Part shown: positions 1-64,000 of the stretch, piece by piece
Layout of the letters: every line of letters starts with the position of its first letter
Position numbering within the stretch: the stretch's first letter is position 1
Notes under the pieces: generated by a model
Seen by the model: only the letters and a program-made list of their open reading frames with translations
Databases searched by the model: none
What the model was told of the DNA's origin: nothing
Made by a program: the position numbers and the translations under genes
From: Candidatus Latescibacterota bacterium
GTDB taxonomy: Bacteria; Latescibacterota; UBA2968
Assembly: GCA_965242535.1 (NCBI GenBank)
Contig: OZ251458.1
Span: forward strand, 4,627,280-4,691,279
Direction of reading: 5' to 3'
Length of the DNA: 64,000 nt

Positions 1-148
1 TCCCCAATGCTCCCCGAGCGGCCGTTTGCAACTGCCGTTTCCCCATTTCTCCCTCCGTTGGCGCGTCGGCGTCCTGACCCCATCACATCCCCTTGTTCTT
101 TCGCGCTTTGTGTTCTCAATTCCCCTGTTTTGCTTAGGAGGTTTCGCG

Positions 149-3100
149 TTGCATTTGACTCGTTTGCAAGCACTGGGTTTTAAGTCCTTTCCCCAAAAAC
201 TCGATATGCCCTTCCAAAAAGGCATCACCTGCGTCGTGGGGCCAAATGGGTGTGGCAAGTCCAATGTGGTCGACGCGCTGCGCTGGGCACTGGGCGAACA
301 GCGGCCCCGATCCCTGCGGAGTGGCAACATGGGCGATGTCATTTTTTCTGGGACGCGCTCGCGCAAGCCGCTCGGTATGGCCGAGGTCTCGCTCACCTTG
401 GACAATTCTCAAAAAGTTTTGCCCACCGAATTTACAGAAGTGACCCTGACGCGCCGCTTGTTCCGCTCCGGCGAGAGCGATTATTTGATCAACAAAATTC
501 CGTGTCGCCTGAAAGACATCCAAAACCTGCTGATGGACACCGGGCTGGGCACGCAGTCTTCTTATGTGATCGAACAGGGCATGGTGGATGAGATCATCAG
601 CGACAACGCCGAAGAACGCCGCAGGTGCTTCGAGGAGGCCGCGGGCGTGACGCGGTATAAAATCCGCCGCAAGTCCGCATGGAACCGGCTCATCGCCGTG
701 CGCCAAGACCTGCAAAGGATGGAAGACTGGCTCGGGGAAATCCAACGCCAAGTCGCGTCTTTGCAACGCCAAGAGCGCAAGGCCAGGCTGTACAAAGCCC
801 TGTCGGACGAAGTGCGCGACCTCGAGATCAAATTGGCGCGCTTCCAATATTTCGAGTTGGCGGACAAAGCCGTGCCCCTGCGCGAGGAAATGGCTTTTCT
901 CAGAGAAGATGTCGAAATCTCCGAAACCCAAATGACCACCCTCGAGGCCAAGCTCGAGGAAATGCGCGCGGAACTGGCAGATCGAGACCGGGTGCTCGCC
1001 CAAGCCAATGCCGAGATCGCACAGCACGTCGCGCTCGTGCATCGCAAAGACAGAGAAATCGGGGTCGCGCGGGAAGAGGTGCGCGGCATTCGCGCTTTTT
1101 TGGAACGTGCCGAACAGCAACAAATATCCCTGAAAGAGCGGTTGAACAACGCGCAAAAAGACCAGAAAACCGCCGAGGAAGACGGGCGAACCGCCGCGCA
1201 AAAACGCGAAGCCGCGGAATCGAAACTCAAAGCGGACACCGCCCATCTCGAATCGGACACGCGCGACTTGGACGCGCAGCGCGCACGGGTCGATGCACAG
1301 AAATCCCAACTGATGAACCTGTTGCGCCAAAGCAGCGATCGGGGCAAACGCCTCGAGCGCATGCAGGCCGAGCGCGAGGGCATCGCGCAGCGGCAGGGGC
1401 GGTTGACCAAAGACATCGAGCGCGTGGTGGCGCGCCGCGTCGAGGCCGATGAAATCGCCGAGCGAGCCGCCCAGCAGATCGCGGCGATCGAGGGGCAAAT
1501 TGCCCGACGCGCCGAAGAACGCGAGCGACACATCGCGAGCCGCGACCGCTGCATCGCCGAGCGCGATGAACAAATCGAGGAGCGCAATCGCCTGCGCGCC
1601 CGCCTCGAAGCGGATCGCGCGCGCGTGGCCCTGCTTCAAAAATTGCGCGAGGGTTTCGAGGGCTATTCCAAAGGCGTGCGCGCCTTGGCCGTGGATTCGC
1701 CATTTGCCGACCGCATCCAAGGCGTGGTCGCCGACATGGTCGCCGTCGCGCCCGAATACGTCACCGCGATTGAAGCCGCGTTGGGGCGGGCTTTGGAGTG
1801 TTTGATCGTGCGCGATACCCGCGATGCGAACGCGGCGATCGCGTTTCTCCGGCAAGGCGAACACGGCGCCGCGGCGTTTTTGCCCATTGAACGCATCGTC
1901 CAAAATGGCGCGCCATGCGATTTGCCCAACGGAAAGGGCGTCGTGGGGTGGGCGAGCGATTTGTTGGCCCCACAGCGCGATGAACGCGGCGCCGCATCCG
2001 CGCTGTTGCGCCACACCTTGCTCGTTCAAGACGCGCAGACCGCGATCGCGCACGGCGATGCGATGCGCGCCAAAGGCGTCGAGATCGTCACGCTTAGCGG
2101 CGAGGTGTTCGCCGCAGACGGCACGGTTTACGGGGGCGCGGATGCGACTTCGGAATCGGGGCTGATCGGCCGGCAACAACAAATCGACGATCTCCTGTCC
2201 GCCATTGAAGCCGCGCGAACAGAACTCGCAACGCGGGAAACGCAGGTGGCACACGCGAACGAATCGCTAGCGGAACACCTCGCGCAAATCGAGGCGTGTG
2301 ACCGCGCCTTGGCCGATTTGCACAACGGGCGGGCGGGCCTGCAGCGGGATCGGCAAAATGCCGAGACAGAAGCCAAACGCCAAGCGCGCGCCGCAGCCGA
2401 ACTCGACGGCGAAACCGCGCAACTGTCCGAGCGCGAAAGCGAACTCGCGCAACTCATCGCCCGAGCGACCGGCGCCCAAGGCGCGCTCGACGCCAAACGC
2501 CAAGCCCTCGAAGAAGCGGTTCGCCGCGCCGATGCGGACTTGCGCGAAAGGGAAAACCAGCGGCGCGCATTGCAAGATGGCGTGGCCGCCGTGCGCGTGA
2601 CCATCGCTTCCCTGCGCGAGCGCGTGGAGAGCCTAGGCCATGAAGCGGCGCGCCTGTCCCGCGAACAAGGCGCGATCGCCCGAGAGATCGAGCGGTTGCG
2701 CGGCGAGGCCGACGAGAGCAAAAAGCGCGCACGCGCACGCGAGGAGCGCATTCGGGTCGCATCGGGCGAACTCGAGGCGTTGCACGGGCAACAGACGCAA
2801 ATCGAGCAAAAGCGCGATGCCCAAGCGCGCGGGCAACACGAGATCGGGATGGCGACGCGCGCGCTCGAAGAAAAGTTGCGGGAAAAGAATCGCCGCACCG
2901 CGCAACACCGCACGCGCTTGGGCGAACTCGAGGTGGCTATGGCGCGCATGAAAGAGCGCGGCGAGGGGATCATCCAGCGCGTCAAGCGCGATTACGAGGT
3001 CGATATCGCCGAGCAAGGGCGGCTTTCCGATCCGGAATTTGGCGCGGATATGGCGGAGAAAAAGGCGCGGGAACTGCAAGAGCGGTTGCGGCGCATGGGA

Positions 3101-3760
3101 TCCGTGAACTTGGCCGCGCTCGAGGAGTACGAGGTTCAAAAAGAGCGGTTTGAATTTCTCACGCGCCAGCGCGACGATCTCTTGGAGGCCGAGGAAATCG
3201 TCAAGCGCACGATCGCGCGCATCGACCGCACCGCGCGCCAACGCTTTCTCAATACCTTTGGCCGGATTCGGGAGCATTTCCAAAACACGTTTCAGGAATT
3301 TTTTGAAGGCGGCGAAGCGGATCTGACCATGGCGCCGGATGAGGATCCGCTCGAAGCCCCCATCGTGATCACGGCGCGGCCGTGGGGCAAACGCCTCCAG
3401 AGCATCAACCTGCTTTCGGGCGGAGAGCGCGCGCTGACGGCCATCGCCCTGCTCTTTGCCATTTACCTGGTCAAACCCAGTCCCTTTTGCGTTCTCGACG
3501 AGGTGGATGCCCCCCTCGACGACGCCAATATCGCGCGCTTTGTCAAGGTGATTCAAAAATTCTCTGCCCAGTCGCAGTTCATCGTCGTCACCCACAACAA
3601 GGGGACGATGGAATCCGGCGAGACCCTGCACGGCGTGACGATGGAAGAACCCGGGGTGTCGCGCCTCGTTTCGGTCAGGATGTCCCAAGAGGAGGAAGCC
3701 CCCCTCGATGAGGTCGCCGCGCTGACCGAGCCCGTGGCACAACCCGCAGATGACGATTGA
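149..3760 (+). CDS. smc: Chromosome segregation protein SMC
   Basis: Walker A GPNGCGKSNVVDALRW, long E/R/A/L-rich coiled-coil arms and a central hinge. C-terminal signature LSGGERALTAIALLFAI and Walker B FCVLDEVDAPLDD. The ORF opens at 26, but the TTG at 149 is preceded by AGGAGG (136-141) and gives the canonical N-terminus LHLTRLQALGFKSF. Confidence 0.95.
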   Translation: MHLTRLQALGFKSFPQKLDMPFQKGITCVVGPNGCGKSNVVDALRWALGEQRPRSLRSGNMGDVIFSGTRSRKPLGMAEVSLTLDNSQKVLPTEFTEVTLTRRLFRSGESDYLINKIPCRLKDIQNLLMDTGLGTQSSYVIEQGMVDEIISDNAEERRRCFEEAAGVTRYKIRRKSAWNRLIAVRQDLQRMEDWLGEIQRQVASLQRQERKARLYKALSDEVRDLEIKLARFQYFELADKAVPLREEMAFLREDVEISETQMTTLEAKLEEMRAELADRDRVLAQANAEIAQHVALVHRKDREIGVAREEVRGIRAFLERAEQQQISLKERLNNAQKDQKTAEEDGRTAAQKREAAESKLKADTAHLESDTRDLDAQRARVDAQKSQLMNLLRQSSDRGKRLERMQAEREGIAQRQGRLTKDIERVVARRVEADEIAERAAQQIAAIEGQIARRAEERERHIASRDRCIAERDEQIEERNRLRARLEADRARVALLQKLREGFEGYSKGVRALAVDSPFADRIQGVVADMVAVAPEYVTAIEAALGRALECLIVRDTRDANAAIAFLRQGEHGAAAFLPIERIVQNGAPCDLPNGKGVVGWASDLLAPQRDERGAASALLRHTLLVQDAQTAIAHGDAMRAKGVEIVTLSGEVFAADGTVYGGADATSESGLIGRQQQIDDLLSAIEAARTELATRETQVAHANESLAEHLAQIEACDRALADLHNGRAGLQRDRQNAETEAKRQARAAAELDGETAQLSERESELAQLIARATGAQGALDAKRQALEEAVRRADADLRERENQRRALQDGVAAVRVTIASLRERVESLGHEAARLSREQGAIAREIERLRGEADESKKRARAREERIRVASGELEALHGQQTQIEQKRDAQARGQHEIGMATRALEEKLREKNRRTAQHRTRLGELEVAMARMKERGEGIIQRVKRDYEVDIAEQGRLSDPEFGADMAEKKARELQERLRRMGSVNLAALEEYEVQKERFEFLTRQRDDLLEAEEIVKRTIARIDRTARQRFLNTFGRIREHFQNTFQEFFEGGEADLTMAPDEDPLEAPIVITARPWGKRLQSINLLSGGERALTAIALLFAIYLVKPSPFCVLDEVDAPLDDANIARFVKVIQKFSAQSQFIVVTHNKGTMESGETLHGVTMEEPGVSRLVSVRMSQEEEAPLDEVAALTEPVAQPADDD

Positions 3761-3786
3761 CGACAGGTTGAAGCATCGTGGACAAA

Positions 3787-3822
3787 GGGCGACGGCGCGT
3801 ACCGTCGCCCTTTTATTTTTTT
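3787..3822 (+). terminator. Rho-independent terminator after smc
   Basis: GGGCGACGG-cgcgta-CCGTCGCCC stem-loop directly followed by TTTTATTTTTTT. Confidence 0.7.
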
Positions 3823-3905
3823 CGGAAACGCATATATTGTCGGGCGGAGTGGGGTACAATGTGGTTTTGGAGTTTGGCCGGGGACTGACACTTTGGAGAT
3901 TTTCA

Positions 3906-4940
3906 ATGCAAAAGCAATTGCGTGCGAAAGGCCCGTATCCGATGGGATGGCTCGTTCTCATCGTTCTCATTTTGTCTTTCGCGTGTGGCCCACGGCCCGC
4001 CGAAATCAAGCTCGCGACCTACAATATCTATTGGCTCGACGATGGGATTTCCGATGCGCGCAAAGCGCGGTTGCAAACGGTGGTGCGCGAACTCGATGCC
4101 GACATCATCGGCTTTCAGGAAATCCAATCGAAAGCTGCACTCGCGCGCATTTTGCCCGACGATTATGCGATTGGCATGATGGATGATCCCGAGGATTCCC
4201 TAGAACTCGCCATAGCCGTGCGCGCGCCGTTTGAAATTGCGGACCTCAAGATGGTATTCCCCGAAAAAGTACACGACCGCGCATTCCCCAGAAAACGCGA
4301 TTTGCTCCAAGCCTATGTCGAGGGGTATGGCCGCCGTTTGATCGCGCTCGTTCACCACGCCAAAGCCCGGTCGGGGGGGCGCATCGAAACCGATCCGCGC
4401 AGGGAAGAAAGCGCGAGGATGATCGCGCGCTATCTGTCTAGCCGCGTGAAATACGACCACATCGTGTTGCTCGGGGATTTTAATGACAACCCCGATGACC
4501 GCTCGCTCAACATCCTCGAATCCGGCGACCCCAACGCGCCTGCTGGCATTGACGCCGCGCCCGATGCGTTTCTCTACAACACGTCCGAAGCCCTGTTGGA
4601 AAAGGACCATTGCTCTTACGGATACAATTATCTCTACGACAAAATCGAAAGCGATTCGTTTGATCCCGCGGTTCCGGGCGCGCGGGCCGAAAACAATAAG
4701 TGGCGGGGAAAACCCCACGATTTTCTGCGCGATGTCGCGGTCAAAGCGATCCTGTTCGACCAAATCCTCGTTTCCCAAAATCTGCGGGATCGCGTCGTCG
4801 CATCGGGCGTTTTCACCCGCGCCGAAGCCGTTAGAGGCAGCCGATCGCGCATTCGCTTTCACGGCGATAAAATCGTCTATACACAGCGCGGCACATTTGC
4901 TTCGGATCACGTCCCCGTATGGACGATTTTGAAATTCTGA
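3906..4940 (+). CDS. Endonuclease/exonuclease/phosphatase (EEP) family lipoprotein
   Basis: EEP hallmarks LATYNIYWL, GFQEI, LLGDFN and C-terminal SDHVPVW. The ATG at 3906 follows GGAG. The N-terminus has a lipobox-like LSFAC. Confidence 0.8.
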   Translation: MQKQLRAKGPYPMGWLVLIVLILSFACGPRPAEIKLATYNIYWLDDGISDARKARLQTVVRELDADIIGFQEIQSKAALARILPDDYAIGMMDDPEDSLELAIAVRAPFEIADLKMVFPEKVHDRAFPRKRDLLQAYVEGYGRRLIALVHHAKARSGGRIETDPRREESARMIARYLSSRVKYDHIVLLGDFNDNPDDRSLNILESGDPNAPAGIDAAPDAFLYNTSEALLEKDHCSYGYNYLYDKIESDSFDPAVPGARAENNKWRGKPHDFLRDVAVKAILFDQILVSQNLRDRVVASGVFTRAEAVRGSRSRIRFHGDKIVYTQRGTFASDHVPVWTILKF

Positions 4941-4955
4941 TGGCGGATCGCATGC

Positions 4956-5912
4956 ATGCAAAAATTGCTATTTGGTGACCAAGAGGAACCCTTAAAGGCG
5001 GTCAATGTCGCCTCTGTCCCTCATCGAAGTCCATTTCGGTATCCTGGGGGCAAAACGTGGTTTGTTCCGCGGTTGCGAGAGTGGCTTTATGACCGCGCAA
5101 AGCACAACGCAGGCAAACGTCCTCGGCTGATGGTAGAGCCTTTTGCCGGAGGCGGTATCAGTTCTTTAACGGCGATTTTTGAGAACTTAGTTGAAGCATC
5201 GTTGCTGGTCGAGCTTGACGCAGAGGTCGCGGCGGTATGGCAAACCATTATCGACGGTGACGCAGAATGGCTCGCAGAGAGGATACTAAATTTTGAAATG
5301 TCGAAGGACAACGCCCTTGCGGAGATCGAGACAAAAAGGGGATTGACAAAAGAAAAAGCGTTTCAAACCATCGTAAAAAACCGGATGTCTCACGGTGGCA
5401 TTTTGGCGGCGGGAGCCGGACTTTTGAAGCATGGGGAATCGGGCAAAGGCGTTCTGTCGCGCTGGTATCCCACAACGCTTGCCAAGCGTCTGCGAGCCAT
5501 TCATCTGATGCGAGATAAATTGCGTTTTGAGCACGGAGACGCATTTCGCGTATTAGAACGATACAGAGATGATGGGGATATCGTATTTTTTATCGATCCC
5601 CCCTATACCGCTGGCGGCAAGAAAGCGGGGAATCGGCTTTACACGCACTTTGAATTAGACCACAAAGCTCTTTTTTGGGCGTGTCAAAAAATAAAAGGCG
5701 ATTTTGTCATGACCTACGACAATGCGGACGAAGTGCGAGAACTCGCGCAAAAGCACGGGTTCATGGCGAAGCCCATCCCCATGAAAAATACGCACCACGC
5801 GGCGATGACGGAACTCGTCATTGGAAGAGACTTAGGATGGATGAATGGCATCGACCGCGTATTGGAAGCTCGGGCGGCATACAAAGCCGATGCGATTGAA
5901 CGGAAATATTAA
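4956..5912 (+). CDS. D12-class (Dam-like) N6-adenine DNA methyltransferase
   Basis: SPFRYPGGK (Dam N-terminal motif), EPFAGGG (SAM binding) and FFIDPPY (catalytic DPPY). No adjacent endonuclease gene. Confidence 0.85.
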   Translation: MQKLLFGDQEEPLKAVNVASVPHRSPFRYPGGKTWFVPRLREWLYDRAKHNAGKRPRLMVEPFAGGGISSLTAIFENLVEASLLVELDAEVAAVWQTIIDGDAEWLAERILNFEMSKDNALAEIETKRGLTKEKAFQTIVKNRMSHGGILAAGAGLLKHGESGKGVLSRWYPTTLAKRLRAIHLMRDKLRFEHGDAFRVLERYRDDGDIVFFIDPPYTAGGKKAGNRLYTHFELDHKALFWACQKIKGDFVMTYDNADEVRELAQKHGFMAKPIPMKNTHHAAMTELVIGRDLGWMNGIDRVLEARAAYKADAIERKY

Positions 5913-5960
5913 CGACGTGCGCGTCTCGCTTCACAAAGACAATGAAATTGGGATCCATCG

Positions 5961-6971
5961 ATGTCCACTTTCCTCGACACCTTGCAACGCCCCATCCGCG
6001 ACCTTCGCATTTCCGTCACGGACCGATGCAATTTCCGTTGCCCGTATTGCATGCCCGCCGAGATTTTTGGGGAAAAGTACGAATTTCTGCCCAAAGCCGA
6101 TATCCTCACCTTTGAAGAAATCACCCGCCTCGCCAAAATTTTTATCGCGCTCGGCGTGACCAAAATCCGCATCACGGGCGGCGAACCCCTGTTGCGTCGG
6201 GATCTCGAGACCCTCATCGCGGATCTATCGCGCCTCCCCGGCGTTTGCGACCTCACCCTGACCACCAATGGCTATCTCCTCGCCGACAAAGCGCGGGCCC
6301 TCAAAGACGCGGGATTGCACAGGCTCACCGTGAGTTTGGATGCGATAGACGATCAAACCTTTGACCGCATGAGCGGGCGCGCGCATGGTACAGAGCGCGT
6401 GCTCAACGGCATTCGCGCCGCGCAACGAGCGGGCTTTCATCCCATCAAAATTAACGCAGTCGTCCAAAGGGGGATCAACGATCACCTCGTCGTCGATCTC
6501 GCCCGACACTTCCACGATACCGGACACATCTTGCGGTTTATCGAATTTATGGACGTGGGCAATCGCAACAATTGGAACATGGATCGAGTCGTACCCGCCG
6601 CGGAAATCATCGACCGCATTCACGCGGTCTTACCCCTCGAACCGATGGCACCCAACTACATGGGCGAAGTTGCGAACCGCTATCGCTATGTCGATGGCGG
6701 CGGCGAAATCGGCATCATCGCCTCTGTCACACAACCCTTTTGCGGCGATTGTACGCGCGCGCGCCTATCCACCGATGGCAAACTCTACACCTGCTTGTTC
6801 GCCTCAGAGGGAACGGATTTGCGCGATGATCTGCGCGGCGGCGCGTCCGATTCGGCATTGCGCGACGAGATCATCCACACATGGACGCACCGCGGCGACC
6901 GCTACTCCGAAATCCGATTCGATCACACCCCCGAAGCGCGCAAAATTGAGATGTATCAAATTGGGGGGTAA
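5961..6971 (+). CDS. moaA: GTP 3',8-cyclase MoaA (radical SAM)
   Basis: CNFRCPYCMP radical-SAM cluster motif, ITGGEPLLR, C-terminal CGDCTRARLSTDGKLYTCLF second-cluster motif. About 336 aa. Confidence 0.95.
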   Translation: MSTFLDTLQRPIRDLRISVTDRCNFRCPYCMPAEIFGEKYEFLPKADILTFEEITRLAKIFIALGVTKIRITGGEPLLRRDLETLIADLSRLPGVCDLTLTTNGYLLADKARALKDAGLHRLTVSLDAIDDQTFDRMSGRAHGTERVLNGIRAAQRAGFHPIKINAVVQRGINDHLVVDLARHFHDTGHILRFIEFMDVGNRNNWNMDRVVPAAEIIDRIHAVLPLEPMAPNYMGEVANRYRYVDGGGEIGIIASVTQPFCGDCTRARLSTDGKLYTCLFASEGTDLRDDLRGGASDSALRDEIIHTWTHRGDRYSEIRFDHTPEARKIEMYQIGG

Positions 6972-7129
6972 AGGCGGGAAGGCGGGGAGACGAGAGACGG
7001 GAGAGGGAAGTTTAGCCACGAGCGGGGTACAACTGGCAGTAGCCAGTTCAAAGGCACAAAAGGTATAAAAGGCACAAAAGGGACGAGCGGGGTATAACGG
7101 GTGACAGGCCGTTCAAGGGCGAGCGATGT

Positions 7130-7452
7130 ATGTAGGGGTAATGCCCCCGTGCCCGTCCGAATACTGGACAACCACAGGGGGTTGTCCCTACAATGCCATT
7201 TTGGTCGCATAATGAACGATAGAACGACCCGTAGAGACAGGCCCCCGTGCCTGTCCGAATACTGGACAACCACAGGGGGTTGTCCCTACAATGCCATTTT
7301 GGTCGCATAATGAACGATAGAACGACCCGTAGAGACAGGCCCCCGTGCCTGTCCGAATACTGGACAACCACAGGGGGTTGTCCCTACAATGCCATTTTGG
7401 TCGCATAATGAACGATAGAACGACCCGTAGGGACAGGCCCCCGTGCCTGTCC
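7130..7452. repeat. Tandem array A: ~3.3 units of a 98-bp bipartite REP-pair unit
   Basis: Unit starts at 7130 (diverged), 7228, 7326 and 7424 (exact 98-bp spacing). Each unit is GTAG-(A/G)GACAGGC-ccccgt-GCCTGTCC, then gaatact, then GGACAACC-acaggg-GGTTGTCC-CTAC, then a ~45-nt conserved linker. Confidence 0.9.
7361..7390 (+). promoter_or_regulatory. Candidate sigma70-like promoter inside the last full array-A unit, facing the BCCT gene
   Basis: TGGACA (7361-7366), 18-nt spacer, TACAAT (7385-7390). The same motif recurs in every array unit. Purely motif based. Confidence 0.3.
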
Positions 7453-7518
7453 GTGAAGCCAGCGGCGAGACAGCCAGTGGTCGGCGATCAGCAGTCGACC
7501 AACCAGGCATCCCTCAAT

Positions 7519-7545
7519 CGTAGGGACAGGCCCCCGTGCCTGTCC
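7519..7545 (+). repeat. Solo REP-like hairpin
   Basis: CGTAGGGACAGGCccccgtGCCTGTCC, about 74 nt upstream of the BCCT start. Confidence 0.85.
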
Positions 7546-7618
7546 TCGCATCCGCCAGCAACCCGTTCGCAGTACCCCAAAACCCCATCCACTTCATCGA
7601 CAGATCGAAAGGAACGCC

Positions 7619-9250
7619 ATGCGTGATCCAGAAAAACACCTGCACCATGAGAAGTACAAGCGGTTGTTCGGGCTCGAGATTTATTTGACGCCCGTGTTCG
7701 TTTTTTCTAGCCTCGCCATCGTCGCCATCGTCGCCGGTGCCCTCGTCTTTGAGGACGGCGCGACGCGCGTGTTTGGCGATGTTCGCACATGGCTCATGAC
7801 GAATCTCGATTGGCTGTTCATGATCACCGCCAACTTCGTCGTGCTCTTTTGCGCGTTTGTGGCTATCTCGCCACTTGGCAAAGTGCGCCTCGGTGGGGAA
7901 GGTGCAAAGCCCGATTACTCCTACGCGACCTGGATCGCCATGCTCTTTGCCGCAGGCGTGGGGATCGGGCTTTTGTTTTTTGGCGTGCTCGAGCCGGTGA
8001 CCTACTTTCAAAACCCGCCGCTCGGCCTCGAGCAGCTCGATCGGGTCTATGACCCGGAGACGCGCTACACCGTCGAGAATACGCCCGATTTGGATGACGC
8101 CAATGCCCGCGCCGCGAGTGCGTTGGGCATCGCCGCGACGACCTTTCACTGGGGGTTGCACGGGTGGGCCATCTACGGCGTTGTCGGGCTGACCCTCGCG
8201 TTTTTTGCGTACAACAGGGGGTTTCCCCTCACCATTCGCTCGGCGTTCTATTTGCTGTTCGGCGAGCGCGTATGGGGCTGGCCCGGGCACATCATCGACA
8301 CATTTGCCATCTTGGCGGGGCTGTTTGGCCTTGCGACCTCGCTCGGCCTGGGCGTGCAACAAGTGACCTCGGGCCTCAACTACCTGTTCGATGTGCCCCA
8401 TACCCAAGCCACGATGGTGGCGCTGATCGTGGGGATTACGGCTATCGCGCTGCTTTCGGTGCTGTCGGGCCTCGACGTGGGGATCAAGCGTCTCAGCCAA
8501 CTCAACATCATTCTCGCGCTCGCGTTGTTGCTGGCGCTGATCATCCTCGGCCCCACGCCCTACATCCTCCACAGCATGGTCGCCGGATTTGGGGAATACG
8601 TCGCCAAAATCGTACCCCTTAGCAACTGGATCGGGCGGACGGATACGGCATTTCTGCACAACTGGACGATGTTCTACTGGGCGTGGTGGATCGCATGGGC
8701 GCCGTTTGTCGGCACGTTTATCGCCCGCATTTCCAAAGGGCGCACGGTGCGCGAGTTTATCTCCTGCGTGCTCTTGTTCCCAACGCTGTTGTGTTTGGTG
8801 TGGTTTGGTGCGTTTGGCGGCACGTCCATCCACCAATTCCTCACCGAGGGCTACACAGGCGTCACCGAGGCGGTCGAGGCGTCTCGGCCCGCCCTCGTGC
8901 TGTTCAAAATGTTCGATGGCTTGCCGCTATCGGGCCTGTTGTACGGCCTGCCGCTGGCGGGCCTGCTGTCGTGCTTTGGCATGCTTTTGACCATCATCTT
9001 TTTCATCACCTCGTCGGACTCCGGCTCGTTGATCATCGACACCATCGCAGCAGGCGGCCGCACAGACGCCCCCGTGTCGCAACGGGTATTCTGGTGTACG
9101 GCCGAGGGCGCGGTCGCCATTGCCCTCCTCCTCGGCGGCGGCCTGCAGTCCATGCAAGCGGCCACCTTGGCCACGGGCCTCCCATTCGCCTTCGTGATCA
9201 TCGGCATGTGCGCCTGCAGCTACATCGGCCTCCGCAGGGCATCGCGGTAA
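7619..9250 (+). CDS. BCCT family (betaine/carnitine/choline) transporter
   Basis: BCCT signature block WTMFYWAWWIAWAPFVGTFIARISKGRTVREF, about 12 hydrophobic segments, 543 aa. Confidence 0.9.
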   Translation: MRDPEKHLHHEKYKRLFGLEIYLTPVFVFSSLAIVAIVAGALVFEDGATRVFGDVRTWLMTNLDWLFMITANFVVLFCAFVAISPLGKVRLGGEGAKPDYSYATWIAMLFAAGVGIGLLFFGVLEPVTYFQNPPLGLEQLDRVYDPETRYTVENTPDLDDANARAASALGIAATTFHWGLHGWAIYGVVGLTLAFFAYNRGFPLTIRSAFYLLFGERVWGWPGHIIDTFAILAGLFGLATSLGLGVQQVTSGLNYLFDVPHTQATMVALIVGITAIALLSVLSGLDVGIKRLSQLNIILALALLLALIILGPTPYILHSMVAGFGEYVAKIVPLSNWIGRTDTAFLHNWTMFYWAWWIAWAPFVGTFIARISKGRTVREFISCVLLFPTLLCLVWFGAFGGTSIHQFLTEGYTGVTEAVEASRPALVLFKMFDGLPLSGLLYGLPLAGLLSCFGMLLTIIFFITSSDSGSLIIDTIAAGGRTDAPVSQRVFWCTAEGAVAIALLLGGGLQSMQAATLATGLPFAFVIIGMCACSYIGLRRASR

Positions 9251-9376
9251 CGATTCGATACCGGCTCATGGGTTTCGTCCCGTCGATTCGGCGTGAGAAG
9301 CAATCCCATCAGAATGCAGATAAACATGGATGAAAACCAAAATGTAGGAACGTTGCCCTGGACGCCCATCCGAAAA

Positions 9377-10328
9377 TGTAGGGCCAGGCCCCCGCGCCTG
9401 TCCGAATGCCGGACAACCACAGGGGGTTGTCCCTACAATGCCATTTGGGGCGCGTAATGAAATGAATCATAGAACGACCCGTAGGGCCAGGCCCCCGTGC
9501 CTGGTCGAATACAGGACAACCACAGGGGGTTGTCCCTACAATGCTATTTGGGGGCGCGTAATGAACGATAGAACGACCCGTAGGGCCAGGCCCCCGTGCC
9601 TGGTCGAATACAGGACAACCACAGGGGGTTGTCCCTACAATGCCATTTGGGGCGCGTAAAGAAATAAACGATAGAACGACCCGTAGGGCCATGCCCCCGT
9701 GCCTGGTCGAATACAGGACAACCACAGGGGGTTGTCCCTACAATGCCATTTGGGGCGCGTAATGAAATGAATCATAGAACGACCCGTAGGGCCAGGCCCC
9801 CGTGCCTGGTCGAATACAGGACAACCACAGGGGGTTGTCCCTACAATGCCATTTGGGGCGCATAATGAAATGAATCATAGAACGACCCGTAGGGCCAGGC
9901 CCCCGCGCCTGGTCGAATACAGGACAACCACAGGGGGTTGTCCCTACAATGCCATTTGGGGCGCATAATGAAATGAACGATAGAACGACCCGTAGGGCCA
10001 GGCCCCCGCGCCTGGTCGAATACAGGACAACCACAGGGGGTTGTCCCTACAATGCCATTTGGGGCGCATAATGAACGATAGAACGACCCGTAGGGCCAGG
10101 CCCCCGCGCCTGGTCGAATACAGGACAACCACAGGGGGTTGTCCCTACAATGCCATTTCGGGCGCATAATGAAATGAACGATAGAACGACCCGTAGGGAC
10201 AGGCCCCCGTGCCTGGCCGAATACAGGACAACCACAGGGGGTTGTCCCTACAAATGCCATTTGGGGCGCATAATGAAATGAATGATAGAACGCCCCGTAG
10301 GGCCAGGCCCCCGTGCCTGGTCGAATGA
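9377..10328. repeat. Tandem array B: ~9.5 units (98-104 bp) of the same bipartite REP-pair unit
   Basis: Nine copies of GGACAACCACAGGGGGTTGTCC at about 9411, 9514, 9613, 9715, 9819, 9922, 10025, 10123 and 10226. Ten copies of GTAGGGCCAGGCccccg(t/c)GCCTGGTC. Period varies through presence or absence of a 5-bp ATGAA in the linker. Confidence 0.9.
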
Positions 10329-10349
10329 TCGCGGCCCCGGTGCCTGGCG

Positions 10350-10385
10350 AAAAAAAAAGCCCGAGTTCATTGCGAACTCGGGCTC
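10350..10385 (-). terminator. Rho-independent terminator of the giant surface-protein gene (possibly bidirectional)
   Basis: On the minus strand, GAGCCCGAGTTC-gcaat-GAACTCGGGC is followed by T9. On the plus strand the stem is followed by a weaker GTGTTTTG. Confidence 0.7.
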
Positions 10386-10418
10386 GTGTTTTGTGGGGCG
10401 TATTGATGATTTATCGGA

Positions 10419-13400
10419 TCAGCCCGTCGATCCAAAGTCTGCGGCGAAGATGAGGAAATCGGCAAAGTCGATTTGTCCATCGCCATTGAGATCGCACCGA
10501 GGGTCATACCGATCTTGACCGCGGCGCGATCCGTACTTGTCGGCAAGGATCAGGAAGTCGACGAAGTTCACATTGCCATCGCCATCGATGTCGGGCGAGG
10601 GGAGCGATACCTCGAGCGAGAAGGTCAGCGAGGCAATATCGCCATCGGCGTCTATCGCGCTCAAGGTGTAGGTCGCCCCGGTGCTCGCCTCGGTCGGCGT
10701 GCCGGAGAGCACTCGCGTCTCGTGGTCAAATGCCAGACCATCCGGGAGGAAGGGCAGGAGGATATAAGCCAGCGTGCCATCGCCGCCGGTCGCTTGCGGG
10801 AGCGCGAGGGACTCGATCCGCTGATTGACGAAATAGCTCTGTGCAACGATCGTCGTATCGCCGCCAAAAGTGGGCAGCAGATCCGGGATTTCAAGGGTGA
10901 ACATGAGATGTGCCTCATCGCCATTGCCATCGGTTACGGTCAATGTGTAGGTCGTCTCATCCATCGCCTTGACAGGTGTACCGGAAACGATGCGCGTTTC
11001 GGCGTCAAAGGTCAGGCTATCGGGCAGATCGGGCGTCAAGGTGTAGGTCAGCGGTTCATCGCCACCGGACGCTTGCGGGAGCGTCACGGGATCGAACGCT
11101 TGATGTTGATAGCCCCGGGCCGCGATAGCCGTTGTCGTATCGCCAAAGGTCGGCATTGGATCGGCCATGACAGAGAGGGTGAACGTCAGGGTCGCCTCTT
11201 CGCCATCATCGTCCGTTGCGGTCAGGGTGTAGGTCGTTTCGCCCATCGCCTCGAGCGGAGTGCCGGATAGCATGCGCGTCTCCGCGTCAAAGGTCAAGCC
11301 CGTGGGCAGATCGGGCGTTAGCGCGTAGGTCAGCGTCCCATCGCCACCGGACGCTTGGGGGAGCGTTAAGGACTCGATCTCTCGCTTCCGCATGTAGGAT
11401 TGGGCATCCACGCTCGCATCGCCAAAGGAGGGCGCCACGTTCGCAACGACCGTGATGAAGAAACTCATCTCTCCTGTATCGCCGTCTTCATCCGTGGCGG
11501 TCAGGGTGTAGATCGCTTTTTCCGTTACTGCGGTCGGCGTGCCGGAAATGATGCGCGTCTCGGCGTCAAATGTCAAGCCCTCGGGCAGCTCCGTCAGGCT
11601 ATACGTTACGGTGCCCTCGCCATCTATCGCCGCGGGCAAGGTGAACTCAACGGCTTTGTTTTCCCGATACGTTTGCGGATCGGTCGCCTCGACGAAGACC
11701 GGCTCCGTATCCGGTTCAGGTTCAGGTTCAGGGAGCGGCGTACCATCCCCACCGGGTGTACCGGTCGCCGCATCCGAAGCGGGGCCATCATCATCGGCAT
11801 CGGGGTTCGTGGCGATTACCCGAACCGTATATTCCGTACCCCCGATCAGATTCTCAATGGTGTAGGTCGTACCTTCGGCGATGACGGCTTGACGGGCATC
11901 CTCATCGTAGTCCTCATCCCCGGATTTCCACTGTACTTTATAGCCCGTCGCGTCGGTCACCGCAGTCCAAGACACGGCCAAAGTGCCCTCGCCGGGCGTC
12001 ACCTGAACGCCAGACACTTGAGCGAGAACGGGAATGACGCGCTGAGTGCCGAACTCCTGCCAAGTGGCAGTGCCGTTGTTGTCGAAGTCCACTTTCAGCA
12101 CCGGATACTGGCGGGGACTCCCGAAATCCCACGGAGCATCGCCGCCGCCCTGCCCATCGGTGTCCACATTCCAGTTCAGGTAGATGCCGGTGTAGCCAGT
12201 AGGCTCTTGCAACTCGGCGGTGGTTTTGGGAGTAGCGCCGATGTTGTTGCTCTGGCCGGTGGTCTCGCTGTCGTAATAGTTGTTGTTGAAGGTACCGCCG
12301 CCGTCGTTGGCAATCAACCCGCCGCTGTTGGCGCCGGAGACCTGGGCGGTGGCGTAGCTGGCGGTTATCGTGCCACCGGCCCAGGAGACCAAGCCGCCCC
12401 CGCCGCCGGTGATGTCCGTAACCGTGCCGGTGGCGTAGCAGGCGATTATCGTGCCGGAGGGAAAGTTGCCCACCAGCCCGCCGATGTAAAAGCTAGTACC
12501 GGTGCCGGTGACCGACGCGGTGGAGTAACTGGTGATGATCGAGCCGTTGCTGGGGATGATGCCAAGGCCCACCGCACCGACCAGCCCGCCGACGCGGTCG
12601 ACGCCGGTCACGCTCCCGGTGGAGAAGACGCTGGTTACCGTGCCGCCCAAAATACTGCCGGCCAGCGTTCCGGTACTGCTTTGTCCGGTGATATCGGCGT
12701 CCGGCAACCCCAAGTTGGTGACGCTACCGCTGGGGCCGATGATGCTGAACAGCCCGATGTTGGGGGTGCTCGCGCGGCTGATGAACAGATTGGAAATGGT
12801 GTGACCGTTGCCGTTAAAGTTGGTGGCCAAGGTGTCAGCGGGTAGCCAGCCGTTGCCGCCGTTCCAGTAGGTATCGCCCGAGTTAGCGGTCCCGCTACCG
12901 TCCGTGTCTAAGTCGATGTCGACCATCAGTTCGTAACCGTTGCAACCGGGGGCCGCGCAGCCCATACCGCTGGCCGCATTGTCAAAGGCGGTGGCGTAGT
13001 TGGCATTGGCAGAGGAGCCGTCACCGTCCAGGTCCCAACGGATGGCGTTCAACTGCGCCGGGGTGCGGATTTCGATGAGGCGGTTGTCGTTGGCATCGTA
13101 GTCGGTGGGTGGCACCGGCGCGCTGCGGCCCTGGACGCCAAATTCGTAGGCGCTGGCCGTGCCGTCTTCGTTGAAGTCGATTTTCAGCGCAGGGTACTGG
13201 GTACCGGTGCCGAAATCCCACGGGTCGTCGTTGCCCGATACGCCATCCACATTCACATTCCAAGTGGAATAGATGCCGGTACCGTAGTTGATGGGCCCTT
13301 GCAGGTCGGCGGTGAGATAGCCGACGCCCTTGCCGGTGTCGTTCCGTCCGCTGGTGGTTTGGTCGTAATAGCTGTCGGTGACATTGGTGGTAGTGCTGAA

Positions 13401-16367
13401 GCGGTTGCCCACCAGCCCGCCGACGTGTTCAGTGCCGGAGGTGGGGGTGACGCTGCCGTAGGCATAGCTTTGGTTGATGTCGCCCTGGCGGAGAAAGCCC
13501 ACCAGTCCGCCGAGACGCCCGCCGGTGTTGGTGGTGCTGATAGCGGTGACCGCGCCGGAGGCGTAGGAGGCAGTGATGGTGCCGGTTTGCGTGTTGCCGA
13601 CGTCGCCAACCATCCCCACCAGCCCACCGGTTCCCTGGCCGGTGCCGTCGGTGGTGGGGCCGGTTACCGTGGCCGTCGAATAGGAGGCACTGATGCTGCC
13701 GCCGTCATTCAGATGCCCCACCAGGCCGCCCGTCTTCTGATAGGTGCCGCTGGTGTGGCTGGTCACTGACCCGGTGGTGTAGCTGAAGCGGATGACGCCT
13801 TGGTTGAGGCCGACCAGGATGCCCAGTTCCTGGCTACCGCTGGCACTGCCGGAGACGCTGGCGCCGGTCACTCCCACCCGCAGGATGCTACCGGTGCTGC
13901 TCAGCGCGGCAAACAGCCCGGCATCGTCGCTGGTGTTGCCGGTGATGGTGAGGTTGGAAATGGCGTTGCCGTTGCCGTCGAAGGTGGCCGTGTAAGAAGG
14001 GAGGGGCACCCAGTTGCTGTAGTCCGACAGGCTGAGGTCGGCGGTGAGTTCGTAGCCGGTACAACCGCTCGTCGGGCAACCCATCCGTCCGGTGGTGGCG
14101 TCGGCGGTGTGGGTGCGTCCGCCAAAGGCCGTGCTGTACGCGGTGGCACCGGCGGACGTCGGGGCGCCGTCGCCGTTGGGATCCCAGCGGATGGCGTTGA
14201 GTTGCGCCGCCGTGCTGATGTCGATCAGGCCGTTGTCGGTGGCGTCGTAGTCCTTAGCCGCAGGGGTTGCCGCCGTGCGCTGGGTCGGGGTGTTGAGCGT
14301 CGGATAGTCGCTGGAAGTGCCGAAATTCCAGCGGTAGTCGGGGACATTGTCGCTATCCAGGTCCACATTCCAATGGGTGTAGATGCCGGTGTAGCCGGTG
14401 GGGGTTTGCATTTGGGTGGCGGTGTAGCGGGTGGAGGATATGCCGCTGACGGTGGTGCCGATGCAGTTGGTCTGCCCGGTGGCGGCGGAGCAGTAGGCGT
14501 TGGTGATGCTGGTGCCGCTGCCGACGAGCCGACCGACCAGCCCGCCGCCCCCGCCGCTGGTGGCGCCCGACACCGCGCCTGCGGCGTAGCTGGCGGTGAT
14601 GCTGCCTCCGTTCCCCTGCCCCACCAGCCCGCCCACATCCACGCCTGTGGGGCTGCCGCTTACCCCCGCCGTGGCGGTGGAGTAGCTGGCCGAGATGGTG
14701 CCCGATGTCATGAAGCCCACCAGCCCGCCCACATTGGAGTTGTTGGACGCCCCGCTGATGCTACCGCCGGACACATAGACCGACTGGATGGTGCCCCCGG
14801 ATGGCATATAGCCCACTAACACGCCGTTGCTCTTGGCGTTGGGGGTGTGGGTTTGGGCGATGGTGGCGTTGGTCAGGCCGAGATTGCGGACCACGGCACT
14901 GCTACCGAACTGACTGAACATCCCGCCGTCGATGTTGGCACTGGTGTTGACGTTCAGGCTGTCTATGGTGTAGCCCTGGCCGTCAAAGGTGGCGTTCCAT
15001 ACGCCGGTGGGCGTCCAGTTTCCGGTCCCGGTGAGCGCCAGGTTGGTGGTGAGTTCGTAGCCGGTGCAGGTGCCCGACGGGCAACCCATGCGCCCGGCGG
15101 TGGTGGTGTCGCGGCCGTCGAAGGCCAGGCCATAAGCGGCGAAGTTGCCCGCCACCGGGTTGCCGTCGCCGTCCAGATCCCAGCGGATGGCGTTGAGTTG
15201 CAACGCGGTGCTGATGTCGATCAGGCCGTTGTCGTTGGCGTCGAAGTCGACGCTACCGTGGGATTTCGGCTGCATTGCCGCGCGCTGGGTGGGGCTGTTG
15301 AGCGTCGGGTATTGGCTGGAGGTGCCGAAATTCCACGGGGAGTCAATGATGTCGTTGCCATCCACATCGATGTTCCATGTGGCGTAGATGCCGAGGTAGT
15401 TGGTGCGGTTTTGCAGTTGGGTGGTGGTATAGCCGGTCACCGTCGTATTGGCGACCAGGATTGAAGCATCTTGTCGGGCTCCGACGCAGTTGGACACCAC
15501 CGAAATTGAGGTGTCGCAGTAGCTGTCGGTAATTCGGGTATCACTATGTTCGATCCACCCCACGAACCCGCCGGCGTTGAAGCTCTGGCCGGCATGCCTA
15601 TTGGCCCCGGCGGCGTAACTGGCAATTATAGTGTTTTTCCTGATCATCCCTGCCAGTATGCCCGATCGGCCGCCATTGCAAAGACCACCGCACGTAGAAG
15701 CCATATAGATGGAATCCAGGATGGCGTAGCTGGCCCGGAGGGTTCCTCGCAGTTCGCCGAACAGCCCGCCCACATTGAAGGTTCCGCCGCTAGCTATTTC
15801 GAGGGTGCCCCCCTTAACGTAGCAGGAGTATATCGTGGTATTGAGATGGGTGTAGCCCGCCAATGCCCCTACTGTACCACCCGCACTTCTCAAGGTGACG
15901 TTTAGCAGTCCCACATCTCTGAGGACAGCGTTGCCGCCCACATAGCCGAACAGCCCGCCGTAGCCGGTGCTTCTGTTGACATTCAGACTGTCAATGGTGT
16001 GACCGTCGCCGTTAAAGGTGGCGGTGAAAGCCGTACTACTACTGCCGCCGATGGGCGACCACGCGCCGGTGAGCGTCAGGTTTTGCGTCAGTTCGTAGCC
16101 TGTGCAGGTGCCCGACGGGCAACCCATCCGGGTCGCGGTGGCGGTGTCGCGGTTGGTAAAGGCGGCGATATAGTCGGGGTGGGTGGCGTCGCCGTTGCCG
16201 TTGAGGTCGTGGCGGATGGCGCCGAGCTTGGCTACGCTGTCGATTTCGATGAGGCCGTCATCGTCGGTGTCGTAGTCGGTCAGGGATTGCGCTGTCACAG
16301 GCGGGGCCACGGCCAGCAACAACAAGGTCAACAGCAGGGACAAAGAGTGGGCGTAACGAAGTGTCAT
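10419..16367 (-). CDS. Giant secreted modular surface protein (GLUG-like repeats, FN3, He_PIG-type Ig repeats, C-terminal dockerin-like pair)
   Basis: Signal peptide MTLRYAHSLSLLLTLLLLAVAPPVTAQS. Four ~330-aa modules each open with DYDxxDxGLI(E/D)I..QLNAIRWDLxGDG and carry repeated GGLVG glycine-rich segments. One FN3-like block (GYKVQWKSG..EYTVRVIATN). Four LPQASGGDGTLTYxLTPDLPxGLTFDAETRxLSGTP repeats. C-terminal DIDGDGNVNFVDF and DLNGDGQIDFADF. AGGAG lies 7 nt upstream of the ATG. Confidence 0.85.
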   Translation of the reverse strand: MTLRYAHSLSLLLTLLLLAVAPPVTAQSLTDYDTDDDGLIEIDSVAKLGAIRHDLNGNGDATHPDYIAAFTNRDTATATRMGCPSGTCTGYELTQNLTLTGAWSPIGGSSSTAFTATFNGDGHTIDSLNVNRSTGYGGLFGYVGGNAVLRDVGLLNVTLRSAGGTVGALAGYTHLNTTIYSCYVKGGTLEIASGGTFNVGGLFGELRGTLRASYAILDSIYMASTCGGLCNGGRSGILAGMIRKNTIIASYAAGANRHAGQSFNAGGFVGWIEHSDTRITDSYCDTSISVVSNCVGARQDASILVANTTVTGYTTTQLQNRTNYLGIYATWNIDVDGNDIIDSPWNFGTSSQYPTLNSPTQRAAMQPKSHGSVDFDANDNGLIDISTALQLNAIRWDLDGDGNPVAGNFAAYGLAFDGRDTTTAGRMGCPSGTCTGYELTTNLALTGTGNWTPTGVWNATFDGQGYTIDSLNVNTSANIDGGMFSQFGSSAVVRNLGLTNATIAQTHTPNAKSNGVLVGYMPSGGTIQSVYVSGGSISGASNNSNVGGLVGFMTSGTISASYSTATAGVSGSPTGVDVGGLVGQGNGGSITASYAAGAVSGATSGGGGGLVGRLVGSGTSITNAYCSAATGQTNCIGTTVSGISSTRYTATQMQTPTGYTGIYTHWNVDLDSDNVPDYRWNFGTSSDYPTLNTPTQRTAATPAAKDYDATDNGLIDISTAAQLNAIRWDPNGDGAPTSAGATAYSTAFGGRTHTADATTGRMGCPTSGCTGYELTADLSLSDYSNWVPLPSYTATFDGNGNAISNLTITGNTSDDAGLFAALSSTGSILRVGVTGASVSGSASGSQELGILVGLNQGVIRFSYTTGSVTSHTSGTYQKTGGLVGHLNDGGSISASYSTATVTGPTTDGTGQGTGGLVGMVGDVGNTQTGTITASYASGAVTAISTTNTGGRLGGLVGFLRQGDINQSYAYGSVTPTSGTEHVGGLVGNRFSTTTNVTDSYYDQTTSGRNDTGKGVGYLTADLQGPINYGTGIYSTWNVNVDGVSGNDDPWDFGTGTQYPALKIDFNEDGTASAYEFGVQGRSAPVPPTDYDANDNRLIEIRTPAQLNAIRWDLDGDGSSANANYATAFDNAASGMGCAAPGCNGYELMVDIDLDTDGSGTANSGDTYWNGGNGWLPADTLATNFNGNGHTISNLFISRASTPNIGLFSIIGPSGSVTNLGLPDADITGQSSTGTLAGSILGGTVTSVFSTGSVTGVDRVGGLVGAVGLGIIPSNGSIITSYSTASVTGTGTSFYIGGLVGNFPSGTIIACYATGTVTDITGGGGGLVSWAGGTITASYATAQVSGANSGGLIANDGGGTFNNNYYDSETTGQSNNIGATPKTTAELQEPTGYTGIYLNWNVDTDGQGGGDAPWDFGSPRQYPVLKVDFDNNGTATWQEFGTQRVIPVLAQVSGVQVTPGEGTLAVSWTAVTDATGYKVQWKSGDEDYDEDARQAVIAEGTTYTIENLIGGTEYTVRVIATNPDADDDGPASDAATGTPGGDGTPLPEPEPEPDTEPVFVEATDPQTYRENKAVEFTLPAAIDGEGTVTYSLTELPEGLTFDAETRIISGTPTAVTEKAIYTLTATDEDGDTGEMSFFITVVANVAPSFGDASVDAQSYMRKREIESLTLPQASGGDGTLTYALTPDLPTGLTFDAETRMLSGTPLEAMGETTYTLTATDDDGEEATLTFTLSVMADPMPTFGDTTTAIAARGYQHQAFDPVTLPQASGGDEPLTYTLTPDLPDSLTFDAETRIVSGTPVKAMDETTYTLTVTDGNGDEAHLMFTLEIPDLLPTFGGDTTIVAQSYFVNQRIESLALPQATGGDGTLAYILLPFLPDGLAFDHETRVLSGTPTEASTGATYTLSAIDADGDIASLTFSLEVSLPSPDIDGDGNVNFVDFLILADKYGSRRGQDRYDPRCDLNGDGQIDFADFLIFAADFGSTG

Positions 16368-16383
16368 TTTTTGCTCCTCTCGA

Positions 16384-16405
16384 GGGGGGGGGGGGGGGGG
16401 GGGGG
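16384..16405. repeat. Homopolymer tract G22 (C22 on the coding strand of the giant gene)
   Basis: Counted directly: 22 consecutive G. On the minus strand it abuts CTCGAGAGGAGCAAAAAATG, the SD and start of the 1982-aa ORF. Confidence 0.95.
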
Positions 16406-16620
16406 TACAGTACCGATCGTTCTAAAAGCCTGTTTCACAATGGAATAGGGCCATCCCACAAGACGGGGATGGGAAACCCGAACGCCTGTTTTCACAGGGG
16501 GACTAAGACCTCCAAACGGGTTGAAACAACGGCGAAAAATGGCAACGAGCATGGGATGCCTCCAAAAAATATAACGAGTTGTGCAGGCTATGGCTTTTGC
16601 CTATACGCGCCAAATAACGA

Positions 16621-16649
16621 ATTTAAGATGTAGTGCTATTGTTTGTCAA
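16621..16649 (-). promoter_or_regulatory. Candidate sigma70-like promoter for the giant surface-protein gene
   Basis: Minus strand: TTGACA (16649-16644), 17-nt spacer, TTAAAT (16626-16621). It would give a ~245-nt leader containing the C22 tract. Confidence 0.35.
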
Positions 16650-16995
16650 GAATAAAATAGGGGAGACGGGAGACGAGAGACGGGAGACGGGAGAGGAAAG
16701 GCGAGAGTGGGGCAAGGGACAACGCATAGAACAGACAGAGGCGTAGCCCACAGGGACGACGAAGAAAAAGCGAAAGGCGGATTAAAGGGGAGAGGAGGGA
16801 GTGGGTAGGTTGTCTGAATCGCGGATTACACAGATTAGGGGATTAAAGGCGGATTAAAGGCGAGAGTGGGGCGAAGGGCAGAGAGAGCGGATGGGCGGCG
16901 CAGGTCGTGCAGAAGACACAGCGGCGGTGGGGTTGGAGGGGGTAATCCGCGCAATCCCAAAATCCGCGTAATCCGCGATCCAGACGAGAGACGCG

Positions 16996-17433
16996 CTACG
17001 CCTCGGCATCCAACAAACGCTGAAATTCCTCGATATCATCCACTTGCACCGCTGTGCGAAGCAACAATTTGAGTCGTGGCAAATCGGCGATGGATCGAAT
17101 GCGATCTGCAAACTGACCGGCCGCATCGGCATCAAAGCGAATCTCCAACACATCGAGAATATCTGCAATGGCGCGTTCGCGCTCCCCCTGCTCAATGCCC
17201 TGCTCAATGCCCTGCTCAATGCCCTGCTCAATGCCCTGCTCAATGCCCTGCTCAATGCCTTGCTCAATGCCCTGCTGGCGCCCTTGCTCAATGCCCTGTT
17301 CCTTGAGGTATTGGGCAAACGATGACTCACGCATAATTGCGTCCATAAAACCCTCCTGAGACATAATACGTTTAAAGGGTGGAGCGGCAGCAGGGATGTG
17401 GGGGATAATCCGCGCAATCCGTGATTCAGACAA
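16996..17433 (-). pseudogene. Duplicated 3' fragment (DUF4351-like C-terminal domain) of the neighbouring Rpn-family gene
   Basis: About 400 bp (16957-17366) is near-identical to 17403-17800. It encodes SQEGFMDAIMRESSFAQYLKEQGIEQG...LEIRFDADAAGQFADRIRSIADLPRLKLLL with a different number of GIEQ repeats. It lacks the nuclease N-domain. Confidence 0.55.
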
Positions 17434-17441
17434 GAGACGCG

Positions 17442-18419
17442 CTACGCCTCGGCATCCAACAAACGCTGAAATTCCTCGATATCATCCACCTGCACTGCCG
17501 AGCGAAGCAACAATTTGAGCCGTGGCAAATCGGCGATGGATCGAATGCGATCCGCAAACTGGCCGGCCGCATCGGCATCAAAGCGAATCTCCAACACATC
17601 GAGAACATTTGCAATGGTGCTTTCGCGCTCCCCTTGCTCAATGCCCTGCTGGCGCCCGTGCTCAATGCCCTGCTCAATGCCCTGCTCAATGCCCTGCTCA
17701 ATGCCCTGCTGGCGCCCTTGCTCAATGCCCTGTTCCTTGAGGTATTGGGCAAACGATGACTCACGCATAATTGCGTCCATAAAACCCTCCTGAGACATAA
17801 TGGATCTAACGGTATCCAACGGGTGTGATAGCCCACTTAAAATAGCCATACCCGCCTGAATGTCAACCTTGGTTGAGGCGTCCAACGGCAAGGCATCCGT
17901 CGCGCGAATGCAGTGACGCAACCACGCCTCTTCAGACAGATCCGAGGGCGGTTTCATCAGCGGTACAAATGGAAGCACGCCCGGATGACCGCCCTCGAGA
18001 ATCGCTTGACCCTCTCGCTCACTCAGGCGAATCACCTTGTATTCCACGATGACGCGGTGGCCGGGCAACGCTTGGATGTAACGCCCCATGTCGCGCCTGC
18101 CCGCCGTGGGACGCAGGTAGATCACAAAGGAAAGGACCGGCAGACCATAGCGTTCGATGAGGTAGCCGATATAGCGCGCCATGCGCCGATCCATCGGGAC
18201 CGCCGTGCTATCGGTGGTTTGAAACTCGCAATGGACCAACGCTTCCTCGCCATCGATACGCACGCGGAGCAGGCTATCGGTGCGGCGGGTTTCCACGGTG
18301 GGTTGCTCGGTCTCGATCACCTCGATCACCTCGACGCCCGTGCGTCCGAATGCGAAGAAGAGGACGTCCTCCGGGTAGGTTTGAACGATGATTTTGGAGA
18401 CCGCATCGTATTGGGCCAT
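17442..18419 (-). CDS. Rpn family recombination-promoting nuclease / putative transposase with DUF4351-like C-terminus
   Basis: N-domain pattern RRTDSLLRV..ALVHCEFQTT..RMARYIGYL..PVLSFVIYL, typical of YhgA/Rpn PD-(D/E)xK proteins. C-terminal (GIEQ)n plus an LEIRFD helix domain. The ATG at 18419 is preceded by AAGGTGG. Confidence 0.8.
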   Translation of the reverse strand: MAQYDAVSKIIVQTYPEDVLFFAFGRTGVEVIEVIETEQPTVETRRTDSLLRVRIDGEEALVHCEFQTTDSTAVPMDRRMARYIGYLIERYGLPVLSFVIYLRPTAGRRDMGRYIQALPGHRVIVEYKVIRLSEREGQAILEGGHPGVLPFVPLMKPPSDLSEEAWLRHCIRATDALPLDASTKVDIQAGMAILSGLSHPLDTVRSIMSQEGFMDAIMRESSFAQYLKEQGIEQGRQQGIEQGIEQGIEQGIEHGRQQGIEQGERESTIANVLDVLEIRFDADAAGQFADRIRSIADLPRLKLLLRSAVQVDDIEEFQRLLDAEA

Positions 18420-18537
18420 AAACGCCACCTTGAAAATACGGATGGGAACGAAAAATTGGGGTAGAGAAATGGCGCGATCACGCCATGCTGTCTAGATGGG
18501 ATGGGACGATGGGATCGGTAGGCAAGCGATAAAGATA

Positions 18538-18562
18538 AGGACAGGCACGGGGCCTGTCCCTA
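18538..18562 (-). repeat. Solo REP-like hairpin
   Basis: GGACAGGCacggggCCTGTCCCTAC (reverse orientation: GTAG plus hairpin), between the Rpn gene and the redoxin gene. Confidence 0.85.
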
Positions 18563-18567
18563 CAACT

Positions 18568-19194
18568 TCAAGAGCCCCTGTTGAATTTGATGCTGCAACC
18601 GAGGGCTTTGGTCTCGGGTATGGAAATGGCTTTTCCAGCCAACAAGGCGTCGAGCGCGTCTTTGAGATAGGCCGCTTCCACAGCGTTGGCGTCCGAGGCA
18701 TTGTCGTCTATGGCGCCGTGGTAAACGAGCCTGCCATCCGCATGGAAGAGAAAAACTTCGGGCGTGCGACGCGCGCCAAAAGCGCGGGCGACCCGGGAGG
18801 TGGGGTCTGCCACATAAGGAAATTCGTAAGACAGGCTTTGGGCGCGGGCGACCATTTCGTCAAAGCCATCTTCCGAGACCCGATCCGGATCGTTGGCATT
18901 GATCACGATGACGCCGAAGCCCTTGGTTTGATACGCATTGCCGATGCTGGCGACGCGGCGTTCCCACTTGACCGCCCACGGGCAGGAATTGCACGAAAAA
19001 ATGACCAGCGTGCCTTTCTCGCCCCGCACATCGGCCAAGGTGTACATCTCGCCATCCGTGCCTTTCATTTGCACGGCGGTTGCGGGTGCTTCCGCGCCCA
19101 ATGCGAGGGGTTCGTCGCCATCCGCCTCGGCGTTGAGCCGCATCGTCAAACCCATCGCGAGTGCAAGAACGAAAATGCGGTGCAATTTATGCAT
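18568..19194 (-). CDS. Secreted thioredoxin-fold protein (redoxin/AhpC-TSA-like)
   Basis: Signal peptide, CNSCP CxxC motif in a thioredoxin-like context (LVIFSCNSCPWAVKWE). AGGAGG RBS. Confidence 0.75.
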   Translation of the reverse strand: MHKLHRIFVLALAMGLTMRLNAEADGDEPLALGAEAPATAVQMKGTDGEMYTLADVRGEKGTLVIFSCNSCPWAVKWERRVASIGNAYQTKGFGVIVINANDPDRVSEDGFDEMVARAQSLSYEFPYVADPTSRVARAFGARRTPEVFLFHADGRLVYHGAIDDNASDANAVEAAYLKDALDALLAGKAISIPETKALGCSIKFNRGS

Positions 19195-19221
19195 GGGATC
19201 CTCCTGTTGGTTGAAGGGGCA

Positions 19222-19709
19222 TCAGTGGGACAACACGTCGCGTATTTTTTTTGTTAATTGTTCGCGCGAGACTTTTCCGATCCAAAAATGGCGTTTCTCG
19301 CCCGCGCCATCGTATAGCCAGGTGGCGGGCATCGCGCCCGACCAGTTGGGGTCTAAGGTGTTGATGAAGGCCCTGTCGTCGTTCAATTTGAGATAGGTCG
19401 GAAAATCCACGCCTTGGGCCTTGAGAAAAGCGCGCGCATCATCGGCTTGGTCTTCAAAATTGACAGAGACAAAAACGACCTTCAAGCCCCGGTTTTTGTA
19501 CTGCCGATAGACCGCCACGATATCGGGAAATTCTTCCACACACGGCGCGCACCAAGTCGCCCAGACATTGACGAGCACGGCATTGGCATCGGCATTTTTG
19601 ACCGCCTCCATAACCTCTGCCGCAGTCGCGGGGGTGAGTTGGACATCGGTTTGCGATGCGCCGCAACTCAAAAAGAGAAGCGCGATCGAGACGAGGGATT
19701 TCCGATTCA
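19222..19709 (-). CDS. TlpA/ResA-like thiol:disulfide oxidoreductase lipoprotein
   Basis: VNVWATWCAPCVEEFP (WCxxC). GTG start at 19709 five nt after GGAGG. Lipobox LFLSCGA. Confidence 0.8.
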
Positions 19710-19723
19710 CAAAGACCTCCACA

Positions 19724-20179
19724 TTATCCCGCCTGCGCGTCTTTGTACGCTTGCAGGCGTTTTTGTATGCCCGCGTCTGAAAGCGCGAGGATTTGCGCGG
19801 CCAACACAGCGGCATTTCGCGCATTGTCGATACCCACGGTTGCAACGGGAACGCCCGGCGGCATTTGGACGATGGCGTACAGGGCATCGACGCCGTTGAG
19901 CGCGCCCGAAGCACACGGGACGCCGATCACGGGCAACGTGGTGTGCGCCGCGATTACGCCGGGCAGTGCAGCGGCCAATCCGGCGCCCGCGATGATCACT
20001 TTGAGCCTACGCGCTTTGGCGGTGCGGGCGTATTCGGCGGTGCGGTCGGGATTGCGATGGGCAGAGCAGACCGTGATATCGTAGGGAATTTGGAGTTCGT
20101 CGAGAACGGCGCACCCCTTTTGCATCGTGGGTTCGTCCGACGAACTGCCCATAATAATGCCAACGACGGATTCTGCCAT
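19724..20179 (-). CDS. purE: N5-carboxyaminoimidazole ribonucleotide mutase PurE
   Basis: VGIIMGSSSD..SAHR..IIAGAGLAAALPGVIAAHTTLPVIGVP, 151 aa. Confidence 0.95.
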   Translation of the reverse strand: MAESVVGIIMGSSSDEPTMQKGCAVLDELQIPYDITVCSAHRNPDRTAEYARTAKARRLKVIIAGAGLAAALPGVIAAHTTLPVIGVPCASGALNGVDALYAIVQMPPGVPVATVGIDNARNAAVLAAQILALSDAGIQKRLQAYKDAQAG

Positions 20180-20460
20180 AAAAACCTCCTGTGGTGATTG
20201 GTGTTTCGCGTCTTAGAAGCTGTCTAAAAACTCGGCCCGCCATTGAGAGAGTCGCAAAAACATTCGCTTTTCGCAGGTCAAAACCATACCTATCGCAAAA
20301 ATAGGATGCCTTGATTCCCCCCTTCCTCGCAGGAAGGGGGGCTAGGGGGGTAGGTCCCGATAATTTTTAGATGGCTTCTTAGCGGTTGCGTGTGCGAACA
20401 AGCACGGGGACCTGTCCCTGTGATTGATAGGATCGGGATAAATGGGGTCTCCCGCCTCCC

Positions 20461-20570
20461 GTCTTGTATCTTCGGACAGGCACGGGGGCCTGTCCCTACG
20501 ATTGCGATTGCTTCTCACCTCTCCCGTCTTCCGTCTCCCCGTAAGCTACGCCTGTGCCTACGAGGACAGG
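20461..20570 (-). repeat. Composite REP element (hairpin + GATTGC x2 + CTCCCGT-type tract)
   Basis: GTCTTGTATCTTCGGACAGGCACGGGGGCCTGTCCCTACGATTGCGATTGC, then TCTCACCTCTCCCGTCTTCCGTCTCCCC. A half copy lies at about 20401-20425. Confidence 0.85.
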
Positions 20571-20698
20571 GGAGCAGGGCTTCTTTGAAAGATGATCGCA
20601 AGGGCTGTGCATGATGGCTTTGAGGCAATGGATAAGGCCATTGGCGATCCTCAGAAATTGAGATCATCCACCCATCCCCGTTCGCCCTTTCTCGAATC

Positions 20699-21205
20699 TC
20701 ATGCGCCTGTACTGCCGATCATCGCGTGTCGATTTAGATTGCGGGCAACACCATCCCATTGCGCGACGATAACCCGTCTCGGTTTTTTGCCCTTCTCCCA
20801 ATGATATTCCAGCACGTCATGCCTTTGATATTCTCGAAGCAGGGATACAAGCGTTGGGGAAAGCCCTGATGGAGAAATCAGAAACGAATAAAGCGGTTGA
20901 GCGATTCGGCTATAACCCAAAAGTTGCGAAAGATGCGCCAATGTTAATTTGGCGTTTTTGCACTCTACAAAAGCCAGAGAAGTATGATCCCAGTGGTGGA
21001 CAAATCCGACGACATCAACCCGAATATCCCAAGTAACCCACTCGCCAGGAAATTTGCCCTTGCCATAGGTTCTCAGAAACCGGGAAAGCGGCGTGTGTGA
21101 AAGATCGCGCACATCGATATTTGCATTTCGGTAACGGTTTGAAAGAAAATCCTTCAACCACCGACAGACATCGGGATACATTTCTCTTTCGGATTTATAC
21201 GCCAT
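20699..21205 (-). CDS. PD-(D/E)xK nuclease-like protein (third gene of the R-M-like cassette)
   Basis: WDIRVDVVGF...SLAFVECKNAKL fits a D...(E)xK core. It overlaps the upstream gene by 11 nt. AT-richer than the flanks by eye. Confidence 0.5.
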   Translation of the reverse strand: MAYKSEREMYPDVCRWLKDFLSNRYRNANIDVRDLSHTPLSRFLRTYGKGKFPGEWVTWDIRVDVVGFVHHWDHTSLAFVECKNAKLTLAHLSQLLGYSRIAQPLYSFLISPSGLSPTLVSLLREYQRHDVLEYHWEKGKKPRRVIVAQWDGVARNLNRHAMIGSTGA

Positions 21206-22154
21206 CTTCCTCTGCTTCCTCCATCAACGCCTCTTGATCGTCGGAGTCCCATAACGCCTGCATTCTTTTTGGCGTGCGCGGGCAACCCAACTTTTTACAA
21301 ATTTGCCAGTAAGCATTGAAATGGTTTCCTCTAAGCCGTTCGTCCAATTTTTCATCGCTTTCCCGGGAGTCCTTTGACTTCTTTCTTATCAATCTTTTCC
21401 TTCCAAGACAGGGATTGTAATTTTTTTTTGGAGAACGCACGGTGTCATGTTCAATACATTCCTTCAAAATGGCTTGTTTGTATGACAGTGAAAAACCGAT
21501 CTTCCCAAAAGGCACGGCAAAAATATTGATCTGATGCTCCCGAAAATCCCGACTCATATTCGGGTGTCCCCAGATGATTTGCGGAATAGGGACCGCTAAA
21601 TGTTCTTCCAGTAGCGTACAAAGCTGAACGGGCATTTCCCAATTGGTTTGGTAATTCAGTACATCGAGACGCACGCGATTAGTGCCATCTATATAGCGAT
21701 TTGTAGATCTGATATTTCCAGCGACATCGGCAAATCCCCTGATGTACTCTCGTTTCCAGTCCAGTGGGATATTTGGAGAAAAGAATATCTCTGGAACCAG
21801 AAAATGCTCGTACCCCAGGCGATTCTGTGTGTGCATCAAAATATTCCGCCACATCATTGTGTTTCCGGAAAAACGCAATACGAGATCGACGCTTTTACCT
21901 TTATCGATCATTTCGACATGAGCACCTGTGAGCTCCGAGACGCGATTTTCAATTGGTCGCAACAGCCCTTGTCGTATCGCAGCCTCCGCTTCAAAAGTCG
22001 TAGCTATCCCCTCCACCTCAAGAGATTGGTAAGGAAATTCAATGACAATTTGCCTTACGCCGCCGCTCTCCGATATTCTCCCTCTCGCCGTAATCAGCCC
22101 AAGCAGATAGGCAACATCAGCGTCGACATAGTCCATGACTTCAATTAAACTCAC
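21195..22154 (-). CDS. Hypothetical protein with two degenerate LAGLIDADG-like motifs
   Basis: AYLLGLITARGRI (aa ~15) and EYIRGFADVAGNI (aa ~147), each followed by beta-strand-like segments. The usual acidic residue is replaced (R, A). Basic C-terminal tail. The fold call is tentative. Confidence 0.45.
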   Translation of the reverse strand: MSLIEVMDYVDADVAYLLGLITARGRISESGGVRQIVIEFPYQSLEVEGIATTFEAEAAIRQGLLRPIENRVSELTGAHVEMIDKGKSVDLVLRFSGNTMMWRNILMHTQNRLGYEHFLVPEIFFSPNIPLDWKREYIRGFADVAGNIRSTNRYIDGTNRVRLDVLNYQTNWEMPVQLCTLLEEHLAVPIPQIIWGHPNMSRDFREHQINIFAVPFGKIGFSLSYKQAILKECIEHDTVRSPKKNYNPCLGRKRLIRKKSKDSRESDEKLDERLRGNHFNAYWQICKKLGCPRTPKRMQALWDSDDQEALMEEAEEDGV

Positions 22155-22172
22155 TGGATAGACCCCTCGTGT

Positions 22173-23285
22173 TTATGGTGTGATCGGTGCGAGGTAGGGG
22201 CGCAGATGCTCAAGAGCTTTGGGGCCAATACCCCTGACCTTTGCGATATCGTCGATACTGTTAAATGCCCCATTCTGTTCTCGATAAGCCACGATGCGCG
22301 ATGCAATTTGAGAGCCGATGCCGGGCAGGTGCTCGAGCTTTTTTCCCAATGCCTTGTTGATGTCGATCAATTGGGGTGCTTCTATTTTTTCTTCTGGGGG
22401 TGGGACGACCACAGCATTTTTATATTCTTCAAAATTTGGCGTGCCGTGCGGGCCTTGGATTGGTTTCTGAAAAATCAAGAGGAACTCGTGAATTTTGTTG
22501 ATGCGGAATACCGCCGGATAACCGAGTGGACGCAAGTTATTGTACTCCTGACTTCTGTCCCAGATAATCAAATCGTCAAAAATAAAGCCGATATCCTCCA
22601 TGAACAGAGAGACATCGCGGTGATAGGCATAGAATTGGCTCTTCTTTCGCAAATCCATGACAACCACACAACAGTAGCTTTTGGGCTTCATCGCAACATA
22701 GATTTGCTCAAAAATTTTGCGAAGTGAGAATAAGAACTCGTCATAATCGCGGATTTTCCCCAAATCTGACTCTGTTTCCCCATAATCGCGGCGCGCTTTG
22801 TAATCCGCTGTGCGCTTTTCCAAAAGAATGTCCCAATAAGGCGGCGAGGTAATCACCATATCCACGCTATTTGGAGACACGTATTTATCGAGCTTCCGAC
22901 TGTCGTCAATGTGGATCTTGACATCGGTTTGACCTTCAAAGGGAATCATCTGATGCACCCGATCCTCTGCAATTCGGGCAAATTCCGGCGAGATTTCTAT
23001 GCCAACAGCGTCTTTGCCCAACGCTTTGGCCGCGATCAACGTCGAGCCAATACCCACAAAAGGATCGAGTATTAAACGCGCATCTCGATTGGTAAAGCTT
23101 TCGATAAGCCGCAAGGCCAAGGCATGGGGAAACATGGCCGGATGCTTCAAGTCCCTTTCTTCCCGAGTTTTTTTGATGTCATTCCAAATCGAAATTGAAT
23201 ACCTCAACCACATCTTGCCATTGAGTTCGTTTGCGCGTTTCGATTCGGTTTTGCGTTTTTCCACGACCCGTTTTCTTTTTTTCAT
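22173..23285 (-). CDS. N4/N6 DNA methyltransferase (PF01555-like, permuted motif order) fused to a C-terminal ComEA-type helix-hairpin-helix domain
   Basis: HPAMFP..LILDPFVGIGSTLIAAKALGKDAVGIE (motif I region) precedes VDMVITSPPYW (motif IV). The C-terminus is LEHLPGIGSQIASRIVAYREQNGAFNSIDDIAKVRGIGPKALEHL. The ATG at 23285 is used, not the ORF start at 23441. Confidence 0.85.
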   Translation of the reverse strand: MKKRKRVVEKRKTESKRANELNGKMWLRYSISIWNDIKKTREERDLKHPAMFPHALALRLIESFTNRDARLILDPFVGIGSTLIAAKALGKDAVGIEISPEFARIAEDRVHQMIPFEGQTDVKIHIDDSRKLDKYVSPNSVDMVITSPPYWDILLEKRTADYKARRDYGETESDLGKIRDYDEFLFSLRKIFEQIYVAMKPKSYCCVVVMDLRKKSQFYAYHRDVSLFMEDIGFIFDDLIIWDRSQEYNNLRPLGYPAVFRINKIHEFLLIFQKPIQGPHGTPNFEEYKNAVVVPPPEEKIEAPQLIDINKALGKKLEHLPGIGSQIASRIVAYREQNGAFNSIDDIAKVRGIGPKALEHLRPYLAPITP

Positions 23286-23477
23286 GACCTCTTCTCCTGT
23301 TATGACCCATCCTTGGCCCTCCTCGCAACGAGGCGGGAAGGCGTTATTTTTTTTCCGCGAATAACGGGAGAGATGGGAGTCAGTGGTCAGTCCACCCCGT
23401 TCCATCAACCGTAGAGCCTGCCTCTTGAGTGCCCTAATCAAGGGGAGACAGGCCCACTAAATTAAGACATTTCAGGC

Positions 23478-23630
23478 AAGCACGGGGGCCTATCCCCGCG
23501 ATTGCGTCTCCCGTCTCCCGCCTTCCCTCTCCCGCCTCACCGCCTCCCCTCTCCCGTCTCCCGTCTCCCCGCCTCACCCGCCTTCCCTCTCCCGTCTCCC
23601 CTCTCCCGTCTCCCCGCCTCACCGCCTCAC
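23478..23630. repeat. Degenerate REP hairpin plus ~125-bp CTCCCGT/CCGCCTCA low-complexity tract
   Basis: CAAGCACGGGGGCCTATCCCCGCGATTGCG, then iterated TCTCCCG heptamers with an internal ~60-bp duplication (about 23520 and 23580). Confidence 0.85.
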
Positions 23631-24724
23631 CGTTTTGACCTGCGAATCCGCGCGGGCGTGTGGTCTCCGTGGGTTTCGCTGGAGAGAATTTTGAGCGACC
23701 GATCTGCGATGGGGAGATCGATGCGAATCCCGCCTCGGCGGTGGGATTCCCGCAGGGCGATGGCGACCTCGAGCGCGGCGCGTCCATCGTCTCCTGAACA
23801 GCGCGGCGGCCGGTTGTTTTCCATCGCGTCGATGAGGTCATCGACGAGGGTGATCCCCTGCCCTTCGGGCCTCGCGGGGTGCGGAAAGGGCGACCGTGCG
23901 GGGATGCCGCGGCCTCTCAGACCGCCCGGAACCCGTTGAATGAACTCAAACTCGAGCGCGTCTGACGAGGTGCGTACGCGGCCCTTTGTGCCGATGATGT
24001 CGAACTCCCAAGAGGCGACGCCGGTCGAGGTGCTGCGGAGATAGGCCCGCACGCCATTGTCAAAGGCGAGATACCCATTGCCCACCAGGTCGTCGTCCCC
24101 GGCCGCGGCTTCGTCCGACGCCATTTCGCCAAAGACCCACGCGACATTGCCCCCTGCGAGATAGCGGATCGCGTCGATGGCGTGGCTGCCATTGTGCGAC
24201 AGGTTGCACGACGCATAAGCCGTGATCTGGAGCACATCGCCCAAATCGCCCGCTTCGATCCTGCGGCGGGTTTGGCTGAAATAGGCGTTGTAGCGGCGCG
24301 CGCAAAAGATGGCCAGGGCAACGCCATTTGCCCGGCAGGCGTCGACCATAGCATCGGCTTCTGCAAGGCTGAACGCCATGGGCTTTTCCGCCCAAATCGC
24401 TTTGACCCCCGCCTCGGCCGCGTCGATCACAATTTGCGGGCGGTGGCGCGCCGTGGTGGTCACGCTGACGAGATCGGGTTTTTCGTTTGCGAGCAGGTCT
24501 TCGTGATGCGCGTACAGGTGGTCGGCATCAATGCCCCACCGGTCGCCGAACAGGGTGCGTTGCTCATCGTGGGGATCGGCCCCTGCGATGAGGTCGATTT
24601 GCGGATGGGCATGGTACGTAGGCCCGTGGCAATAGGGCAAGAAAATGGCCCCGCCCTGCGTGATCTCATCGTCAAACGTACTGCCCATCCGCCCCAAGCC
24701 AATAACCGCTGCTTTGTAAGACAT
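23627..24724 (-). CDS. Gfo/Idh/MocA family oxidoreductase
   Basis: N-terminal Rossmann AVIGLGRMG, EKP motif (WAEKPMA), 365 aa. Confidence 0.9.
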   Translation of the reverse strand: MSYKAAVIGLGRMGSTFDDEITQGGAIFLPYCHGPTYHAHPQIDLIAGADPHDEQRTLFGDRWGIDADHLYAHHEDLLANEKPDLVSVTTTARHRPQIVIDAAEAGVKAIWAEKPMAFSLAEADAMVDACRANGVALAIFCARRYNAYFSQTRRRIEAGDLGDVLQITAYASCNLSHNGSHAIDAIRYLAGGNVAWVFGEMASDEAAAGDDDLVGNGYLAFDNGVRAYLRSTSTGVASWEFDIIGTKGRVRTSSDALEFEFIQRVPGGLRGRGIPARSPFPHPARPEGQGITLVDDLIDAMENNRPPRCSGDDGRAALEVAIALRESHRRGGIRIDLPIADRSLKILSSETHGDHTPARIRRSKR

Positions 24725-24817
24725 GGCGTTTCTCCCGTAGATGTCGGATTGTTTTCACTCAAAATTAGGACGCCCAACCACCGAATCGGTTTAATGTGAA
24801 TCGTCGGTGCCACTTCT

Positions 24818-24915
24818 GTCTTGTATCTTCGGACAGGCACAGGGGCCTGTCCCTACGATTGCGATTGCTTCTTAACCTCTCCCGTCTCCCGTCTCCCGGC
24901 TCCCCTCTCCTGTCT
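24818..24915 (-). repeat. Composite REP element
   Basis: GTCTTGTATCTTCGGACAGGCACAGGGGCCTGTCCCTACGATTGCGATTGC, then CTCTCCCGTCTCCCGTCTCCCGGCTCCCC. Confidence 0.85.
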
Positions 24916-25140
24916 TTCCTTTCGCACCCATAATGCACTATCGCCCATATCTTCGCGTTTCGCCCACATGCCAAAGAAAGGCAAGGCAGCGAAATTTTTG
25001 CGTTCATCGGACGCAATGCTTTGGCGAGCGGTGTCGATCGGTTCAATGTGTATGATCACTTCTGTTCCCTCGGGCAGGGACAAAGGCTTGAAAAACAAAA
25101 TGTTTCCGTCTCGTATCTCTCCGCGTTTCACAAATGCCAT
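24853..25140 (-). CDS. Possible antitoxin-family small protein (DUF104-like)
   Basis: MAFVKRGEIRDGNILFFKPLSLPEGTEVIIHIEP resembles the xGxIxPLxxLxLPEGxxVxIxI pattern, followed by FGMWAKRED. The 3' tail runs into the REP element. No toxin partner is visible. Confidence 0.4.
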   Translation of the reverse strand: MAFVKRGEIRDGNILFFKPLSLPEGTEVIIHIEPIDTARQSIASDERKNFAALPFFGMWAKREDMGDSALWVRKERQERGAGRRETGEVKKQSQS

Positions 25141-25220
25141 TTTTACCTCCGAGTCGAATTTTGCACGCATTGTTGTGACGCCCAACCGCCAAATCCAATC
25201 GCGTCATTTCAAACCTTCAG

Positions 25221-25625
25221 CACTCTGTAAATTAAATAATTCGGAATTTCAATTTTTCAAAAGCGTGACGGACGTGATGCCGTACATCAATTAAGCCATC
25301 GCCAAACGTGCCATCGCAAAAGCCCACCAACGAAAGCCATCGGGCACAGCGCGCAAGTCCGTTTGGCAACCAACATCCATTTTGCAACCCACCTCGCAGG
25401 CTGACTCATGTCGTGCGATTACAAAAGCGATTTGCGCTGTGCAAGCCCCTCGGCGTTTGAGAGCGGCATTTTTTGCCTACTTTTTTTGCTGTAGAAAAAA
25501 AGTAGGTCGCCGAAGGCATCGAAGGCAACCAACGATGCTTTTAGGACCAAACATTTTAGAAAAGCGAGCAACTCAGGTGCTGATTTGTGCGTATCCAAAT
25601 TGAGAATAACTTAATTTACAGAGTA
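25221..25625 (+). mobile_element. MITE copy 1 (405 bp, non-coding)
   Basis: TIRs CACTCTGTAAATTAA and TTAATTTACAGAGTA. Flanked by the direct repeat TTCAG (25216-25220 and 25626-25630). Internal nested hairpins include CCTACTTTTTTT-gctgtag-AAAAAAAGTAGG. Confidence 0.75.
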
Positions 25626-25646
25626 TTCAGCCACGCCAAATCATTT

Positions 25647-26924
25647 TCATCCATGCCTCTTCAGGGCGCGGTGTCCAATATCTCGGCGGAAGTACGCGTT
25701 GTCAAAAGCGATTTTGCCCACGGCTTCGTACGCGCGGGCGATAGACGATTGGACGGTATCGCCGATAGCCGTAACGCCGATCACGCGCCCGCCGTTTGTG
25801 ACGAGTTGCCGATCGCGATACGCCGTGCCCGCGTGGAAGACCGCGACATCGCCCAATGCTTCTGCGCGATTGATGCCGGAAATGGGAAAGCCCGTTGTGT
25901 ATGCTTCGGGATAGCCGCCCGATGCCATGACCACGCAGGTCGCCGCGCGGTCGTCGAGTTCGATATCGAGGGCCGCGACTGAGCCATCGCACACTGCAAA
26001 GATGATATCCACGAGATCGGTTTTGAGCAAGGGGAGCACCACCTGCGCTTCGGGGTCGCCCATGCGACAGTTGAACTCGATGACCTTGGGGCCATCGGGC
26101 GTGACGATGATGCCGCCGAAGAGAATGCCGCGGTACGGACGGCCCTCCGATGCGAGGGCGCGTATTGTGGGTTTCATGATGCGCTGTGCGATCTCGTCGA
26201 AAAGTTCGGGCGTGATGACCGGCGCGGGGGCATAGGCGCCCATGCCGCCCGTGTTGAGGCCCACATCGCCCTCGCCGATGGTTTTGTGGTCTTGCGAGGG
26301 CACGATGCAGGCGATGTCCCGCCCATCGGAAAAGCCAAATATGGACGCTTCTTCGCCTTCGAGCAATTCCATCGCGATGAGTTTGTCGCCCGATTCGCCA
26401 AATGCGCGTTGCACCATCACCTCATCCACGGTTTTGAGGGAATCGCGCAGGGTGTCGCAGTAAATCGCGCCCTTGCCGGCGGCGAGGCCGCTGACTTTGA
26501 GATAGAGCGGGTGTCGCCACGCCGCGAGGCGTTCTCGGGCGGTTTCCGCGTCGACAAAGGTTTCGTAAGCCCCGGTTGGAATGTCGTATTTGTGCATGAG
26601 TTCGAGGGCGAAATCTTTGTCCGCTTCGATTTGCGCCGCCGCCTGCGTGGGGCCAAAGACCGAGAGGCCGCGATCTGTGAAGATATCGACAATGCCATCT
26701 GCGAGCGGGGCTTCCGGGCCGATCACCGAAATGTCGATGCCCTTTCGCCGCGCAAAGTCCGCGAGGCCCTCGAGATCGCCGTCCTCAATATCCACGCATT
26801 CGGCATACCGCGCCATGCCCGGACTGCCGGGCGCGGCGTATAACTCGGTGATTTTGTCGCTTTGCGCGAGTTTCCAAACAAAGGCGTGTTCGCGGCCGCC
26901 CTTGCCAACGACGAGGAATTTCAT
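25647..26924 (-). CDS. purD: Phosphoribosylamine-glycine ligase PurD
   Basis: MKFLVVGKGGREHA N-terminus, ATP-grasp core, 425 aa collinear with PurD. Confidence 0.95.
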   Translation of the reverse strand: MKFLVVGKGGREHAFVWKLAQSDKITELYAAPGSPGMARYAECVDIEDGDLEGLADFARRKGIDISVIGPEAPLADGIVDIFTDRGLSVFGPTQAAAQIEADKDFALELMHKYDIPTGAYETFVDAETARERLAAWRHPLYLKVSGLAAGKGAIYCDTLRDSLKTVDEVMVQRAFGESGDKLIAMELLEGEEASIFGFSDGRDIACIVPSQDHKTIGEGDVGLNTGGMGAYAPAPVITPELFDEIAQRIMKPTIRALASEGRPYRGILFGGIIVTPDGPKVIEFNCRMGDPEAQVVLPLLKTDLVDIIFAVCDGSVAALDIELDDRAATCVVMASGGYPEAYTTGFPISGINRAEALGDVAVFHAGTAYRDRQLVTNGGRVIGVTAIGDTVQSSIARAYEAVGKIAFDNAYFRRDIGHRALKRHG

Positions 26925-27025
26925 GGATGTGTCTCCGGATCGAGATAGCGATTTTGAACGAGGTACGCGCCGGGCGATGTTTGACTTTTTTCGCGAGTTT
27001 GAGGCTTGTTTTGCACGGTATCATC

Positions 27026-27763
27026 TCATCCCTCTAACACATCTTCCGGCGTCTGGGTGATGAGCGTGCCGACATTTTGGCCTTCCACAATGCGGCGCAT
27101 CATGCCTTTTTGCTCGAAGTCGAAAACGTGGATCGGCAGATTGTGGTCGCGGGCGAGAATCACCGCGGATTGATCCAACGCGCCCAGGTTTTCGCGGATG
27201 ATGGTGTCGTGGCCGATGCGGCGATAGAGCTTGGCATCGGGGTTTTTGTTGGGGTCGTCCGTATAGATGCCATTGGTTTTGTGCTTGGCGAACAAAATGG
27301 CCTCGGCGCGCACCTCGAGGGCGCGTTGCACCCCGGGATAGTCCGTGGTGAGAAACGGATTGCCAATGCCGCCTGCGAAAATGACGATGTACCCCTTGTC
27401 GAGATGCCGAGCCGCGACCAAGCGGATAAACGGCTCTGCGACTGCGTTGATCGGAATGGCGGTCATCACGCGCACTTCCACATCGCTTTTGGCATTGAGC
27501 ACGCCGCGCAGCATCAAGCTGTTGATGATCGTGCCCAACATGCCGATGTTGTCGGCTTCGGATCGCTCGATGCCCCAGCGCGCACTTTGTTCGCCGCGAA
27601 AGATGTTGCCGCCGCCGATGACGATGCCCATTTCGACGCCCCGCGCGTGGAGGTCGAGAATTTCGTCGGCGATGTGTTCGAGGGCCTCCGGGTCAAATCC
27701 CGATTCCAAGGCCCCGGAAACCGCGCCGCCACTGAGTTTGAGAACAACGCGCTTGTACCGCAT
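27026..27763 (-). CDS. pyrH: UMP kinase PyrH
   Basis: YKRVVLKLSGGA, IVIGGGNIFRG, VIFAGGIGNPFLTTD. The ATG at 27763 is used, not the ORF start at 27883. Confidence 0.95.
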   Translation of the reverse strand: MRYKRVVLKLSGGAVSGALESGFDPEALEHIADEILDLHARGVEMGIVIGGGNIFRGEQSARWGIERSEADNIGMLGTIINSLMLRGVLNAKSDVEVRVMTAIPINAVAEPFIRLVAARHLDKGYIVIFAGGIGNPFLTTDYPGVQRALEVRAEAILFAKHKTNGIYTDDPNKNPDAKLYRRIGHDTIIRENLGALDQSAVILARDHNLPIHVFDFEQKGMMRRIVEGQNVGTLITQTPEDVLEG

Positions 27764-27962
27764 GCGATTTGGACTCCTCTTGAGAAGTAACGATGGGTTT
27801 GCGATGGCGGTTTCCAATATATGTTTCTGCGAGGCAGAGCGAAAGGGGAAAGGCATTGACGAGCCGGACGCCAACGGGATCATCCGCGCTCCGCGCGTGC
27901 TGACTTCCGTCAGAATGACGAGGGCTTGTTGTCAAAAAGGATATTCAAAACAGAGCGGTCTG

Positions 27963-28430
27963 TCAACGCGAGGCGTTCAGCCAGCGCGCAAGGGCTTTGT
28001 CGGGATCGGCGATGTCGGCGAGGGACGTGTAGTAATAATCCTCCCAGCCGCGTTTGGGCAAACCCGTAAAGAGCATGAGATTGAGGGGATAGTGTTCCGA
28101 GTCCGTGCAGCGGCGGAAGTCGTCTCGGAAGAGAAAGGTTTTTTTGCCCAGTGCTATCGCCGCGCCGAGTTCGACCATCACGCCTTCATCGGGCGGCGTG
28201 CCATTGACAATGGCAAAAATCGCGTCCGATTCCACGACATCGCGCAGGTCCGCCTGCCCGATCTGATACGCCCATCCCGCCCGCGCTCTGTCAACTTGGT
28301 TGCTGCGTTCAAACGGTTCCCAAACTTCCGCGCCGAGGGATTCGAGCGCGTGGACAAATTCGGGCAAGAGCTTCTGTTTCTGTTGCGCGGAAAACCCGTA
28401 GGGACTGGCGAGATAAATCGTTTTGGACAT
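27963..28430 (-). CDS. Nucleoside 2-deoxyribosyltransferase family protein
   Basis: IYLASPYGF, DAIFAIVNGTPPDEGVMVELGAAIALGK. ATG at 28430 after GGAGG. The upstream part of the 323-aa ORF is non-coding by composition. Confidence 0.75.
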   Translation of the reverse strand: MSKTIYLASPYGFSAQQKQKLLPEFVHALESLGAEVWEPFERSNQVDRARAGWAYQIGQADLRDVVESDAIFAIVNGTPPDEGVMVELGAAIALGKKTFLFRDDFRRCTDSEHYPLNLMLFTGLPKRGWEDYYYTSLADIADPDKALARWLNASR

Positions 28431-28487
28431 GGCGGCCTCCGAAATAAGCGGTTGGTGGTCAATCGCAGTGGATTCATGACTTTCGTC

Positions 28488-28516
28488 TTGCATGCGCGGG
28501 ATCCGAAAGATATAAT
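28488..28516 (+). promoter_or_regulatory. Candidate sigma70-like promoter for the MFS transporter gene
   Basis: TTGCAT (28488-28493), 17-nt spacer, TATAAT (28511-28516), 24 nt upstream of the ATG at 28540. Confidence 0.4.
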
Positions 28517-28539
28517 AGCGCGTCAACTGCGAGAGCGAA

Positions 28540-29820
28540 ATGGGATTTTTACCAAACAAGGGCAATGCGCGGTTCAATTTCATCGTGGGCGTATTCAACG
28601 GCGGGGTGTTCGCATTTGGCATATCGTTTTTGGATCCCACAACGGTTTTGCCCGTTTTCATTCGGCATTTTACGACATCGGATACGCTGGTCGGGTTGGG
28701 CAGTTCGTTGCACCGCGCGGGTTGGCACTTGCCGCAGTTGCTCGTGGCCGGATATTTGGAGCGGCGCAGGAGGCGGTTGCCCGTGTACCGGCGAGCCAAT
28801 GCCGTGCGTATGTCGCTGATTTGGGCCATCGTGCCCCTGATCGCGTGGTGCGGAAGCGAGAGACCGAGTTTGGTGTTGAGCGGCTTTCTCGTCCTGTACG
28901 GGGTGGCGTCTCTGTTTGGCGGGCCTGCGGGCAATGCCTATACCGATATCGTGGGCAAGTCCCTCCCCCGGTCGCACACGGGATTGTTTTACGCATCGCG
29001 GTCGTTTTTGGGCGGGGTGTTGAGCATCATTGCAGGCGCGTTGGTCGAGTATTTTCTGCATCCCGCAAATGGATACGATTTTCCGATGAACTACGCGGCG
29101 ATTTTCGCCCTGGGCGCGGGGATGATGAGTTTGGGAATCGGGTGCTTTTGCCTGGTGCGAGAGCCAGCGGCCGAGGTGAGTTCGGCACGGAGAAATGCCA
29201 TTGAGGTGATGCGCGACATTCCGAACTTGTTGCGCCGCGACCGCAATTTCAAGCGTTTTCTCTGGGTGCAAGTCCTGGCTTCCGGCATCGGGTTTTCGCT
29301 CCCGTTTTACGTAGTGCTCGCCCGCGAGACATTTCGCATTTCCGAAAGTACGGTCGGCTTTTTTTTGGCCGTGCAAACCATTGGCGCGGCGGTTTTTAAC
29401 GTGGTATGGGGGCGGTTGTCCATCGCGCGTGGCAACCACCGCGTGGTGCTCGTCGCCGTGTTGGGCGTGGCGCTAATCCCGTGTTTGGCATTGGGGTTGA
29501 GCGCGTATGCCCATGTGTTGCAACGCGAATCCGAGTGGGTGATCGCAAGCTGTTTCGCGCCCATTTTCTTTTTGATCGGCGGCACGACAACGGGCGTTTT
29601 TATCGGGTTCAAAAGCTATCTTTTGGACATCGCGCCCGCAGAACGCCGCCCGACGTATGTCGGCATCACCAATACCGTGATGGGCGTTGGGGCGCTCTAT
29701 CCCGTACTGGGCGGCGTGCTCGCCGATATGGTGCATCTGCAAGGCGTGTTTGCCCTGTCTGCCCTCGCGGTCTTCGCAGGGCTGTGGCTGTGTTTTTATT
29801 TGAAGGCGATGGGGCGTTAA
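28540..29820 (+). CDS. MFS transporter
   Basis: About 12 hydrophobic helices with a basic loop after TM2 (GYLERRRRRLPVYR). 426 aa. Confidence 0.8.
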   Translation: MGFLPNKGNARFNFIVGVFNGGVFAFGISFLDPTTVLPVFIRHFTTSDTLVGLGSSLHRAGWHLPQLLVAGYLERRRRRLPVYRRANAVRMSLIWAIVPLIAWCGSERPSLVLSGFLVLYGVASLFGGPAGNAYTDIVGKSLPRSHTGLFYASRSFLGGVLSIIAGALVEYFLHPANGYDFPMNYAAIFALGAGMMSLGIGCFCLVREPAAEVSSARRNAIEVMRDIPNLLRRDRNFKRFLWVQVLASGIGFSLPFYVVLARETFRISESTVGFFLAVQTIGAAVFNVVWGRLSIARGNHRVVLVAVLGVALIPCLALGLSAYAHVLQRESEWVIASCFAPIFFLIGGTTTGVFIGFKSYLLDIAPAERRPTYVGITNTVMGVGALYPVLGGVLADMVHLQGVFALSALAVFAGLWLCFYLKAMGR

Positions 29821-29844
29821 AACCGAACTTTTGAGGAGTGAGAA

Positions 29845-31329
29845 ATGCCGAAACGACCCAATATCTTGTTTGTGTTGACGGATCAACAACGCTGGGACAC
29901 CATCCACACAGCGGGCAACCCGCACATTCGCACGCCTGTCATGGACAGGCTCTGCCGCGAGGGCGTGAATTTCGCACGGGGATACACGCCGTCGCCGGTT
30001 TGCGTGTCCGCACGCGCCTCGATCATCACCGGGCAGTACCCGCACAACAACGGGTGTTTTGACAATGGATTTCCGCAACCGACAGACCGCCCCTCGCCGA
30101 TGGACTGCCTCGCGCGGGCGGGGTATTATTGTCACGGCGTCGGCAAGATGCACTTTACCGGGGATCGCAGGGGGTTGCGGGGGTTTCACACGCGCGACGT
30201 GCAGGAGGAACTCTGCGGGTCGGTCGACGCAGACGATTATCTCCAATTCGTCCACGCACAGGGCTTTGGGCACGTCCACGACGTGATGGGGGCGCGCGGG
30301 GAAATGTATTACATCCCGCAGATTTCCCAACTGCCCGCCCGCCTTCATCCCACCGCTTGGGTGGCGGACCGCAGCATCGACTTTTTGCAAAACCGCGATT
30401 CGTCCAAGCCGTTTTTCCTGTGGTCGAGTTTCATCCATCCGCACCCGCCGTTTTCCCCGCCGACGCCGTGGAACAAACTCTATCGCGGCGCGCAGATGCC
30501 CTTGCCCAAACGCCCGGATGACATGGAAGACCTGTGGACGCATCTCAACCGGCATCAGAACCGCTACAAGTACCGCGACGCGGGGTTGGATGATCGCCTG
30601 CTGCAAGTGATGCGCGGGTATTACTGGGCGTGCGTGTCGTTTATCGACTACAGCGTGGGGCGGATTCTCGACGCGCTCGAACGACAAGGGGAGTTGGATC
30701 ACACCCTGATCGTCTGGTCGTCCGACCACGGCGAGTTGCTCGGGGATTACAACTGTTTTGGCAAGCGCAGTTTTCTCGACGTTGCGGCGCGCGTGCCCAT
30801 GTTGGCGCGTTATCCGGCCCGATTCCCGCGTGGCACTGTGGAAGAAACGCCGTGCGGTTTGATGGATTTGATGCCGACGTTTTTGGCCGCTGCGGGCGTT
30901 TCTCCCCGCGATGTGGATTTGGACGGTGTGGATCTGGCCGAGTTGGTCGGCAACCGAAACGAGCGAACGATTTACGGGCAGATTCAGCGCGGGCAACGCG
31001 GCGTGTACATGGCGTACAACGGCGCGTTGAAATACATTTATTCGGCGGGCGATCAAAAGGAATATTTGCTCGATCACCGCGTAGATGCCGAGGAAACGCG
31101 CAACGGTGCTTACAATGTGCTCTATGGTTCCGATGTGAAAACCATGCGCGAAAACCTGATCGGCTTCTTTCGGGATGAGGGCTATGCCGAACCCCTAGAC
31201 GGCGACAACTGGAAAACCTTCGACCGCATTGCCGAACCCAAAAGCGCGGACGCAAATCTGCTGATCCAAGACGCGGGTTGGGCCATCCCCCACTCCCGTA
31301 TTCCGGGGTATTCGACAACGGAAAATTAA
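29845..31329 (+). CDS. Sulfatase family protein
   Basis: PNILFVLTDQQRWD, SPVCVSARASIITGQYP (formylglycine-site region), WSSDHGELLGD. GAGGAG RBS. Confidence 0.9.
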   Translation: MPKRPNILFVLTDQQRWDTIHTAGNPHIRTPVMDRLCREGVNFARGYTPSPVCVSARASIITGQYPHNNGCFDNGFPQPTDRPSPMDCLARAGYYCHGVGKMHFTGDRRGLRGFHTRDVQEELCGSVDADDYLQFVHAQGFGHVHDVMGARGEMYYIPQISQLPARLHPTAWVADRSIDFLQNRDSSKPFFLWSSFIHPHPPFSPPTPWNKLYRGAQMPLPKRPDDMEDLWTHLNRHQNRYKYRDAGLDDRLLQVMRGYYWACVSFIDYSVGRILDALERQGELDHTLIVWSSDHGELLGDYNCFGKRSFLDVAARVPMLARYPARFPRGTVEETPCGLMDLMPTFLAAAGVSPRDVDLDGVDLAELVGNRNERTIYGQIQRGQRGVYMAYNGALKYIYSAGDQKEYLLDHRVDAEETRNGAYNVLYGSDVKTMRENLIGFFRDEGYAEPLDGDNWKTFDRIAEPKSADANLLIQDAGWAIPHSRIPGYSTTEN

Positions 31330-31330
31330 G

Positions 31331-31734
31331 TACTCTGTAAATTAAATAATTATGAATTTCATTTTTTGAGAGCGTGCCAGCCGTGATGCCATACATCAAA
31401 TAAGCCATCGTCCAACATGCCATCCAAAAGCCCATCAACGAAAGCCATCGGGCACAGCGCGCAAGTCCGTCTCGCAACCAACATCCATTTTGCAACGCAC
31501 TTCGCAGGCCAACGCATGTCGTGTTACTACAAAAGCGCTTTGCGCTGTGCCTAGCCCCTCGGCGCATGAGAGCGGCATTTTTTGCCTACTTTTTTTTGCT
31601 GTAGAAAAAAAGTAGGTCGCCGAAGGCATCAAAGGCAACAAACAATGCTTTAGGGCCAAACGCTTTAGAAAAGCGAGCCACGTCGGTGCGGATGGGTGTG
31701 GATCAACATTTCGTATCATTTAATTTACGGAGTA
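31331..31734 (+). mobile_element. MITE copy 2 (404 bp)
   Basis: Collinear with copy 1 along its whole length. TIRs TACTCTGTAAATTAAAT and ATTTAATTTACGGAGTA. Flanks are TTAAG and TTTAG. The left flank contains the sulfatase stop codon. Confidence 0.75.
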
Positions 31735-31928
31735 TTTAGTTGGGACAAATGGAGACGTGCTGGGCACGCGCGGGCAGTCATTGCCCCCTACCAAATATTT
31801 CGCGCTATCGGCAGCGATTTGAACAAAATATTCATCCCAGAATCAAAAAGAGCCTATTTTTTAGGCTCTTTTTTTGGCATAATCATTGCATTATAGATTT
31901 CAAAAACGCCGATTCCAAACGAGCGATT

Positions 31929-33026
31929 ATGTGCGATTATGCCCTGCCATGGTTGGTGCTCTACGCGGTGCCGGGCCTGGGGCCTGCTGCGTACTGCGCC
32001 CTTCTCGAGCATTTTGAGACGCCCGAGAATATTCTTTCGCAGTCCCCTCGATCCCTGTGCGATGTCCCCGGCATTGGCCCGAGCACGGCGCAGTCTATTT
32101 GTTGCAACCGGGATTGGGCATGGGCGCGCGATCAAGTTGCGCGGGCACAGGGCATCGGCATTGAAATTTGCACGCTTTCCGACCCGCTCTATCCCCCCAT
32201 TCTAACCCAAATCTACGCGCCGCCACCCCTGCTTTTCGTCAAAGGCGATATCCGCTTGTGTCAGTCGCCAACCGTCAGCATCGTGGGGTCGCGTTCCTAC
32301 ACGGCGTATGGGCGAGAAACCGCGCATCGTTTGGGGGGCGATCTCGCCAGATCCGGGGTCACGGTGGTCAGCGGCATGGCCGTTGGCATCGACGCCCATG
32401 CACACCGAGGCGCGCTCGAGCACGGCGCGACCACAGCGGTGCTCGGCAGCAGTTTGGATTGCCCCTATCCCCCTGAAAACCGCGGCCTGTTTGACCAGAT
32501 TTGTGAACGCGGCGTCGCGTTATCCGAATTTCCACTGAGCACGCCCCCAGAGCCGCACAATTTTCCCCGGCGCAACCGCATCATCAGCGGCCTGAGCCTG
32601 GGCACGGTCGTCGTTGAGGCCGGCACGCGGAGCGGCGCGCTGATCACCGCCCAATTTGCCCTCGACCAAAGCCGCGATGTGTTTGCCGTTCCCGGGCCGA
32701 TTTATTCGGGCAAAAGCCGGGGCACAAATGGCTTGCTCCGCCAAGGCGCCATTCTCGTGCAGACGGCGCAAGACATTTTGAGCGAAATCAATCATCAAAT
32801 AACGGCCTCCGATCCCCCCGCCGAGTCGGGCACATCCCGCGAGGCATGTCCAAACCTATCCGATCGGGAACAGCGCGTATGGGAAATCCTCGCAGACGCC
32901 CCGGTACACATCGACGCGCTCGCACGGGCGGCGGGATTCTCCTCTGGCGAAACTCTCGACATTCTCTTGGGGCTTGAAATACAAGGACATGTCGAGCAAC
33001 TGCCGGGCATGCTTTTTAAGCGATAA
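31929..33026 (+). CDS. dprA: DNA processing protein DprA
   Basis: VVSGMAVGIDAHAHRGAL, NFPRRNRIISGLSLGTVVVEAGTRSGALITA, C-terminal winged-helix part. The in-frame ATG at 31929 is used. Confidence 0.9.
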   Translation: MCDYALPWLVLYAVPGLGPAAYCALLEHFETPENILSQSPRSLCDVPGIGPSTAQSICCNRDWAWARDQVARAQGIGIEICTLSDPLYPPILTQIYAPPPLLFVKGDIRLCQSPTVSIVGSRSYTAYGRETAHRLGGDLARSGVTVVSGMAVGIDAHAHRGALEHGATTAVLGSSLDCPYPPENRGLFDQICERGVALSEFPLSTPPEPHNFPRRNRIISGLSLGTVVVEAGTRSGALITAQFALDQSRDVFAVPGPIYSGKSRGTNGLLRQGAILVQTAQDILSEINHQITASDPPAESGTSREACPNLSDREQRVWEILADAPVHIDALARAAGFSSGETLDILLGLEIQGHVEQLPGMLFKR

Positions 33027-33031
33027 AAAAA

Positions 33032-33054
33032 GAGAGCTGTTAAGCTCTCTTTTC
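33032..33054 (+). terminator. Terminator after dprA
   Basis: AGAGAGCT-gtta-AGCTCTCT followed by TTTT and preceded by an A-run (could act bidirectionally). Confidence 0.55.
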
Positions 33055-33129
33055 GTAATGTGCAACCTTTTATCCCATCCAATGTATGGCAACTCAAATG
33101 GATCGCTGTCTCCGCCTGAATTTTTGTGA

Positions 33130-33155
33130 GGACAGGCACGGGGGCCTGTCCCTAC
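33130..33155 (-). repeat. Solo REP-like hairpin
   Basis: GGACAGGCACGGGGGCCTGTCCCTAC followed by GGTTGATGGGG. The same tail occurs at 49103-49140. Confidence 0.85.
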
Positions 33156-33309
33156 GGTTGATGGGGCTAGGCGGGCCCCAAACTCCTATCTCGTTTTGTA
33201 AGCATTGTCAAGCGTTAATGAGGCTAGGCGGGCTGATGGCTGACGTCGGCCAGGACGCAATGCGATAATCAGCGCGACTCTACGGTTGCTAGGCACTGAT
33301 GGGTCGCCC

Positions 33310-35103
33310 TCACACCCCCCGCGACATGGACAGCCCTTCTCGCTCGCGCCACAAAAACAACACATGGCGCGATTTCCGCAAATAGCGTTCGTAATGCTTG
33401 TTAAAATCCCGCCGCCTGCCATTGGGCGTTTTGCCATTGGGCCGCGCATTGCATTTGCCCCGCGCCTGCGTGATGCTCCGGCTGCCATTTTGCACGGCAA
33501 TCGTCATCACGCGGTGCGTTTCATGTTCCGGCGTCGTCACCTGCATCGACCAGATCGACGTCCGCCCATTTTTGCAGTTGTTCGCGTACGAGCCGACGCA
33601 GTGGTGCATCTTGCGGCCTTCGTCGGACAATTCCTTGGCCGTCACCAACTCGGTGATGGTCCAGCGATCCCTCGCGTTTCCATACCCATCCGTTTCCGTC
33701 CAATCTAGCGCGTTGAATCCCGAAGGTGCCCACACCTTTGCGGGCAGGCGATTCTGCCGCGCCAACTGCCGGTGCCACATCTCGACCTGCCGCAACAACT
33801 TGACCGCGCTGCGTCCCTTAATCGAAAAATTCGGTTGCTCCGGGGGCCGTTGCACGACTTCGCCGTCGATCGTTTCTTCCCGCGGCGCGTACTTCTGGTT
33901 GTGAATATAATCCACAATCGGCCCGACCTCGTCCGGATCGAGCATGGGATTGTTGACAAAAAAATGCACCACCTTGCACCAGAAAGACTCGCGATCAAAA
34001 GACGCCCCCAAGCGCGTGGCGTTCACCGCACGCACCAGGGGTTCACCCCCGCCGAGGCCGAGAATTTGCCCGCGCCGAAACGCCTCGTAAATCGCGTAAT
34101 CCGCAGGCGACTGCAAAAACAAATGGGCCATCTTCTTCGTCAGGGTCAACGGAATGTCGGCCTTGCGGATATTGCCCCCCGTGCCCACATGGACAAACCA
34201 GCTCTGTTGCTGTCGCGCCTCGGCTCCCTCGCTGAGAAACCACGCGATGTCCATAAACCCGGGCACATCGTATTTCGCCAACAGATGTCGCGCCAAGGCC
34301 GCAAATTGCTTGCGTGCGTTGTGCGACTCGGGCCGCCAATCGGTCGGATCGCGCAACCAATGCGCGTGCCAGCGCGCCAGCGCGCCCAAGGCTTCGATAT
34401 GCGTATTGCCATCTTGCGGCCCCAAGCGCGCCATCGCGGGTTTGACGTCGAAGAACCGCCCGTGTTTCTCCACATGCAACAATAAGTGCAACAGCGCGCG
34501 CCGCCCCTTGCGATCCTCGCCCATTTGATCAAACGCACGCTGAATTTTCTGCAAATGCGGGCGATTCAACGCCCCTTCCGACAGCGCGCCATCGCAGATC
34601 GCCCGAATCGCCTCTCGGGGCCGCCGCGTGTGATTTTTCATCTTCGCCAACACGGCGTCGCTCTTCAGGCGTTCGGCCAAATCGCGTTCTTTCCCGCGTT
34701 GCGCCGCGCTCTTATGCGTGCCCGCGCTCAACCCATGCGCGCTGCACCACGCCGCGTAATCCGCGACCGATTTCAACCCCAACTCTCGGATGTGTTGCGC
34801 GAGTTCCCGATCCGCCAATTCCGCATCTTTTGCCCGCTCGGCAATTATCCGCTCGCGCCGCCGCGCTTGCCACCCCTTGTTCAACGCCCGGTTCAACCCG
34901 TGATCGCGGCACCACGCCCGATATTGCGCCACCCCCGTCAACCCGAGCGATTGGATATGCGCGGTCAAATCCGCATTCGCCTTGCCCGCGGCTCCGCGAT
35001 GCCGCCTCTTTTTGCGCTTTGTCGCCATACGGCCTCCTGCACCTATCGCATCTGGTTCACACCCGTCGAGATGCACGTTTACCTTTTGCGAATATTCAGC
35101 CAA
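33310..35103 (-). CDS. PcfJ-like protein
   Basis: C-terminal block KMHHCVGSYANNCKNGRTSIWSMQV resembles the PcfJ family core. The N-terminus carries two ~45-aa repeats (HIQSLGLTGVAQYRAWCRDHGL and HIRELGLKSVADYAAWCSAHGL). Confidence 0.6.
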   Translation of the reverse strand: MAEYSQKVNVHLDGCEPDAIGAGGRMATKRKKRRHRGAAGKANADLTAHIQSLGLTGVAQYRAWCRDHGLNRALNKGWQARRRERIIAERAKDAELADRELAQHIRELGLKSVADYAAWCSAHGLSAGTHKSAAQRGKERDLAERLKSDAVLAKMKNHTRRPREAIRAICDGALSEGALNRPHLQKIQRAFDQMGEDRKGRRALLHLLLHVEKHGRFFDVKPAMARLGPQDGNTHIEALGALARWHAHWLRDPTDWRPESHNARKQFAALARHLLAKYDVPGFMDIAWFLSEGAEARQQQSWFVHVGTGGNIRKADIPLTLTKKMAHLFLQSPADYAIYEAFRRGQILGLGGGEPLVRAVNATRLGASFDRESFWCKVVHFFVNNPMLDPDEVGPIVDYIHNQKYAPREETIDGEVVQRPPEQPNFSIKGRSAVKLLRQVEMWHRQLARQNRLPAKVWAPSGFNALDWTETDGYGNARDRWTITELVTAKELSDEGRKMHHCVGSYANNCKNGRTSIWSMQVTTPEHETHRVMTIAVQNGSRSITQARGKCNARPNGKTPNGRRRDFNKHYERYLRKSRHVLFLWREREGLSMSRGV

Positions 35104-35139
35104 AGAAACCTCGATCAGCGTTGGCTACGCCTGTGCCTA

Positions 35140-35400
35140 CGGCGTGCGGCGTCAACCGCTCAAATTACTCGCGTTTTCATACTTTTTTTTAGAGAAGACG
35201 CGAATAAGCGTAGAAAGAAAAGTAGGCGAGCGGGGTACAACTGCCCGAGCAGTTCAAACGCTTTTGTAACAACACGACACGCGCCAGCCTGCGAGGTGGG
35301 TTGCATAATGGCTGTGGATTGCGAAATGGACTTGCGCGCTGTGCGTGATGGCTTGCGGCGATGAACTTTTGGGTTCGCATGTTTGGCGAGGGCTTCTCTG
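35140..35400 (-). mobile_element. Diverged MITE relic (reverse orientation, no recognisable TIRs)
   Basis: The reverse complement aligns with the MITE core: AAGCCATCacGCACAGCGCGCAAGTCC..TGCAACCCACCTCGCAGGC..ACAAAAGCG plus a degenerate T/A-run hairpin. Confidence 0.5.
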
Positions 35401-35493
35401 AAGGACGGTGGAACGGCAAAGCGATCCCGATAATGAATGAGTTGGTACAAATGGTTTCAGGGGTTCATATTGACCTGTGCGATGAGGTGCTCG

Positions 35494-36402
35494 TCATTTG
35501 TTGGCGCGGAAAAATTTTGCCGCATCCAACAGAATGTCCGCAGATTTTTCGGAAAACCGAAAGTGCGCGGCGTCAGATGGTCGCCCATCGGCCCAAACGA
35601 TGTCTATTTTAATCCCCCGTCCCATCATCGCCAACTTAGCTACCGAATCGCACAATCTCGCACTGACGCCATATCGTACAGCCCTTGCAAAAAGTTCGAA
35701 CGCATCGCCCGTTCTGGTCTCGGCAATGGCCTCGTTGGCGTATTCAAGGGCGCGGGCCAAGGTGTCTGTGACGCGGCGAGAAGGCGCGTACAAATCGCCT
35801 CCAAAATTTTCTCGCACTCCCATGCCTACTGGCGATTTCTGATTTTTTGAGGATATCGGCGCGCCATTCCCCATAAGCACGGGCGCGTGCAAGGTGAGCG
35901 CGTAGCCCTCGCCATAGCCCGGCACCAAGCGCACCTCGTCGAGATATTGCGCGACGACCGCACTTGGTTTGCCGCGATAGACCGCCTGCGGGTTCTCGGT
36001 AGCACGCGCCGCCGCAACCAATAGGCTGTAAGCCTCGCGGACCAACCTCGCGCTTTGCGGCAATGAAAGCGATTTCCCTACCGCGCCATTGACCGCCCGC
36101 ATCCGTATCACATCGGACCCCGCGGCGGACAGGTCGTAGAACACGTCGAGTTGGGAGCGATTCTCGACCTCGGCGAGAACCTTGACCGCCTCGGCCATGC
36201 TCTCGACATGGTCGCCAAGGGTGTCCCGTGATGGAGCTAAAATCTCCCAATTTTGTCCGCCGCGTTCTTTGGTGTAGATCGTGGCGGGCCGGTTCCCCCA
36301 AGGGCCTTCGTCGTTCCACCCATGCGAAATCAGGTAGAAACGGAGGTTGCCAACTGACAGCGACGACAACGCATTCCGGTCGCGTATCTGAACTTTCATC
36401 AT
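35494..36402 (-). CDS. Hypothetical protein (302 aa, no recognised domain)
   Basis: Long ORF whose start overlaps the stop of the upstream DUF4365-like gene (ATGA at 36399-36402). Codon composition is backbone-like. Confidence 0.6.
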   Translation of the reverse strand: MMKVQIRDRNALSSLSVGNLRFYLISHGWNDEGPWGNRPATIYTKERGGQNWEILAPSRDTLGDHVESMAEAVKVLAEVENRSQLDVFYDLSAAGSDVIRMRAVNGAVGKSLSLPQSARLVREAYSLLVAAARATENPQAVYRGKPSAVVAQYLDEVRLVPGYGEGYALTLHAPVLMGNGAPISSKNQKSPVGMGVRENFGGDLYAPSRRVTDTLARALEYANEAIAETRTGDAFELFARAVRYGVSARLCDSVAKLAMMGRGIKIDIVWADGRPSDAAHFRFSEKSADILLDAAKFFRANK

Positions 36403-36878
36403 AGCCTCCCATCCTCGGCTTTGGTCATTAAGTCGTGGAGGTGATCTCGACTAAAAATGTTGGTCGCAGGTAGATCGATGCTAATGCTTGAAGTATTTGT
36501 TACAGCAGGCCGGCCTTCAAGAGAAATCCAATAGCCGCAACGGCGCAGACAAAGCTCATCTTCAGTTTGGCTTACCCATTGATCAGGATCCCGAGGCATC
36601 AAAACAACGATCAAAATGTGCGGAACTTTTGTGGGGATTCTCAGGTCATTGTAATTCTTGATTGGCAGGCGAAAGGGTAAGTTGTCGCCCCGTACAATAT
36701 CTTGCGACGTTGCCTTGGCTTGAAATTTTATCAGTGAACGCGGGCTAGAACCCGACATCAGGATCCCGTCCACGCTACCAATATCTATTTTTAGCGTGTT
36801 CATCTGATAACCGGCACTTGCTGCCACTGCTCCAATATATGCCAAAGAGAACAGCTCCTTATGTAAGTTCAGCGTCAT
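36399..36878 (-). CDS. DUF4365-like (restriction-endonuclease-fold) protein
   Basis: ELFSLAYIGAVAASAGY..DIGSVDGIL..IKFQAKAT resembles the DUF4365 N-terminal pattern (D.GID...vQvK). GAGAGG RBS. AT-richer by eye. Confidence 0.5.
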   Translation of the reverse strand: MTLNLHKELFSLAYIGAVAASAGYQMNTLKIDIGSVDGILMSGSSPRSLIKFQAKATSQDIVRGDNLPFRLPIKNYNDLRIPTKVPHILIVVLMPRDPDQWVSQTEDELCLRRCGYWISLEGRPAVTNTSSISIDLPATNIFSRDHLHDLMTKAEDGRL

Positions 36879-37027
36879 TATGCGTACCTCTCGGTGGTCA
36901 CGGCTTACTCATCGCGCCCATCAATAAACCCTCCCGGGCATCTCCAGCGCGTTCGACCTCGGCTTCGGAGAAGGTGGTCATGGTGTTCCTCATGCTTCTG
37001 GAAGTGTGGAGATGCTATATGTTAAAA

Positions 37028-38944
37028 CTAATTTACCAACCCCATCTCTCGGAGGAATCGCGAAGGGTTTTTTTTCCAACCAAATACTTTGCGTGAGTAC
37101 GTCAATGTCAAACTTTCCTGAGTGCGTGTGATAGCGACAAAACAATTTCGCCTTTCCTCCTGCATTTCACGGCTATCGTCGCCCTTTTTGACCGCTATCC
37201 AACTCGGTAATTGATCCTCCACGAGGCCAACGAGATAAACATGACCAAATTCCAGGCCCTTCGAGGCATGAATCGTAAAACAAGGTACAGCGTCCTTCGG
37301 AGGATTTGGAGTTTTGGAACGGAGATCGAGCCCTTGTAACAGCGCGTTCAGCGTTACTTGCTCCCTGCCATATTCACCAACGACTTCGCCTATGAGGTCG
37401 TACCAGGTGTCCTTCTCTTCCCTATATTCCCCCATTTTGTCGTCAGATGTAGGCCGGGTTTCCGGCAATTCTTCAAACCATGTAAAGGCATCTTTGATAA
37501 AGGTCCAAAAATCCAATTTATCGGCGAGTTTCGCCACCGCCCCAGACAGAAGCCGTTCTGTTTGAGGCTCTACATCTTTCCGTTGCAACGCGGCTCGTTG
37601 CCAGGCACGGAGGTAGTCGCCTTCCTCGGCCGCCGCATCAGATATTACGTCTCCAACGATCAGATTGATGCCTTCAAGGTCCAAAAACGATTTGCAGATT
37701 CGGCGCAGTTGCTCGCGGTCCTGTCGGGCATTTGCCAACCGCAACATCGCGTGCAACCACGCCATCGGACTGCTGACAAACTCGTCCTTTCGCATTGCGA
37801 GATAGCCCGGCACGTTGCGCGTTTCAAGGGCTTCAACGATCCGTTCTAAAAGCCGGCGCGTGCGTGCGAGCACCACACACTTGCAACGCGACTCTTTGGA
37901 TCGAAGCGCGATATCGCGGGCAACCCAATCGGCTTCCTCATCAAAGCAAGCAAAGTCTTTCACCCGAATCGCGTTGCTTTTGCCGCTCTGCTCGTGAGGG
38001 GTTAAAGCTGTCTTGTTCGGATCGTGGCATAGATTGTGTTCAATGAGCGCGTTGGCAACATCGATCACTGCTGGCGGGCAACGATAATTTTCCGGTAGCT
38101 GTATAACAGACATACCAAAATCGCGCCGGAGCGATTTGAGCCGTTCCGGATCAGCCCCATTCCATTGGTAGATGATCTGGTCATCATCAGCAACGACGAA
38201 CAGATCCTTTGTCGCGGGGTTCACAATGCTATGCAAAATGTGATATTGTGCCGAGTTCGTGTCCTGAAATTCGTCGACACAAATGTATGGGTAGATGCGA
38301 CTCGTCAACTTTCTTATGGCGGGCTTCATTTGGAGCAGTCTAAAAGTTTCAGCGATGATTCCACCAAAATCCAGTTGATCGTTCTCGATCATCGAGTGTC
38401 GATAATTTCTGTAAATCGTCCCTATTACTTCGGCACCTTTCACATTGTATTTTTGCAAAAACGCAATAGCATCCTCCGCCGACACACTGTCGTCTAGGAG
38501 TCGTGCGACAAGAGGCAACAATTGTTCGCCTCTGTAAGTAACTTCCCCATGCTCCTTGCGCGTTCTTTCAATGGCCTCGTCAAGAACGGCTTCGCGATCT
38601 ATCACTTGGGGCAAAATCGCAAAGTCGGGGCGGAGGCCGATGTGGTGACCATGCTGACGCAGAAGGCCAACGCCGAACGAGTGAAATGTCGTTAGCAACG
38701 CACGCTCGCCTGCATTTGGAACGAGAGATTCAATGCGTTTCCGCATTTCTGTGGCGGCTTTGTTCGTAAAGGTGAGACCGAGGATTCTGAAGTGTTTCCC
38801 CGCGGTCTCTTCAATGATCCGAGCAATGCGATAGGTAAGGACCCGGGTTTTTCCCGATCCTGGCCCGGCCAGAACGAGAAGCGGCCCCTCGTTCCAATGA
38901 ACTGCCTGAGACTGATTCGCATTGAGCGACGACAGATCGACCAT
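37028..38944 (-). CDS. gajB: Gabija GajB (UvrD/Rep superfamily 1 helicase)
   Basis: AGPGSGKTRVL (Walker A), VDEFQDTN, TIHASKGLEFGHVYLVGL, FVAITRTQESL. Its ATG at 38944 overlaps the gajA stop (TGATG). Confidence 0.8.
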   Translation of the reverse strand: MVDLSSLNANQSQAVHWNEGPLLVLAGPGSGKTRVLTYRIARIIEETAGKHFRILGLTFTNKAATEMRKRIESLVPNAGERALLTTFHSFGVGLLRQHGHHIGLRPDFAILPQVIDREAVLDEAIERTRKEHGEVTYRGEQLLPLVARLLDDSVSAEDAIAFLQKYNVKGAEVIGTIYRNYRHSMIENDQLDFGGIIAETFRLLQMKPAIRKLTSRIYPYICVDEFQDTNSAQYHILHSIVNPATKDLFVVADDDQIIYQWNGADPERLKSLRRDFGMSVIQLPENYRCPPAVIDVANALIEHNLCHDPNKTALTPHEQSGKSNAIRVKDFACFDEEADWVARDIALRSKESRCKCVVLARTRRLLERIVEALETRNVPGYLAMRKDEFVSSPMAWLHAMLRLANARQDREQLRRICKSFLDLEGINLIVGDVISDAAAEEGDYLRAWQRAALQRKDVEPQTERLLSGAVAKLADKLDFWTFIKDAFTWFEELPETRPTSDDKMGEYREEKDTWYDLIGEVVGEYGREQVTLNALLQGLDLRSKTPNPPKDAVPCFTIHASKGLEFGHVYLVGLVEDQLPSWIAVKKGDDSREMQEERRNCFVAITRTQESLTLTYSRKVFGWKKNPSRFLREMGLVN

Positions 38945-40644
38945 CACCGCGCCTCCTTTGCAAGGTCCAATGCACATTCAATAATTTCAAGAAGTTGAGT
39001 TGGGACGTTCTCTTTTCCCCTGCTTTCCATTTGCTCTATGACCGCCATTGCCTTTCTCGGCTTCGAATCTCTAGTAATCTGCTTCCAATATTTGGGCGTT
39101 CCTCTCTCGGCGGTAACAGTATGCTTTTTTTGCGCGGACATATTTGCTTCATAAACGGAACCGTAGCCTTCCATACAGAGAAACACCTCCATATCACCAT
39201 GTGCCAATTTGTGTAGATGGCGACTTTCTGGTCGGCTACCAATTTGCTTTTGGGCACTGCTGATATATCCGTCTCCAGCGGAATCGCCATCTGCGACAAC
39301 GAGCCATTCGATGCCCAACTGGTCGGCGACCTTAATGAATTTCTCAACCCCAATCTGAGCAAATTCGATGGGAAAGACGCCTTCAGAGACGAGGTCGCAC
39401 TCACAAATCCGGGCACATTCCTCAAAAATTAGACAATCTGTCTCGCCTTCCACTAGCAACCAGCAACGTGCAAAAAGGAGATTGCCCCGCGTGGAACGGA
39501 CGTGATAGTTGAGTTTCTGGATCTCGTCGGGTGTAAGCGTGTTGTCTTCGATCTGATGAACGGTTATTTGACCGTCCTTTCGGCGGAGTCTCCGCAGCGA
39601 CTTGAGGGGAATACTCGCCAAGAGATCGCCGGAGTGCGTGGCGATGATTTTTTGTCCTTTTAGTCCCTGAAGCAGAGTAGCAACAGATCGGATCGCCGAA
39701 GGATGGAGATGGGCTTCCGGTTCTTCAAGTGCCAATATCGGCGTTGTGTACTCCGCATAACTGTCTGCTAGTTTGCTCTGGAGAAATGCGTCAAACAAAC
39801 AGATTACCGCCAAGCTTTGAGTGCCTTCGCCATGTCGTCCAATCGGCAAACGCGCACCGGTTATTGACGTGAGCATGACTTGAGTGCGCGACAAGATGTC
39901 AAAGACTTTGCCAGGGACCGCTTCAATACCTACTGGATCGTCTCCGTGGAGAGGAAGCATCTTGCCGGTGTTGTCGAGTTGCTCTTTGATCGCGTCAAAC
40001 GATTCATGAGCATCCAAAATTTTTTGATTCAGTATTGCCAATTCCCCTTCGAGTTCTCGTCTCAATTCGGGAGCGATATTCAGGGAGCGAACGAATGGTC
40101 CCCAAAACTGGGAACCAGGTCGAAATTCTTGGGCCGAATCGCGCAGTGCTGCCAGATAGAAAACGGGCGCGAGTTGTTGCAACGAGACGATGTGTCGCGG
40201 CTCCTTAGCATTTATGAGTTCGTCGCCAGCGAGGTTAAGAAAATCCCAAGTTGTGACAAAATCACCCTTCGCCTGGTCGTATTCGCTCTGCACGCGGAGT
40301 ATCGCGCTTTGCCGATCATCGTCGTCCATTTGAACGACATCAGATAGGCGTCCCAATACTTCGTCTGTCCACTCGCCTTCAACCTGCTCGGCGAAACGCA
40401 ACGTGATTTCTATGGCGTCACTGTCTGCCGGCTGGCTGTCCTGTCGTGGCAAATGATAATCGTATTCTGAAAATATGCTCCCTTTTCGAGTGAGCGAACG
40501 GCTGAGGCAAAATTGCAGTGCTTCCAGTATTGTCGATTTCCCGGTGTTATTTTCTCCTATCAGAACGGTGGTGTTGTCGAGTTTGAGACGCAACCGCTGG
40601 ATTCCCCTAAAATTCGCAATGTCGATTTGTTCTAAGAACATCAT
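38944..40644 (-). CDS. gajA: Gabija GajA (OLD-family ABC-type ATPase + TOPRIM nuclease)
   Basis: FLEQIDIANFRGI..VLIGENNTGKSTILEAL, ILALEEPEAHLHP, C-terminal TOPRIM WLLVEGETDCLIF and VVADGD. The ATG at 40644 follows GGAG. Confidence 0.8.
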   Translation of the reverse strand: MMFLEQIDIANFRGIQRLRLKLDNTTVLIGENNTGKSTILEALQFCLSRSLTRKGSIFSEYDYHLPRQDSQPADSDAIEITLRFAEQVEGEWTDEVLGRLSDVVQMDDDDRQSAILRVQSEYDQAKGDFVTTWDFLNLAGDELINAKEPRHIVSLQQLAPVFYLAALRDSAQEFRPGSQFWGPFVRSLNIAPELRRELEGELAILNQKILDAHESFDAIKEQLDNTGKMLPLHGDDPVGIEAVPGKVFDILSRTQVMLTSITGARLPIGRHGEGTQSLAVICLFDAFLQSKLADSYAEYTTPILALEEPEAHLHPSAIRSVATLLQGLKGQKIIATHSGDLLASIPLKSLRRLRRKDGQITVHQIEDNTLTPDEIQKLNYHVRSTRGNLLFARCWLLVEGETDCLIFEECARICECDLVSEGVFPIEFAQIGVEKFIKVADQLGIEWLVVADGDSAGDGYISSAQKQIGSRPESRHLHKLAHGDMEVFLCMEGYGSVYEANMSAQKKHTVTAERGTPKYWKQITRDSKPRKAMAVIEQMESRGKENVPTQLLEIIECALDLAKEAR

Positions 40645-40745
40645 GTCCGGTCTCCTATATTCTAACCCTCCCTGGCACCAGCGCGTGATCGCAGGGCGGC
40701 GGCGGATATGATTTAACATTAACCGATATGTCCCGTGAAAGCAAG

Positions 40746-41750
40746 TCAGTGGATGGTTTTTCTCGTATAGTGTTTATCAAATTCCTGTAAAATGTTGGGA
40801 TGGTAGAGAGTTTTCTTTTGACTATTGGGGTTATTGGGATTAAGAAGCCGAGTTTTCGCAAATCTCGGATCATCGTGGAGAGGTTTGCGGATAGCATGGT
40901 AGTCTCTATTTACTTTGAAATTTTGGTAAAGCTTTCTGCACTTCTCTGTGAGAGTGTTGTAATCCCAAGGATATTTTCCCCAAATTTCTTCTTCTGTAAA
41001 GCGAACCGCTGGTGCTGAAGGGTCTGTCGTAATTTGTGTTAGCAAGGCATCCTTGGCGTTTGACTTGGTGAATTGAATGTCGATACTCACAGTCACAGAA
41101 TAGAGAGATTCAGGATCCGATTCAGCGTTGTCGATTTTCTCTAAAAATGATAGGAAATTTTTTTCTACTGCATTGAGCAAAACCCCATCCACATTAGAAG
41201 GCAAATTCATAAAAGTCAACGGCATCAGGTGCAGATCAAATTCCGAAAGTTCCCGTCCAAACCATTCGCGAGTAGCGGTGGCAAAGTTTTTGACGCAGGC
41301 TGCACCGACCTCATACAAGTATTTCTGAAATGCTGAAGATGAAAAATAATGCGTGGCGCAGTTGCGAAACTCCCGCAGAATATCAAGATTGTGTCCTACA
41401 GACGGGTCAAGGTTTTTATTTTTGACCATCTGTTTGGCCAGATAATCTATACCGTGAGTAAAAGGGACGTTGGATCGAGTTCTTTTGACAAAGCGTTTTT
41501 TGCTTTTTGTCCCATCAGCTTTTTGACGCTTTTCATAAACATATAGACTACTTGCCTTGTTCTCGTGAATAGCAAGCCATCTGGCTTTTAAGAGGAGTTC
41601 CCATCCGTTGATCGCGAGAATTGCGAATGTCTCGTCTCGATAAGAAAACCCTGGCTTATTGTAAATTTCGATGGCGGATACCATAGCCGATATCGCCCGA
41701 TCCAATAACTCGTTTGACCGTGATTTCATACGTTTCTCCTGTCCTTTCAA
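40746..41750 (-). CDS. Hypothetical protein, DUF3644-like N-terminus (tentative)
   Basis: LLDRAISAMVSAIEIYNKPGFSYRDETFAILAINGWELLLKA resembles the A.E.YNKP...R.E.F....AWE.LLKA pattern I associate with DUF3644. Clearly AT-rich gene. Same strand, 101 bp upstream of gajA. Confidence 0.5.
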   Translation of the reverse strand: MKGQEKRMKSRSNELLDRAISAMVSAIEIYNKPGFSYRDETFAILAINGWELLLKARWLAIHENKASSLYVYEKRQKADGTKSKKRFVKRTRSNVPFTHGIDYLAKQMVKNKNLDPSVGHNLDILREFRNCATHYFSSSAFQKYLYEVGAACVKNFATATREWFGRELSEFDLHLMPLTFMNLPSNVDGVLLNAVEKNFLSFLEKIDNAESDPESLYSVTVSIDIQFTKSNAKDALLTQITTDPSAPAVRFTEEEIWGKYPWDYNTLTEKCRKLYQNFKVNRDYHAIRKPLHDDPRFAKTRLLNPNNPNSQKKTLYHPNILQEFDKHYTRKTIH

Positions 41751-41769
41751 TCCTGTCTCGTTATTTCAC

Positions 41770-42460
41770 TTATGTTCGGACTTCGCCACTGATGAGCTTC
41801 GGCAACAGCGTATCGCGCAGGGCGGCGAAGCCCGTTGCAGCGGCGAACACCGTCATGGGCAGATGGGTAGAATGCAAATCCAAGACCGCCTCTCCGCAGG
41901 CGTCGGTCTCCGCGCTTTTCCAAGTGTTGTTGGGAAAGAGCACCAAGAGATCGACATTGCCCAGCGGCTCGCCGGCGCATCGCACAGTGATGACCGCACG
42001 GGCGGGACTCTGCTCCTGCAATGCCGCGGGAATGATGAGGCAAACTTCCGACTCGTCAATCAATCGGTATTCGGGCGGCCTGCCGCAGAGTTCCCGGGTT
42101 TCGCGCAGGATGATCGAAACGCCATCTCCGCGCCGCTCCATGAAATACCTTCTTTCCTCAGAGCCTCGCACGCCCCCCACCGGCATCCTCCCTAGCACAG
42201 AGGTCAATATTGGGTTGCGGGTGGCCTGCCGCGTCGCCATGCTCTCGACCGTCAAGTTGTTTGGCAACGCGCCGGGCGTCGGTCACGCCGCAAAGCAACA
42301 CGCCGCCATGTCCGTTGGCAAAAGCCGCCAGTTCATTCGCGAGGCTGTCGCGCTTTGGGCTGTGCGGATGGCCGCCGCGAAACGCAATTTGTTTGAACTC
42401 CCACCGGCTGTCCTCACCCAAGCGCAACTGGCGGACGATATCCTCAGTGCCGTAATTCAT
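41770..42460 (-). pseudogene. Degraded AlbA_2 / HATPase_c_4-type putative regulator (frameshift plus internal deletion)
   Basis: ORF 42158-42460 encodes the AlbA_2-like N-terminus (EDSRWEFKQ..LANELAAFANGHGGVLLCGVTD). Overlapping ORF 41770-42267, in another frame, carries only the end of the ATPase-like domain (TRNPILTSVLGR..RRGDGVSIILRE..RPPEYRL). Total length is about half that of intact homologues. Confidence 0.55.
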
Positions 42461-42579
42461 CGCTCATCTCCAAGTTCGTTATGCTTCAACTTGCCGGTCA
42501 CTTTTGCCGAAAAATGACCCACAACGAATTTTGTGTGCCATAAATGACCCACAAAAGTATGTGCCGATGGGTATCAGCA

Positions 42580-43692
42580 TCAAAACGCCTCGTGTCCCTC
42601 TACGAGATTGACGAGTTCAGAGAACGCCAGAATATTCGATCTGCGCCCGCCTCCACGGGCGATGACCTTTAGAACATCGCCTCTGCACAAGGCGTCCAGA
42701 ACCCGGCGCGCCGTCTTTGCCGGAATGCCCGCTTCGGCAACGAAGAACGAGCTCGGAAAGATCGGACGCTCAAAGATCCAGTCCAACGCTTGGATGCTGT
42801 ATCGAGAGCGGGTCAGGTCCGACACGCGGAGCTTCATCCCGTCATACAAGTCGAGAATGCCCTTGGCCTTTGCCAAGTCGTCTTCGGCTTGCGCCCGAAT
42901 CGCTTCGAGGAAGAACCGGCACCAGCCGGTCCAGTCGTCATCGCGCGAGACCGCGAGCAGCCCTTCGTAATAGGCGTCGCGGTGGGCCTCGAAATAGGCA
43001 CTGATGTAAAACATGGGGCGCCCGATGATTTTGTGTTGCCACAAGAACAAGGGCACGAACAGGCGCCCCAAACGACCATTGCCGTCTAAGAACGGGTGCA
43101 GGGCCTCGAACTCGGCGTGCAGGATGGCGAGTTGCACCAGGCGATCGAGCGCGTCTCGGTGGATATAGCGCTCCCACGCGCTCATGGCATCTGGGAGTTT
43201 ATCGGCACTGATGGGTACGAATTTGGCCTCTTCAATGGTGCATCCGGGGGCCCCTATCCAGTTGGGAACGCGCCGGTATTCGCCGGGGGCTTTGCCCTGG
43301 CCGCGCACGTCGGAAAGCAACACGCGATGGGCGTCTCGGATGACCCGCTGGGAAAGTGGCAATTCCCGTAGCATTTCTTCTGCCCTTCGCATGGCGGCGC
43401 GGTAGTTGAGCACTTCGCGGATGTCGCCGCGGCGTTCGGGCGAGGCCGTCTCTCGTCCCGCCTCAAATTCCAATACCTCGCCCAGGGTGGCTTGCGTGCC
43501 TTCAATGCGCGAAGACAGCACCGCTTCTCGAGTCGTGAGCGGCGAGAGCAAAACGCCTGGGTTCGGTATGGCGGAAAGCATCCCGTCGTAACGCGCCACG
43601 GCCCCGGCCGCCGGGCCGATCAGTGGAATCAACGCCTCCCAGTCGAGGTTCTCGGGGGGGAACTGCCCCAGGTGGTAATGTATCGTTGCCAT
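42580..43692 (-). CDS. Fic family protein (AMPylase-type) with N-terminal inhibitory helix motif
   Basis: HPFLDGNGRLGR (HxFx[D/E]GNGRxxR), SSRIEG ([S/T]xxxE[G/N]), C-terminal winged-helix-like tail. The ATG at 43692 gives MATIHYHLGQF. The upstream part of the 522-aa ORF is a gene remnant. Confidence 0.85.
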   Translation of the reverse strand: MATIHYHLGQFPPENLDWEALIPLIGPAAGAVARYDGMLSAIPNPGVLLSPLTTREAVLSSRIEGTQATLGEVLEFEAGRETASPERRGDIREVLNYRAAMRRAEEMLRELPLSQRVIRDAHRVLLSDVRGQGKAPGEYRRVPNWIGAPGCTIEEAKFVPISADKLPDAMSAWERYIHRDALDRLVQLAILHAEFEALHPFLDGNGRLGRLFVPLFLWQHKIIGRPMFYISAYFEAHRDAYYEGLLAVSRDDDWTGWCRFFLEAIRAQAEDDLAKAKGILDLYDGMKLRVSDLTRSRYSIQALDWIFERPIFPSSFFVAEAGIPAKTARRVLDALCRGDVLKVIARGGGRRSNILAFSELVNLVEGHEAF

Positions 43693-43699
43693 CAATCCG

Positions 43700-44044
43700 C
43701 TCCAAATCCCAATGTGTTCAGATTTTTTTGGATGAGGCCATCCAGGCGCGTGCTTTCCGCTTGCTGATCGCGCCATTGCGCGGCGCGGCGATTCGCCTTG
43801 GTCGCGAACGGCTCGCCTCGGTCGGCACTCAAAAAATGTTTTGTGCGCGGTACTCGTCCGGGTCTTCGGGATCGGCCAAGGCATCGCGCTCGAGTTGCAC
43901 GCGCGCCTCCTCGAAAGCGTCGGAGATGTACTTGAAAAAGATGAGTCCGAGGATGACGTGCTTGTACTCGGCGGCGTCCATGCTGCCCCGCAGCGCGTCT
44001 GCCATTTGCCACAGTTCGGGTTTGCCAACCACATGATCTGACAC
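43700..44044 (-). pseudogene. Remnant of a type I R-M methylase gene (hsdM)
   Basis: The 71-aa [39 protein letters not shown] is the HsdM N-terminal domain and then stops. A second frame ends ..LDGLIQKNLNTLGFG, like an HsdM C-terminus. The whole catalytic core is missing. Confidence 0.65.
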
Positions 44045-44262
44045 GGGAAAACCTCCAAATGGTGTTGCAAATCGGGTGCTTTCAAAGTTCGGGTTTCATC
44101 ATAATCGGGATTTTCCATTTCTTCAAGGACTTTTTGATTTCCGCCCAACTCGCCGTGCGCGTTTAGGCGTTGCGGCGCCTATGGGTTTGGCTTATCGTTT
44201 GGCTGACGCCTAGCGCGATGGGCAGATGTTTTGGACGCGATACAACTCGTGGAGGTGACAGG

Positions 44263-45660
44263 ATGAAAATACGCATTAAAAACCTCGGAATTTTAAGGCA
44301 GGCGGAATTTTCGCTCGGGGATTTGACCATCATCTGCGGCGAGAATAACACGGGCAAAACGTATATGGCTTACGCGCTGTATGATTTCTTGCAGTCTTGG
44401 CGCAAACTTATTCGCGTTCCGGTAAGCGATGCCCAGATCCAACATTTGATTAAAGATGGCGTCCTCAATATCGGATTGGCACAATACGTCAAAAAAGCCG
44501 ATCAGATGCTCGCAGAGGCGTGTGGGAAGTACAAGGATAAACTGGACGATGTTTTTGCAGCGCCCGAAGGCACGTTTGATAACAGTGAATTTCAAATTCA
44601 GGTAAAAATTCCCGATGGCATCGCAAAGAGAGAAATAACCGGAAACACGCCGTTCATTACTTTCATAAAGAGGGAAGGGAGTGAAGAACTGGTGGTTACT
44701 TTTGAAGAAAAAAAAGAAGAAAAAAATGGGAATTTCTTTCTTCAGGGCATTCAAAAAGCCGCATATATAGAAACGTTCATGGGGTTGATTATCAGCAGTG
44801 CTATTTTTCGCGATTCCTTTCCCAGGCCCTTTATTGCTTCAGCCGAGCGCACTGGCGCGGCAATTTTTCGCAAGGAATTGAATTTTGCGCGCAACCGCCT
44901 GCTTGACGAAATAGCCCAAGCAGACAAAAAAATCGATCCGAGGCCGTTGCTATCAAAAGAGTACCAAAATTACCCTTCGCCAATAGAAGCCAATGTGGAA
45001 TTTACGCGGCAACTCGAAGAGGTGGCAAAAAGACAAAGCTTTATCACCAAAGAACACCCGGAAGTGTTGGAAGACTTTGCCGATATTATGGGTGGGAGTT
45101 ACAGCCTGCCCCAAAATGACCAACTTTACTATCAACCCAAAGGGACGCGGGTTAGGTTGACGATGGTCGAGAGTTCCAGTGCGGTGCGTTCATTGCTGGA
45201 CCTGGGGTTTTATCTGCGCCATGTCGCTCAAAAGGGGGACCTGTTGATGGTAGATGAGCCGGAGTTAAACCTTCATCCGGCAAACCAACGCCGCATTGCA
45301 AAGCTGTTTGCGCGTCTGGTGAATGTGGGCGTTAAAGTCTTTATCACCACCCACAGCGATTACATCGTCAAAGAACTGAATACCCTCATCATGCTCAATG
45401 GCGACAAGCCACATCTAAAAAAAATTGCCGAAGAAAATGGCTATCGAAACGCCGAGTTGCTCAGAGTTGATCAAGTCAAAGTATATACGGCTCGAGACGC
45501 ATTGATGCCCTTAGAAGATGGGCAAAAGAGACGCAGGAGAGGCCACACACTCGTGCCGGCTGACATCGACCCCGAACTCGGCATTGCGGCCCCTAGCTTT
45601 GACGAGACGATTAATGACATGAACCGGATTCAGGAAGACATTATTTGGGGAGCGGAGTAA
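44263..45660 (+). CDS. ABC/SMC-type AAA ATPase (AAA_15/AAA_21-like), unclassified
   Basis: IKNLGILRQAEFSLGDLTIICGENNTGKTY (Walker A), LLMVDEPELNLHP (Walker B), ITTHSD (H-loop). ATG at 44263 after GGAGG. AT-richer by eye. Confidence 0.8.
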   Translation: MKIRIKNLGILRQAEFSLGDLTIICGENNTGKTYMAYALYDFLQSWRKLIRVPVSDAQIQHLIKDGVLNIGLAQYVKKADQMLAEACGKYKDKLDDVFAAPEGTFDNSEFQIQVKIPDGIAKREITGNTPFITFIKREGSEELVVTFEEKKEEKNGNFFLQGIQKAAYIETFMGLIISSAIFRDSFPRPFIASAERTGAAIFRKELNFARNRLLDEIAQADKKIDPRPLLSKEYQNYPSPIEANVEFTRQLEEVAKRQSFITKEHPEVLEDFADIMGGSYSLPQNDQLYYQPKGTRVRLTMVESSSAVRSLLDLGFYLRHVAQKGDLLMVDEPELNLHPANQRRIAKLFARLVNVGVKVFITTHSDYIVKELNTLIMLNGDKPHLKKIAEENGYRNAELLRVDQVKVYTARDALMPLEDGQKRRRRGHTLVPADIDPELGIAAPSFDETINDMNRIQEDIIWGAE

Positions 45661-45665
45661 GCGGC

Positions 45666-46220
45666 ATGGAAGATATCAAAATATTGCGAGAAATGCTCAT
45701 CCCCGATGTTCAAATTCCATTGCAACCAAGACCGGGTAAGCCCTCTGTCGAACTAACAGATGATCAGGGCAAAACGAGTGCAAGGATAAAAGGGTTGCCC
45801 CATGACTCTGTCGTGATCAGAGCGGAGGCTTTTAAAGGCCCCCTAACCATCTTTCGAGGTTCAAAAAAGGAACGCAGACGGGCTGATTTTGTGATCGTAT
45901 CCAATGAGGACACAAAAAAGTGGATTGTCTGCATCGAAACCCAAGCGGGGAATCGCAAAAATGCGGCGGACATTAAAGCGCAATTAAAAGGCGCGCAATG
46001 CTTTGTGAGTTACTGCAAATGTATCGGAAGGTCATTTTGGGAATCGAAAAATTTTCTCGATAGCTACCAATACCGGTTCGTGTGCATGGCAAATATCAAC
46101 ATGGACAAGAGACCGACGCGTCCCAATAGGCACCCCTTGCACGACAGCACCGAGAAATTTCTGAAAATTTTTGGCGACGCGCACCATTTCAATAAATTGA
46201 TTCGGAGGGGATCCCGATAG
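45666..46220 (+). CDS. Small hypothetical protein, possible PD-(D/E)xK-like core
   Basis: Starts 6 nt after the ATPase stop. RRADFVIVSNEDTKKWIVCIETQAGNRK fits a D...ExQ/K nuclease-like motif (the ExQ variant is known from BglII). Tentative. Confidence 0.5.
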   Translation: MEDIKILREMLIPDVQIPLQPRPGKPSVELTDDQGKTSARIKGLPHDSVVIRAEAFKGPLTIFRGSKKERRRADFVIVSNEDTKKWIVCIETQAGNRKNAADIKAQLKGAQCFVSYCKCIGRSFWESKNFLDSYQYRFVCMANINMDKRPTRPNRHPLHDSTEKFLKIFGDAHHFNKLIRRGSR

Positions 46221-46244
46221 CCTGCCGCAAAGGAGTTGAAAACC

Positions 46245-47354
46245 ATGACATTACAAGCGGGGATCGTTGGGTGCGGGGGCATCAGCCGAAACCACGCCGC
46301 GGCGTATGCTGGCTTGAAGGACGTGGCCCTCGTCGCGCTGTGCGATGTGGATGTCGAGGCGCGCAACAGGCGTGGAGACGAACATGGCGTGCGCGCGCGC
46401 TACGCGGATTACGAGGAGATGTTCGCGGCGGAAAATTTGGATCTCGTCAGCATTTGCACGCACGCGCCCCTGCACGCGCCCATTGCCATGGCCGCCGCAA
46501 AAGCCGGCGTCCACGTTCTGTGTGAAAAGCCCTTGGCCGTCGATCTGCAAAGCGCCGATGCCATGATCGCGGCCTGTCGCGCGGCCGGGGTGCAACTCGC
46601 GGTGAGCCAGCAATATCGGTTTAGCCCGCTGTATCGGCGTGCCAAGGAATGGATCGCCCGTGGGCGGATCGGTCAATTGCGCGCCATCCGCGAGGTCGGC
46701 AAGGGCCGCGAGGCGGGTTTCGAGTTGATGGAAATGGGGGTACACTATTTTGACGAGATGGATTTTTTTATGGAGGGCATTGCTTGGGTTCACGCGCAGA
46801 TCACCTATCGAGGGCGGGAGGTCGGGGTCAAAGACATCGTACACAGCAGCGAATTGTGCAAGACCGATAGGCGCGACAATGGCATGGTCGCAGGAGACGC
46901 GATGATGATCCACATAGGCGGACGGGATGGGACTTCGGGCGCGATTGAACTCTACTGCCGCGCGTCTTGGGCAGGGTGGTTGGCAGGCCCCCACATCTTG
47001 GGGGACGAGGCGCAGATGATGATCAAACCCAATCCCACGAGCGGCAGGGACGAAATGTGGTATTGCCCCTGTGACGTGTCATTTGCGGCCCACACGCCGC
47101 GATGGGAACGGGTGGAAATCGAGGCGGAAGCCTTTGTCATCGATGGCGAGGCATGGCCTTCGCGCCATTCAATCTGGAGCGTGCGAGATGTGGTGCGCGC
47201 CATCCGCGAAGGCCGGCAACCCGAACTCGGCGGCGCGAAAGCGTGTGCGTCTTTGGAGTGCGTCAGCGCGGTGTACAAATCGCATTTCGCGGGCGGGCGC
47301 GCCCATTTGCCGTTGCGAGACCGCCGCCACCCGCTCGGCGCGCGCCTGCGATGA
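46245..47354 (+). CDS. Gfo/Idh/MocA family oxidoreductase
   Basis: AGIVGCGGISRNH Rossmann motif, CEKPLA motif. The ATG at 46245 lies 9 nt after AGGAG. Confidence 0.9.
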   Translation: MTLQAGIVGCGGISRNHAAAYAGLKDVALVALCDVDVEARNRRGDEHGVRARYADYEEMFAAENLDLVSICTHAPLHAPIAMAAAKAGVHVLCEKPLAVDLQSADAMIAACRAAGVQLAVSQQYRFSPLYRRAKEWIARGRIGQLRAIREVGKGREAGFELMEMGVHYFDEMDFFMEGIAWVHAQITYRGREVGVKDIVHSSELCKTDRRDNGMVAGDAMMIHIGGRDGTSGAIELYCRASWAGWLAGPHILGDEAQMMIKPNPTSGRDEMWYCPCDVSFAAHTPRWERVEIEAEAFVIDGEAWPSRHSIWSVRDVVRAIREGRQPELGGAKACASLECVSAVYKSHFAGGRAHLPLRDRRHPLGARLR

Positions 47355-47369
47355 GAAACGCCCCAACTC

Positions 47370-49025
47370 TCATAGCAAGCACACCTTGGCTTGCAATTCA
47401 TCCACGAGAACCTTTTGGTTTTCCGAATAATCCACGGGGATTTCGACGACGTGCACGCCGCCATCGGCATAGCATCGCGCCAAGAGGGGAACGATCCCGG
47501 CCGTGGATTCCACGCGATGCCCATGCGCGCCGTAACTCTCGGCGTAGGCGACGAAATCCGGGTTGCCAAATTCCAGACCGAAATCCGGAAGCCCCATGTC
47601 GTATTGCTTCCAGCGGATCATGCCGTAGGCATCGTCTCGCAAAATCAGGACGACGAGGTCGAGGCCGAGCCGGACCGCGGTTTCCAACTCTTGGCTGTTC
47701 ATCATAAACCCCCCGTCGCCGCAAATCGCCATCACCCGCCGATGGGGATGAAACCGCGTGGCTTCAATGGCCGAGGGCAACCCCGCGCCCATCGTCGCCA
47801 AGGCGTTGTCTAACAGCACGGTATTGGGTTGCGTGGTGGGGTAGTTGCGCGCAAACCAGATTTTGTACACGCCGTTGTCCAGCGCGATGATGCCGTCTTC
47901 GGGCATGACTTTTCGCACGTCCCAAACCAAGCGTTGGGGTTTGACCGGAAAGCCGTCGTCGTCTTCGCCGATGTGGATGTGTTCTCGAATTTGTTCGCGG
48001 ATCCGCACGTAATAGTCGAAATCGTGCGTCTCGGTTTTGCCGGCTTTGTCCGCGAGGCGGCGGATCGTGTTGGCGATGTCGCCCACCACCTCCAGTTGCG
48101 GAAAATACACATTGTCCACCACCGCAGACTTGAAGTTGATGTGGATCACGCGGGTCGCCCCCTCATCGTGCGACATGAAAAAGGGCGGTTTTTCCACCAC
48201 GTCGTGCCCGACATTGAGGATGAGGTCCGCGCGGTCGATGGCGCAGTGGAGATAGTCGCCATCGGACAATGCCGCAGTGCCCAAAAACAAGGGGTGGTCG
48301 TCTCCGACAACGCCCTTGCCGAGTTGGGTGTTGAAAAAGGGAATGCCGGTTTTGTCGAGAAAGTGCGACACGGATTCCCAGATGCGCTTGCGGTTGGCCC
48401 CCGCGCCCAAGAGCAGCAAAGGCCGCACGGAGTCTTTGATCATGCCCACGGCGTTGTCGATGGCGCGTTCATTGGCGTCGCCGCGCAGGCAAGTGCTGAT
48501 GTTGAAGACCGGGGTGGTGTGTTCGCCAACGGGTTCGAGGGCCACATCTTCCGGCAATTCCAGATGCACGGTGCCTGGGCGTTCTTCCTGTGCGAGGCGA
48601 AATGCCTCCCGCACCATCGAGGGGATCATGCCCACGTTGACGATTTGCCGCGTGTACTTCGTCAGGGGTTCCATCATCCGCACCACGTCGATGATCTGAA
48701 ATTGGCCCTGCTTGCTCTTTTTGATCGGCTTTTGGCCCGTGATCATGAGCAAGGGCATGCCGCCCAGCTGGGCATAGGCCGCGCCGGTCACAAAATTGGT
48801 CGCGCCTGGCCCGAGTGTGGCGAGGCAAACGCCTGCCTTGCCCGTCAACCGGCCATACGTGGCGGCCATAAACGCCGCGCCCTGTTCGTGCCGCGTCAAA
48901 ATGAGTTGGATGCGCGATTTGCGAAGGGCCTCCAAAAAAGCGAGATTTTCTTCGCCCGGCACGCCGTAAATATGCGTCACCCCTTCGTTTTCCAGCGCTT
49001 TGACAAACAAATCTGAAGCGTTCAT
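47370..49025 (-). CDS. Thiamine-pyrophosphate enzyme, acetolactate synthase large-subunit-like
   Basis: ASDLFVKALENEGVTHIYGVPGEENL N-terminus and GDGGFMMNSQELETAVR TPP-binding motif. The ATG at 49025 follows AGAGGA. Confidence 0.85.
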   Translation of the reverse strand: MNASDLFVKALENEGVTHIYGVPGEENLAFLEALRKSRIQLILTRHEQGAAFMAATYGRLTGKAGVCLATLGPGATNFVTGAAYAQLGGMPLLMITGQKPIKKSKQGQFQIIDVVRMMEPLTKYTRQIVNVGMIPSMVREAFRLAQEERPGTVHLELPEDVALEPVGEHTTPVFNISTCLRGDANERAIDNAVGMIKDSVRPLLLLGAGANRKRIWESVSHFLDKTGIPFFNTQLGKGVVGDDHPLFLGTAALSDGDYLHCAIDRADLILNVGHDVVEKPPFFMSHDEGATRVIHINFKSAVVDNVYFPQLEVVGDIANTIRRLADKAGKTETHDFDYYVRIREQIREHIHIGEDDDGFPVKPQRLVWDVRKVMPEDGIIALDNGVYKIWFARNYPTTQPNTVLLDNALATMGAGLPSAIEATRFHPHRRVMAICGDGGFMMNSQELETAVRLGLDLVVLILRDDAYGMIRWKQYDMGLPDFGLEFGNPDFVAYAESYGAHGHRVESTAGIVPLLARCYADGGVHVVEIPVDYSENQKVLVDELQAKVCLL

Positions 49026-49102
49026 GGTTTCCTCTTTGAATTGGAATCGGATTATTGGCAACTGCGAAAGACGCGGAACGGGGATAGCGGAAATTCATCG
49101 GC

Positions 49103-49126
49103 GGACAAGCGCGGGCCTGTCCCTAC
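49103..49126 (-). repeat. Solo REP-like hairpin (diverged)
   Basis: GGACAAGCGCGGGCCTGTCCCTAC followed by GGGTGATGGGG. Confidence 0.75.
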
Positions 49127-49147
49127 GGGTGATGGGGCGCTGTGTTC

Positions 49148-50224
49148 TTAGGTGGTTGCTTTTTTGGGCAGTGGATTTTGCCGATGGGCTTCTTCCATCA
49201 CGGCGATTTGCTTTCGCACCTGCGAGGGGGTAATGAGGAGTTGACCGTCGTTTTTGACCGCGTCATAGACGTTGTTGTAAAACCGTTCCGGGCCGCTTTC
49301 GACCGCGGTCTTTTCGTCGGCGAGTGTCCACGTTTCTTCGACCCAGTCGAGTTCTTCGCGGGTGTATTTTCTATCTACAGACCACGTCCACATCTCGTGC
49401 TTGGGCGCTTTTTTTGGATCGAAATAACGCCATGTCAACGCAGTCGCGCCGCCGGTTAGGCCGCCGTAGGTGCCGTCGATTGCGTACGTGTCGCGCTGTG
49501 GATGATGCAGGTAGTTGCTCACGACAATGTCGATTTGCGGGGCCTGCCGCTTTGGGTCGTACAACGTGACCGTGCAGTGGTCATCCGCGTCTCCGCCAAA
49601 GGGATTGTTGCAATCCATGCGGGCAAAGACGCGCGGGGTGCGGTCAAAGCCGAACAGGCAGAGGGCCTGATCGACTGCATGCGGCCCGGTGTTGAGCAAG
49701 CCGCCGCCCCAGTTTTCCTGATGGGTTTGCCAGTCCCAACGCCGCGCAAACCTGCCCCATGAGGATCGGATATAGACGATTTTGCCCAGAACGCCGGAGG
49801 CGATGACTTCCCGTATTTTGTCGAAAAACGGTTGCAACCGGTTGTTCTGAAACGGGGCAAAGACGCGGTGGTTGTCTTGGGCCGCGCGCGTGATGCGGTC
49901 GAATTGCGCCACGGTTTTGCAGGTGGGTTTTTCGCACACGACATGGCAGCCTGCGTTGAGAGCCGCAATGCTGGCGACCGGATGCAAGGGCTGGGGCAGG
50001 GCATTGACAAAGAGGTCGAACCCCCCGACTTCGATCATTTCCTCCCAGTCCCGATAGGCTTTGGCGCCGAATTGTTCGCGGGCATCGCGCCTGCGTTCGG
50101 GCAACTGATCCGAAACCGCTGCGATTTTGAATTTGTCGGGCGCTCGGCGCAGCCAGTCGGCGTGGATGCCATACCCACTGCGGCCCTGCCCCCCAATGGC
50201 AACGCGAATGATGTCGTCAGACAT
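49148..50224 (-). CDS. Gfo/Idh/MocA family oxidoreductase
   Basis: IRVAIGGQGRSG Rossmann motif, CEKPTC motif. ATG at 50224. Confidence 0.9.
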   Translation of the reverse strand: MSDDIIRVAIGGQGRSGYGIHADWLRRAPDKFKIAAVSDQLPERRRDAREQFGAKAYRDWEEMIEVGGFDLFVNALPQPLHPVASIAALNAGCHVVCEKPTCKTVAQFDRITRAAQDNHRVFAPFQNNRLQPFFDKIREVIASGVLGKIVYIRSSWGRFARRWDWQTHQENWGGGLLNTGPHAVDQALCLFGFDRTPRVFARMDCNNPFGGDADDHCTVTLYDPKRQAPQIDIVVSNYLHHPQRDTYAIDGTYGGLTGGATALTWRYFDPKKAPKHEMWTWSVDRKYTREELDWVEETWTLADEKTAVESGPERFYNNVYDAVKNDGQLLITPSQVRKQIAVMEEAHRQNPLPKKATT

Positions 50225-50314
50225 GGAATTCCTCTCTTTGGATAAACGTTTGATCATCGCTGTTTCGGGATAATCTATCGCGCCTTCAAAGCTCCTGTCA
50301 ACCCGTTTCTCGAG

Positions 50315-51586
50315 TCATTGGGAATCCGGGATGCCGCGGCGCAAGTAGATATTTGTTTTTAAGGGACTTTGATTGTCGCCGCCGATGCCGCCTGCATTTA
50401 GGCCGTGCGTGTAGAGCAGATAGTGACCGCCCGCGAAGTTTTGATCGGGTCGCGTCCAGTCCCACGCCTCTAGCGCGGGTAGCCAATTTGCCGCCGCGCC
50501 ATCGGATTTTGAAAGTTGCACGGGGGAACGCGCCGCGCCGTGGTCGTCGAGCACCGCGTAGAACAACTCCAACTCGGGGCTGAACCATTCGCACCGCTTT
50601 TTGTCTGGATGCGTCGCGTAAGCAAAGTGCCACCCGCCTTTGCCATCGCGTGAAAGCGAGGTCGCGCGGCCCCCTTCCATGTTCGCGCCATCGAGCGCGA
50701 CGGACAAATCCATCGCGTCCCACCCGTCCTCGCCGCGTTGCCACATCGCGCCGCTTGGGTACCCGGGATACGAGCAGAAGAACCGAGGCTGATCGCGTTC
50801 ATCCACCACGTGGTTGCCCACGCGCACGCTGTGTTGACTCTCGCCCCCATCCGGCGCGTAACACACGGCCCGCATCGTCTCCATCGTCAGCGCGTCTTCA
50901 AACCGCTCGCCCTCGTTCCACCACGTATCGCCCCCGTCTTCGGACCGCACATAGACCGCGGCGCGGCCCCGGCAATCGGCTGCGGATCCCGTGTCGCCAA
51001 AATGGAATTGGAAGACCACATGCACAGTGCCGGTTGGCCCCACGGTCAACGATTGCATAAAATGATTGTAGCCGGGCACGGGACTTATGGCGAGGGGGCG
51101 CGGCGCGTCCCAACTTTTCCCCGGTTTTTTTCGCCGATACCACAACTGCCACCGGTCCCCGCGCTCTCGATGCGCCAGATGCAGAGTGCCTTCGCGGTCC
51201 ACAGCCAAGCTGGGATACGTGGCCCCCGCGCCAACCGCCTCTGGATCGCGCCACGCATTCGGGTCTTCGGGCCTGTCCGACCACCGATAGACAAATGGCC
51301 CATGGTGCGCGCCGATCACCGCGTGCAATCGCCCATTGCGATCCAACGCCAGCGCAGGGCCGCAGTGGTTGTCGATGCCCGTCCCAATTTGAAAAGCCCG
51401 CGCCATCTCGCCCGACGCCCCATCGCAGACCCCGATCATGATTCGCGCCAAAGCCCCCTTTTGGGCAGGGGCATCCAACCACCCGATGAACAAGTTGCCA
51501 TCGCGCCGGATCAACTTCCCGCTCATGTTGTATCCGGTTCCCCGATCCGATCCCCGAGTCGAAATCAATGTGTCCACAACGCCCAT
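50315..51586 (-). CDS. BNR/sialidase-like beta-propeller protein (BNR_4-like, tentative)
   Basis: Asp-box-like SEDGGDTWW and repeated hydrophobic-G-x-hydrophobic-H strands (LHAVIGAHHGPF, LHLAHRERG, VHVVFQFHF). The start is uncertain (ATG 51586 or TTG 51622). Confidence 0.55.
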   Translation of the reverse strand: MGVVDTLISTRGSDRGTGYNMSGKLIRRDGNLFIGWLDAPAQKGALARIMIGVCDGASGEMARAFQIGTGIDNHCGPALALDRNGRLHAVIGAHHGPFVYRWSDRPEDPNAWRDPEAVGAGATYPSLAVDREGTLHLAHRERGDRWQLWYRRKKPGKSWDAPRPLAISPVPGYNHFMQSLTVGPTGTVHVVFQFHFGDTGSAADCRGRAAVYVRSEDGGDTWWNEGERFEDALTMETMRAVCYAPDGGESQHSVRVGNHVVDERDQPRFFCSYPGYPSGAMWQRGEDGWDAMDLSVALDGANMEGGRATSLSRDGKGGWHFAYATHPDKKRCEWFSPELELFYAVLDDHGAARSPVQLSKSDGAAANWLPALEAWDWTRPDQNFAGGHYLLYTHGLNAGGIGGDNQSPLKTNIYLRRGIPDSQ

Positions 51587-52030
51587 CCTTTTTTGAGATA
51601 ATAAATTGGTGGGGCTTTGCAATTTCCGTGCGGTTCAATTTTCGCGTCCCGGCGCGGGGGAATGAGGGGATGGAGACGAGAGGGAGATGCCTTGACGGAA
51701 ACAGAGGAAAGGGTTATTTTGGGCATGACAGGTTCCCGGTGTAAATGGGTGGTTTTTTATCTGAAAACGCATGCCCAATCTACAAAGGAGCCTGTCTTTT
51801 TGCAACCCCCAACCCGCCCGACACCTATTTATGCAACAAAGTCAATTGGTGGCGTCAAGGGGACCTATCCCCCCGGCCCCTTGTATCTTCCTCACAGGCA
51901 CAGGCGTTAGCCTACAACGGAGTGAAGCGAGTAACGGGGGTTAGGGTCCCCTCGCATTTTTTAGGGGCGTTGCGTTATACTTTTATCGCGTTGTGATTGA
52001 AGGGTGCAGTGAATTTCGAGGAGGTGCGAC

Positions 52031-53128
52031 ATGGCAGCGACACGGATGGCCGAAGTTGAGACGCGGCGGAAAACCGCCGTGATCGATTGCGATATTCACG
52101 TCACCATGAAATCGGGTGATGAGTGGTTTCGATATCTGCCCAAAGCCTGGCACGAGTACCACCGAACCATTGGCGGCCTCGGGCGAATGGGATCCGCGTA
52201 TCCCCGCGCCGTGCCCAATGCCGCACGCCACGATGCATGGCCGCCATCCGGGCCGCCGGGATCCGATTTGGCGTTTTTGCGCGCGCAACTGTTGGACGAG
52301 TGGGACATGGATTACGGTATTTTGACGCCTTTGATCGGCGTGGGCGGGCAACAAAATTTGGCTTATGCCGCGGCGATGGGACGCGCCGTGAACGATTGGC
52401 AAGCCGATGCGTGGCTCGGGCGCGAGCCTCGGTTGCGCGGGTCCGTGATCGTGCCCTACGAAGACGGGGATTTGGCCGCCGCAGAAATCGACCGCCTGGG
52501 CGATCGCCCGGGCTTTGTTCAGGTGCTGCTCATGGTGCGTACGATGGAACCCTTGGGCCGCCGCAAGTACTGGAAGATGTACGAGGCCGCGGTGCGAAAT
52601 GGATTGCCCATTGCGATTCATTTTGGCGGCACGGGCGCAGGGCCGATTACGGGCGCGGGCAAGCCATCTCATTACATCGAAGATCACGGCGGCATGCCCA
52701 CGGCCTTTCAGGCGCAGGTGACGAGTTTGGTGTACGAGGGCGTGTTTGAACACTTTCCGGAGTTGAAGGTGGTGTTGATCGAAGGCGGGTTTGCGTGGAT
52801 GCCCACGTTGATGTGGCGGTTGGATCGCTGTTACCGGCAGTTGAAGGTGGAGTTGCCGCATCTCAAACGCCCTCCGTCGGACTATATCCGCGATCATTTC
52901 TGGATCAGCACGCAACCGATGGAAGAACCCCCACAGCGCGATTACTTTTTCGAGATGATGGATCATCTCGACATGAACGACCGGTTGATGTTCGCCACGG
53001 ATTATCCCCACTGGGATTTTGACGCGCCCGACGCGGCGTTGCCCTCCGGCATGGACAAGCCCGTGCGCCGCGATATTCTCGCGGAGAACGCACGGGCTTT
53101 GTACAATTTGGCGGCCGCCACTCATTAG
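52031..53128 (+). CDS. Amidohydrolase_2 (PF04909-like) family protein
   Basis: VIDCDIHV metal-binding start and FATDYPHWDFD C-terminal motif. GGAGG RBS. Confidence 0.85.
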   Translation: MAATRMAEVETRRKTAVIDCDIHVTMKSGDEWFRYLPKAWHEYHRTIGGLGRMGSAYPRAVPNAARHDAWPPSGPPGSDLAFLRAQLLDEWDMDYGILTPLIGVGGQQNLAYAAAMGRAVNDWQADAWLGREPRLRGSVIVPYEDGDLAAAEIDRLGDRPGFVQVLLMVRTMEPLGRRKYWKMYEAAVRNGLPIAIHFGGTGAGPITGAGKPSHYIEDHGGMPTAFQAQVTSLVYEGVFEHFPELKVVLIEGGFAWMPTLMWRLDRCYRQLKVELPHLKRPPSDYIRDHFWISTQPMEEPPQRDYFFEMMDHLDMNDRLMFATDYPHWDFDAPDAALPSGMDKPVRRDILAENARALYNLAAATH

Positions 53129-53160
53129 CCTAAAAATGCCGGGGGCATAGACCCGCTTTT

Positions 53161-53340
53161 TTACATCAAATGGCGTCTATGCCGCGTGAGCAAGCGGTAG
53201 CCGAGATAGATCAGCGCGACTGCCGCCGCCACTTTCAGCGCGAACATCAAAACGCCGAGGAGCGCCATCAGCACGGCAAACGCGAAGACCCCGCCGATGA
53301 GCAACGCGATGATGCCGAACAACTTTGCCAACATCGTCAT
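53161..53340 (-). CDS. Small membrane protein (59 aa) translationally coupled to pspA
   Basis: Not in the ORF track (under 60 aa). MTMLAKLFGIIALLIGGVFAFAVLMALLGVLMFALKVAAAVALIYLGYRLLTRHRRHLM has two hydrophobic helices and a basic tail. Its ATG overlaps the pspA stop as ATGA. Confidence 0.5.
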   Translation of the reverse strand: MTMLAKLFGIIALLIGGVFAFAVLMALLGVLMFALKVAAAVALIYLGYRLLTRHRRHLM

Positions 53341-54017
53341 TCCTCCCGCTCGGATTCCGGATTCGTTTGTTTGACCTTTTCCTTCAACGCCCGAATCTCG
53401 GCCTCGACCCGTTGCTTTTGCTCCAGGTGGTCGAACTCCGCTTTGAGTTGCCCATCATCGCTCGCCGCCATCTCGGCATAGACCTCGGCGACCACCTCGT
53501 CGCGCACCACATCATCGACGAACTCGTCGTAGCGCGACCGCGCCTGCACATCGACCATCGCCACATCGCGCCGCGCTCGCGCCGCATCCATGCGAAGGGC
53601 CAACGCGCCCTGTTGCGCGCGGGCCGTCGCCAACTTGGCCTTCAAATCCGCGGCCCGATCCTTCAGGGTCTCCGTCGCGACCTCGGCTTCGGCCCGCGCC
53701 TTCTCCAGCGCGTCGATCGCCTCATCGGCCGCCACCTTCTGAACCAACGCCTTGCGCGCCAGATCCTCTTCGCCCGCGTCAAATGCGGCCTCGGCCTTGC
53801 GCGTCCACAGCGCGGCATCTTCCCGCTTCTGCGCCAGCCGGCGATCCAACAACCGCTCGTTGGCAATGGCATGCGCCACCGCGCCCCGCACGTCATCCAC
53901 TTCCGTCTGCATATCCCAAATCATCTGCCGCACCATCTTCTTCGGATCCTCGATCCGGTTCAAAACCTCGCCGACCTCCGCGCGAACCACATTCGCCAGC
54001 CTGCTCAAGGTACCCAT
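53337..54017 (-). CDS. pspA: PspA/IM30 family protein
   Basis: MGTLSRLANVVRAEVGEVLNRIEDPKKMVRQMIWDMQ is collinear with the E. coli PspA N-terminus. Coiled coil throughout. The ATG at 54017 follows AGGAG. Confidence 0.85.
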   Translation of the reverse strand: MGTLSRLANVVRAEVGEVLNRIEDPKKMVRQMIWDMQTEVDDVRGAVAHAIANERLLDRRLAQKREDAALWTRKAEAAFDAGEEDLARKALVQKVAADEAIDALEKARAEAEVATETLKDRAADLKAKLATARAQQGALALRMDAARARRDVAMVDVQARSRYDEFVDDVVRDEVVAEVYAEMAASDDGQLKAEFDHLEQKQRVEAEIRALKEKVKQTNPESEREE

Positions 54018-54222
54018 CTTGCTCTCCTTTCGGTTTGAGGTGTCGATACGTGCCCGACCCTTTCGCAATGTTCGTGCCAAAGATCATCCGTAGGGATATA
54101 AAACTATATTCCATTGTTTTTCATACAAATGCCGATCAAAAAAACCGCCTGCATTGGTGCGACAAACCAATACAGACGGTTAAATGCGCCGAAAGGGAGA
54201 AAGAGGGAGAAGATCCCGTCTC

Positions 54223-54441
54223 TCGTCTCGTATCTTCGGACAGGCACGGGGGCCTGTCCCTACGATTGCGATTGCCTCTCCCGTCTCCCGTCTCCCGTCT
54301 CCCGTCTTCCCGCCTCTCCCGTCTCCCGTCTCGTATCTTCGGACAGGCACAGGGGCCTGTCCCTACGATTGCGATTGCCTCTCACCTCTCCCGTCTCCCG
54401 TCTTCCCGCCTCTCCCGTCTCCCGTCTCCCCTCTCCCCGCC
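54223..54441 (-). repeat. Two tandem composite REP elements with heptamer tracts
   Basis: The hairpin GGACAGGCAC(G/A)GGGGCCTGTCCCTACGATTGCGATTGC occurs at 54238 and 54341, each followed by (TCTCCCG)n. The block ends at the PorV-like stop codon. Confidence 0.9.
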
Positions 54442-55497
54442 TTAAAACCCGAGTCCCACAGTCAGCCAGTGGTTGTCTTGAAAAAACTCGGTCATGCCGT
54501 AGGCGTAATCCACTTGAAAAGCCAGATCGCCCATGGGCACATTGAGGCCGAAGCCGAATGTCGGGCCGAGAATGTATACCTTCTTAAACCCGTTGGGCAG
54601 GGCGTCTCCGGTTGGCGAGGCCACGTACCCACCGCGCAACTGGAGCATCTGTTTGAGGGAATACTCGACGCCTGCTTGATACTCGTCGGTCGCCAGATTG
54701 TTGTTGCGGAAAGTCGCAGAAAAAGCGGCTCGGTTCATGGCATCGGCGTAGAAATCGTAGGAAAACCCGATTTCGATCGAGGTGGGCAACTCGGCAGATG
54801 CGAGCGACGTGCGGAAATTGCGCGACGTGGCTTGGGGATCGGCATTGGGGATCGCGTCTTGCAATCGGACCCCCCGCTCCAAGTCCGGGCCATCGAAGCG
54901 CAGGTCAGGGCCGAAGTTCCGCATGGCAATGCCCAGGGTCAACCCCTTCAGCGCGGTCTTGTACAAAAACCCAAAATCAAATGCCAAGCCATTGGCGACC
55001 TCGCGCTTGATGCCCTCGTGGATGTATTTGATCGTGCTGCCGAACGACACGCGATCGGTCAACAACTGCGAATACGTGAACGCCACGCAGGAAAACTTGG
55101 GCGACAGCACCTCGCCCGTGCCCTCGGGCGATTCCTCGGTGGTGACGACGATATCGCCCACCGAAAACACGCGCGCGCTGATCCCAACTGAAATATCGTC
55201 GCGCAGGCGCGTCGTGAGGGCGAAGTAGTTGAGATTCATATCGGCGATGTAATCGAGATACGAAAACACGACCTCGCGCTTGTGCGTGCCAAAAACCAAT
55301 CCCGAAGGATTCCACTGCAATGCCTCTGCGCCGCTGACATGGGCCAAAATCGCGCCGCCCAAGGCGGTCCCGCGCGACCCGATGGGAATCCGCAACTCCT
55401 GCGCCGCCGACGTGCCGATTCGGCTCTTATCGCCCGCGCGTGCCTCTGGCGCCACCAGGGCCAGCGCGGCGAACAGCAAAATGATCTGCTTAAACAT
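54442..55497 (-). CDS. PorV/PorQ-like outer-membrane beta-barrel protein
   Basis: Signal peptide, GTSAAQELRIPIGSRGTALGGA..ALQWNPSGL N-terminal motif, alternating beta-strand pattern, C-terminal F. Confidence 0.65.
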   Translation of the reverse strand: MFKQIILLFAALALVAPEARAGDKSRIGTSAAQELRIPIGSRGTALGGAILAHVSGAEALQWNPSGLVFGTHKREVVFSYLDYIADMNLNYFALTTRLRDDISVGISARVFSVGDIVVTTEESPEGTGEVLSPKFSCVAFTYSQLLTDRVSFGSTIKYIHEGIKREVANGLAFDFGFLYKTALKGLTLGIAMRNFGPDLRFDGPDLERGVRLQDAIPNADPQATSRNFRTSLASAELPTSIEIGFSYDFYADAMNRAAFSATFRNNNLATDEYQAGVEYSLKQMLQLRGGYVASPTGDALPNGFKKVYILGPTFGFGLNVPMGDLAFQVDYAYGMTEFFQDNHWLTVGLGF

Positions 55498-55512
55498 AAG
55501 TCATTCCTCCAT

Positions 55513-58500
55513 TTAGAACGAATTGAGGGCTTCGGATTCCATAAACACCGCGCATTTGATAAAATGCGTGCCGGCCGCCGCGTCAAAATGCGCGATGTAA
55601 ATGCCGCTCGAGACCAGCACGCCCTGATCGGTTTTCAGATCCCAGGTGTCGAACGACAAGCCGTTGTCGTGTCGAATCGTCCGGACCAAATCGCCCGACA
55701 GGCTGAAAATTCGGATCGTGCATTGCGCGGGGAGATTGGTAAAGCGCATCTGCCGCGCCAGCGAACTCAATTCATAAGACGACCGCCCCAAATACGGATT
55801 GGGCACGGCCAGAATTTTCGTCAAATCCTCTGTGGCCAATGTCTGTTCGTCTCGCAACACGCCCTGCGTATTGAATGAAAACACATCGTTGCTGCTGTTG
55901 ACGTGGTTGGCGTAGAGCAAAAACGAATCCCCATCTTGCGGGAACCGAGCGGCCTGCCTGCGCGCGGCAAACACGATGTACATAATCGGCGGCGGGGAAT
56001 CGTCGTTGATCAACCCCTGGGACAACTCCGCCACGTTGGAATCATCGCCCGGCTCGGTATAATCCCGGTCGAAGATGAACAACCACTCGCGCGGGCCGGA
56101 ACCGGTGAGATTGCTGATATCATTGTAATACGCCGGGCCATAAGCGCCGTTGACCAAGCCGCCTGGCAAGTTGTTTTCCAGCCACCCCACCTCGAGGCGG
56201 CGGTTGTTTTCCACATCCCAAGCCGAAAGGGCGATGGGGTTGCGCTCCTGATACACATAGACGCCCGGCCCTGCCGTATTGATGACGTAGCTGCTCCAGT
56301 CGTACGGGGCTTTGGTGGTCGTCTGGTCCGCAGGCGCAGGAGGAGGCGCGCCCGCACCGCGCAAATACCGATAGCCATAAGACACGTTGGGATTGGTCAA
56401 GTCGATGGGTTTGTACTGATCTTCCCCTTCGTCTTCAATCACGCTGGTAAAGCGCAATTCCACATTGACCAACCGCGACGGCGGCACGGTCGTCGGGCCA
56501 AACCAAAAATGGGCCACATCGCCGGTTATCGCGCCGTTAAAGCCCTCGGCGCCCCAGTTGGCACCTGCCCAGGTGTACCACCGCTCGCCCGATGGGATAT
56601 CCCAATCCTTCACGCCGAGCGGCGGGCCGGTCACGCGCACGAGCAACCCCTCGACGACCGGATTGGAAATGGCCTCGGTCAAGTCCGCGTGTTGTTCCAT
56701 ATCGGAAAGCACGGTTTGCCCGCTCGACAAATTGACCAGATCCCAAACCGTGCCCGCATCGGTCTCGCGGAAGCGCACCTCGTAAGACGCGCCGGTCACG
56801 CGCGTATCGTCGACCACCTGCACGGCCACGATGCCATCGCTCGAACCCTGCGTGTGCGCGACCGAGCTATCGACCCCCACGGTATTGTAGCGCGTGCCCG
56901 CCGTGGGCGAACGCGGCACGATGCCATGGGCGGGAATCAATTCGTCCGAAAGGGGCTTGAAGGTCATGCGCCCGTCTGCCAATGGCGCGATCGCCGTTTC
57001 TAGGGTTTTGGGCGACCGGCTCTCGTTGAGCGAATACGCCGTCACCGCAAAGAAATAGGTTTTGCCCGTGATCAGACGCCCGCCCAAAATTTTGTCATCG
57101 GTCAGTTCGATGTAGTGCCTAATGCCCGAGTCGCCGCCAAATTGCGCGGGCGAGTTGACCACCACGCCCGAGCCTTCGTCGAACTGATTGTCGAAAATAA
57201 TCGCGGATCCATTGATCACGTCATACGTCGCGAGGCGGCGCCACGGGCCGGCGACCGATTCGCCTTGGTACACGTTGTACCCCTCAAACGCATAGTCGCC
57301 GCTGGCAACTTCGGAATCCGCGCCCCAGGTCAACTGAATTTTGCCATTGCCCATGTGGTCGCCGGTCACGGCCACCTGCACTTTGGGCGCGGGCGGCGGC
57401 GAGGGCAATTCAAAATTGGCGTCAAAGGCCGACTGTGCAAACGTATCGTTAAACCGCGCCGCCGTAATCGACGTGAGGCGGTCTTGGCCTTGCCCCATGA
57501 TGATCGCGCCGACCACTTCCTGCGTGTCCCCAGGCGCGAACGTAAAGGGCCCCGCGGTGAGCATCAAGCGGCGGTCGGCCGGGTTTTCATCGTTCCAACC
57601 CGTGCCCGCCACCGGATCGCCATCGACCATAAACGCCTTGACCTGCCCGGTTATCGGGTCCGTGTGCAGGGTCACCGTGCCGTCTGCGTCGATGCCCTTC
57701 ATGTAGTTGTAGGTCTCTTCGGCGGTCTGCGGGTCCGTGCCGTTGATGTATTTGCTAAACGACGTCATGGGCAATTCCTCGCCATCGTCGCCGATCGGGC
57801 CTTTGAAAAAGTCGTAGCCCACGGCAGGGGGAGACCCGCCGTACTGCGAGTCCGTGTTCGACCCGTTGTAGCAAAACCCCAGACTCGTCTCCACGTCGCA
57901 CCCCACCAAATCGTTGTCGGCCTGCCCCAAGTCGGGATCGGACCACAGCGACACATACGTGCTGTCGATGGTGTTGCCGCCCTTGTTGATGATCAAAAAT
58001 TTGATGAACACCACATTGCCGAGCGGGCCGGTGCGGTTAAACGCAAAGGTCGTCTGCTGGATTTCGACGCCCAAGGGCGCGGTCTGCATGTTGGAGTGGG
58101 CGCCCGGGTCCGCGTCGTTGTACACGGTCCACAACATCTGATCGCCCAGGATCATCGGCGTGCCATCCGCGTTGACAGGCGCGCCGTCTTCGACCGGCCA
58201 CTGCGCGTAATCCGGGTTTTCCGGGCCATCGCCCCGGTTGATCTTGTACACGCGATAGCGTTCGCTTTCCGGGTCCGCAGGCGTGCCGTCGGGCAAAATG
58301 GGGCCGGGCTCGAACTCGAAGGAATACTCGGCGATCGCCACGCGAATCTGTCCATCGACTTTGCCGGCGATCCAGGGGCCGGCCGCAAAGACCGCGGTCT
58401 TGCCGGTGCCCTTGGGAAATTCGAGGCCCGAAGACCCGGTGCCCAAATCCCAGGCAAACGATCCCTGGTTGGTCACGAACATGGCGATGTTGTTGACATC

Positions 58501-58620
58501 GATCTGCTTGCCATTGTCGATCTTGCCCAACCGCGGCCTTTGATTGGGCGATTCGGCCCATGCGAGGCCGGCCGTGCCCACGGCCATCAAAGCCAGCGTC
58601 AAAATTCTCAAAACGTTCAT
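55513..58620 (-). CDS. Large secreted protein with T9SS-type C-terminal sorting domain
   Basis: Signal peptide MNVLRILTLALMAVGTAGLAWA. The last ~90 aa (AVPNPY..CTIRIFSLSGDLVRTI..WDLKTDQGVLVSSGIYIAHF) match the T9SS CTD / FlgD-Ig-like pattern. Confidence 0.65.
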   Translation of the reverse strand: MNVLRILTLALMAVGTAGLAWAESPNQRPRLGKIDNGKQIDVNNIAMFVTNQGSFAWDLGTGSSGLEFPKGTGKTAVFAAGPWIAGKVDGQIRVAIAEYSFEFEPGPILPDGTPADPESERYRVYKINRGDGPENPDYAQWPVEDGAPVNADGTPMILGDQMLWTVYNDADPGAHSNMQTAPLGVEIQQTTFAFNRTGPLGNVVFIKFLIINKGGNTIDSTYVSLWSDPDLGQADNDLVGCDVETSLGFCYNGSNTDSQYGGSPPAVGYDFFKGPIGDDGEELPMTSFSKYINGTDPQTAEETYNYMKGIDADGTVTLHTDPITGQVKAFMVDGDPVAGTGWNDENPADRRLMLTAGPFTFAPGDTQEVVGAIIMGQGQDRLTSITAARFNDTFAQSAFDANFELPSPPPAPKVQVAVTGDHMGNGKIQLTWGADSEVASGDYAFEGYNVYQGESVAGPWRRLATYDVINGSAIIFDNQFDEGSGVVVNSPAQFGGDSGIRHYIELTDDKILGGRLITGKTYFFAVTAYSLNESRSPKTLETAIAPLADGRMTFKPLSDELIPAHGIVPRSPTAGTRYNTVGVDSSVAHTQGSSDGIVAVQVVDDTRVTGASYEVRFRETDAGTVWDLVNLSSGQTVLSDMEQHADLTEAISNPVVEGLLVRVTGPPLGVKDWDIPSGERWYTWAGANWGAEGFNGAITGDVAHFWFGPTTVPPSRLVNVELRFTSVIEDEGEDQYKPIDLTNPNVSYGYRYLRGAGAPPPAPADQTTTKAPYDWSSYVINTAGPGVYVYQERNPIALSAWDVENNRRLEVGWLENNLPGGLVNGAYGPAYYNDISNLTGSGPREWLFIFDRDYTEPGDDSNVAELSQGLINDDSPPPIMYIVFAARRQAARFPQDGDSFLLYANHVNSSNDVFSFNTQGVLRDEQTLATEDLTKILAVPNPYLGRSSYELSSLARQMRFTNLPAQCTIRIFSLSGDLVRTIRHDNGLSFDTWDLKTDQGVLVSSGIYIAHFDAAAGTHFIKCAVFMESEALNSF

Positions 58621-58632
58621 CTCTACCTCCCT

Positions 58633-61551
58633 TTAGAAGCTGAGCGCGAGCCCAAAGCGCACTTGCCGCGGCGAGCCAAAGTTGCGCGGGTCTCGCTCTT
58701 TGAGCTTGTACTTGTCTTCGCCGAGTTGCCCGAATCGCCGCACGAAGTCGCGGCCCTCATCCGTGTTCAACCAGCCCGTGGTCGTCGCGCTCCCCGTGCC
58801 CGAATACACCGCCGATTCCGTGCCGCGGCCGTCTGTATCGCGGGCCGTCACATTGGCGCGATTCAACACATTGAGCACCCACACGTAGAAGTCGCCCTGA
58901 ATTTGGGCGATTTTGAACCGCTTGTTGGCCTTGAGATCGATGCGAAAGGTCCACGGGCCGTAGCTGGAATTGACCGAACCCGACGGGCGGGAAAACGTCG
59001 CCAAGGTGGTCACTTCGTTAAACGTGAAGGTGGGCGTATAGGGAAAGCCACTCCCGGCGGTGATCAGCACATTGACCCCCGCGTTGGACAGGGGGCGACC
59101 GCCCATCAGCATCGGCCCGTCGCGATCGGCAAAGCGATAATCCACGGACGCGGAAATGTTGTGGCGTTGATCGAAGTCGAGCGGCGAAGTCGATTTGGGC
59201 GGCTCGTTCAAGCCGGGCTGGAAGGTCCACGCGATCTGCCGCTGGGTTTGCGGCGTGGATCCCGTGCCCGTGGCATAGGCGAGCGAGTAGGAGATGCGCG
59301 CGGTGGTGCGCCCCTTGCGCCGCATCAAAAAGCCGATGTCCAAGCCCTTGATCGTGCCGTAGTCGCGGTTGCGGAACGAGGAAAAGGCCGTGGGATTGGA
59401 CGGAATCGTCGCCACCTGAACGAGGTTTCCCACGGCTTTGTAATACGCGGTCACATCCACGCTGGCGTGCCCGCCCACCTGTTGCACCAAGCCCACTTCG
59501 TACGCCGTGGTCTTTTCCGGCTTGAGGTTGGGGTTGCCAAAAGCGTAGTAATACCCGCCGAGCGGCGCTTTGTATTCGAGGTAATCCAGCCCCACGTACA
59601 GGTCTTCCAACTTGGGTTGCTGGTAAAAAATGCCGTAGTTCATGTGGAAGACGGTCTTGTCCGTCACCGGAAAGCCAACGCCCAAGCGCGGGCTGATTTT
59701 GTGGTACACGCTGTTGCCCGCCAAGTCCTGCGGATCCAGCGTGGAGTCGCCCCCCAAGGGCACGGATTCGTTGGACAACACATCGGTGCGCGCATTCAAA
59801 TAATCGTAGCGCACGCCTGCGTTGATGATCAACCCGTCGTATTCCATCTTGTCCTGCACGTAAAAGGACGCCAAAATGGGTTGCTTTTTGGCGTCTCGGG
59901 TCGAATCCAACGGCTCGAGCACTTCGGCGTTCCAATCGTACTGATAGCCGTAGCGATCCGTATCTTGGAACCCGCCCCGGTCGTCCTTATCGACATACGG
60001 GCCGCGAAAGGTCAAGATCGGGGTCAGATGCCGAAAATAGCGCAAGCGGTGCATCTGGAGGTCGAAGCCCAGCTTAAACTGGTGGTTGCGGCTGATCTGG
60101 CTGGTCAAATCGAAATCTATCGGCGTGAGGTAAAACGAACTGCTCTGCTCGTAATTGTCATACACGCGCCCCTCATCGCCTTCGAAATACGTCACGGAGC
60201 GGCCGTTGATCGTTTCGGTCGTGGACGTGATTTGCGTGGAATCCACATCCCCACGGGCGAACAAATTCTCCGCGTCAAAGCGCGGATTGCCCTGCGGCCG
60301 CGAATAATCGTTCAAGTTGTCGAAATAAACCCCGTCGCCCGCCTTGAAGTTCTGGTCGAAAATGCTCGCTTGATAGGTGAAGAAGGTCTTTGCACCGAGC
60401 GTATAGGTGATGCGCGCAAACGCCGAGTTGTTGTCTCTCGTCACGCGCGGGGAGTGCCGCAAATTGTAGCGGTACGTGTGGACATAGCTCTCGCGGTCGG
60501 TCATCGACCCCACGACGCCTGCCTTAAACCCCACGGTCTCCGAAAGCCGATACGCCAACTTGGCCTGCCATGCCCATCGGTTGAGCGCGTAGTGCGGCAA
60601 AATGCCGTCGCTGAGCAAGTCGTACTCTTCTTCGGACAACAACTCGCGTTCCCACTCGTGGGCTTCCACCCCCCAGCGCGGGCTGCGGTCGAGGCGGTCG
60701 AGACGCTCGGCAGAGACGAAAAACGAGAGTCGATCCGATCCGGGCGCCAGTGGCCCGCCCAGTGTCGCATCCACATTATTGTAACCAAAAGAAGGCGCGC
60801 CTGCCCAACTGCGGTCGTTCAGCTCATCGGTGATGTATTCCACGGACCCCGAATACTTTTGCCCGCCTTCGCGCGTCACCACCTTGACGACGCCCGACAT
60901 CACGCGGCCGTACTCGGCTTCAAACCCGCCGACGATCACGGACACCTGATCGATGGCGCCATTGCTCAGGGCCGTGGTCGAGGTGCCGAATTGCAAATCT
61001 TTCTGCGACACGCCATCGACGATGTAATCGATTTCGGAATACCGCCCGCCGCGGATGTGCAATTCGCCGCCCAAACTCGTCACCCCCGATTGCAACGACG
61101 TGGCCGCCGCGTACCCGCGGATCGGCATGTATTCGAGCTCTTCACTCGTGACCAGACGCAGCGAACTCGTGTTGTCCTTTTGCACGAGCGGACGCACGGC
61201 CACCACCTCGAGCACATCGGCTTCCAATGCCTGCGCCGCCAGCTCGAAATCGACTTCGGTGGTCAAATCGGGCAACACTTGGATGCCCTTGATCACCACG
61301 TCTCGATACCCGATAAAACTGCACTTGAGGCTGTACGTGCCCGCCGGCACATTCAAAATGGCAAAATGGCCCTCGGCATCGGATGTCGATCCAAAGACGC
61401 TGGGCATGTCCAAAATCACCACATTGGCCCCGGGCACTGCGCCGTTGCCGTCTTTGTCGGTAATCTGACCCGCAATTTTGCCCGTGACTCCGGCCAGTGC
61501 CGACGCGGGCAAACACAACATCGCAAGAAATGCGATCATCCATCTCATCAT
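58633..61551 (-). CDS. TonB-dependent receptor with N-terminal carboxypeptidase-regulatory-like domain
   Basis: GKIAGQITDKDGNGAVPGANVVI (CarboxypepD_reg-like), plug region, long beta-barrel, terminal LSF. AGGAGG RBS. Confidence 0.85.
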   Translation of the reverse strand: MMRWMIAFLAMLCLPASALAGVTGKIAGQITDKDGNGAVPGANVVILDMPSVFGSTSDAEGHFAILNVPAGTYSLKCSFIGYRDVVIKGIQVLPDLTTEVDFELAAQALEADVLEVVAVRPLVQKDNTSSLRLVTSEELEYMPIRGYAAATSLQSGVTSLGGELHIRGGRYSEIDYIVDGVSQKDLQFGTSTTALSNGAIDQVSVIVGGFEAEYGRVMSGVVKVVTREGGQKYSGSVEYITDELNDRSWAGAPSFGYNNVDATLGGPLAPGSDRLSFFVSAERLDRLDRSPRWGVEAHEWERELLSEEEYDLLSDGILPHYALNRWAWQAKLAYRLSETVGFKAGVVGSMTDRESYVHTYRYNLRHSPRVTRDNNSAFARITYTLGAKTFFTYQASIFDQNFKAGDGVYFDNLNDYSRPQGNPRFDAENLFARGDVDSTQITSTTETINGRSVTYFEGDEGRVYDNYEQSSSFYLTPIDFDLTSQISRNHQFKLGFDLQMHRLRYFRHLTPILTFRGPYVDKDDRGGFQDTDRYGYQYDWNAEVLEPLDSTRDAKKQPILASFYVQDKMEYDGLIINAGVRYDYLNARTDVLSNESVPLGGDSTLDPQDLAGNSVYHKISPRLGVGFPVTDKTVFHMNYGIFYQQPKLEDLYVGLDYLEYKAPLGGYYYAFGNPNLKPEKTTAYEVGLVQQVGGHASVDVTAYYKAVGNLVQVATIPSNPTAFSSFRNRDYGTIKGLDIGFLMRRKGRTTARISYSLAYATGTGSTPQTQRQIAWTFQPGLNEPPKSTSPLDFDQRHNISASVDYRFADRDGPMLMGGRPLSNAGVNVLITAGSGFPYTPTFTFNEVTTLATFSRPSGSVNSSYGPWTFRIDLKANKRFKIAQIQGDFYVWVLNVLNRANVTARDTDGRGTESAVYSGTGSATTTGWLNTDEGRDFVRRFGQLGEDKYKLKERDPRNFGSPRQVRFGLALSF

Positions 61552-61753
61552 GACTTCCCTCCTCTTTCTAAAAGAGTGCCCTGAAACTCGTTCGAGAATC
61601 GGGCTGAAAGACGCTCGCGCGCCTTTGGTTCACTTCCCCGGCCAAATACCCATTCTCCCTCGATATATGGCATCACCTCCTCTATTGATCTCCCATTCGG
61701 ACGGGAAACGTCCCTGCGTTTCGCGGCAAAAGCCCAAATCGCGGTCTGTTCTG

Positions 61754-62014
61754 TCAATCGATTTTCAACAAGATCGTGACAATGGTTGAAATCCACGCGA
61801 TAAACATAAGGCCAATGAGCCAGCGAAATGCCTTATGCATGTGCTCTTCAACCCTCGTAATGCGATCTTCAACCCTCGTAATGCGATCTTCAACCCTCGC
61901 AATATAGGTTTTGATCTCGACAAGGGTTTGCGTGTGCTGTTCGGCTATGGCTTCGAGCCTCGCCAGCCTTTCGTTGGTGGCGGCTCGTGCCGGATCGATG
62001 ATGGGGATAGACAT
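61754..62014 (-). CDS. Small coiled-coil, C-terminally anchored membrane protein (paralog 1)
   Basis: MSIPIIDPARAATNERLARLEAIAEQHTQTLVEIKTYIARVEDRITRVEDRITRVEEHMHKAFRWLIGLMFIAWISTIVTILLKID. Contains 21-bp tandem repeats. Confidence 0.55.
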   Translation of the reverse strand: MSIPIIDPARAATNERLARLEAIAEQHTQTLVEIKTYIARVEDRITRVEDRITRVEEHMHKAFRWLIGLMFIAWISTIVTILLKID

Positions 62015-62116
62015 TGGGATTCTTTTCGCGGTGGTTGGTGTCGTGTTGGTGGTTGAAACGAACAATCGCAACGATCTGTAAATTGACGACGTTAGCCCGA
62101 GTTGCGGTCTGTTGCG

Positions 62117-62335
62117 TCAATCGACTTTCAACAAAATCGTGACGATCGTCGAAATCCACGCGATAAACATAAGGCCAATGATCCAGCGGAAAGATTTATG
62201 CATGTGCTCTTCAACCCTTGCAATATAGGTTTTGATCTCGACAAGGGTTTGCGTGTGCTGTTCGGCTATGGCTTCGAGCCTCGCCAATCTTTCGTTGGTG
62301 GAGGCTTGTGCCGGATCGATGATGGGAATAGACAT
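62117..62335 (-). CDS. Small coiled-coil, C-terminally anchored membrane protein (paralog 2)
   Basis: MSIPIIDPAQASTNERLARLEAIAEQHTQTLVEIKTYIARVEEHMHKSFRWIIGLMFIAWISTIVTILLKVD. GGAGAAAGGAA lies upstream. Confidence 0.55.
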   Translation of the reverse strand: MSIPIIDPAQASTNERLARLEAIAEQHTQTLVEIKTYIARVEEHMHKSFRWIIGLMFIAWISTIVTILLKVD

Positions 62336-62351
62336 GGGATTCCTTTCTCCG

Positions 62352-62948
62352 CTAAAACGCTTGCCGAATCTCGCCTGCGGGAAACTCGACTTTGGCATAA
62401 ATATCGCGCAAATGCAACGCGCAATCAAGCGAAACGAAATTGAGGCTATCGTCTCGCGCGCTAAATTCGGTCAAAAGCCACTTTGTCCCTTGCCGAAGAT
62501 AGTGCTCGACGCGAACGCAATTTTGTGCGATGAGAACGTATTCTTTTAGGGATGCGACTTGGCGATAGTGCGCGAATTTCTCCCCGCGATCATACCCCTC
62601 TGTCGAAGGCGAGAGCACTTCCACCAGAACGGTCGGATTGAGGAGGGTGTCGAGGTCCTCATTCTCAAAGCGCGGTTCACCACAGACAACCACGACATCC
62701 GGGTACGTGTACAGCCCTGTGGGGCGAACCTTCACGCGCATATCGCTAGCATAGACTTCGCAAGTTCGCGTGCTCAACTGAACGTGAAGCCCGCTCGATG
62801 TATTGCCCGTGATGAGATTGTGTGCCCGACTCGCCCCGGCCATCGCATAGATCTGACCGTTGAGGTATTCGCTTTTGGTCGTCGCATCGCGCTCCAAAAC
62901 GAGATACGCCTCGGGCGTTAGGTGGGGCTTTACGGCAACAGATGTCAT
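62352..62948 (-). CDS. Uma2 family (DUF820) endonuclease
   Basis: TPEAYLVLERDATTKSEYLNGQIYAMAG, YPDVVVVCG, LLNPTVLVEVLSPST..DRGEKFAHYRQV..LKEYVLI. ATG at 62948 after GAGG. Confidence 0.85.
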   Translation of the reverse strand: MTSVAVKPHLTPEAYLVLERDATTKSEYLNGQIYAMAGASRAHNLITGNTSSGLHVQLSTRTCEVYASDMRVKVRPTGLYTYPDVVVVCGEPRFENEDLDTLLNPTVLVEVLSPSTEGYDRGEKFAHYRQVASLKEYVLIAQNCVRVEHYLRQGTKWLLTEFSARDDSLNFVSLDCALHLRDIYAKVEFPAGEIRQAF

Positions 62949-62962
62949 GGTGACCTCGCATC

Positions 62963-64000
62963 TCACAGCGCGGACAGCGAGACGCCGCGATGGATGGGTT
63001 TGCCTTTTGAGCGGCGCACCTGAATGAGTTCGGACGCGATGCTCACCGCGATTTCTTCGGGCGTATCCGCACCGATATCCAACCCGATCGGCGCGTGAAC
63101 CGCGTCTAATTTCTCTCGCGGAATGCCCTTGGCCTCGAGGTCTTTCCACATCAGCGCGATCTTGCGCCTGCTACCGATCATGCCGATGTACGCCGCATCC
63201 GTCTTGACGGCCTGCTCGATGACCGGCTTGTCGTGCTGATGCCCGCGCGTCACCGCCACCACATAAGACAAATCGTCGATTGCCAAGTGGTCAAACGCCG
63301 TCTCCATCGCCAGCGTCAAGGTCTCGCTCGCCATGGGAAACCGCTCTTTGTTGGCAAACATGGGCCGGTCGTCGATCACCACGATCCGAAACCCGACCGA
63401 CTGCGCGATCTGCGCGATGGCAAACGAGACGTGCCCCCCGCCGAATAAAAACAGCGTGGGTTCCGGGCAGATCGATTCCAAAAAGACCACGACGGGTTCT
63501 GTACCTATCGCTATGACCTCGAGCAAATCTTCGGGAATCGCCTCGAGGGCCGCCATTTTTTCGCGCACGCGCGCCTCGGCTTTTGCATGCCCCAACCCAC
63601 CCGCGCTCCTGCCGTCGGGATGGAGCAATAATTTCGCGCCGATCCGTCCGCCGCCCGAAACCAGCGTTGCCAACACCGCCGAACCGCGTGCTTTGCGAAC
63701 CCGCGCTATCGCGTCGAGCATCTCATCGGCGCGCCCGGGCAACAAAGGCTCGGTAAAAATTTCGACATTGCCCCCGCAGTTGAGACCGTTCTCGCCCGCG
63801 TGTTTTTCCGTCAAAATAAACTCCTGCAAGGTCGGCGTCTCCGTTTCCATCACCTGCCGCGCTTCGGCCCACACATCCGCCTCCAAACAACCCCCGCCCA
63901 CCGTGCCCACCATTTTGCCATCGGGACGCACGAGCATCTTGGCCTTCTTGCTCATCGGCAACGATCCCTTGCTCGACACAATCGTCGATAACGCCGCTTT
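62963..64000 (-). CDS. XdhC/CoxI family accessory protein (5' end beyond the window)
   Basis: GAKMLV-type N-terminus (KKAKMLVRPDGKMVGTVGGGCLE) and NAD-like FLFGGGHVSFAIAQIAQSVGFRIVVID. The reading frame stays open to position 64000 (..AALSTIVSSKGSLP). Confidence 0.8.
   Translation of the reverse strand, partial: KAALSTIVSSKGSLPMSKKAKMLVRPDGKMVGTVGGGCLEADVWAEARQVMETETPTLQEFILTEKHAGENGLNCGGNVEIFTEPLLPGRADEMLDAIARVRKARGSAVLATLVSGGGRIGAKLLLHPDGRSAGGLGHAKAEARVREKMAALEAIPEDLLEVIAIGTEPVVVFLESICPEPTLFLFGGGHVSFAIAQIAQSVGFRIVVIDDRPMFANKERFPMASETLTLAMETAFDHLAIDDLSYVVAVTRGHQHDKPVIEQAVKTDAAYIGMIGSRRKIALMWKDLEAKGIPREKLDAVHAPIGLDIGADTPEEIAVSIASELIQVRRSKGKPIHRGVSLSAL

Follow-up and report, generated by a model that had tools for sequence, protein, structure and literature searches.

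What are the two small, overlapping genes that lie just downstream of a Gabija system in this Candidatus Latescibacterota genome, and do they belong to Gabija or stand on their own? In the stretch of DNA analysed here (64,000 nucleotides, hereafter the window), M02A (36,399–36,878; 159 aa) is followed on the reverse strand by M02B (35,494–36,402; 302 aa when counted from its first ATG). A sequence-only reading had described the pair as a translationally coupled module whose genes overlap by an ATGA, and both points stand. The list of open reading frames places M02A 149 nt past the end of gajB (37,028–38,977) on the same strand, and the four bases at 36,402–36,399 are common to the end of M02A and the start of M02B (junction sequence GGGAGGctATGATGAAA). 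A second ATG at 36,399 has a better Shine-Dalgarno spacing (5 nt) than the first one and yields the MKVQIRDR N-terminus common to all homologues; the M02B product is thus probably 301 aa long, with a 1-nt overlap with M02A, and the two genes are coupled whichever ATG is used. On balance, we consider it probable that the pair is a PDC-M02 module, made of a DREN effector and a partner that has lost its OB domain, and that it is the orphan of a decayed type I restriction-modification (R-M) operon, its role in defence being a matter of prediction.

The pair had been left unclassified by the sequence-only reading, yet both of its proteins match the PADLOC models of the candidate system PDC-M02, which lends weight to the proposal that they form a defence module. 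Residues 1–157 of M02A align with positions 1–162 of the 165-position PDC-M02A profile (PDLC04297; E = 6.5e-49), while M02B matches PDC-M02B (PDLC04298; E = 2e-66) over profile positions 1–289 of 380 only. As in PDC-M02, the genes are adjacent on one strand in A-then-B order (here with the 4-nt overlap) and close relatives sit inside type I R-M operons. The window differs in that its host R-M operon has decayed and in that M02B ends at residue 302, whereas the full-length protein has 372–391 aa and a C-terminal OB-like domain. PDC-M02 was predicted from its "guilt-by-embedding" within type I R-M operons and corresponds to cassette CAS_00021, whose table entry shows 894 in its first column (Payne, Hughes, Fineran & Jackson, bioRxiv 10.1101/2024.01.29.577857). 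It is a curated candidate anti-phage system whose defence role is deduced from genomic context; we found no published functional test of it and no paper text mentioning it, and it is absent from the PDCs tested in PMC12881386.

The co-occurrence of homologues, which had been suggested as a check on the module, is clear: in 74 of 82 other loci, M02B comes immediately after M02A on the same strand, usually with an overlap of 4 or 7 nt. Taken with the two PADLOC matches, this puts the pairing far beyond chance. The family is also large and mobile, with 4029 cluster representatives at E<=1e-3, and its carriers include 13 plasmids and two Mycobacterium abscessus prophages, where the pair stands alone (e.g., on a conjugative Gluconobacter plasmid, beside a RelE/ParE pair). 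PHROGs 27905 and 27927 match the family, and Leptospira phage LE1 provides a full-length structural match. About 20 of the 82 loci show the order hsdM-hsdS-M02A-M02B-hsdR, most of them with an hsdR start at -4 to +75 nt from the M02B stop; about three quarters of the 82 have no hsdR within 10 kb.

M02A is predicted to be a free-standing DREN/DUF4365 nuclease of the PD-(D/E)xK kind. The proposed DUF4365 fold was borne out by Pfam (PF14280; E = 6.8e-16, 59 bits against a gathering cut-off of 24.3), and with an AF2 model of pLDDT 83 as the Foldseek query, the best 12 PDB matches were all SPARDA DREN-APAZ chains (E from 1.8e-5 to 3e-4; query-normalised TM 0.55–0.61). Sequence searches of the PDB with M02A alone and with a 40-sequence profile gave nothing meaningful, just designed proteins (repeats or helix bundles) at E ~0.05 or weaker. 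Residues D32, S35, D37, G38, Q53 and K55 are invariant across an alignment of 40 sequences; in the model, D37 falls in beta2 (strand 35–42) and Q53 and K55 in beta3 (strand 49–57). The catalytic residues of NbaSPARDA are D41/Q60/K62 (PMC12205087), and a Q62A/K64A mutant of TmuRE has served as an inactive control (PMC10810196). From strand position and motif, rather than residue alignment, we infer that D37/Q53/K55 correspond to D41/Q60/K62 of NbaDREN. The sequence-only reading had noted that M02A seems to lack an acidic residue and so proposed a sensor or DNA binder instead of an active nuclease. That proposal fails because DUF4365/DREN uses D...QxK, not ExK, and this normal catalytic signature of the family (D37, Q53-A-K55) is intact in M02A, for which nuclease activity is predicted. 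Two fusions of DUF4365 to M02B occur among 37 diverse representatives, but either could stem from read-through or from a frameshift in the gene call; with only part of the nuclease present, they were set aside as a sign of interaction.

Scans of Pfam and NCBIfam with the window protein and 79 homologue entries (two alignments) returned no family for M02B, nor the match to a housekeeping family that would have spoken against the module, and two M02B profiles searched against the PDB likewise met nothing beyond designed repeats or helix bundles at E ~0.05 or weaker. The first ~290 residues are without recognisable fold. Normal members of the family continue beyond this point, reaching 372–391 aa with a predicted C-terminal OB fold. 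In the AF2 model of one such long form (P0015; pLDDT 81, pTM 0.72), residues 290–371 form a beta-beta-beta-alpha-beta-beta unit, and the PDB matches listed by Foldseek are all OB folds, namely AspRS/AsnRS anticodon-binding domains, RPA, Stn1 and HIN, with probabilities mostly of 0.8–1.0 over ~85–150 aligned columns at weak E-values (~1e-2). Matches in BFVD include SSB, DnaE_OBF, tRNA_anti-like and ligase OB domains. As Foldseek gave no matched residues, the OB fold is placed at about residues 288–375 of M02B from aligned length and predicted secondary structure. Such folds are typical single-stranded nucleic-acid binders.

It is this ~85-residue domain, present in the rest of the family, that the window protein is without, a feature which the sequence-only reading had overlooked. 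In the alignment, the eight closest homologues end at the same point as the window M02B, and all others run ~75–90 aa further. The resulting OB-less clade (300–323 aa, 76–99% identical to the window protein) also has in common an insert of ~17 aa, located at about residues 183–199 of the window M02B in a loop predicted to be disordered. Nevertheless, the window protein keeps all 31 of the 31 family-invariant columns in an alignment of 42 sequences. A tblastn search with eight OB domains found no remnant of the domain in the window, downstream or elsewhere, so that the domain has been cleanly deleted instead of being split off in a pseudogene, and a frameshifted C-terminal domain in the window is ruled out. 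Three further apparently OB-less proteins were rejected as independent variants: P0035 (split into 294+81 aa) and L068 (292+120 aa) are frameshifted, and P0038 comes from an assembly of 2.6x coverage. When its operon is intact, the OB-less clade always lies immediately upstream of hsdR; in the five intact loci (L001, L002, L070, L085 and L086), an hsdR or hsdR-like gene starts 9–46 nt past the M02B stop.

The compositional break noted near the gene junction is real (GC 0.471 in M02A, 0.579 in M02B), but every close relative has it (0.47–0.49 against 0.56–0.58), intact R-M operons included; it is hence a property of the module itself and not the edge of a Gabija island, and the same observation rules out recombination at the junction as its source.

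The surroundings of the pair, all on the reverse strand, record how it came to stand where it does. Gabija occupies 37,028–40,719, with gajB (PADLOC E = 3e-265) and, at 38,944–40,719, gajA (E = 4.7e-228), and beyond it lies a gene for a 334-aa DUF3644 protein (40,746–41,750; PF12358, E = 8e-43) that matches the PADLOC candidate PDC-S19 (E = 1.9e-122); the DUF3644 of the validated system HEC-08 has been described as a HEPN domain (Payne et al., bioRxiv 10.1101/2024.01.29.577857). Remains of a type I R-M operon follow at 41,776–44,148, as traced by tblastn with L085 and L001 proteins and by blastn breakpoints against L085: the last 18 codons of hsdS (41,776–41,829), SLFN_AlbA_2/HATPase_c_4 fragments (41,816–42,460), an intact Fic gene (42,601–43,692) and an hsdM with codons ~94–451 deleted (43,698–44,044). 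The hsdR gene is absent from the window, and the pair does not occupy the hsdS-hsdR slot of an intact operon. A trace of hsdR persists in the 149-nt spacer between gajB and M02A (36,879–37,027), where a relic of its 5' end abuts the final ~25 nt of a conserved element of ~75 nt. The relic, comprising the 5' end and upstream spacer of hsdR (36,947–37,010; MTTFSEAEVERAG...), is 89% identical by blastn to L085 11,420–11,483, where hsdR starts at 11,449, and has counterparts at the corresponding positions of L001, L002 and L070; the HsdR N-termini of relatives read MTTFSEATVERAALEW. On these comparisons, the R-M remains are those of the operon in which the pair originally sat.

A complete copy of the ~75-nt element lies between the DUF3644 gene and gajA (40,674–40,747; 94.6% identical to L085 9,680–9,753). 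In relatives the element is found upstream of M02A (in L085 upstream of orf66-M02A), in L083 it sits at the DUF3644/M02A junction, and L084 has a second copy upstream of M02A, so that two copies bracket its Gabija cassette. We make no claim that the element is a promoter; by hand count, its best hexamers have 3/6 matches each to the sigma-70 consensus. A scan of 35,000–37,300 for promoters and terminators gave one candidate of the first kind and five of the second, all of them within M02B or shortly beyond its end and in numbers not clearly above those of shuffled sequences; it reported no site of either kind in the gajB-M02A spacer. An Rfam scan of 30,000–45,000 returned no RNA family.

The pair could be a set of accessory genes of Gabija, as the sequence-only reading had suggested as one alternative. 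The pair lies only 149 nt past gajB on the same strand, no terminator-like site was reported in between, and the near-identical L084 has the same arrangement. However, gajAB adjoins the pair only in these two loci. L083, otherwise 97–99% identical to the window, has the pair and no Gabija cassette, and the 82 other loci contain weak GajA-like matches in two cases (E ~5e-6) and UvrD-like ones in three. Because the two element copies in L084 bracket Gabija, the cassette is best read as a separate insertion, independent of the M02 pair. An accessory role, which we consider highly improbable, is already contradicted by the comparative data. A second neighbour to be considered is the R-M operon. 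PrrC of EcoprrI, an anticodon nuclease, is encoded within a type I R-M operon, and the pair could likewise be a guard that fires once a phage anti-restriction factor inactivates the R-M complex, in which case the input of the OB-less form could come via HsdR. The hsdS-hsdR position of many family members, the close spacing to hsdR in most of the R-M-embedded loci and in all five intact OB-less ones, and the listing of PrrC as almost exclusively type I R-M-embedded (Payne et al., bioRxiv 10.1101/2024.01.29.577857) all fit such a role. On the other hand, most family members are not embedded in R-M operons, plasmid and prophage copies stand alone, and the window has no R-M system left to guard. 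The proteins are also unrelated to PrrC, two genes instead of one, with DNA as the predicted target instead of tRNA, and we regard a guard of this kind as quite improbable.

Two further explanations concern what keeps the pair in place. It could be an addiction module resembling a toxin-antitoxin system, with M02A as a putatively toxic nuclease, M02B as its antitoxin, post-segregational killing in place of phage sensing, and an OB domain dispensable for neutralisation, which would account for the survival of the truncated form. The operon architecture alone is compatible with membership of the type II systems with nuclease toxins, for it has in common with them a small, tightly overlapping two-gene operon, a predicted nuclease and carriage on plasmids and prophages; the pair has also stayed whole in the window even though the R-M genes around it decayed, and purifying selection still acts on both genes of the OB-less clade. 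Yet M02B (300–390 aa, second in the operon, of novel fold and normally with an OB domain; 375 aa in its OB-bearing form) far exceeds the usual size of a type II antitoxin, family scans detected no DNA-binding autoregulatory domain in it, and about a quarter of the loci occupy the hsdS-hsdR slot typical of defence cassettes. We therefore consider addiction alone rather unlikely, noting that toxin-antitoxin and abortive-infection functions can coexist and are not mutually exclusive. The other explanation, unlikely in our estimation, is that the pair is a non-functional relic in slow decay, its putative sensor domain lost and its reading frames merely unbroken so far. Besides the OB deletion, the destroyed R-M operon and the replacement of most of the 75-nt upstream element by the hsdR relic, the decay of L083, where an IS element already truncates M02A to 134 aa, points this way. 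So do the rates of evolution: dN/dS in the short clade is 0.40–0.56 for M02A and 0.38–0.72 for M02B, which is double the value for nearby genes of the same contigs (HsdR 0.20–0.24, SLFN 0.22–0.33, Fic 0.22–0.26) and about three times that of long-form loci (medians of 0.16 for M02A and 0.14 for both M02B body and OB domain). Against a relic, the deeper pairs have a dN/dS significantly lower than 1 for M02A and M02B alike (p between 3e-7 and 0.007), no frameshift or stop has arisen in seven independent copies of M02A and six of M02B despite amino-acid divergence of up to 36% and 22%, respectively, and all family-invariant residues, catalytic triad included, are kept. Purifying selection thus still acts on both genes of the OB-less clade, although relaxed by a factor of about three relative to the full-length forms. 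Nonetheless, the higher dN/dS, the lost putative sensor domain, the loss of most of the usual upstream element and the decay of the operon would also fit a module that is in the process of being lost.

How might a PDC-M02 module work? A mechanistic precedent is SPARDA (NbaSPARDA, PDB 9jt2/9jsz; XauSPARDA, 9qcc), whose DUF4365/DREN effector domain resembles M02A in fold and D...QxK signature and which is inert as a monomer, becoming an indiscriminate DNase only once the sensor assembles tetramers. M02A differs in being a bare nuclease without an APAZ domain, and the M02 locus differs in having no Argonaute (MID-PIWI) gene: a Pfam scan found no PIWI or MID match in the neighbouring GajB, M02B and PcfJ-like protein, and there was no SPARDA or Argonaute match among the best 50 PDB matches listed for the M02B model. 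This excludes sensing by a guide and leaves the logic of effector activation as the only thing that the two may have in common. By that analogy, M02B, as the obligate, translationally coupled partner, would keep M02A, the presumed effector with its intact D37/Q53/K55 site, silent until a cue of infection, most probably a nucleic acid recognised by the OB fold, led it to release or assemble the nuclease; active M02A would then degrade DNA non-specifically and bring about abortive infection. The OB fold was probably lost once, in the ancestor of the clade, via a deletion that reached the region upstream of hsdR. The resulting variant would then have a changed or diminished input, or be kept mainly because M02B must go on neutralising M02A. 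In the window, the host R-M operon has decayed, and Gabija and the DUF3644 gene were probably inserted beside the module as independent cassettes. A more specific version of this model, which we judge less likely than not, is that PDC-M02 represents Argonaute-free control of a SPARDA effector, in which M02B, as a novel type of sensor and scaffold, would read nucleic acid with its OB domain and assemble DREN. The OB-less clade would then be a natural experiment in which the trigger domain is gone and the input has been rerouted, perhaps via the R-M complex, or only a nuclease/antidote pair persists.

To our knowledge, the characterisation of DREN has so far been confined to SPARDA, where it is the killer domain under Argonaute control. 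Should PDC-M02 prove to be a genuine defence system, DREN would be a portable effector wired to a completely different sensor, made of an unknown fold and an OB domain, and this would bear on some 4,000 sequence clusters from chromosomes, plasmids and prophages that are annotated no further than "DUF4365" and "hypothetical". The OB-less clade offers a ready-made domain-deletion comparison. As for the window itself, its pair is best understood as a known candidate system, independent of Gabija, that may be a weakened copy.

Both genes of the pair lie on the reverse strand of the window, M02A at 36399-36878 (159 aa) and M02B at 35494-36402 (302 aa), with 149 nt between the gajB stop (37028) and the M02A start. 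Their ATGA overlap, from which the sequence-only reading had deduced translational coupling, was confirmed in the ORF table and the sequence. The junction context, GGGAGGctATGATGAAA, contains a second ATG with canonical Shine-Dalgarno spacing, and since this start yields the MKVQIRDR N-terminus common to all homologues, the real M02B product is probably 301 aa long; the coupling stands whichever ATG is used. The DUF4365-like assignment of M02A in that reading also holds (Pfam DUF4365, E 6.8e-16), and M02B has no match in Pfam or NCBIfam. The pair was wrongly called unclassified, as both proteins match one named candidate system of PADLOC-DB, PDC-M02 (PDC-M02A, E 6.5e-49, full length; PDC-M02B, E 2e-66). 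PDC systems are those of Payne et al. (bioRxiv 10.1101/2024.01.29.577857), who took embedding within BREX, DISARM and type I restriction-modification (R-M) loci as grounds for inferring a defence function; their curation table lists PDC-M02 as cassette CAS_00021, number 894, 'Assign as candidate', and it stands outside the systems that they validated. It is also not one of the eight candidates that a cold-seep study tested (PMC12881386), and a literature search found no mention of it in the paper texts searched; the pair thus stands as a catalogued candidate.

The effector domain of this catalogued family has already been characterised in the Argonaute-based system SPARDA: it is DREN, the DUF4365 nuclease domain. 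The pair therefore does not represent a new type of system. [quoted passage not shown] The native DUF4365/DREN motif is thus QxK, not ExK. D32, S35, D37, G38, Q53 and K55 are invariant in an alignment of 40 M02A sequences, and none of the six is missing from the window protein; in its AF2 model (pLDDT 83, pTM 0.83) strand 35-42 holds D37 and strand 49-57 holds Q53/K55, their equivalence to the NbaSPARDA residues being positional and not alignment-based. With HMMER no PDB chain was matched at the sequence level, and the 12 best PDB matches of the model are all SPARDA DREN-APAZ chains (E 1.8e-5 to 3e-4; query-normalised TM 0.54-0.61), EcoRV coming next. Judged by its model, M02A has the DREN fold, keeps its active-site signature intact and is predicted to act as a nuclease. 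With D37, Q53 and K55 all present and QxK being the family's own motif, the evidence does not support the earlier suggestion of an inactive sensor.

The pairing recurs elsewhere. Among 82 further M02B loci, comprising 80 that an M02B profile located in GTDB genomes (chiefly Chloroflexota MAGs, with others from Poribacteria, Latescibacteria and Proteobacteria) and two metagenome contigs (L001 and L002), M02A lies directly upstream of M02B on the same strand in 74, typically with an overlap of 4 or 7 nt; the loci lacking it are contig edges or visibly decayed copies. M02B is an obligate, translationally coupled partner of M02A. HsdR occurs within 10 kb in 22 of the 82 loci, about 20 of which have the order hsdM-hsdS-M02A-M02B-hsdR, in most cases with the hsdR start at -4 to +75 nt from the M02B stop. 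Members of the family also occur on 13 plasmids and terminally in two Mycobacterium abscessus prophages, where their annotation is no more than 'hypothetical' or 'DUF4365', and the family is represented by two PHROG families of unknown function. The genomic context of PDC-M02 is of the defence type. In the two prophages (MW584173.1 and MW584189.1) the M02B relative occupies 952-2001, at the extreme left end, and on the conjugative Gluconobacter plasmid NZ_CP014690.1 (6989-8628) it adjoins a RelE/ParE pair. The intact R-M loci among close relatives additionally carry, between hsdS and the M02 module, an embedded gene for a 640-690-aa protein with no Pfam match (L001 1790-3739; L002 4116-6044; L070 4116-7983, duplicated; L085 7564-9636), which is absent from the window.

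The partner occurs in two forms. A first M02B search returned 156 homologues: the eight closest (76-99% identity) have 300-323 aa, except P0007, a 269-aa fragment from a 934-bp contig, and the rest (<=58% identity) have 372-391 aa. An exhaustive profile search gave 4029 cluster representatives (E<=1e-3), the full-length ones nearly all of 365-400 aa. The AF2 model of the long-form protein P0015 (pLDDT 81, pTM 0.72) ends in a beta-beta-beta-alpha-beta-beta unit (residues 290-371), and its Foldseek matches in the PDB, among those listed, are almost exclusively OB folds (Asp/Asn-tRNA synthetase anticodon-binding domains, RPA, Stn1, Teb1, HIN), over ~85-150 aligned columns with probabilities mostly 0.8-1.0 and weak E-values near 1e-2. 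In BFVD, the long form matches SSB, DnaE_OBF, tRNA_anti-like and ligase OB domains and, over its full length, an uncharacterised Leptospira phage LE1 protein (Q6NE06; E 6.9e-20, TM 0.6). These models point to a probable OB fold at the C-terminus of M02B in its normal form. The first ~290 residues matched nothing known in sequence, profile and structure searches, and a kinship of this body with DREN was considered and rejected, no relationship being detectable. A 101-aa Nodularia phage protein (A0A482MK90) structurally matches one M02B domain (TM 0.76 normalised to the target).

In the alignment, the short clade, to which the window belongs, ends directly after the conserved AAKFFR helix, its tails beyond this point being short, variable and at times frame-shifted; its members share a ~17-aa insert in a disordered loop of the model (residues 167-187, pLDDT below 50). 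The window M02B retains the whole conserved body, including 31 of 31 family-invariant columns, but has no OB domain, and no trace of one was found elsewhere in the window. Further short database entries proved to be frameshifted copies, so the window clade is the only clean OB-less lineage seen. Two proteins, P0308 (478 aa) and P0378 (458 aa), combine part of DUF4365 and a complete M02B in a single reading frame; these may be frameshift or read-through calls, not true fusions.

Close relatives clarify the setting of the pair. In L085 and L086 the order hsdM-Fic-SLFN/HATPase-MNT-hsdS-690-aa unknown-orf66-M02A-short M02B-hsdR looks intact, and L001, L002 and L070 are arranged similarly. Compared with these, the window carries an operon of the L085/L086 type in advanced decay (41776-44148, reverse strand). 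Codons ~94-451 of hsdM are gone, and a 522-aa ORF (42580..44148, reverse strand) fuses what is left of hsdM, two fragments of codons ~1-93 and 452-509, to an intact Fic gene, 92.6% identical to that of L085. The SLFN_AlbA_2/HATPase_c_4 gene is in two fragments, 18 codons of hsdS remain, and hsdR is missing, homology to R-M loci stopping 13 nt past the M02B stop. From the hsdS stump to M02A there follow a DUF3644 gene, a 75-nt element, gajA and gajB, and finally 64 nt left over from the hsdR start and the spacer preceding it (36947-37010, reverse strand; MTTFSEAEVERAG...); this relic sits upstream of M02A, whereas in intact relatives its sequence lies downstream of M02B. Relic and 75-nt element meet at the microhomology ACGCGCTGGAG (window 36947-37010; L084 6916-7089).

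The hsdR position of relatives is occupied by a 597-aa PcfJ-like protein (33310-35103, reverse strand) under very strong constraint relative to L083 (dN/dS 0.03); it adjoins a gene that appears DprA/Smf-like (31740-33026, forward strand). Two inverted copies of a dispersed ~117-nt intergenic repeat flank both genes. It occurs in the window (25317-25432, 31424-31540, 35256-35372), in L002 (770-886 and 14714-14813), in L070 and in L083, and its copies are 76-84% identical to one another; a long hairpin is possible, with compensatory change in no pair and no Rfam match.

Upstream of the pair lie bona fide GajA and GajB and then the DUF3644 protein (PADLOC PDC-S19). The ~75-nt element is conserved (window 40674-40747; L084 7134-7220; L085 9680-9753; L083 ~8190-8290), and in relatives it stands ahead of the M02 module. 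L084 shares the window's arrangement, with the element on both sides of the Gabija cassette. Gabija is missing from L083, which is 97-99% identical to the window; there DUF3644 directly adjoins the region upstream of M02A, and an IS element lies within M02A. Gabija is therefore a cassette gained or lost separately, and the sequences suggest recombination at the 75-nt element. The DUF3644 protein (40746-41750, reverse strand; 334 aa; PDC-S19, E 1.9e-122), whose gene lies where the region is richest in AT (GC 0.40-0.43), probably represents one more single-gene defence candidate in its own right; Payne et al. (bioRxiv 10.1101/2024.01.29.577857) describe DUF3644 as a HEPN domain in their validated system HEC-08. 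The compositional break reported at the M02A/M02B junction is real (GC 0.47 to 0.58), but it recurs in all close-relative loci compared and so is not an insertion boundary.

Selection on the pair was assessed by Nei-Gojobori comparisons. Within the OB-less clade, dN/dS was 0.40-0.56 for M02A (excepting the near-identical pair L002/L070, with too few substitutions to inform) and 0.38-0.72 for M02B, against 0.20-0.24 for HsdR, 0.22-0.33 for the SLFN-ATPase and 0.22-0.26 for Fic; these neighbours were compared on the same contig pairs, so the elevation is not due to sequencing error. In long-form loci the medians are 0.16 for M02A, at comparable dS, and 0.14 for both the body and the OB domain of M02B. 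Ratios in the OB-less clade are nevertheless significantly below 1 for deeper pairs (Fisher p 3e-7 to 0.007), so that both genes remain under constraint, though they are clearly relaxed or diversifying. In the comparison of L001 with L002, dS is 0.23 for M02A and 0.10 for M02B compared with 0.03 for the adjacent hsdR (4-8 times), which suggests from divergence that the embedded cassette was exchanged independently of the R-M backbone.

That the pair is a PDC-M02 nuclease-based module is near certain; that it is still at least partly functional and independent of Gabija is the reading we favour, with some reserve. A functionless relic, with the R-M operon around it decayed and its own constraint relaxed yet detectable, seems unlikely. 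Somewhat less likely still is a pure toxin-antitoxin module, and a PrrC-like guard of R-M, a role to be set beside both the recurrent hsdS-M02-hsdR order and the loss of hsdR here, we consider improbable. The adjacency to gajB had prompted the proposal of a Gabija accessory, which now appears very improbable: GajA-like proteins occur in just 2 of the 82 loci, as weak matches, and L083 has the pair without Gabija.

As for how a functional module might work, monomeric SPARDA DREN is inert and becomes active only once the sensor has assembled it into tetramers (PMC12205087), which makes control of M02A by M02B the simplest model. By analogy, M02B would keep M02A restrained until its OB fold read a cue of infection; it would then license M02A, which would cleave DNA indiscriminately; we offer this scheme tentatively, as a possibility we would not yet bet on. 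The OB-less variant could reflect different sensing, a plain nuclease/antidote pair, or decay. What the analysis adds is the interpretation of PDC-M02 as a free-standing DREN nuclease with an OB-fold partner, a coherent OB-less clade under relaxed constraint, and a reconstruction of the locus as a decayed R-M operon into which Gabija was inserted independently.

Follow-up and report, generated by a model that had tools for sequence, protein, structure and literature searches.

A PDC-M47-type ATPase and predicted nuclease gene pair at the edge of a Latescibacterota defence island, with a clade-specific change at the catalytic lysine position

At the edge of a defence island in a Candidatus Latescibacterota genome (assembly GCA_965242535.1, contig OZ251458.1) lie two adjacent genes, here called A and B, which by their profile matches are a member of the catalogued candidate system PDC-M47, a sister of PD-T4-4. 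The sequence-only reading of this DNA, a stretch of 64,000 nucleotides referred to below as the window, had described the genes as an unclassified pair of an ABC-type ATPase and a small PD-(D/E)xK-like nuclease of a type found in defence systems. The defence-type pairing is supported by our analysis, but the pair is not unclassified, since both proteins match PDC-M47A and PDC-M47B over their full length. We consider it probable that the genes form a two-gene anti-phage system of the PD-T4-4/PDC-M47 family, a branch of the group of OLD-type ABC ATPases with REase-fold nucleases that includes WonAB. Most of what the pair displays is ordinary for this group, and the one modestly new point is a clade-specific change of the catalytic lysine of the nuclease.

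The gene layout was as first read, a 465-aa ATPase followed by a 184-aa ORF, with both genes on the + strand and a spacer of 5 nt between them (Table 1). The ORF of gene A could be extended upstream to a TTG at 44170, but the Shine-Dalgarno sequence GGAGGTG indicates that the gene starts at the ATG at 44263. A second Shine-Dalgarno-like sequence, GGGGAGCGGAG, is located inside the 3' end of gene A, which suggests that translation of the two genes is coupled. A scan for promoters and terminators returned sites no more frequently than in shuffled sequence. The pairing is conserved in other genomes, on which the sequence-only reading had made its proposal depend: within the window's clade A is directly upstream of B in 78 of 80 loci, and within a cyanobacterial/proteobacterial branch again in 78 of 80, i.e., in 156 of 160 loci overall, and the gap between the genes measures 8-15 nt in 78 of 80 related loci. 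Both genes are under purifying selection, with dN/dS values of 0.15-0.25 for gene A and 0.15-0.31 for gene B. A and B are tightly coupled in an operon, and their adjacency is kept in different phyla.

Table 1. Features of the gene pair, in window positions.
Feature	Position	Strand	Basis or conservation
Shine-Dalgarno GGAGGTG of gene A	44251..44257	+	5 nt before ATG; read from sequence
Gene A, 465-aa OLD-type ABC ATPase	44263..45660	+	PADLOC PDC-M47A; Pfam AAA_15 and AAA_21; ATG 44263, stop 45658-45660
Walker A GENNTGKT, residues 26-33, K32	44338..44361	+	G26, N28, K32 152/152; T33 151/152
E195-R196, Q-loop equivalent	44845..44850	+	E195, R196 each 152/152
ABC signature region ESSSAVRS, residues 303-310	45169..45192	+	S304 151/152, S305 152/152, S306 150/152
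Walker B and D-loop LLMVDEPELNLHP, residues 327-339, D331, E332	45241..45279	+	
H-loop ITTHSD, residues 361-366, H364	45343..45360	+	T362, T363 152/152; H364 147/152
Shine-Dalgarno-like GGGGAGCGGAG, 3' end of gene A, ends just before stop	45647..45657	+	Read from sequence
Gene B, 184-aa divergent PD-(D/E)xK-fold nuclease, predicted effector	45666..46220	+	PADLOC PDC-M47B; ATG 45666, stop 46218-46220
D74 codon, 'PD' aspartate, N-terminus of strand 75-81	45885..45887	+	136/137 wide family, 51/51 clade
E91-T92-Q93, (D/E)xK motif with Gln for catalytic Lys	45936..45944	+	E91 137/137
K98 codon, loop after catalytic strand, candidate relocated catalytic Lys	45957..45959	+	51/51 clade, 23/137 wide family
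Q106-L107-K108, conserved QLKGA motif on long helix 100-124	45981..45989	+	Q106 137/137; L107 127/137; G109 134/137

To judge from its motifs, gene A encodes an ABC ATPase in which every catalytic motif is intact. The protein of the window was aligned with 151 further full-length orthologues, and the motifs quoted in the first reading, GENNTGKT, LLMVDEPELNLHP and TTHSD (residues 362-366), proved to be near-invariant among these 152 sequences. Conservation is 97% or higher at K32, E195-R196, S304-306, D331-E332, P333-E334 with H338-P339, and H364; within Walker B and the D-loop, D331 is found in 150, E332 in 148, and P333, E334, H338 and P339 in all 152. An insert of about 290 aa had been proposed as well. 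As a distance this is right, Walker A and Walker B being 293 aa apart, but it is not one insert: the stretch holds the conserved E195-R196 and the SSS signature, and the protein thus has an ordinary ABC architecture with enlarged inserts. In E195-R196, Arg replaces the Gln of the Q-loop, a deviation typical of the OLD family, and the motif context ('IPASR' in WonA homologues) suggests that it is the equivalent of WonA R182. Pfam matched AAA_15 (E 5e-27) and also AAA_21, and a sequence search against PDB chains gave generic ABC C-lobe matches only.

Classification was based on the HMMs of PADLOC-DB v2.0.0. Gene A matches PDC-M47A with an E value of 1.2e-201 (668.6 bits), residues 1-464 covering profile positions 1-460 of 461, and gene B matches the PDC-M47B model PDLC04668 with 2.3e-58, residues 1-179 covering positions 1-183 of 186; four further M47B models match gene B at 3e-33 to 4e-9. 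PDC-M47 shows the same A-then-B order, adjacent and on the same strand, and the pair belongs there, although most members, mainly cyanobacterial, have a canonical D..ExK, whereas the clade of the window has D..ExQ and K98. PDC-M47 is a computational candidate only, from a guilt-by-embedding set (Payne et al., bioRxiv 10.1101/2024.01.29.577857). The name was found in no paper of the literature searched, and neither was a published test of any member.

PD-T4-4, from E. coli ECOR58, was selected for anti-T4 defence and is protective (Vassallo et al. 2022, PMC9519451). It is built in the same way, with the gene for an ABC ATPase of ~460-480 aa ahead of that for a PD-(D/E)xK protein of ~200 aa, and the ATPases are clearly orthologous in type: gene A matches the PD-T4-4_A models PDLC04033 and PDLC04032 with E values of 1.9e-156 and 8.7e-79, both scoring below PDC-M47A. 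Gene B fails the PD-T4-4_B HMMs (best E 0.023-0.033, partial), which true PD-T4-4_B proteins match at 1e-18 to 6e-108, so that homology to PD-T4-4_B is detectable by profile-profile comparison only. In hhalign, the gene B family profile aligned with PD-T4-4_B at 97.8% (E 1.3e-12, 137 columns) with the D/E/K motifs in register; this requires the deeper profile, as the shallow clade alignment places ExQ and DxK one residue out of register. The corresponding motifs are D91...D108-x-K110 and 'QLENS' in PD-T4-4_B, versus D74...E91-T-Q93..K and 'QLKGA' in the window. Conversely, genuine PD-T4-4 pairs, found on plasmids of enterobacteria and in a Vibrio phage, cross-match PDC-M47A at 1e-66 to 1e-92 and PDC-M47B at 1e-4 to 6e-6.

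Gene B is, on motif and profile grounds, a divergent protein of the PD-(D/E)xK fold and a homologue of the PD-T4-4 and WonAB nuclease subunits, and its assignment as a nuclease is a prediction from the motif pattern combined with profile-profile homology. The segment ADFVIVS..WIVCIETQ, which had been singled out earlier as its only recognisable feature, is present, and D74 and E91 in it are invariant across the family (counts in Table 1). D74 is in register with D91 of PD-T4-4_B and D55 of WonB in the profile alignments, and Q106 aligns with the conserved Gln of 'QLENS'. Pfam finds nothing in gene B, in agreement with the earlier remark that it lacks TOPRIM, HNH and RloB motifs; NCBIfam gave no match either, nor did the PD-(D/E)xK models of Pfam, and a gene B profile had no match among PDB chains at E values up to 10. 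The AF2 model (pLDDT 93.9, pTM 0.90) contains strands 48-52, 75-81 and 84-94, helix 100-124 and strand 135-143, with D74 preceding strand 75-81, and E91 and Q93 on strand 84-94. In the PD-(D/E)xK superfamily the core is alpha-beta-beta-beta-alpha-beta, strand 2 opens with the Asp, and strand 3 carries (D/E)xK. The best Foldseek matches of gene B were all PD-(D/E)xK nucleases (FokI with E 0.023, Mus81, BamHI, DdmD and AddB), but weak ones, with E values of 0.02 or weaker and a TM of about 0.22; of two gene B models, neither had a match in PDB or BFVD at E ≤1e-3, and the searches showed only this weak and consistent trend. That the pair is more than a chance find is indicated by 373 full-length homologues of gene B, by 669 clusters at 50% identity and by the dN/dS values. 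The exact protein was not found in the assembly index.

The motif had been read as an ExQ variant, and correctly so: position 93 of gene B falls in the alignment column that holds the canonical catalytic Lys in the family, K110 in PD-T4-4_B and the Lys of the invariant E-L-K in WonB. It is occupied by Lys in 128 of 137 representatives of the wide family, whereas 46 of the 51 sequences of the window's clade have Gln. Only this clade has an insertion of one residue at position 97, and every locus without K93 carries K98. In the cyanobacterial/proteobacterial branch K93 is kept in 80 of 80 loci, 73 of which show E-x-K93 without K98. The combination of Q93 and K98 with the one-residue loop insertion was found in 59 of 80 loci, from Poribacteria, Latescibacterota and Caldilineaceae, and both lysines are present in 15 Poribacteria loci. 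These alignments suggest that in the window's clade, where the usual catalytic Lys is a Gln, the invariant K98 most likely substitutes for Lys93. How this came about can be proposed tentatively, with somewhat less than an even chance of being right: E-x-K93 would be ancestral, K93 with K98, as in some Poribacteria, intermediate, and Q93 with K98 derived. Poribacteria, Latescibacterota and Caldilineaceae are typical sponge symbionts, and the occurrence of Q93 with K98 in these three unrelated phyla would imply horizontal spread within the sponge community.

The exchange of Lys for Gln could also mean that gene B is no longer a nuclease in this clade, and would instead assist the ATPase by binding nucleic acid or in a regulatory role, or that the system is decaying. 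The Gln stands where nearly all family representatives have Lys, the replaced residue aligns with a Lys that is essential in WonB, and decay is visible in nearby genes, namely hsdM, an AlbA_2-domain gene and, in relatives, Fic. However, D74, E91 and Q106 stay invariant in the clade, as does K98, the dN/dS of gene B is low, and intermediates with both lysines are expected of a relocation rather than of a loss. In addition, PD-(D/E)xK enzymes are generally known to include active members whose Lys has been relocated or replaced, BamHI with Glu at the catalytic Lys position being an example. We regard inactivation as unlikely, and relocation of the catalytic Lys to K98 as the better reading of the clade.

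The best available mechanistic model for the pair, by analogy, is WonAB. In this system, too, an OLD-type ABC ATPase with Arg at the Q-loop position is paired with a small divergent REase-fold nuclease, and the nuclease cores align including D..ExK: hhalign of the gene B family against WonB gave 84.7% with an E value of 6.7e-6, for the core only (63 columns, window residues 26-98), so that the N-terminal segment and the C-terminal half of gene B are without a WonB counterpart. WonAB is nevertheless a much more distant branch. WonA-type ATPases match PDC-M47A at about 1e-13 only, WonB-type proteins match PDC-M29B in PADLOC and not M47B, WonB is shorter (143-171 aa in nine aligned homologues), gene order varies between WonAB loci, and WonB keeps the catalytic Lys that is Q93 in gene B. 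Judging from the numbering, K71 of WonB, which is essential for defence, would be the invariant ELK lysine of its homologues (K72 in Geobacillus). According to Adams et al., a 'novel REase' class was described by Krishnan et al. in 2020.

Defence by WonAB depends on both genes, on the ATPase residues and on the Lys of the nuclease, the WonA mutation R182A abolishes it, and protection takes the form of lysis-independent abortive infection with translation arrest (PMC12137116). Since translation ceases while the chromosomal DNA remains intact, the WonAB target is probably an RNA of the translation machinery. For the pair in the window, we infer complex formation, trigger and substrate by analogy. 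On homology with WonAB and PD-T4-4, A would dimerise around two ATP and carry B on its C-terminal extension. A phage-derived cue would then alter the ATP cycle of A, and the altered cycle would license cleavage of nucleic acid by B. The infected cell would stop growing and the infection would be aborted, which is probable, as in WonAB.

PARIS, Septu, Gabija, OLD and AbiL likewise use an AAA_15/AAA_21 OLD-type ABC ATPase as sensing or regulating module beside, or fused to, a nuclease, and gene A shows partial matches to AriA (6e-29), Old (3e-15), GajA (6e-13), PtuA (2e-11, C-terminal lobe only) and AbiLi (3e-10). Their effectors differ: those of AriB, GajA, OLD and AbiLii are TOPRIM/DUF4435 and that of PtuB is HNH, whereas gene B has neither and its fold matches are REase-like. 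For PARIS, PADLOC gave no AriB match for gene B, and the AriA match of gene A is partial homology when set against the 1e-201 for M47A. For Septu, neither PADLOC nor Pfam gave an HNH or PtuB match for gene B, and for Gabija and OLD, Pfam found no TOPRIM in gene A. The true GajA of the window, at 38944-40719, does carry OLD-like_TOPRIM.

The position of the pair at the edge of the island and its higher AT content relative to the backbone were both noted in the sequence-only reading and stand. Defence genes lie to the left and housekeeping genes to the right, and the GC content of the pair is 0.469, versus 0.572 in the window as a whole and 0.591 in the right flank. The pair is transcribed in the opposite direction to the island genes at 33.3-44.0 kb, and immediately to its left are Gabija, PDC-M02, PDC-S19, SoFic and Type I RM remnants. 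The housekeeping genes to the right are a Gfo/Idh/MocA oxidoreductase and a 563-aa ORF that by eye resembles acetolactate synthase. In close relatives an intact hsdM adjoins the pair, and one of them has an hsdR fragment as well. A general embedding of the pair in Type I RM, which is how the PDC set originated, was considered and rejected for this clade, as the nearest upstream ORF was HsdM in only 1 of 74 cases. Most Poribacteria have the pair on its own between housekeeping genes, outside defence islands, with DUF255 upstream in 19 of 74 loci and PhyH downstream in 37 of 75, which weighs against the defence reading. PD-T4-4 relatives are carried on small plasmids and on a temperate phage, in the latter between repressor and integrase.

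These settings bear on two other functions that the pair could have. It might be a toxin-antitoxin or addiction module in which B is a toxic nuclease and A an ATP-dependent antitoxin or stabiliser, the main effect being stabilisation of the carrier DNA instead of phage defence. The Pfam label of AAA_21, 'putative AbiEii toxin, Type IV TA system', is in line with this, as is the fact that PD-T4-4 pairs are the only cargo of ColE1-type plasmids of 4.2-4.8 kb. WonB alone is toxic when overproduced, but this toxicity requires active WonA, ruling out simple sequestration (PMC12137116). PD-T4-4 and WonAB do protect against phage, and the Poribacteria pair occupies a conserved chromosomal position among housekeeping genes, with no mobile element present that it could stabilise, making an addiction module improbable. 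The same conserved position, in Poribacteria and Latescibacterota, could fit a housekeeping DNA repair or recombination module like SbcCD or RecN/RecF-type systems, vertically retained in sponge-symbiont lineages. Purifying selection and a weak similarity of gene A to UvrA, RecF, RecN and SMC-type ABC proteins agree with this, but the similarity does not extend beyond the generic C-terminal lobe (E 6e-6 at best). Moreover, the distribution is patchy: in a search of species genomes for related loci, built on an 18-sequence alignment, one peptide pattern confirmed only 219 stretches in 185,579 species genomes. The pair is much AT-richer than its genome and sits in a defence island in the window, relatives reside on plasmids and phages, and the closest characterised relatives are defence systems, all of which renders a repair function very unlikely. 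An anti-phage system of the PD-T4-4/PDC-M47 family is the reading that we prefer.

With this assignment an apparent unknown is removed, as the pair is recognisable within the PD-T4-4/PDC-M47/WonAB group, and the profile comparisons are direct evidence for a common catalytic core in the nucleases PDC-M47B, PD-T4-4_B and WonB. The pair opens no long-standing question. In at least 160 genomes the PDC-M47 candidate is strictly conserved as a pair and constrained by purifying selection, and it would be a sensible choice for validation. The clade of the window offers a natural variant in which a Lys indispensable to WonB has been exchanged and has apparently moved to another position, and thereby suggests ready-made mutants, Q93K and K98A, for studies of the nuclease mechanism. 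If the relocation is true, the rewired site might alter metal use or substrate choice, e.g., RNA versus DNA, relative to PD-T4-4 and WonAB.

Both open reading frames described in the sequence-only reading were present, an OLD-type ABC ATPase gene (A, 465 aa) followed by a predicted PD-(D/E)xK nuclease gene (B, 184 aa), and every motif that it quoted was found in the sequences. A strong Shine-Dalgarno sequence lies upstream of the ATG of A, and the 3' end of a purine-rich GGGGAGCGGAG lies right before the ATPase stop codon, upstream of the ATG of B, which is the placement to be expected if the two genes are translationally coupled. The single insert of ~290 aa proposed to follow Walker A had to be revised, since the 293-residue stretch that links the two Walker motifs holds a conserved E195-R196, equivalent to the Q-loop, as well as the signature motif SSS. 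Purifying selection acts on A and B alike, with dN/dS of 0.15-0.31 across seven comparisons. Intact motifs, the operon arrangement, selection and membership of the family could be established on the pair itself.

The pair had been regarded as unclassified, but both proteins match models of the PADLOC candidate system PDC-M47 over their full length, A to PDC-M47A (E 1.2e-201) and B to PDC-M47B (E 2.3e-58). A also matched PD-T4-4_A in PADLOC-DB (E 1.9e-156) and, far more weakly, AriA, Old, GajA, PtuA and AbiLi. Pfam assigned AAA_15 and AAA_21 to A and no domain to B, and a search of NCBIfam gave nothing above its cut-offs. PDC stands for 'phage defence candidate', and the 145 candidate systems, which Payne et al. 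predicted from genes lying inside Type I RM, BREX, DISARM and Hma loci, entered PADLOC as predictions; the name PDC-M47 was not found in the literature searched. The pair is therefore catalogued, with a candidate function only. These matches, together with profile homology to the experimentally supported systems PD-T4-4 and WonAB, bear out the reading of an ATPase-plus-nuclease defence pair.

PD-T4-4, published as an ABC/P-loop ATPase with a PD-(D/E)xK nuclease, was recovered in an E. coli functional selection for T4 resistance (PMC9519451). For comparison we used bona fide PD-T4-4 pairs carried on small ColE1-type plasmids of E. coli and Klebsiella, on a plasmid of E. albertii and by the P2-like Vibrio phage 1.202.O, together with a PDC-M47 pair from one cyanobacterial plasmid. 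The ATPases of either family strongly matched the model of the other, and the B proteins did so at 1e-4 to 1e-5 only. A profile-profile comparison of a wide M47B family with PD-T4-4_B (97.8% probability, E 1.3e-12, 137 columns), in which D74, E91 and position 93 of B correspond to D91, D108 and K110, settles at the level of sequence profiles that the B proteins are homologous. One 2026 preprint placed PD-T4-4 with Septu and an HNH effector (bioRxiv 10.64898/2026.07.10.737580), which conflicts both with three other papers, where the nuclease is assigned to PD-(D/E)xK, and with the D..DxK motif in the PD-T4-4_B sequences analyzed here. PD-T4-4 pairs are the near-sole cargo of tiny non-mobilisable ColE1-type plasmids, such as L082 (E. 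coli pSCU-105-5, 4.8 kb) and L083 (Klebsiella pKPN6, 4.3 kb), and in the Vibrio phage (L085) the pair lies between repressor and integrase, a layout resembling the WASA-1 prophage locus that carries WonAB.

Among the relatives, WonAB of V. cholerae has been studied best. Both genes are needed, as are residues K34, R182, E300 and H333 of WonA and K71 of WonB, and infection is aborted without lysis (PMC12137116). WonB is toxic only when active WonA is present, it is degraded by Lon, and the system stops translation, leaving chromosomal DNA intact (PMC12137116). Using the family sequences of Supplementary Table 4 of that paper, WonA-type ATPases matched PDC-M47A at ~1e-13 and WonB-type proteins weakly matched PDC-M29B, which puts WonAB on a remoter branch. 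The nuclease cores of the B family and WonB nevertheless aligned with D..ExK in register (84.7% probability, E 6.7e-6, profile-profile).

Searches recovered 373 close homologues of B and, at E 1e-3 or better, 669 clusters at the 50% identity level, all of ~180-200 aa. A confident AlphaFold2 model built on a 137-sequence alignment (pLDDT 93.9, pTM 0.90) places D74 where strand 75-81 begins and both E91 and Q93 on strand 84-94; residues 100-124 form a long helix. Foldseek found no significant match in the PDB or among viral models; the best matches, all below significance, were FokI, Mus81, BamHI, DdmD, AddB and PaqCI, and UL24, ERCC4, alk-exo and Mrr-like proteins, respectively, which, though weak, are REase-fold nucleases throughout. 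Among 137 representatives of the wide family, D74 is conserved in 136, E91 and Q106 in all, and position 93, that of the catalytic lysine, is Lys in 128. In the clade of the window (Poribacteria, Latescibacterota, Caldilineaceae) this position is Gln in 46/51 sequences; the clade also has a one-residue insertion, and K98 is present in all 51. When lysine states were tabulated for 80 loci of this clade and 80 of the cyanobacterial/proteobacterial branch, Q93 with K98 was found in 59 clade loci (4 Latescibacterota, 6 Caldilineaceae, 49 Poribacteria or other) and K93 with K98 in 15 Poribacteria loci; the other branch has K93 in 80/80 and K98 in only 7 of these. K98 is present in every sequence without K93. 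As the Q93 sequences belong to a single clade, the Lys to Gln change probably happened once and is not independent replication.

Gene-pair conservation, absence of which had been named as a possible refutation, was evident: A stops 8-15 nt upstream of B in 78/80 clade loci, the exceptions being a contig edge and a 2-kb insertion locus, and in the canonical, cyanobacterial/proteobacterial branch 78/80 loci have A immediately 5' of B (within 200 nt). Two Latescibacterota MAG chromosomes are collinear with the window from the pair to ~49 kb (89-90% identity), so that the window probably derives from a related genome of this phylum. In Poribacteria (L005-L080) the pair as a rule has housekeeping genes on both sides, with a DUF255/thioredoxin-like gene upstream (19/74 loci) and a PhyH dioxygenase downstream (37/75), and behaves as a solo system in a stable chromosomal position; in 13 loci the upstream gene encodes a PIN domain. 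Some Poribacteria carry a second ATPase gene copy, full or partial, adjoining the pair (L013, 8506-10315; L062, 3091-4394; L071, 3039-4481), which in L062 puts 2 kb between A and B.

Features of the window around the pair
Feature	Position	Strand	Remarks
Two ORFs	20699-21205 and 21195-22154	-	no Pfam match; low-GC patch
N6_N4 DNA methylase	22173-23441	-	HHH domain; low-GC patch
DprA-like protein	31740-33026	+	strong match to Shosta component ShosA, E 1.5e-57
PcfJ-like protein	33310-35103	-	597 aa; next after DprA-like gene
PDC-M02 partner	35494-36402	-	302 aa; no Pfam domain; M02B E 2e-66
PDC-M02 first gene	36399-36878	-	DUF4365; M02A E 6.5e-49
GajB (Gabija)	37028-38977	-	UvrD helicase; PADLOC GajB E 3e-265
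GajA (Gabija)	38944-40719	-	DUF2813, AAA_15, OLD-like TOPRIM; PADLOC GajA E 5e-228
PDC-S19	40746-41750	-	single-gene PADLOC candidate; DUF3644; E 1.9e-122
AlbA_2 (Schlafen) fragment	42158-42460	-	100-aa ORF; adjoins out-of-frame ORF
SoFic	42580-43692	-	full-length; PADLOC SoFic E 2.5e-109
hsdM stub	43829-44044	-	71 aa, N-terminal; ~1.19 kb missing relative to L002
Shine-Dalgarno of A	44251-44257	+	GGAGGTG
A, ATPase	ATG 44263 to TAA 45658-45660	+	465 aa
B, second ORF	ATG 45666 to TAG 46218-46220	+	184 aa

As had been noted, the pair is AT-richer than the backbone (GC 0.469, compared with 0.572 in the window as a whole and 0.591 in its right flank) and sits at the island edge. To its left lie SoFic, the hsdM stub, the AlbA_2 fragment, PDC-S19, Gabija, PDC-M02 and the PcfJ-like gene, the island genes at 33.3-44.0 kb being on the reverse strand and the pair on the forward strand; to its right follow a housekeeping Gfo/Idh/MocA oxidoreductase and a 563-aa ORF that by eye resembles acetolactate synthase and was counted as housekeeping. 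Gabija (37028-40719, reverse strand) is complete, with a GajA/GajB overlap of 34 nt, PDC-M02 (35494-36878) is a second PADLOC candidate pair, and PDC-S19 sits between Gabija and the RM remnants. The related loci L002 and L166 have an intact 513-aa HsdM, the reverse of the pattern in the window; Fic is absent in L002 and reduced to a Fic_N fragment in L166, and L001 retains only a Fic_N fragment of 172 aa. L166 further encodes a 498-aa protein carrying C-terminal domains of HsdR, which, like the intact hsdM genes, is divergent from the pair. These are one Type I RM/Fic cluster in which decay hits different genes in different genomes. The AlbA_2 fragment and the out-of-frame ORF, together at 41770-42460, match a single gene of 582 aa that is intact in L002 (562-2310), with 91% nucleotide identity over 41816-42278, and are probably a frameshifted pseudogene. 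The C-terminal tail 'LRDTLLPKLISGEVRT' of the 41770-42267 ORF resembles that of an HsdS subunit. The DprA-like gene is a candidate housekeeping DprA or a candidate Shosta-type defence gene. A second low-GC patch (0.46-0.47; 20699-23441, reverse strand), split from the main island by purD, oxidoreductase and sulfatase genes, may be a separate restriction-modification module.

In the best-supported mechanism, A would form an ATP-driven ABC dimer with the nuclease B bound to it, phage infection would cause A to license B, and licensed B would lead to abortive infection, with complex formation, trigger, substrate and outcome modeled on WonAB and PD-T4-4. The tiny-plasmid cargo of relatives and the AAA_21 label on A could also point to a toxin-antitoxin or addiction module, which we consider unlikely given that WonB toxicity depends on WonA. 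The conserved position in Poribacteria would suit a housekeeping repair module, yet the patchy distribution, the AT-richness, the relatives carried on mobile elements and the defence-island setting make this very improbable. That B is catalytically dead, as Q93 in place of Lys might imply, is unlikely in view of the invariant D74, E91 and K98 and the low dN/dS, which also indicates that the Q93 variant is not a decaying gene.

Returning to the defence reading, the fixed chromosomal position in Poribacteria suggests that a defence-type module has long been inherited vertically there, outside defence islands. The pair is a member of a known, catalogued system type with one clade-specific active-site variation, and this variation in B makes a small follow-up worthwhile.
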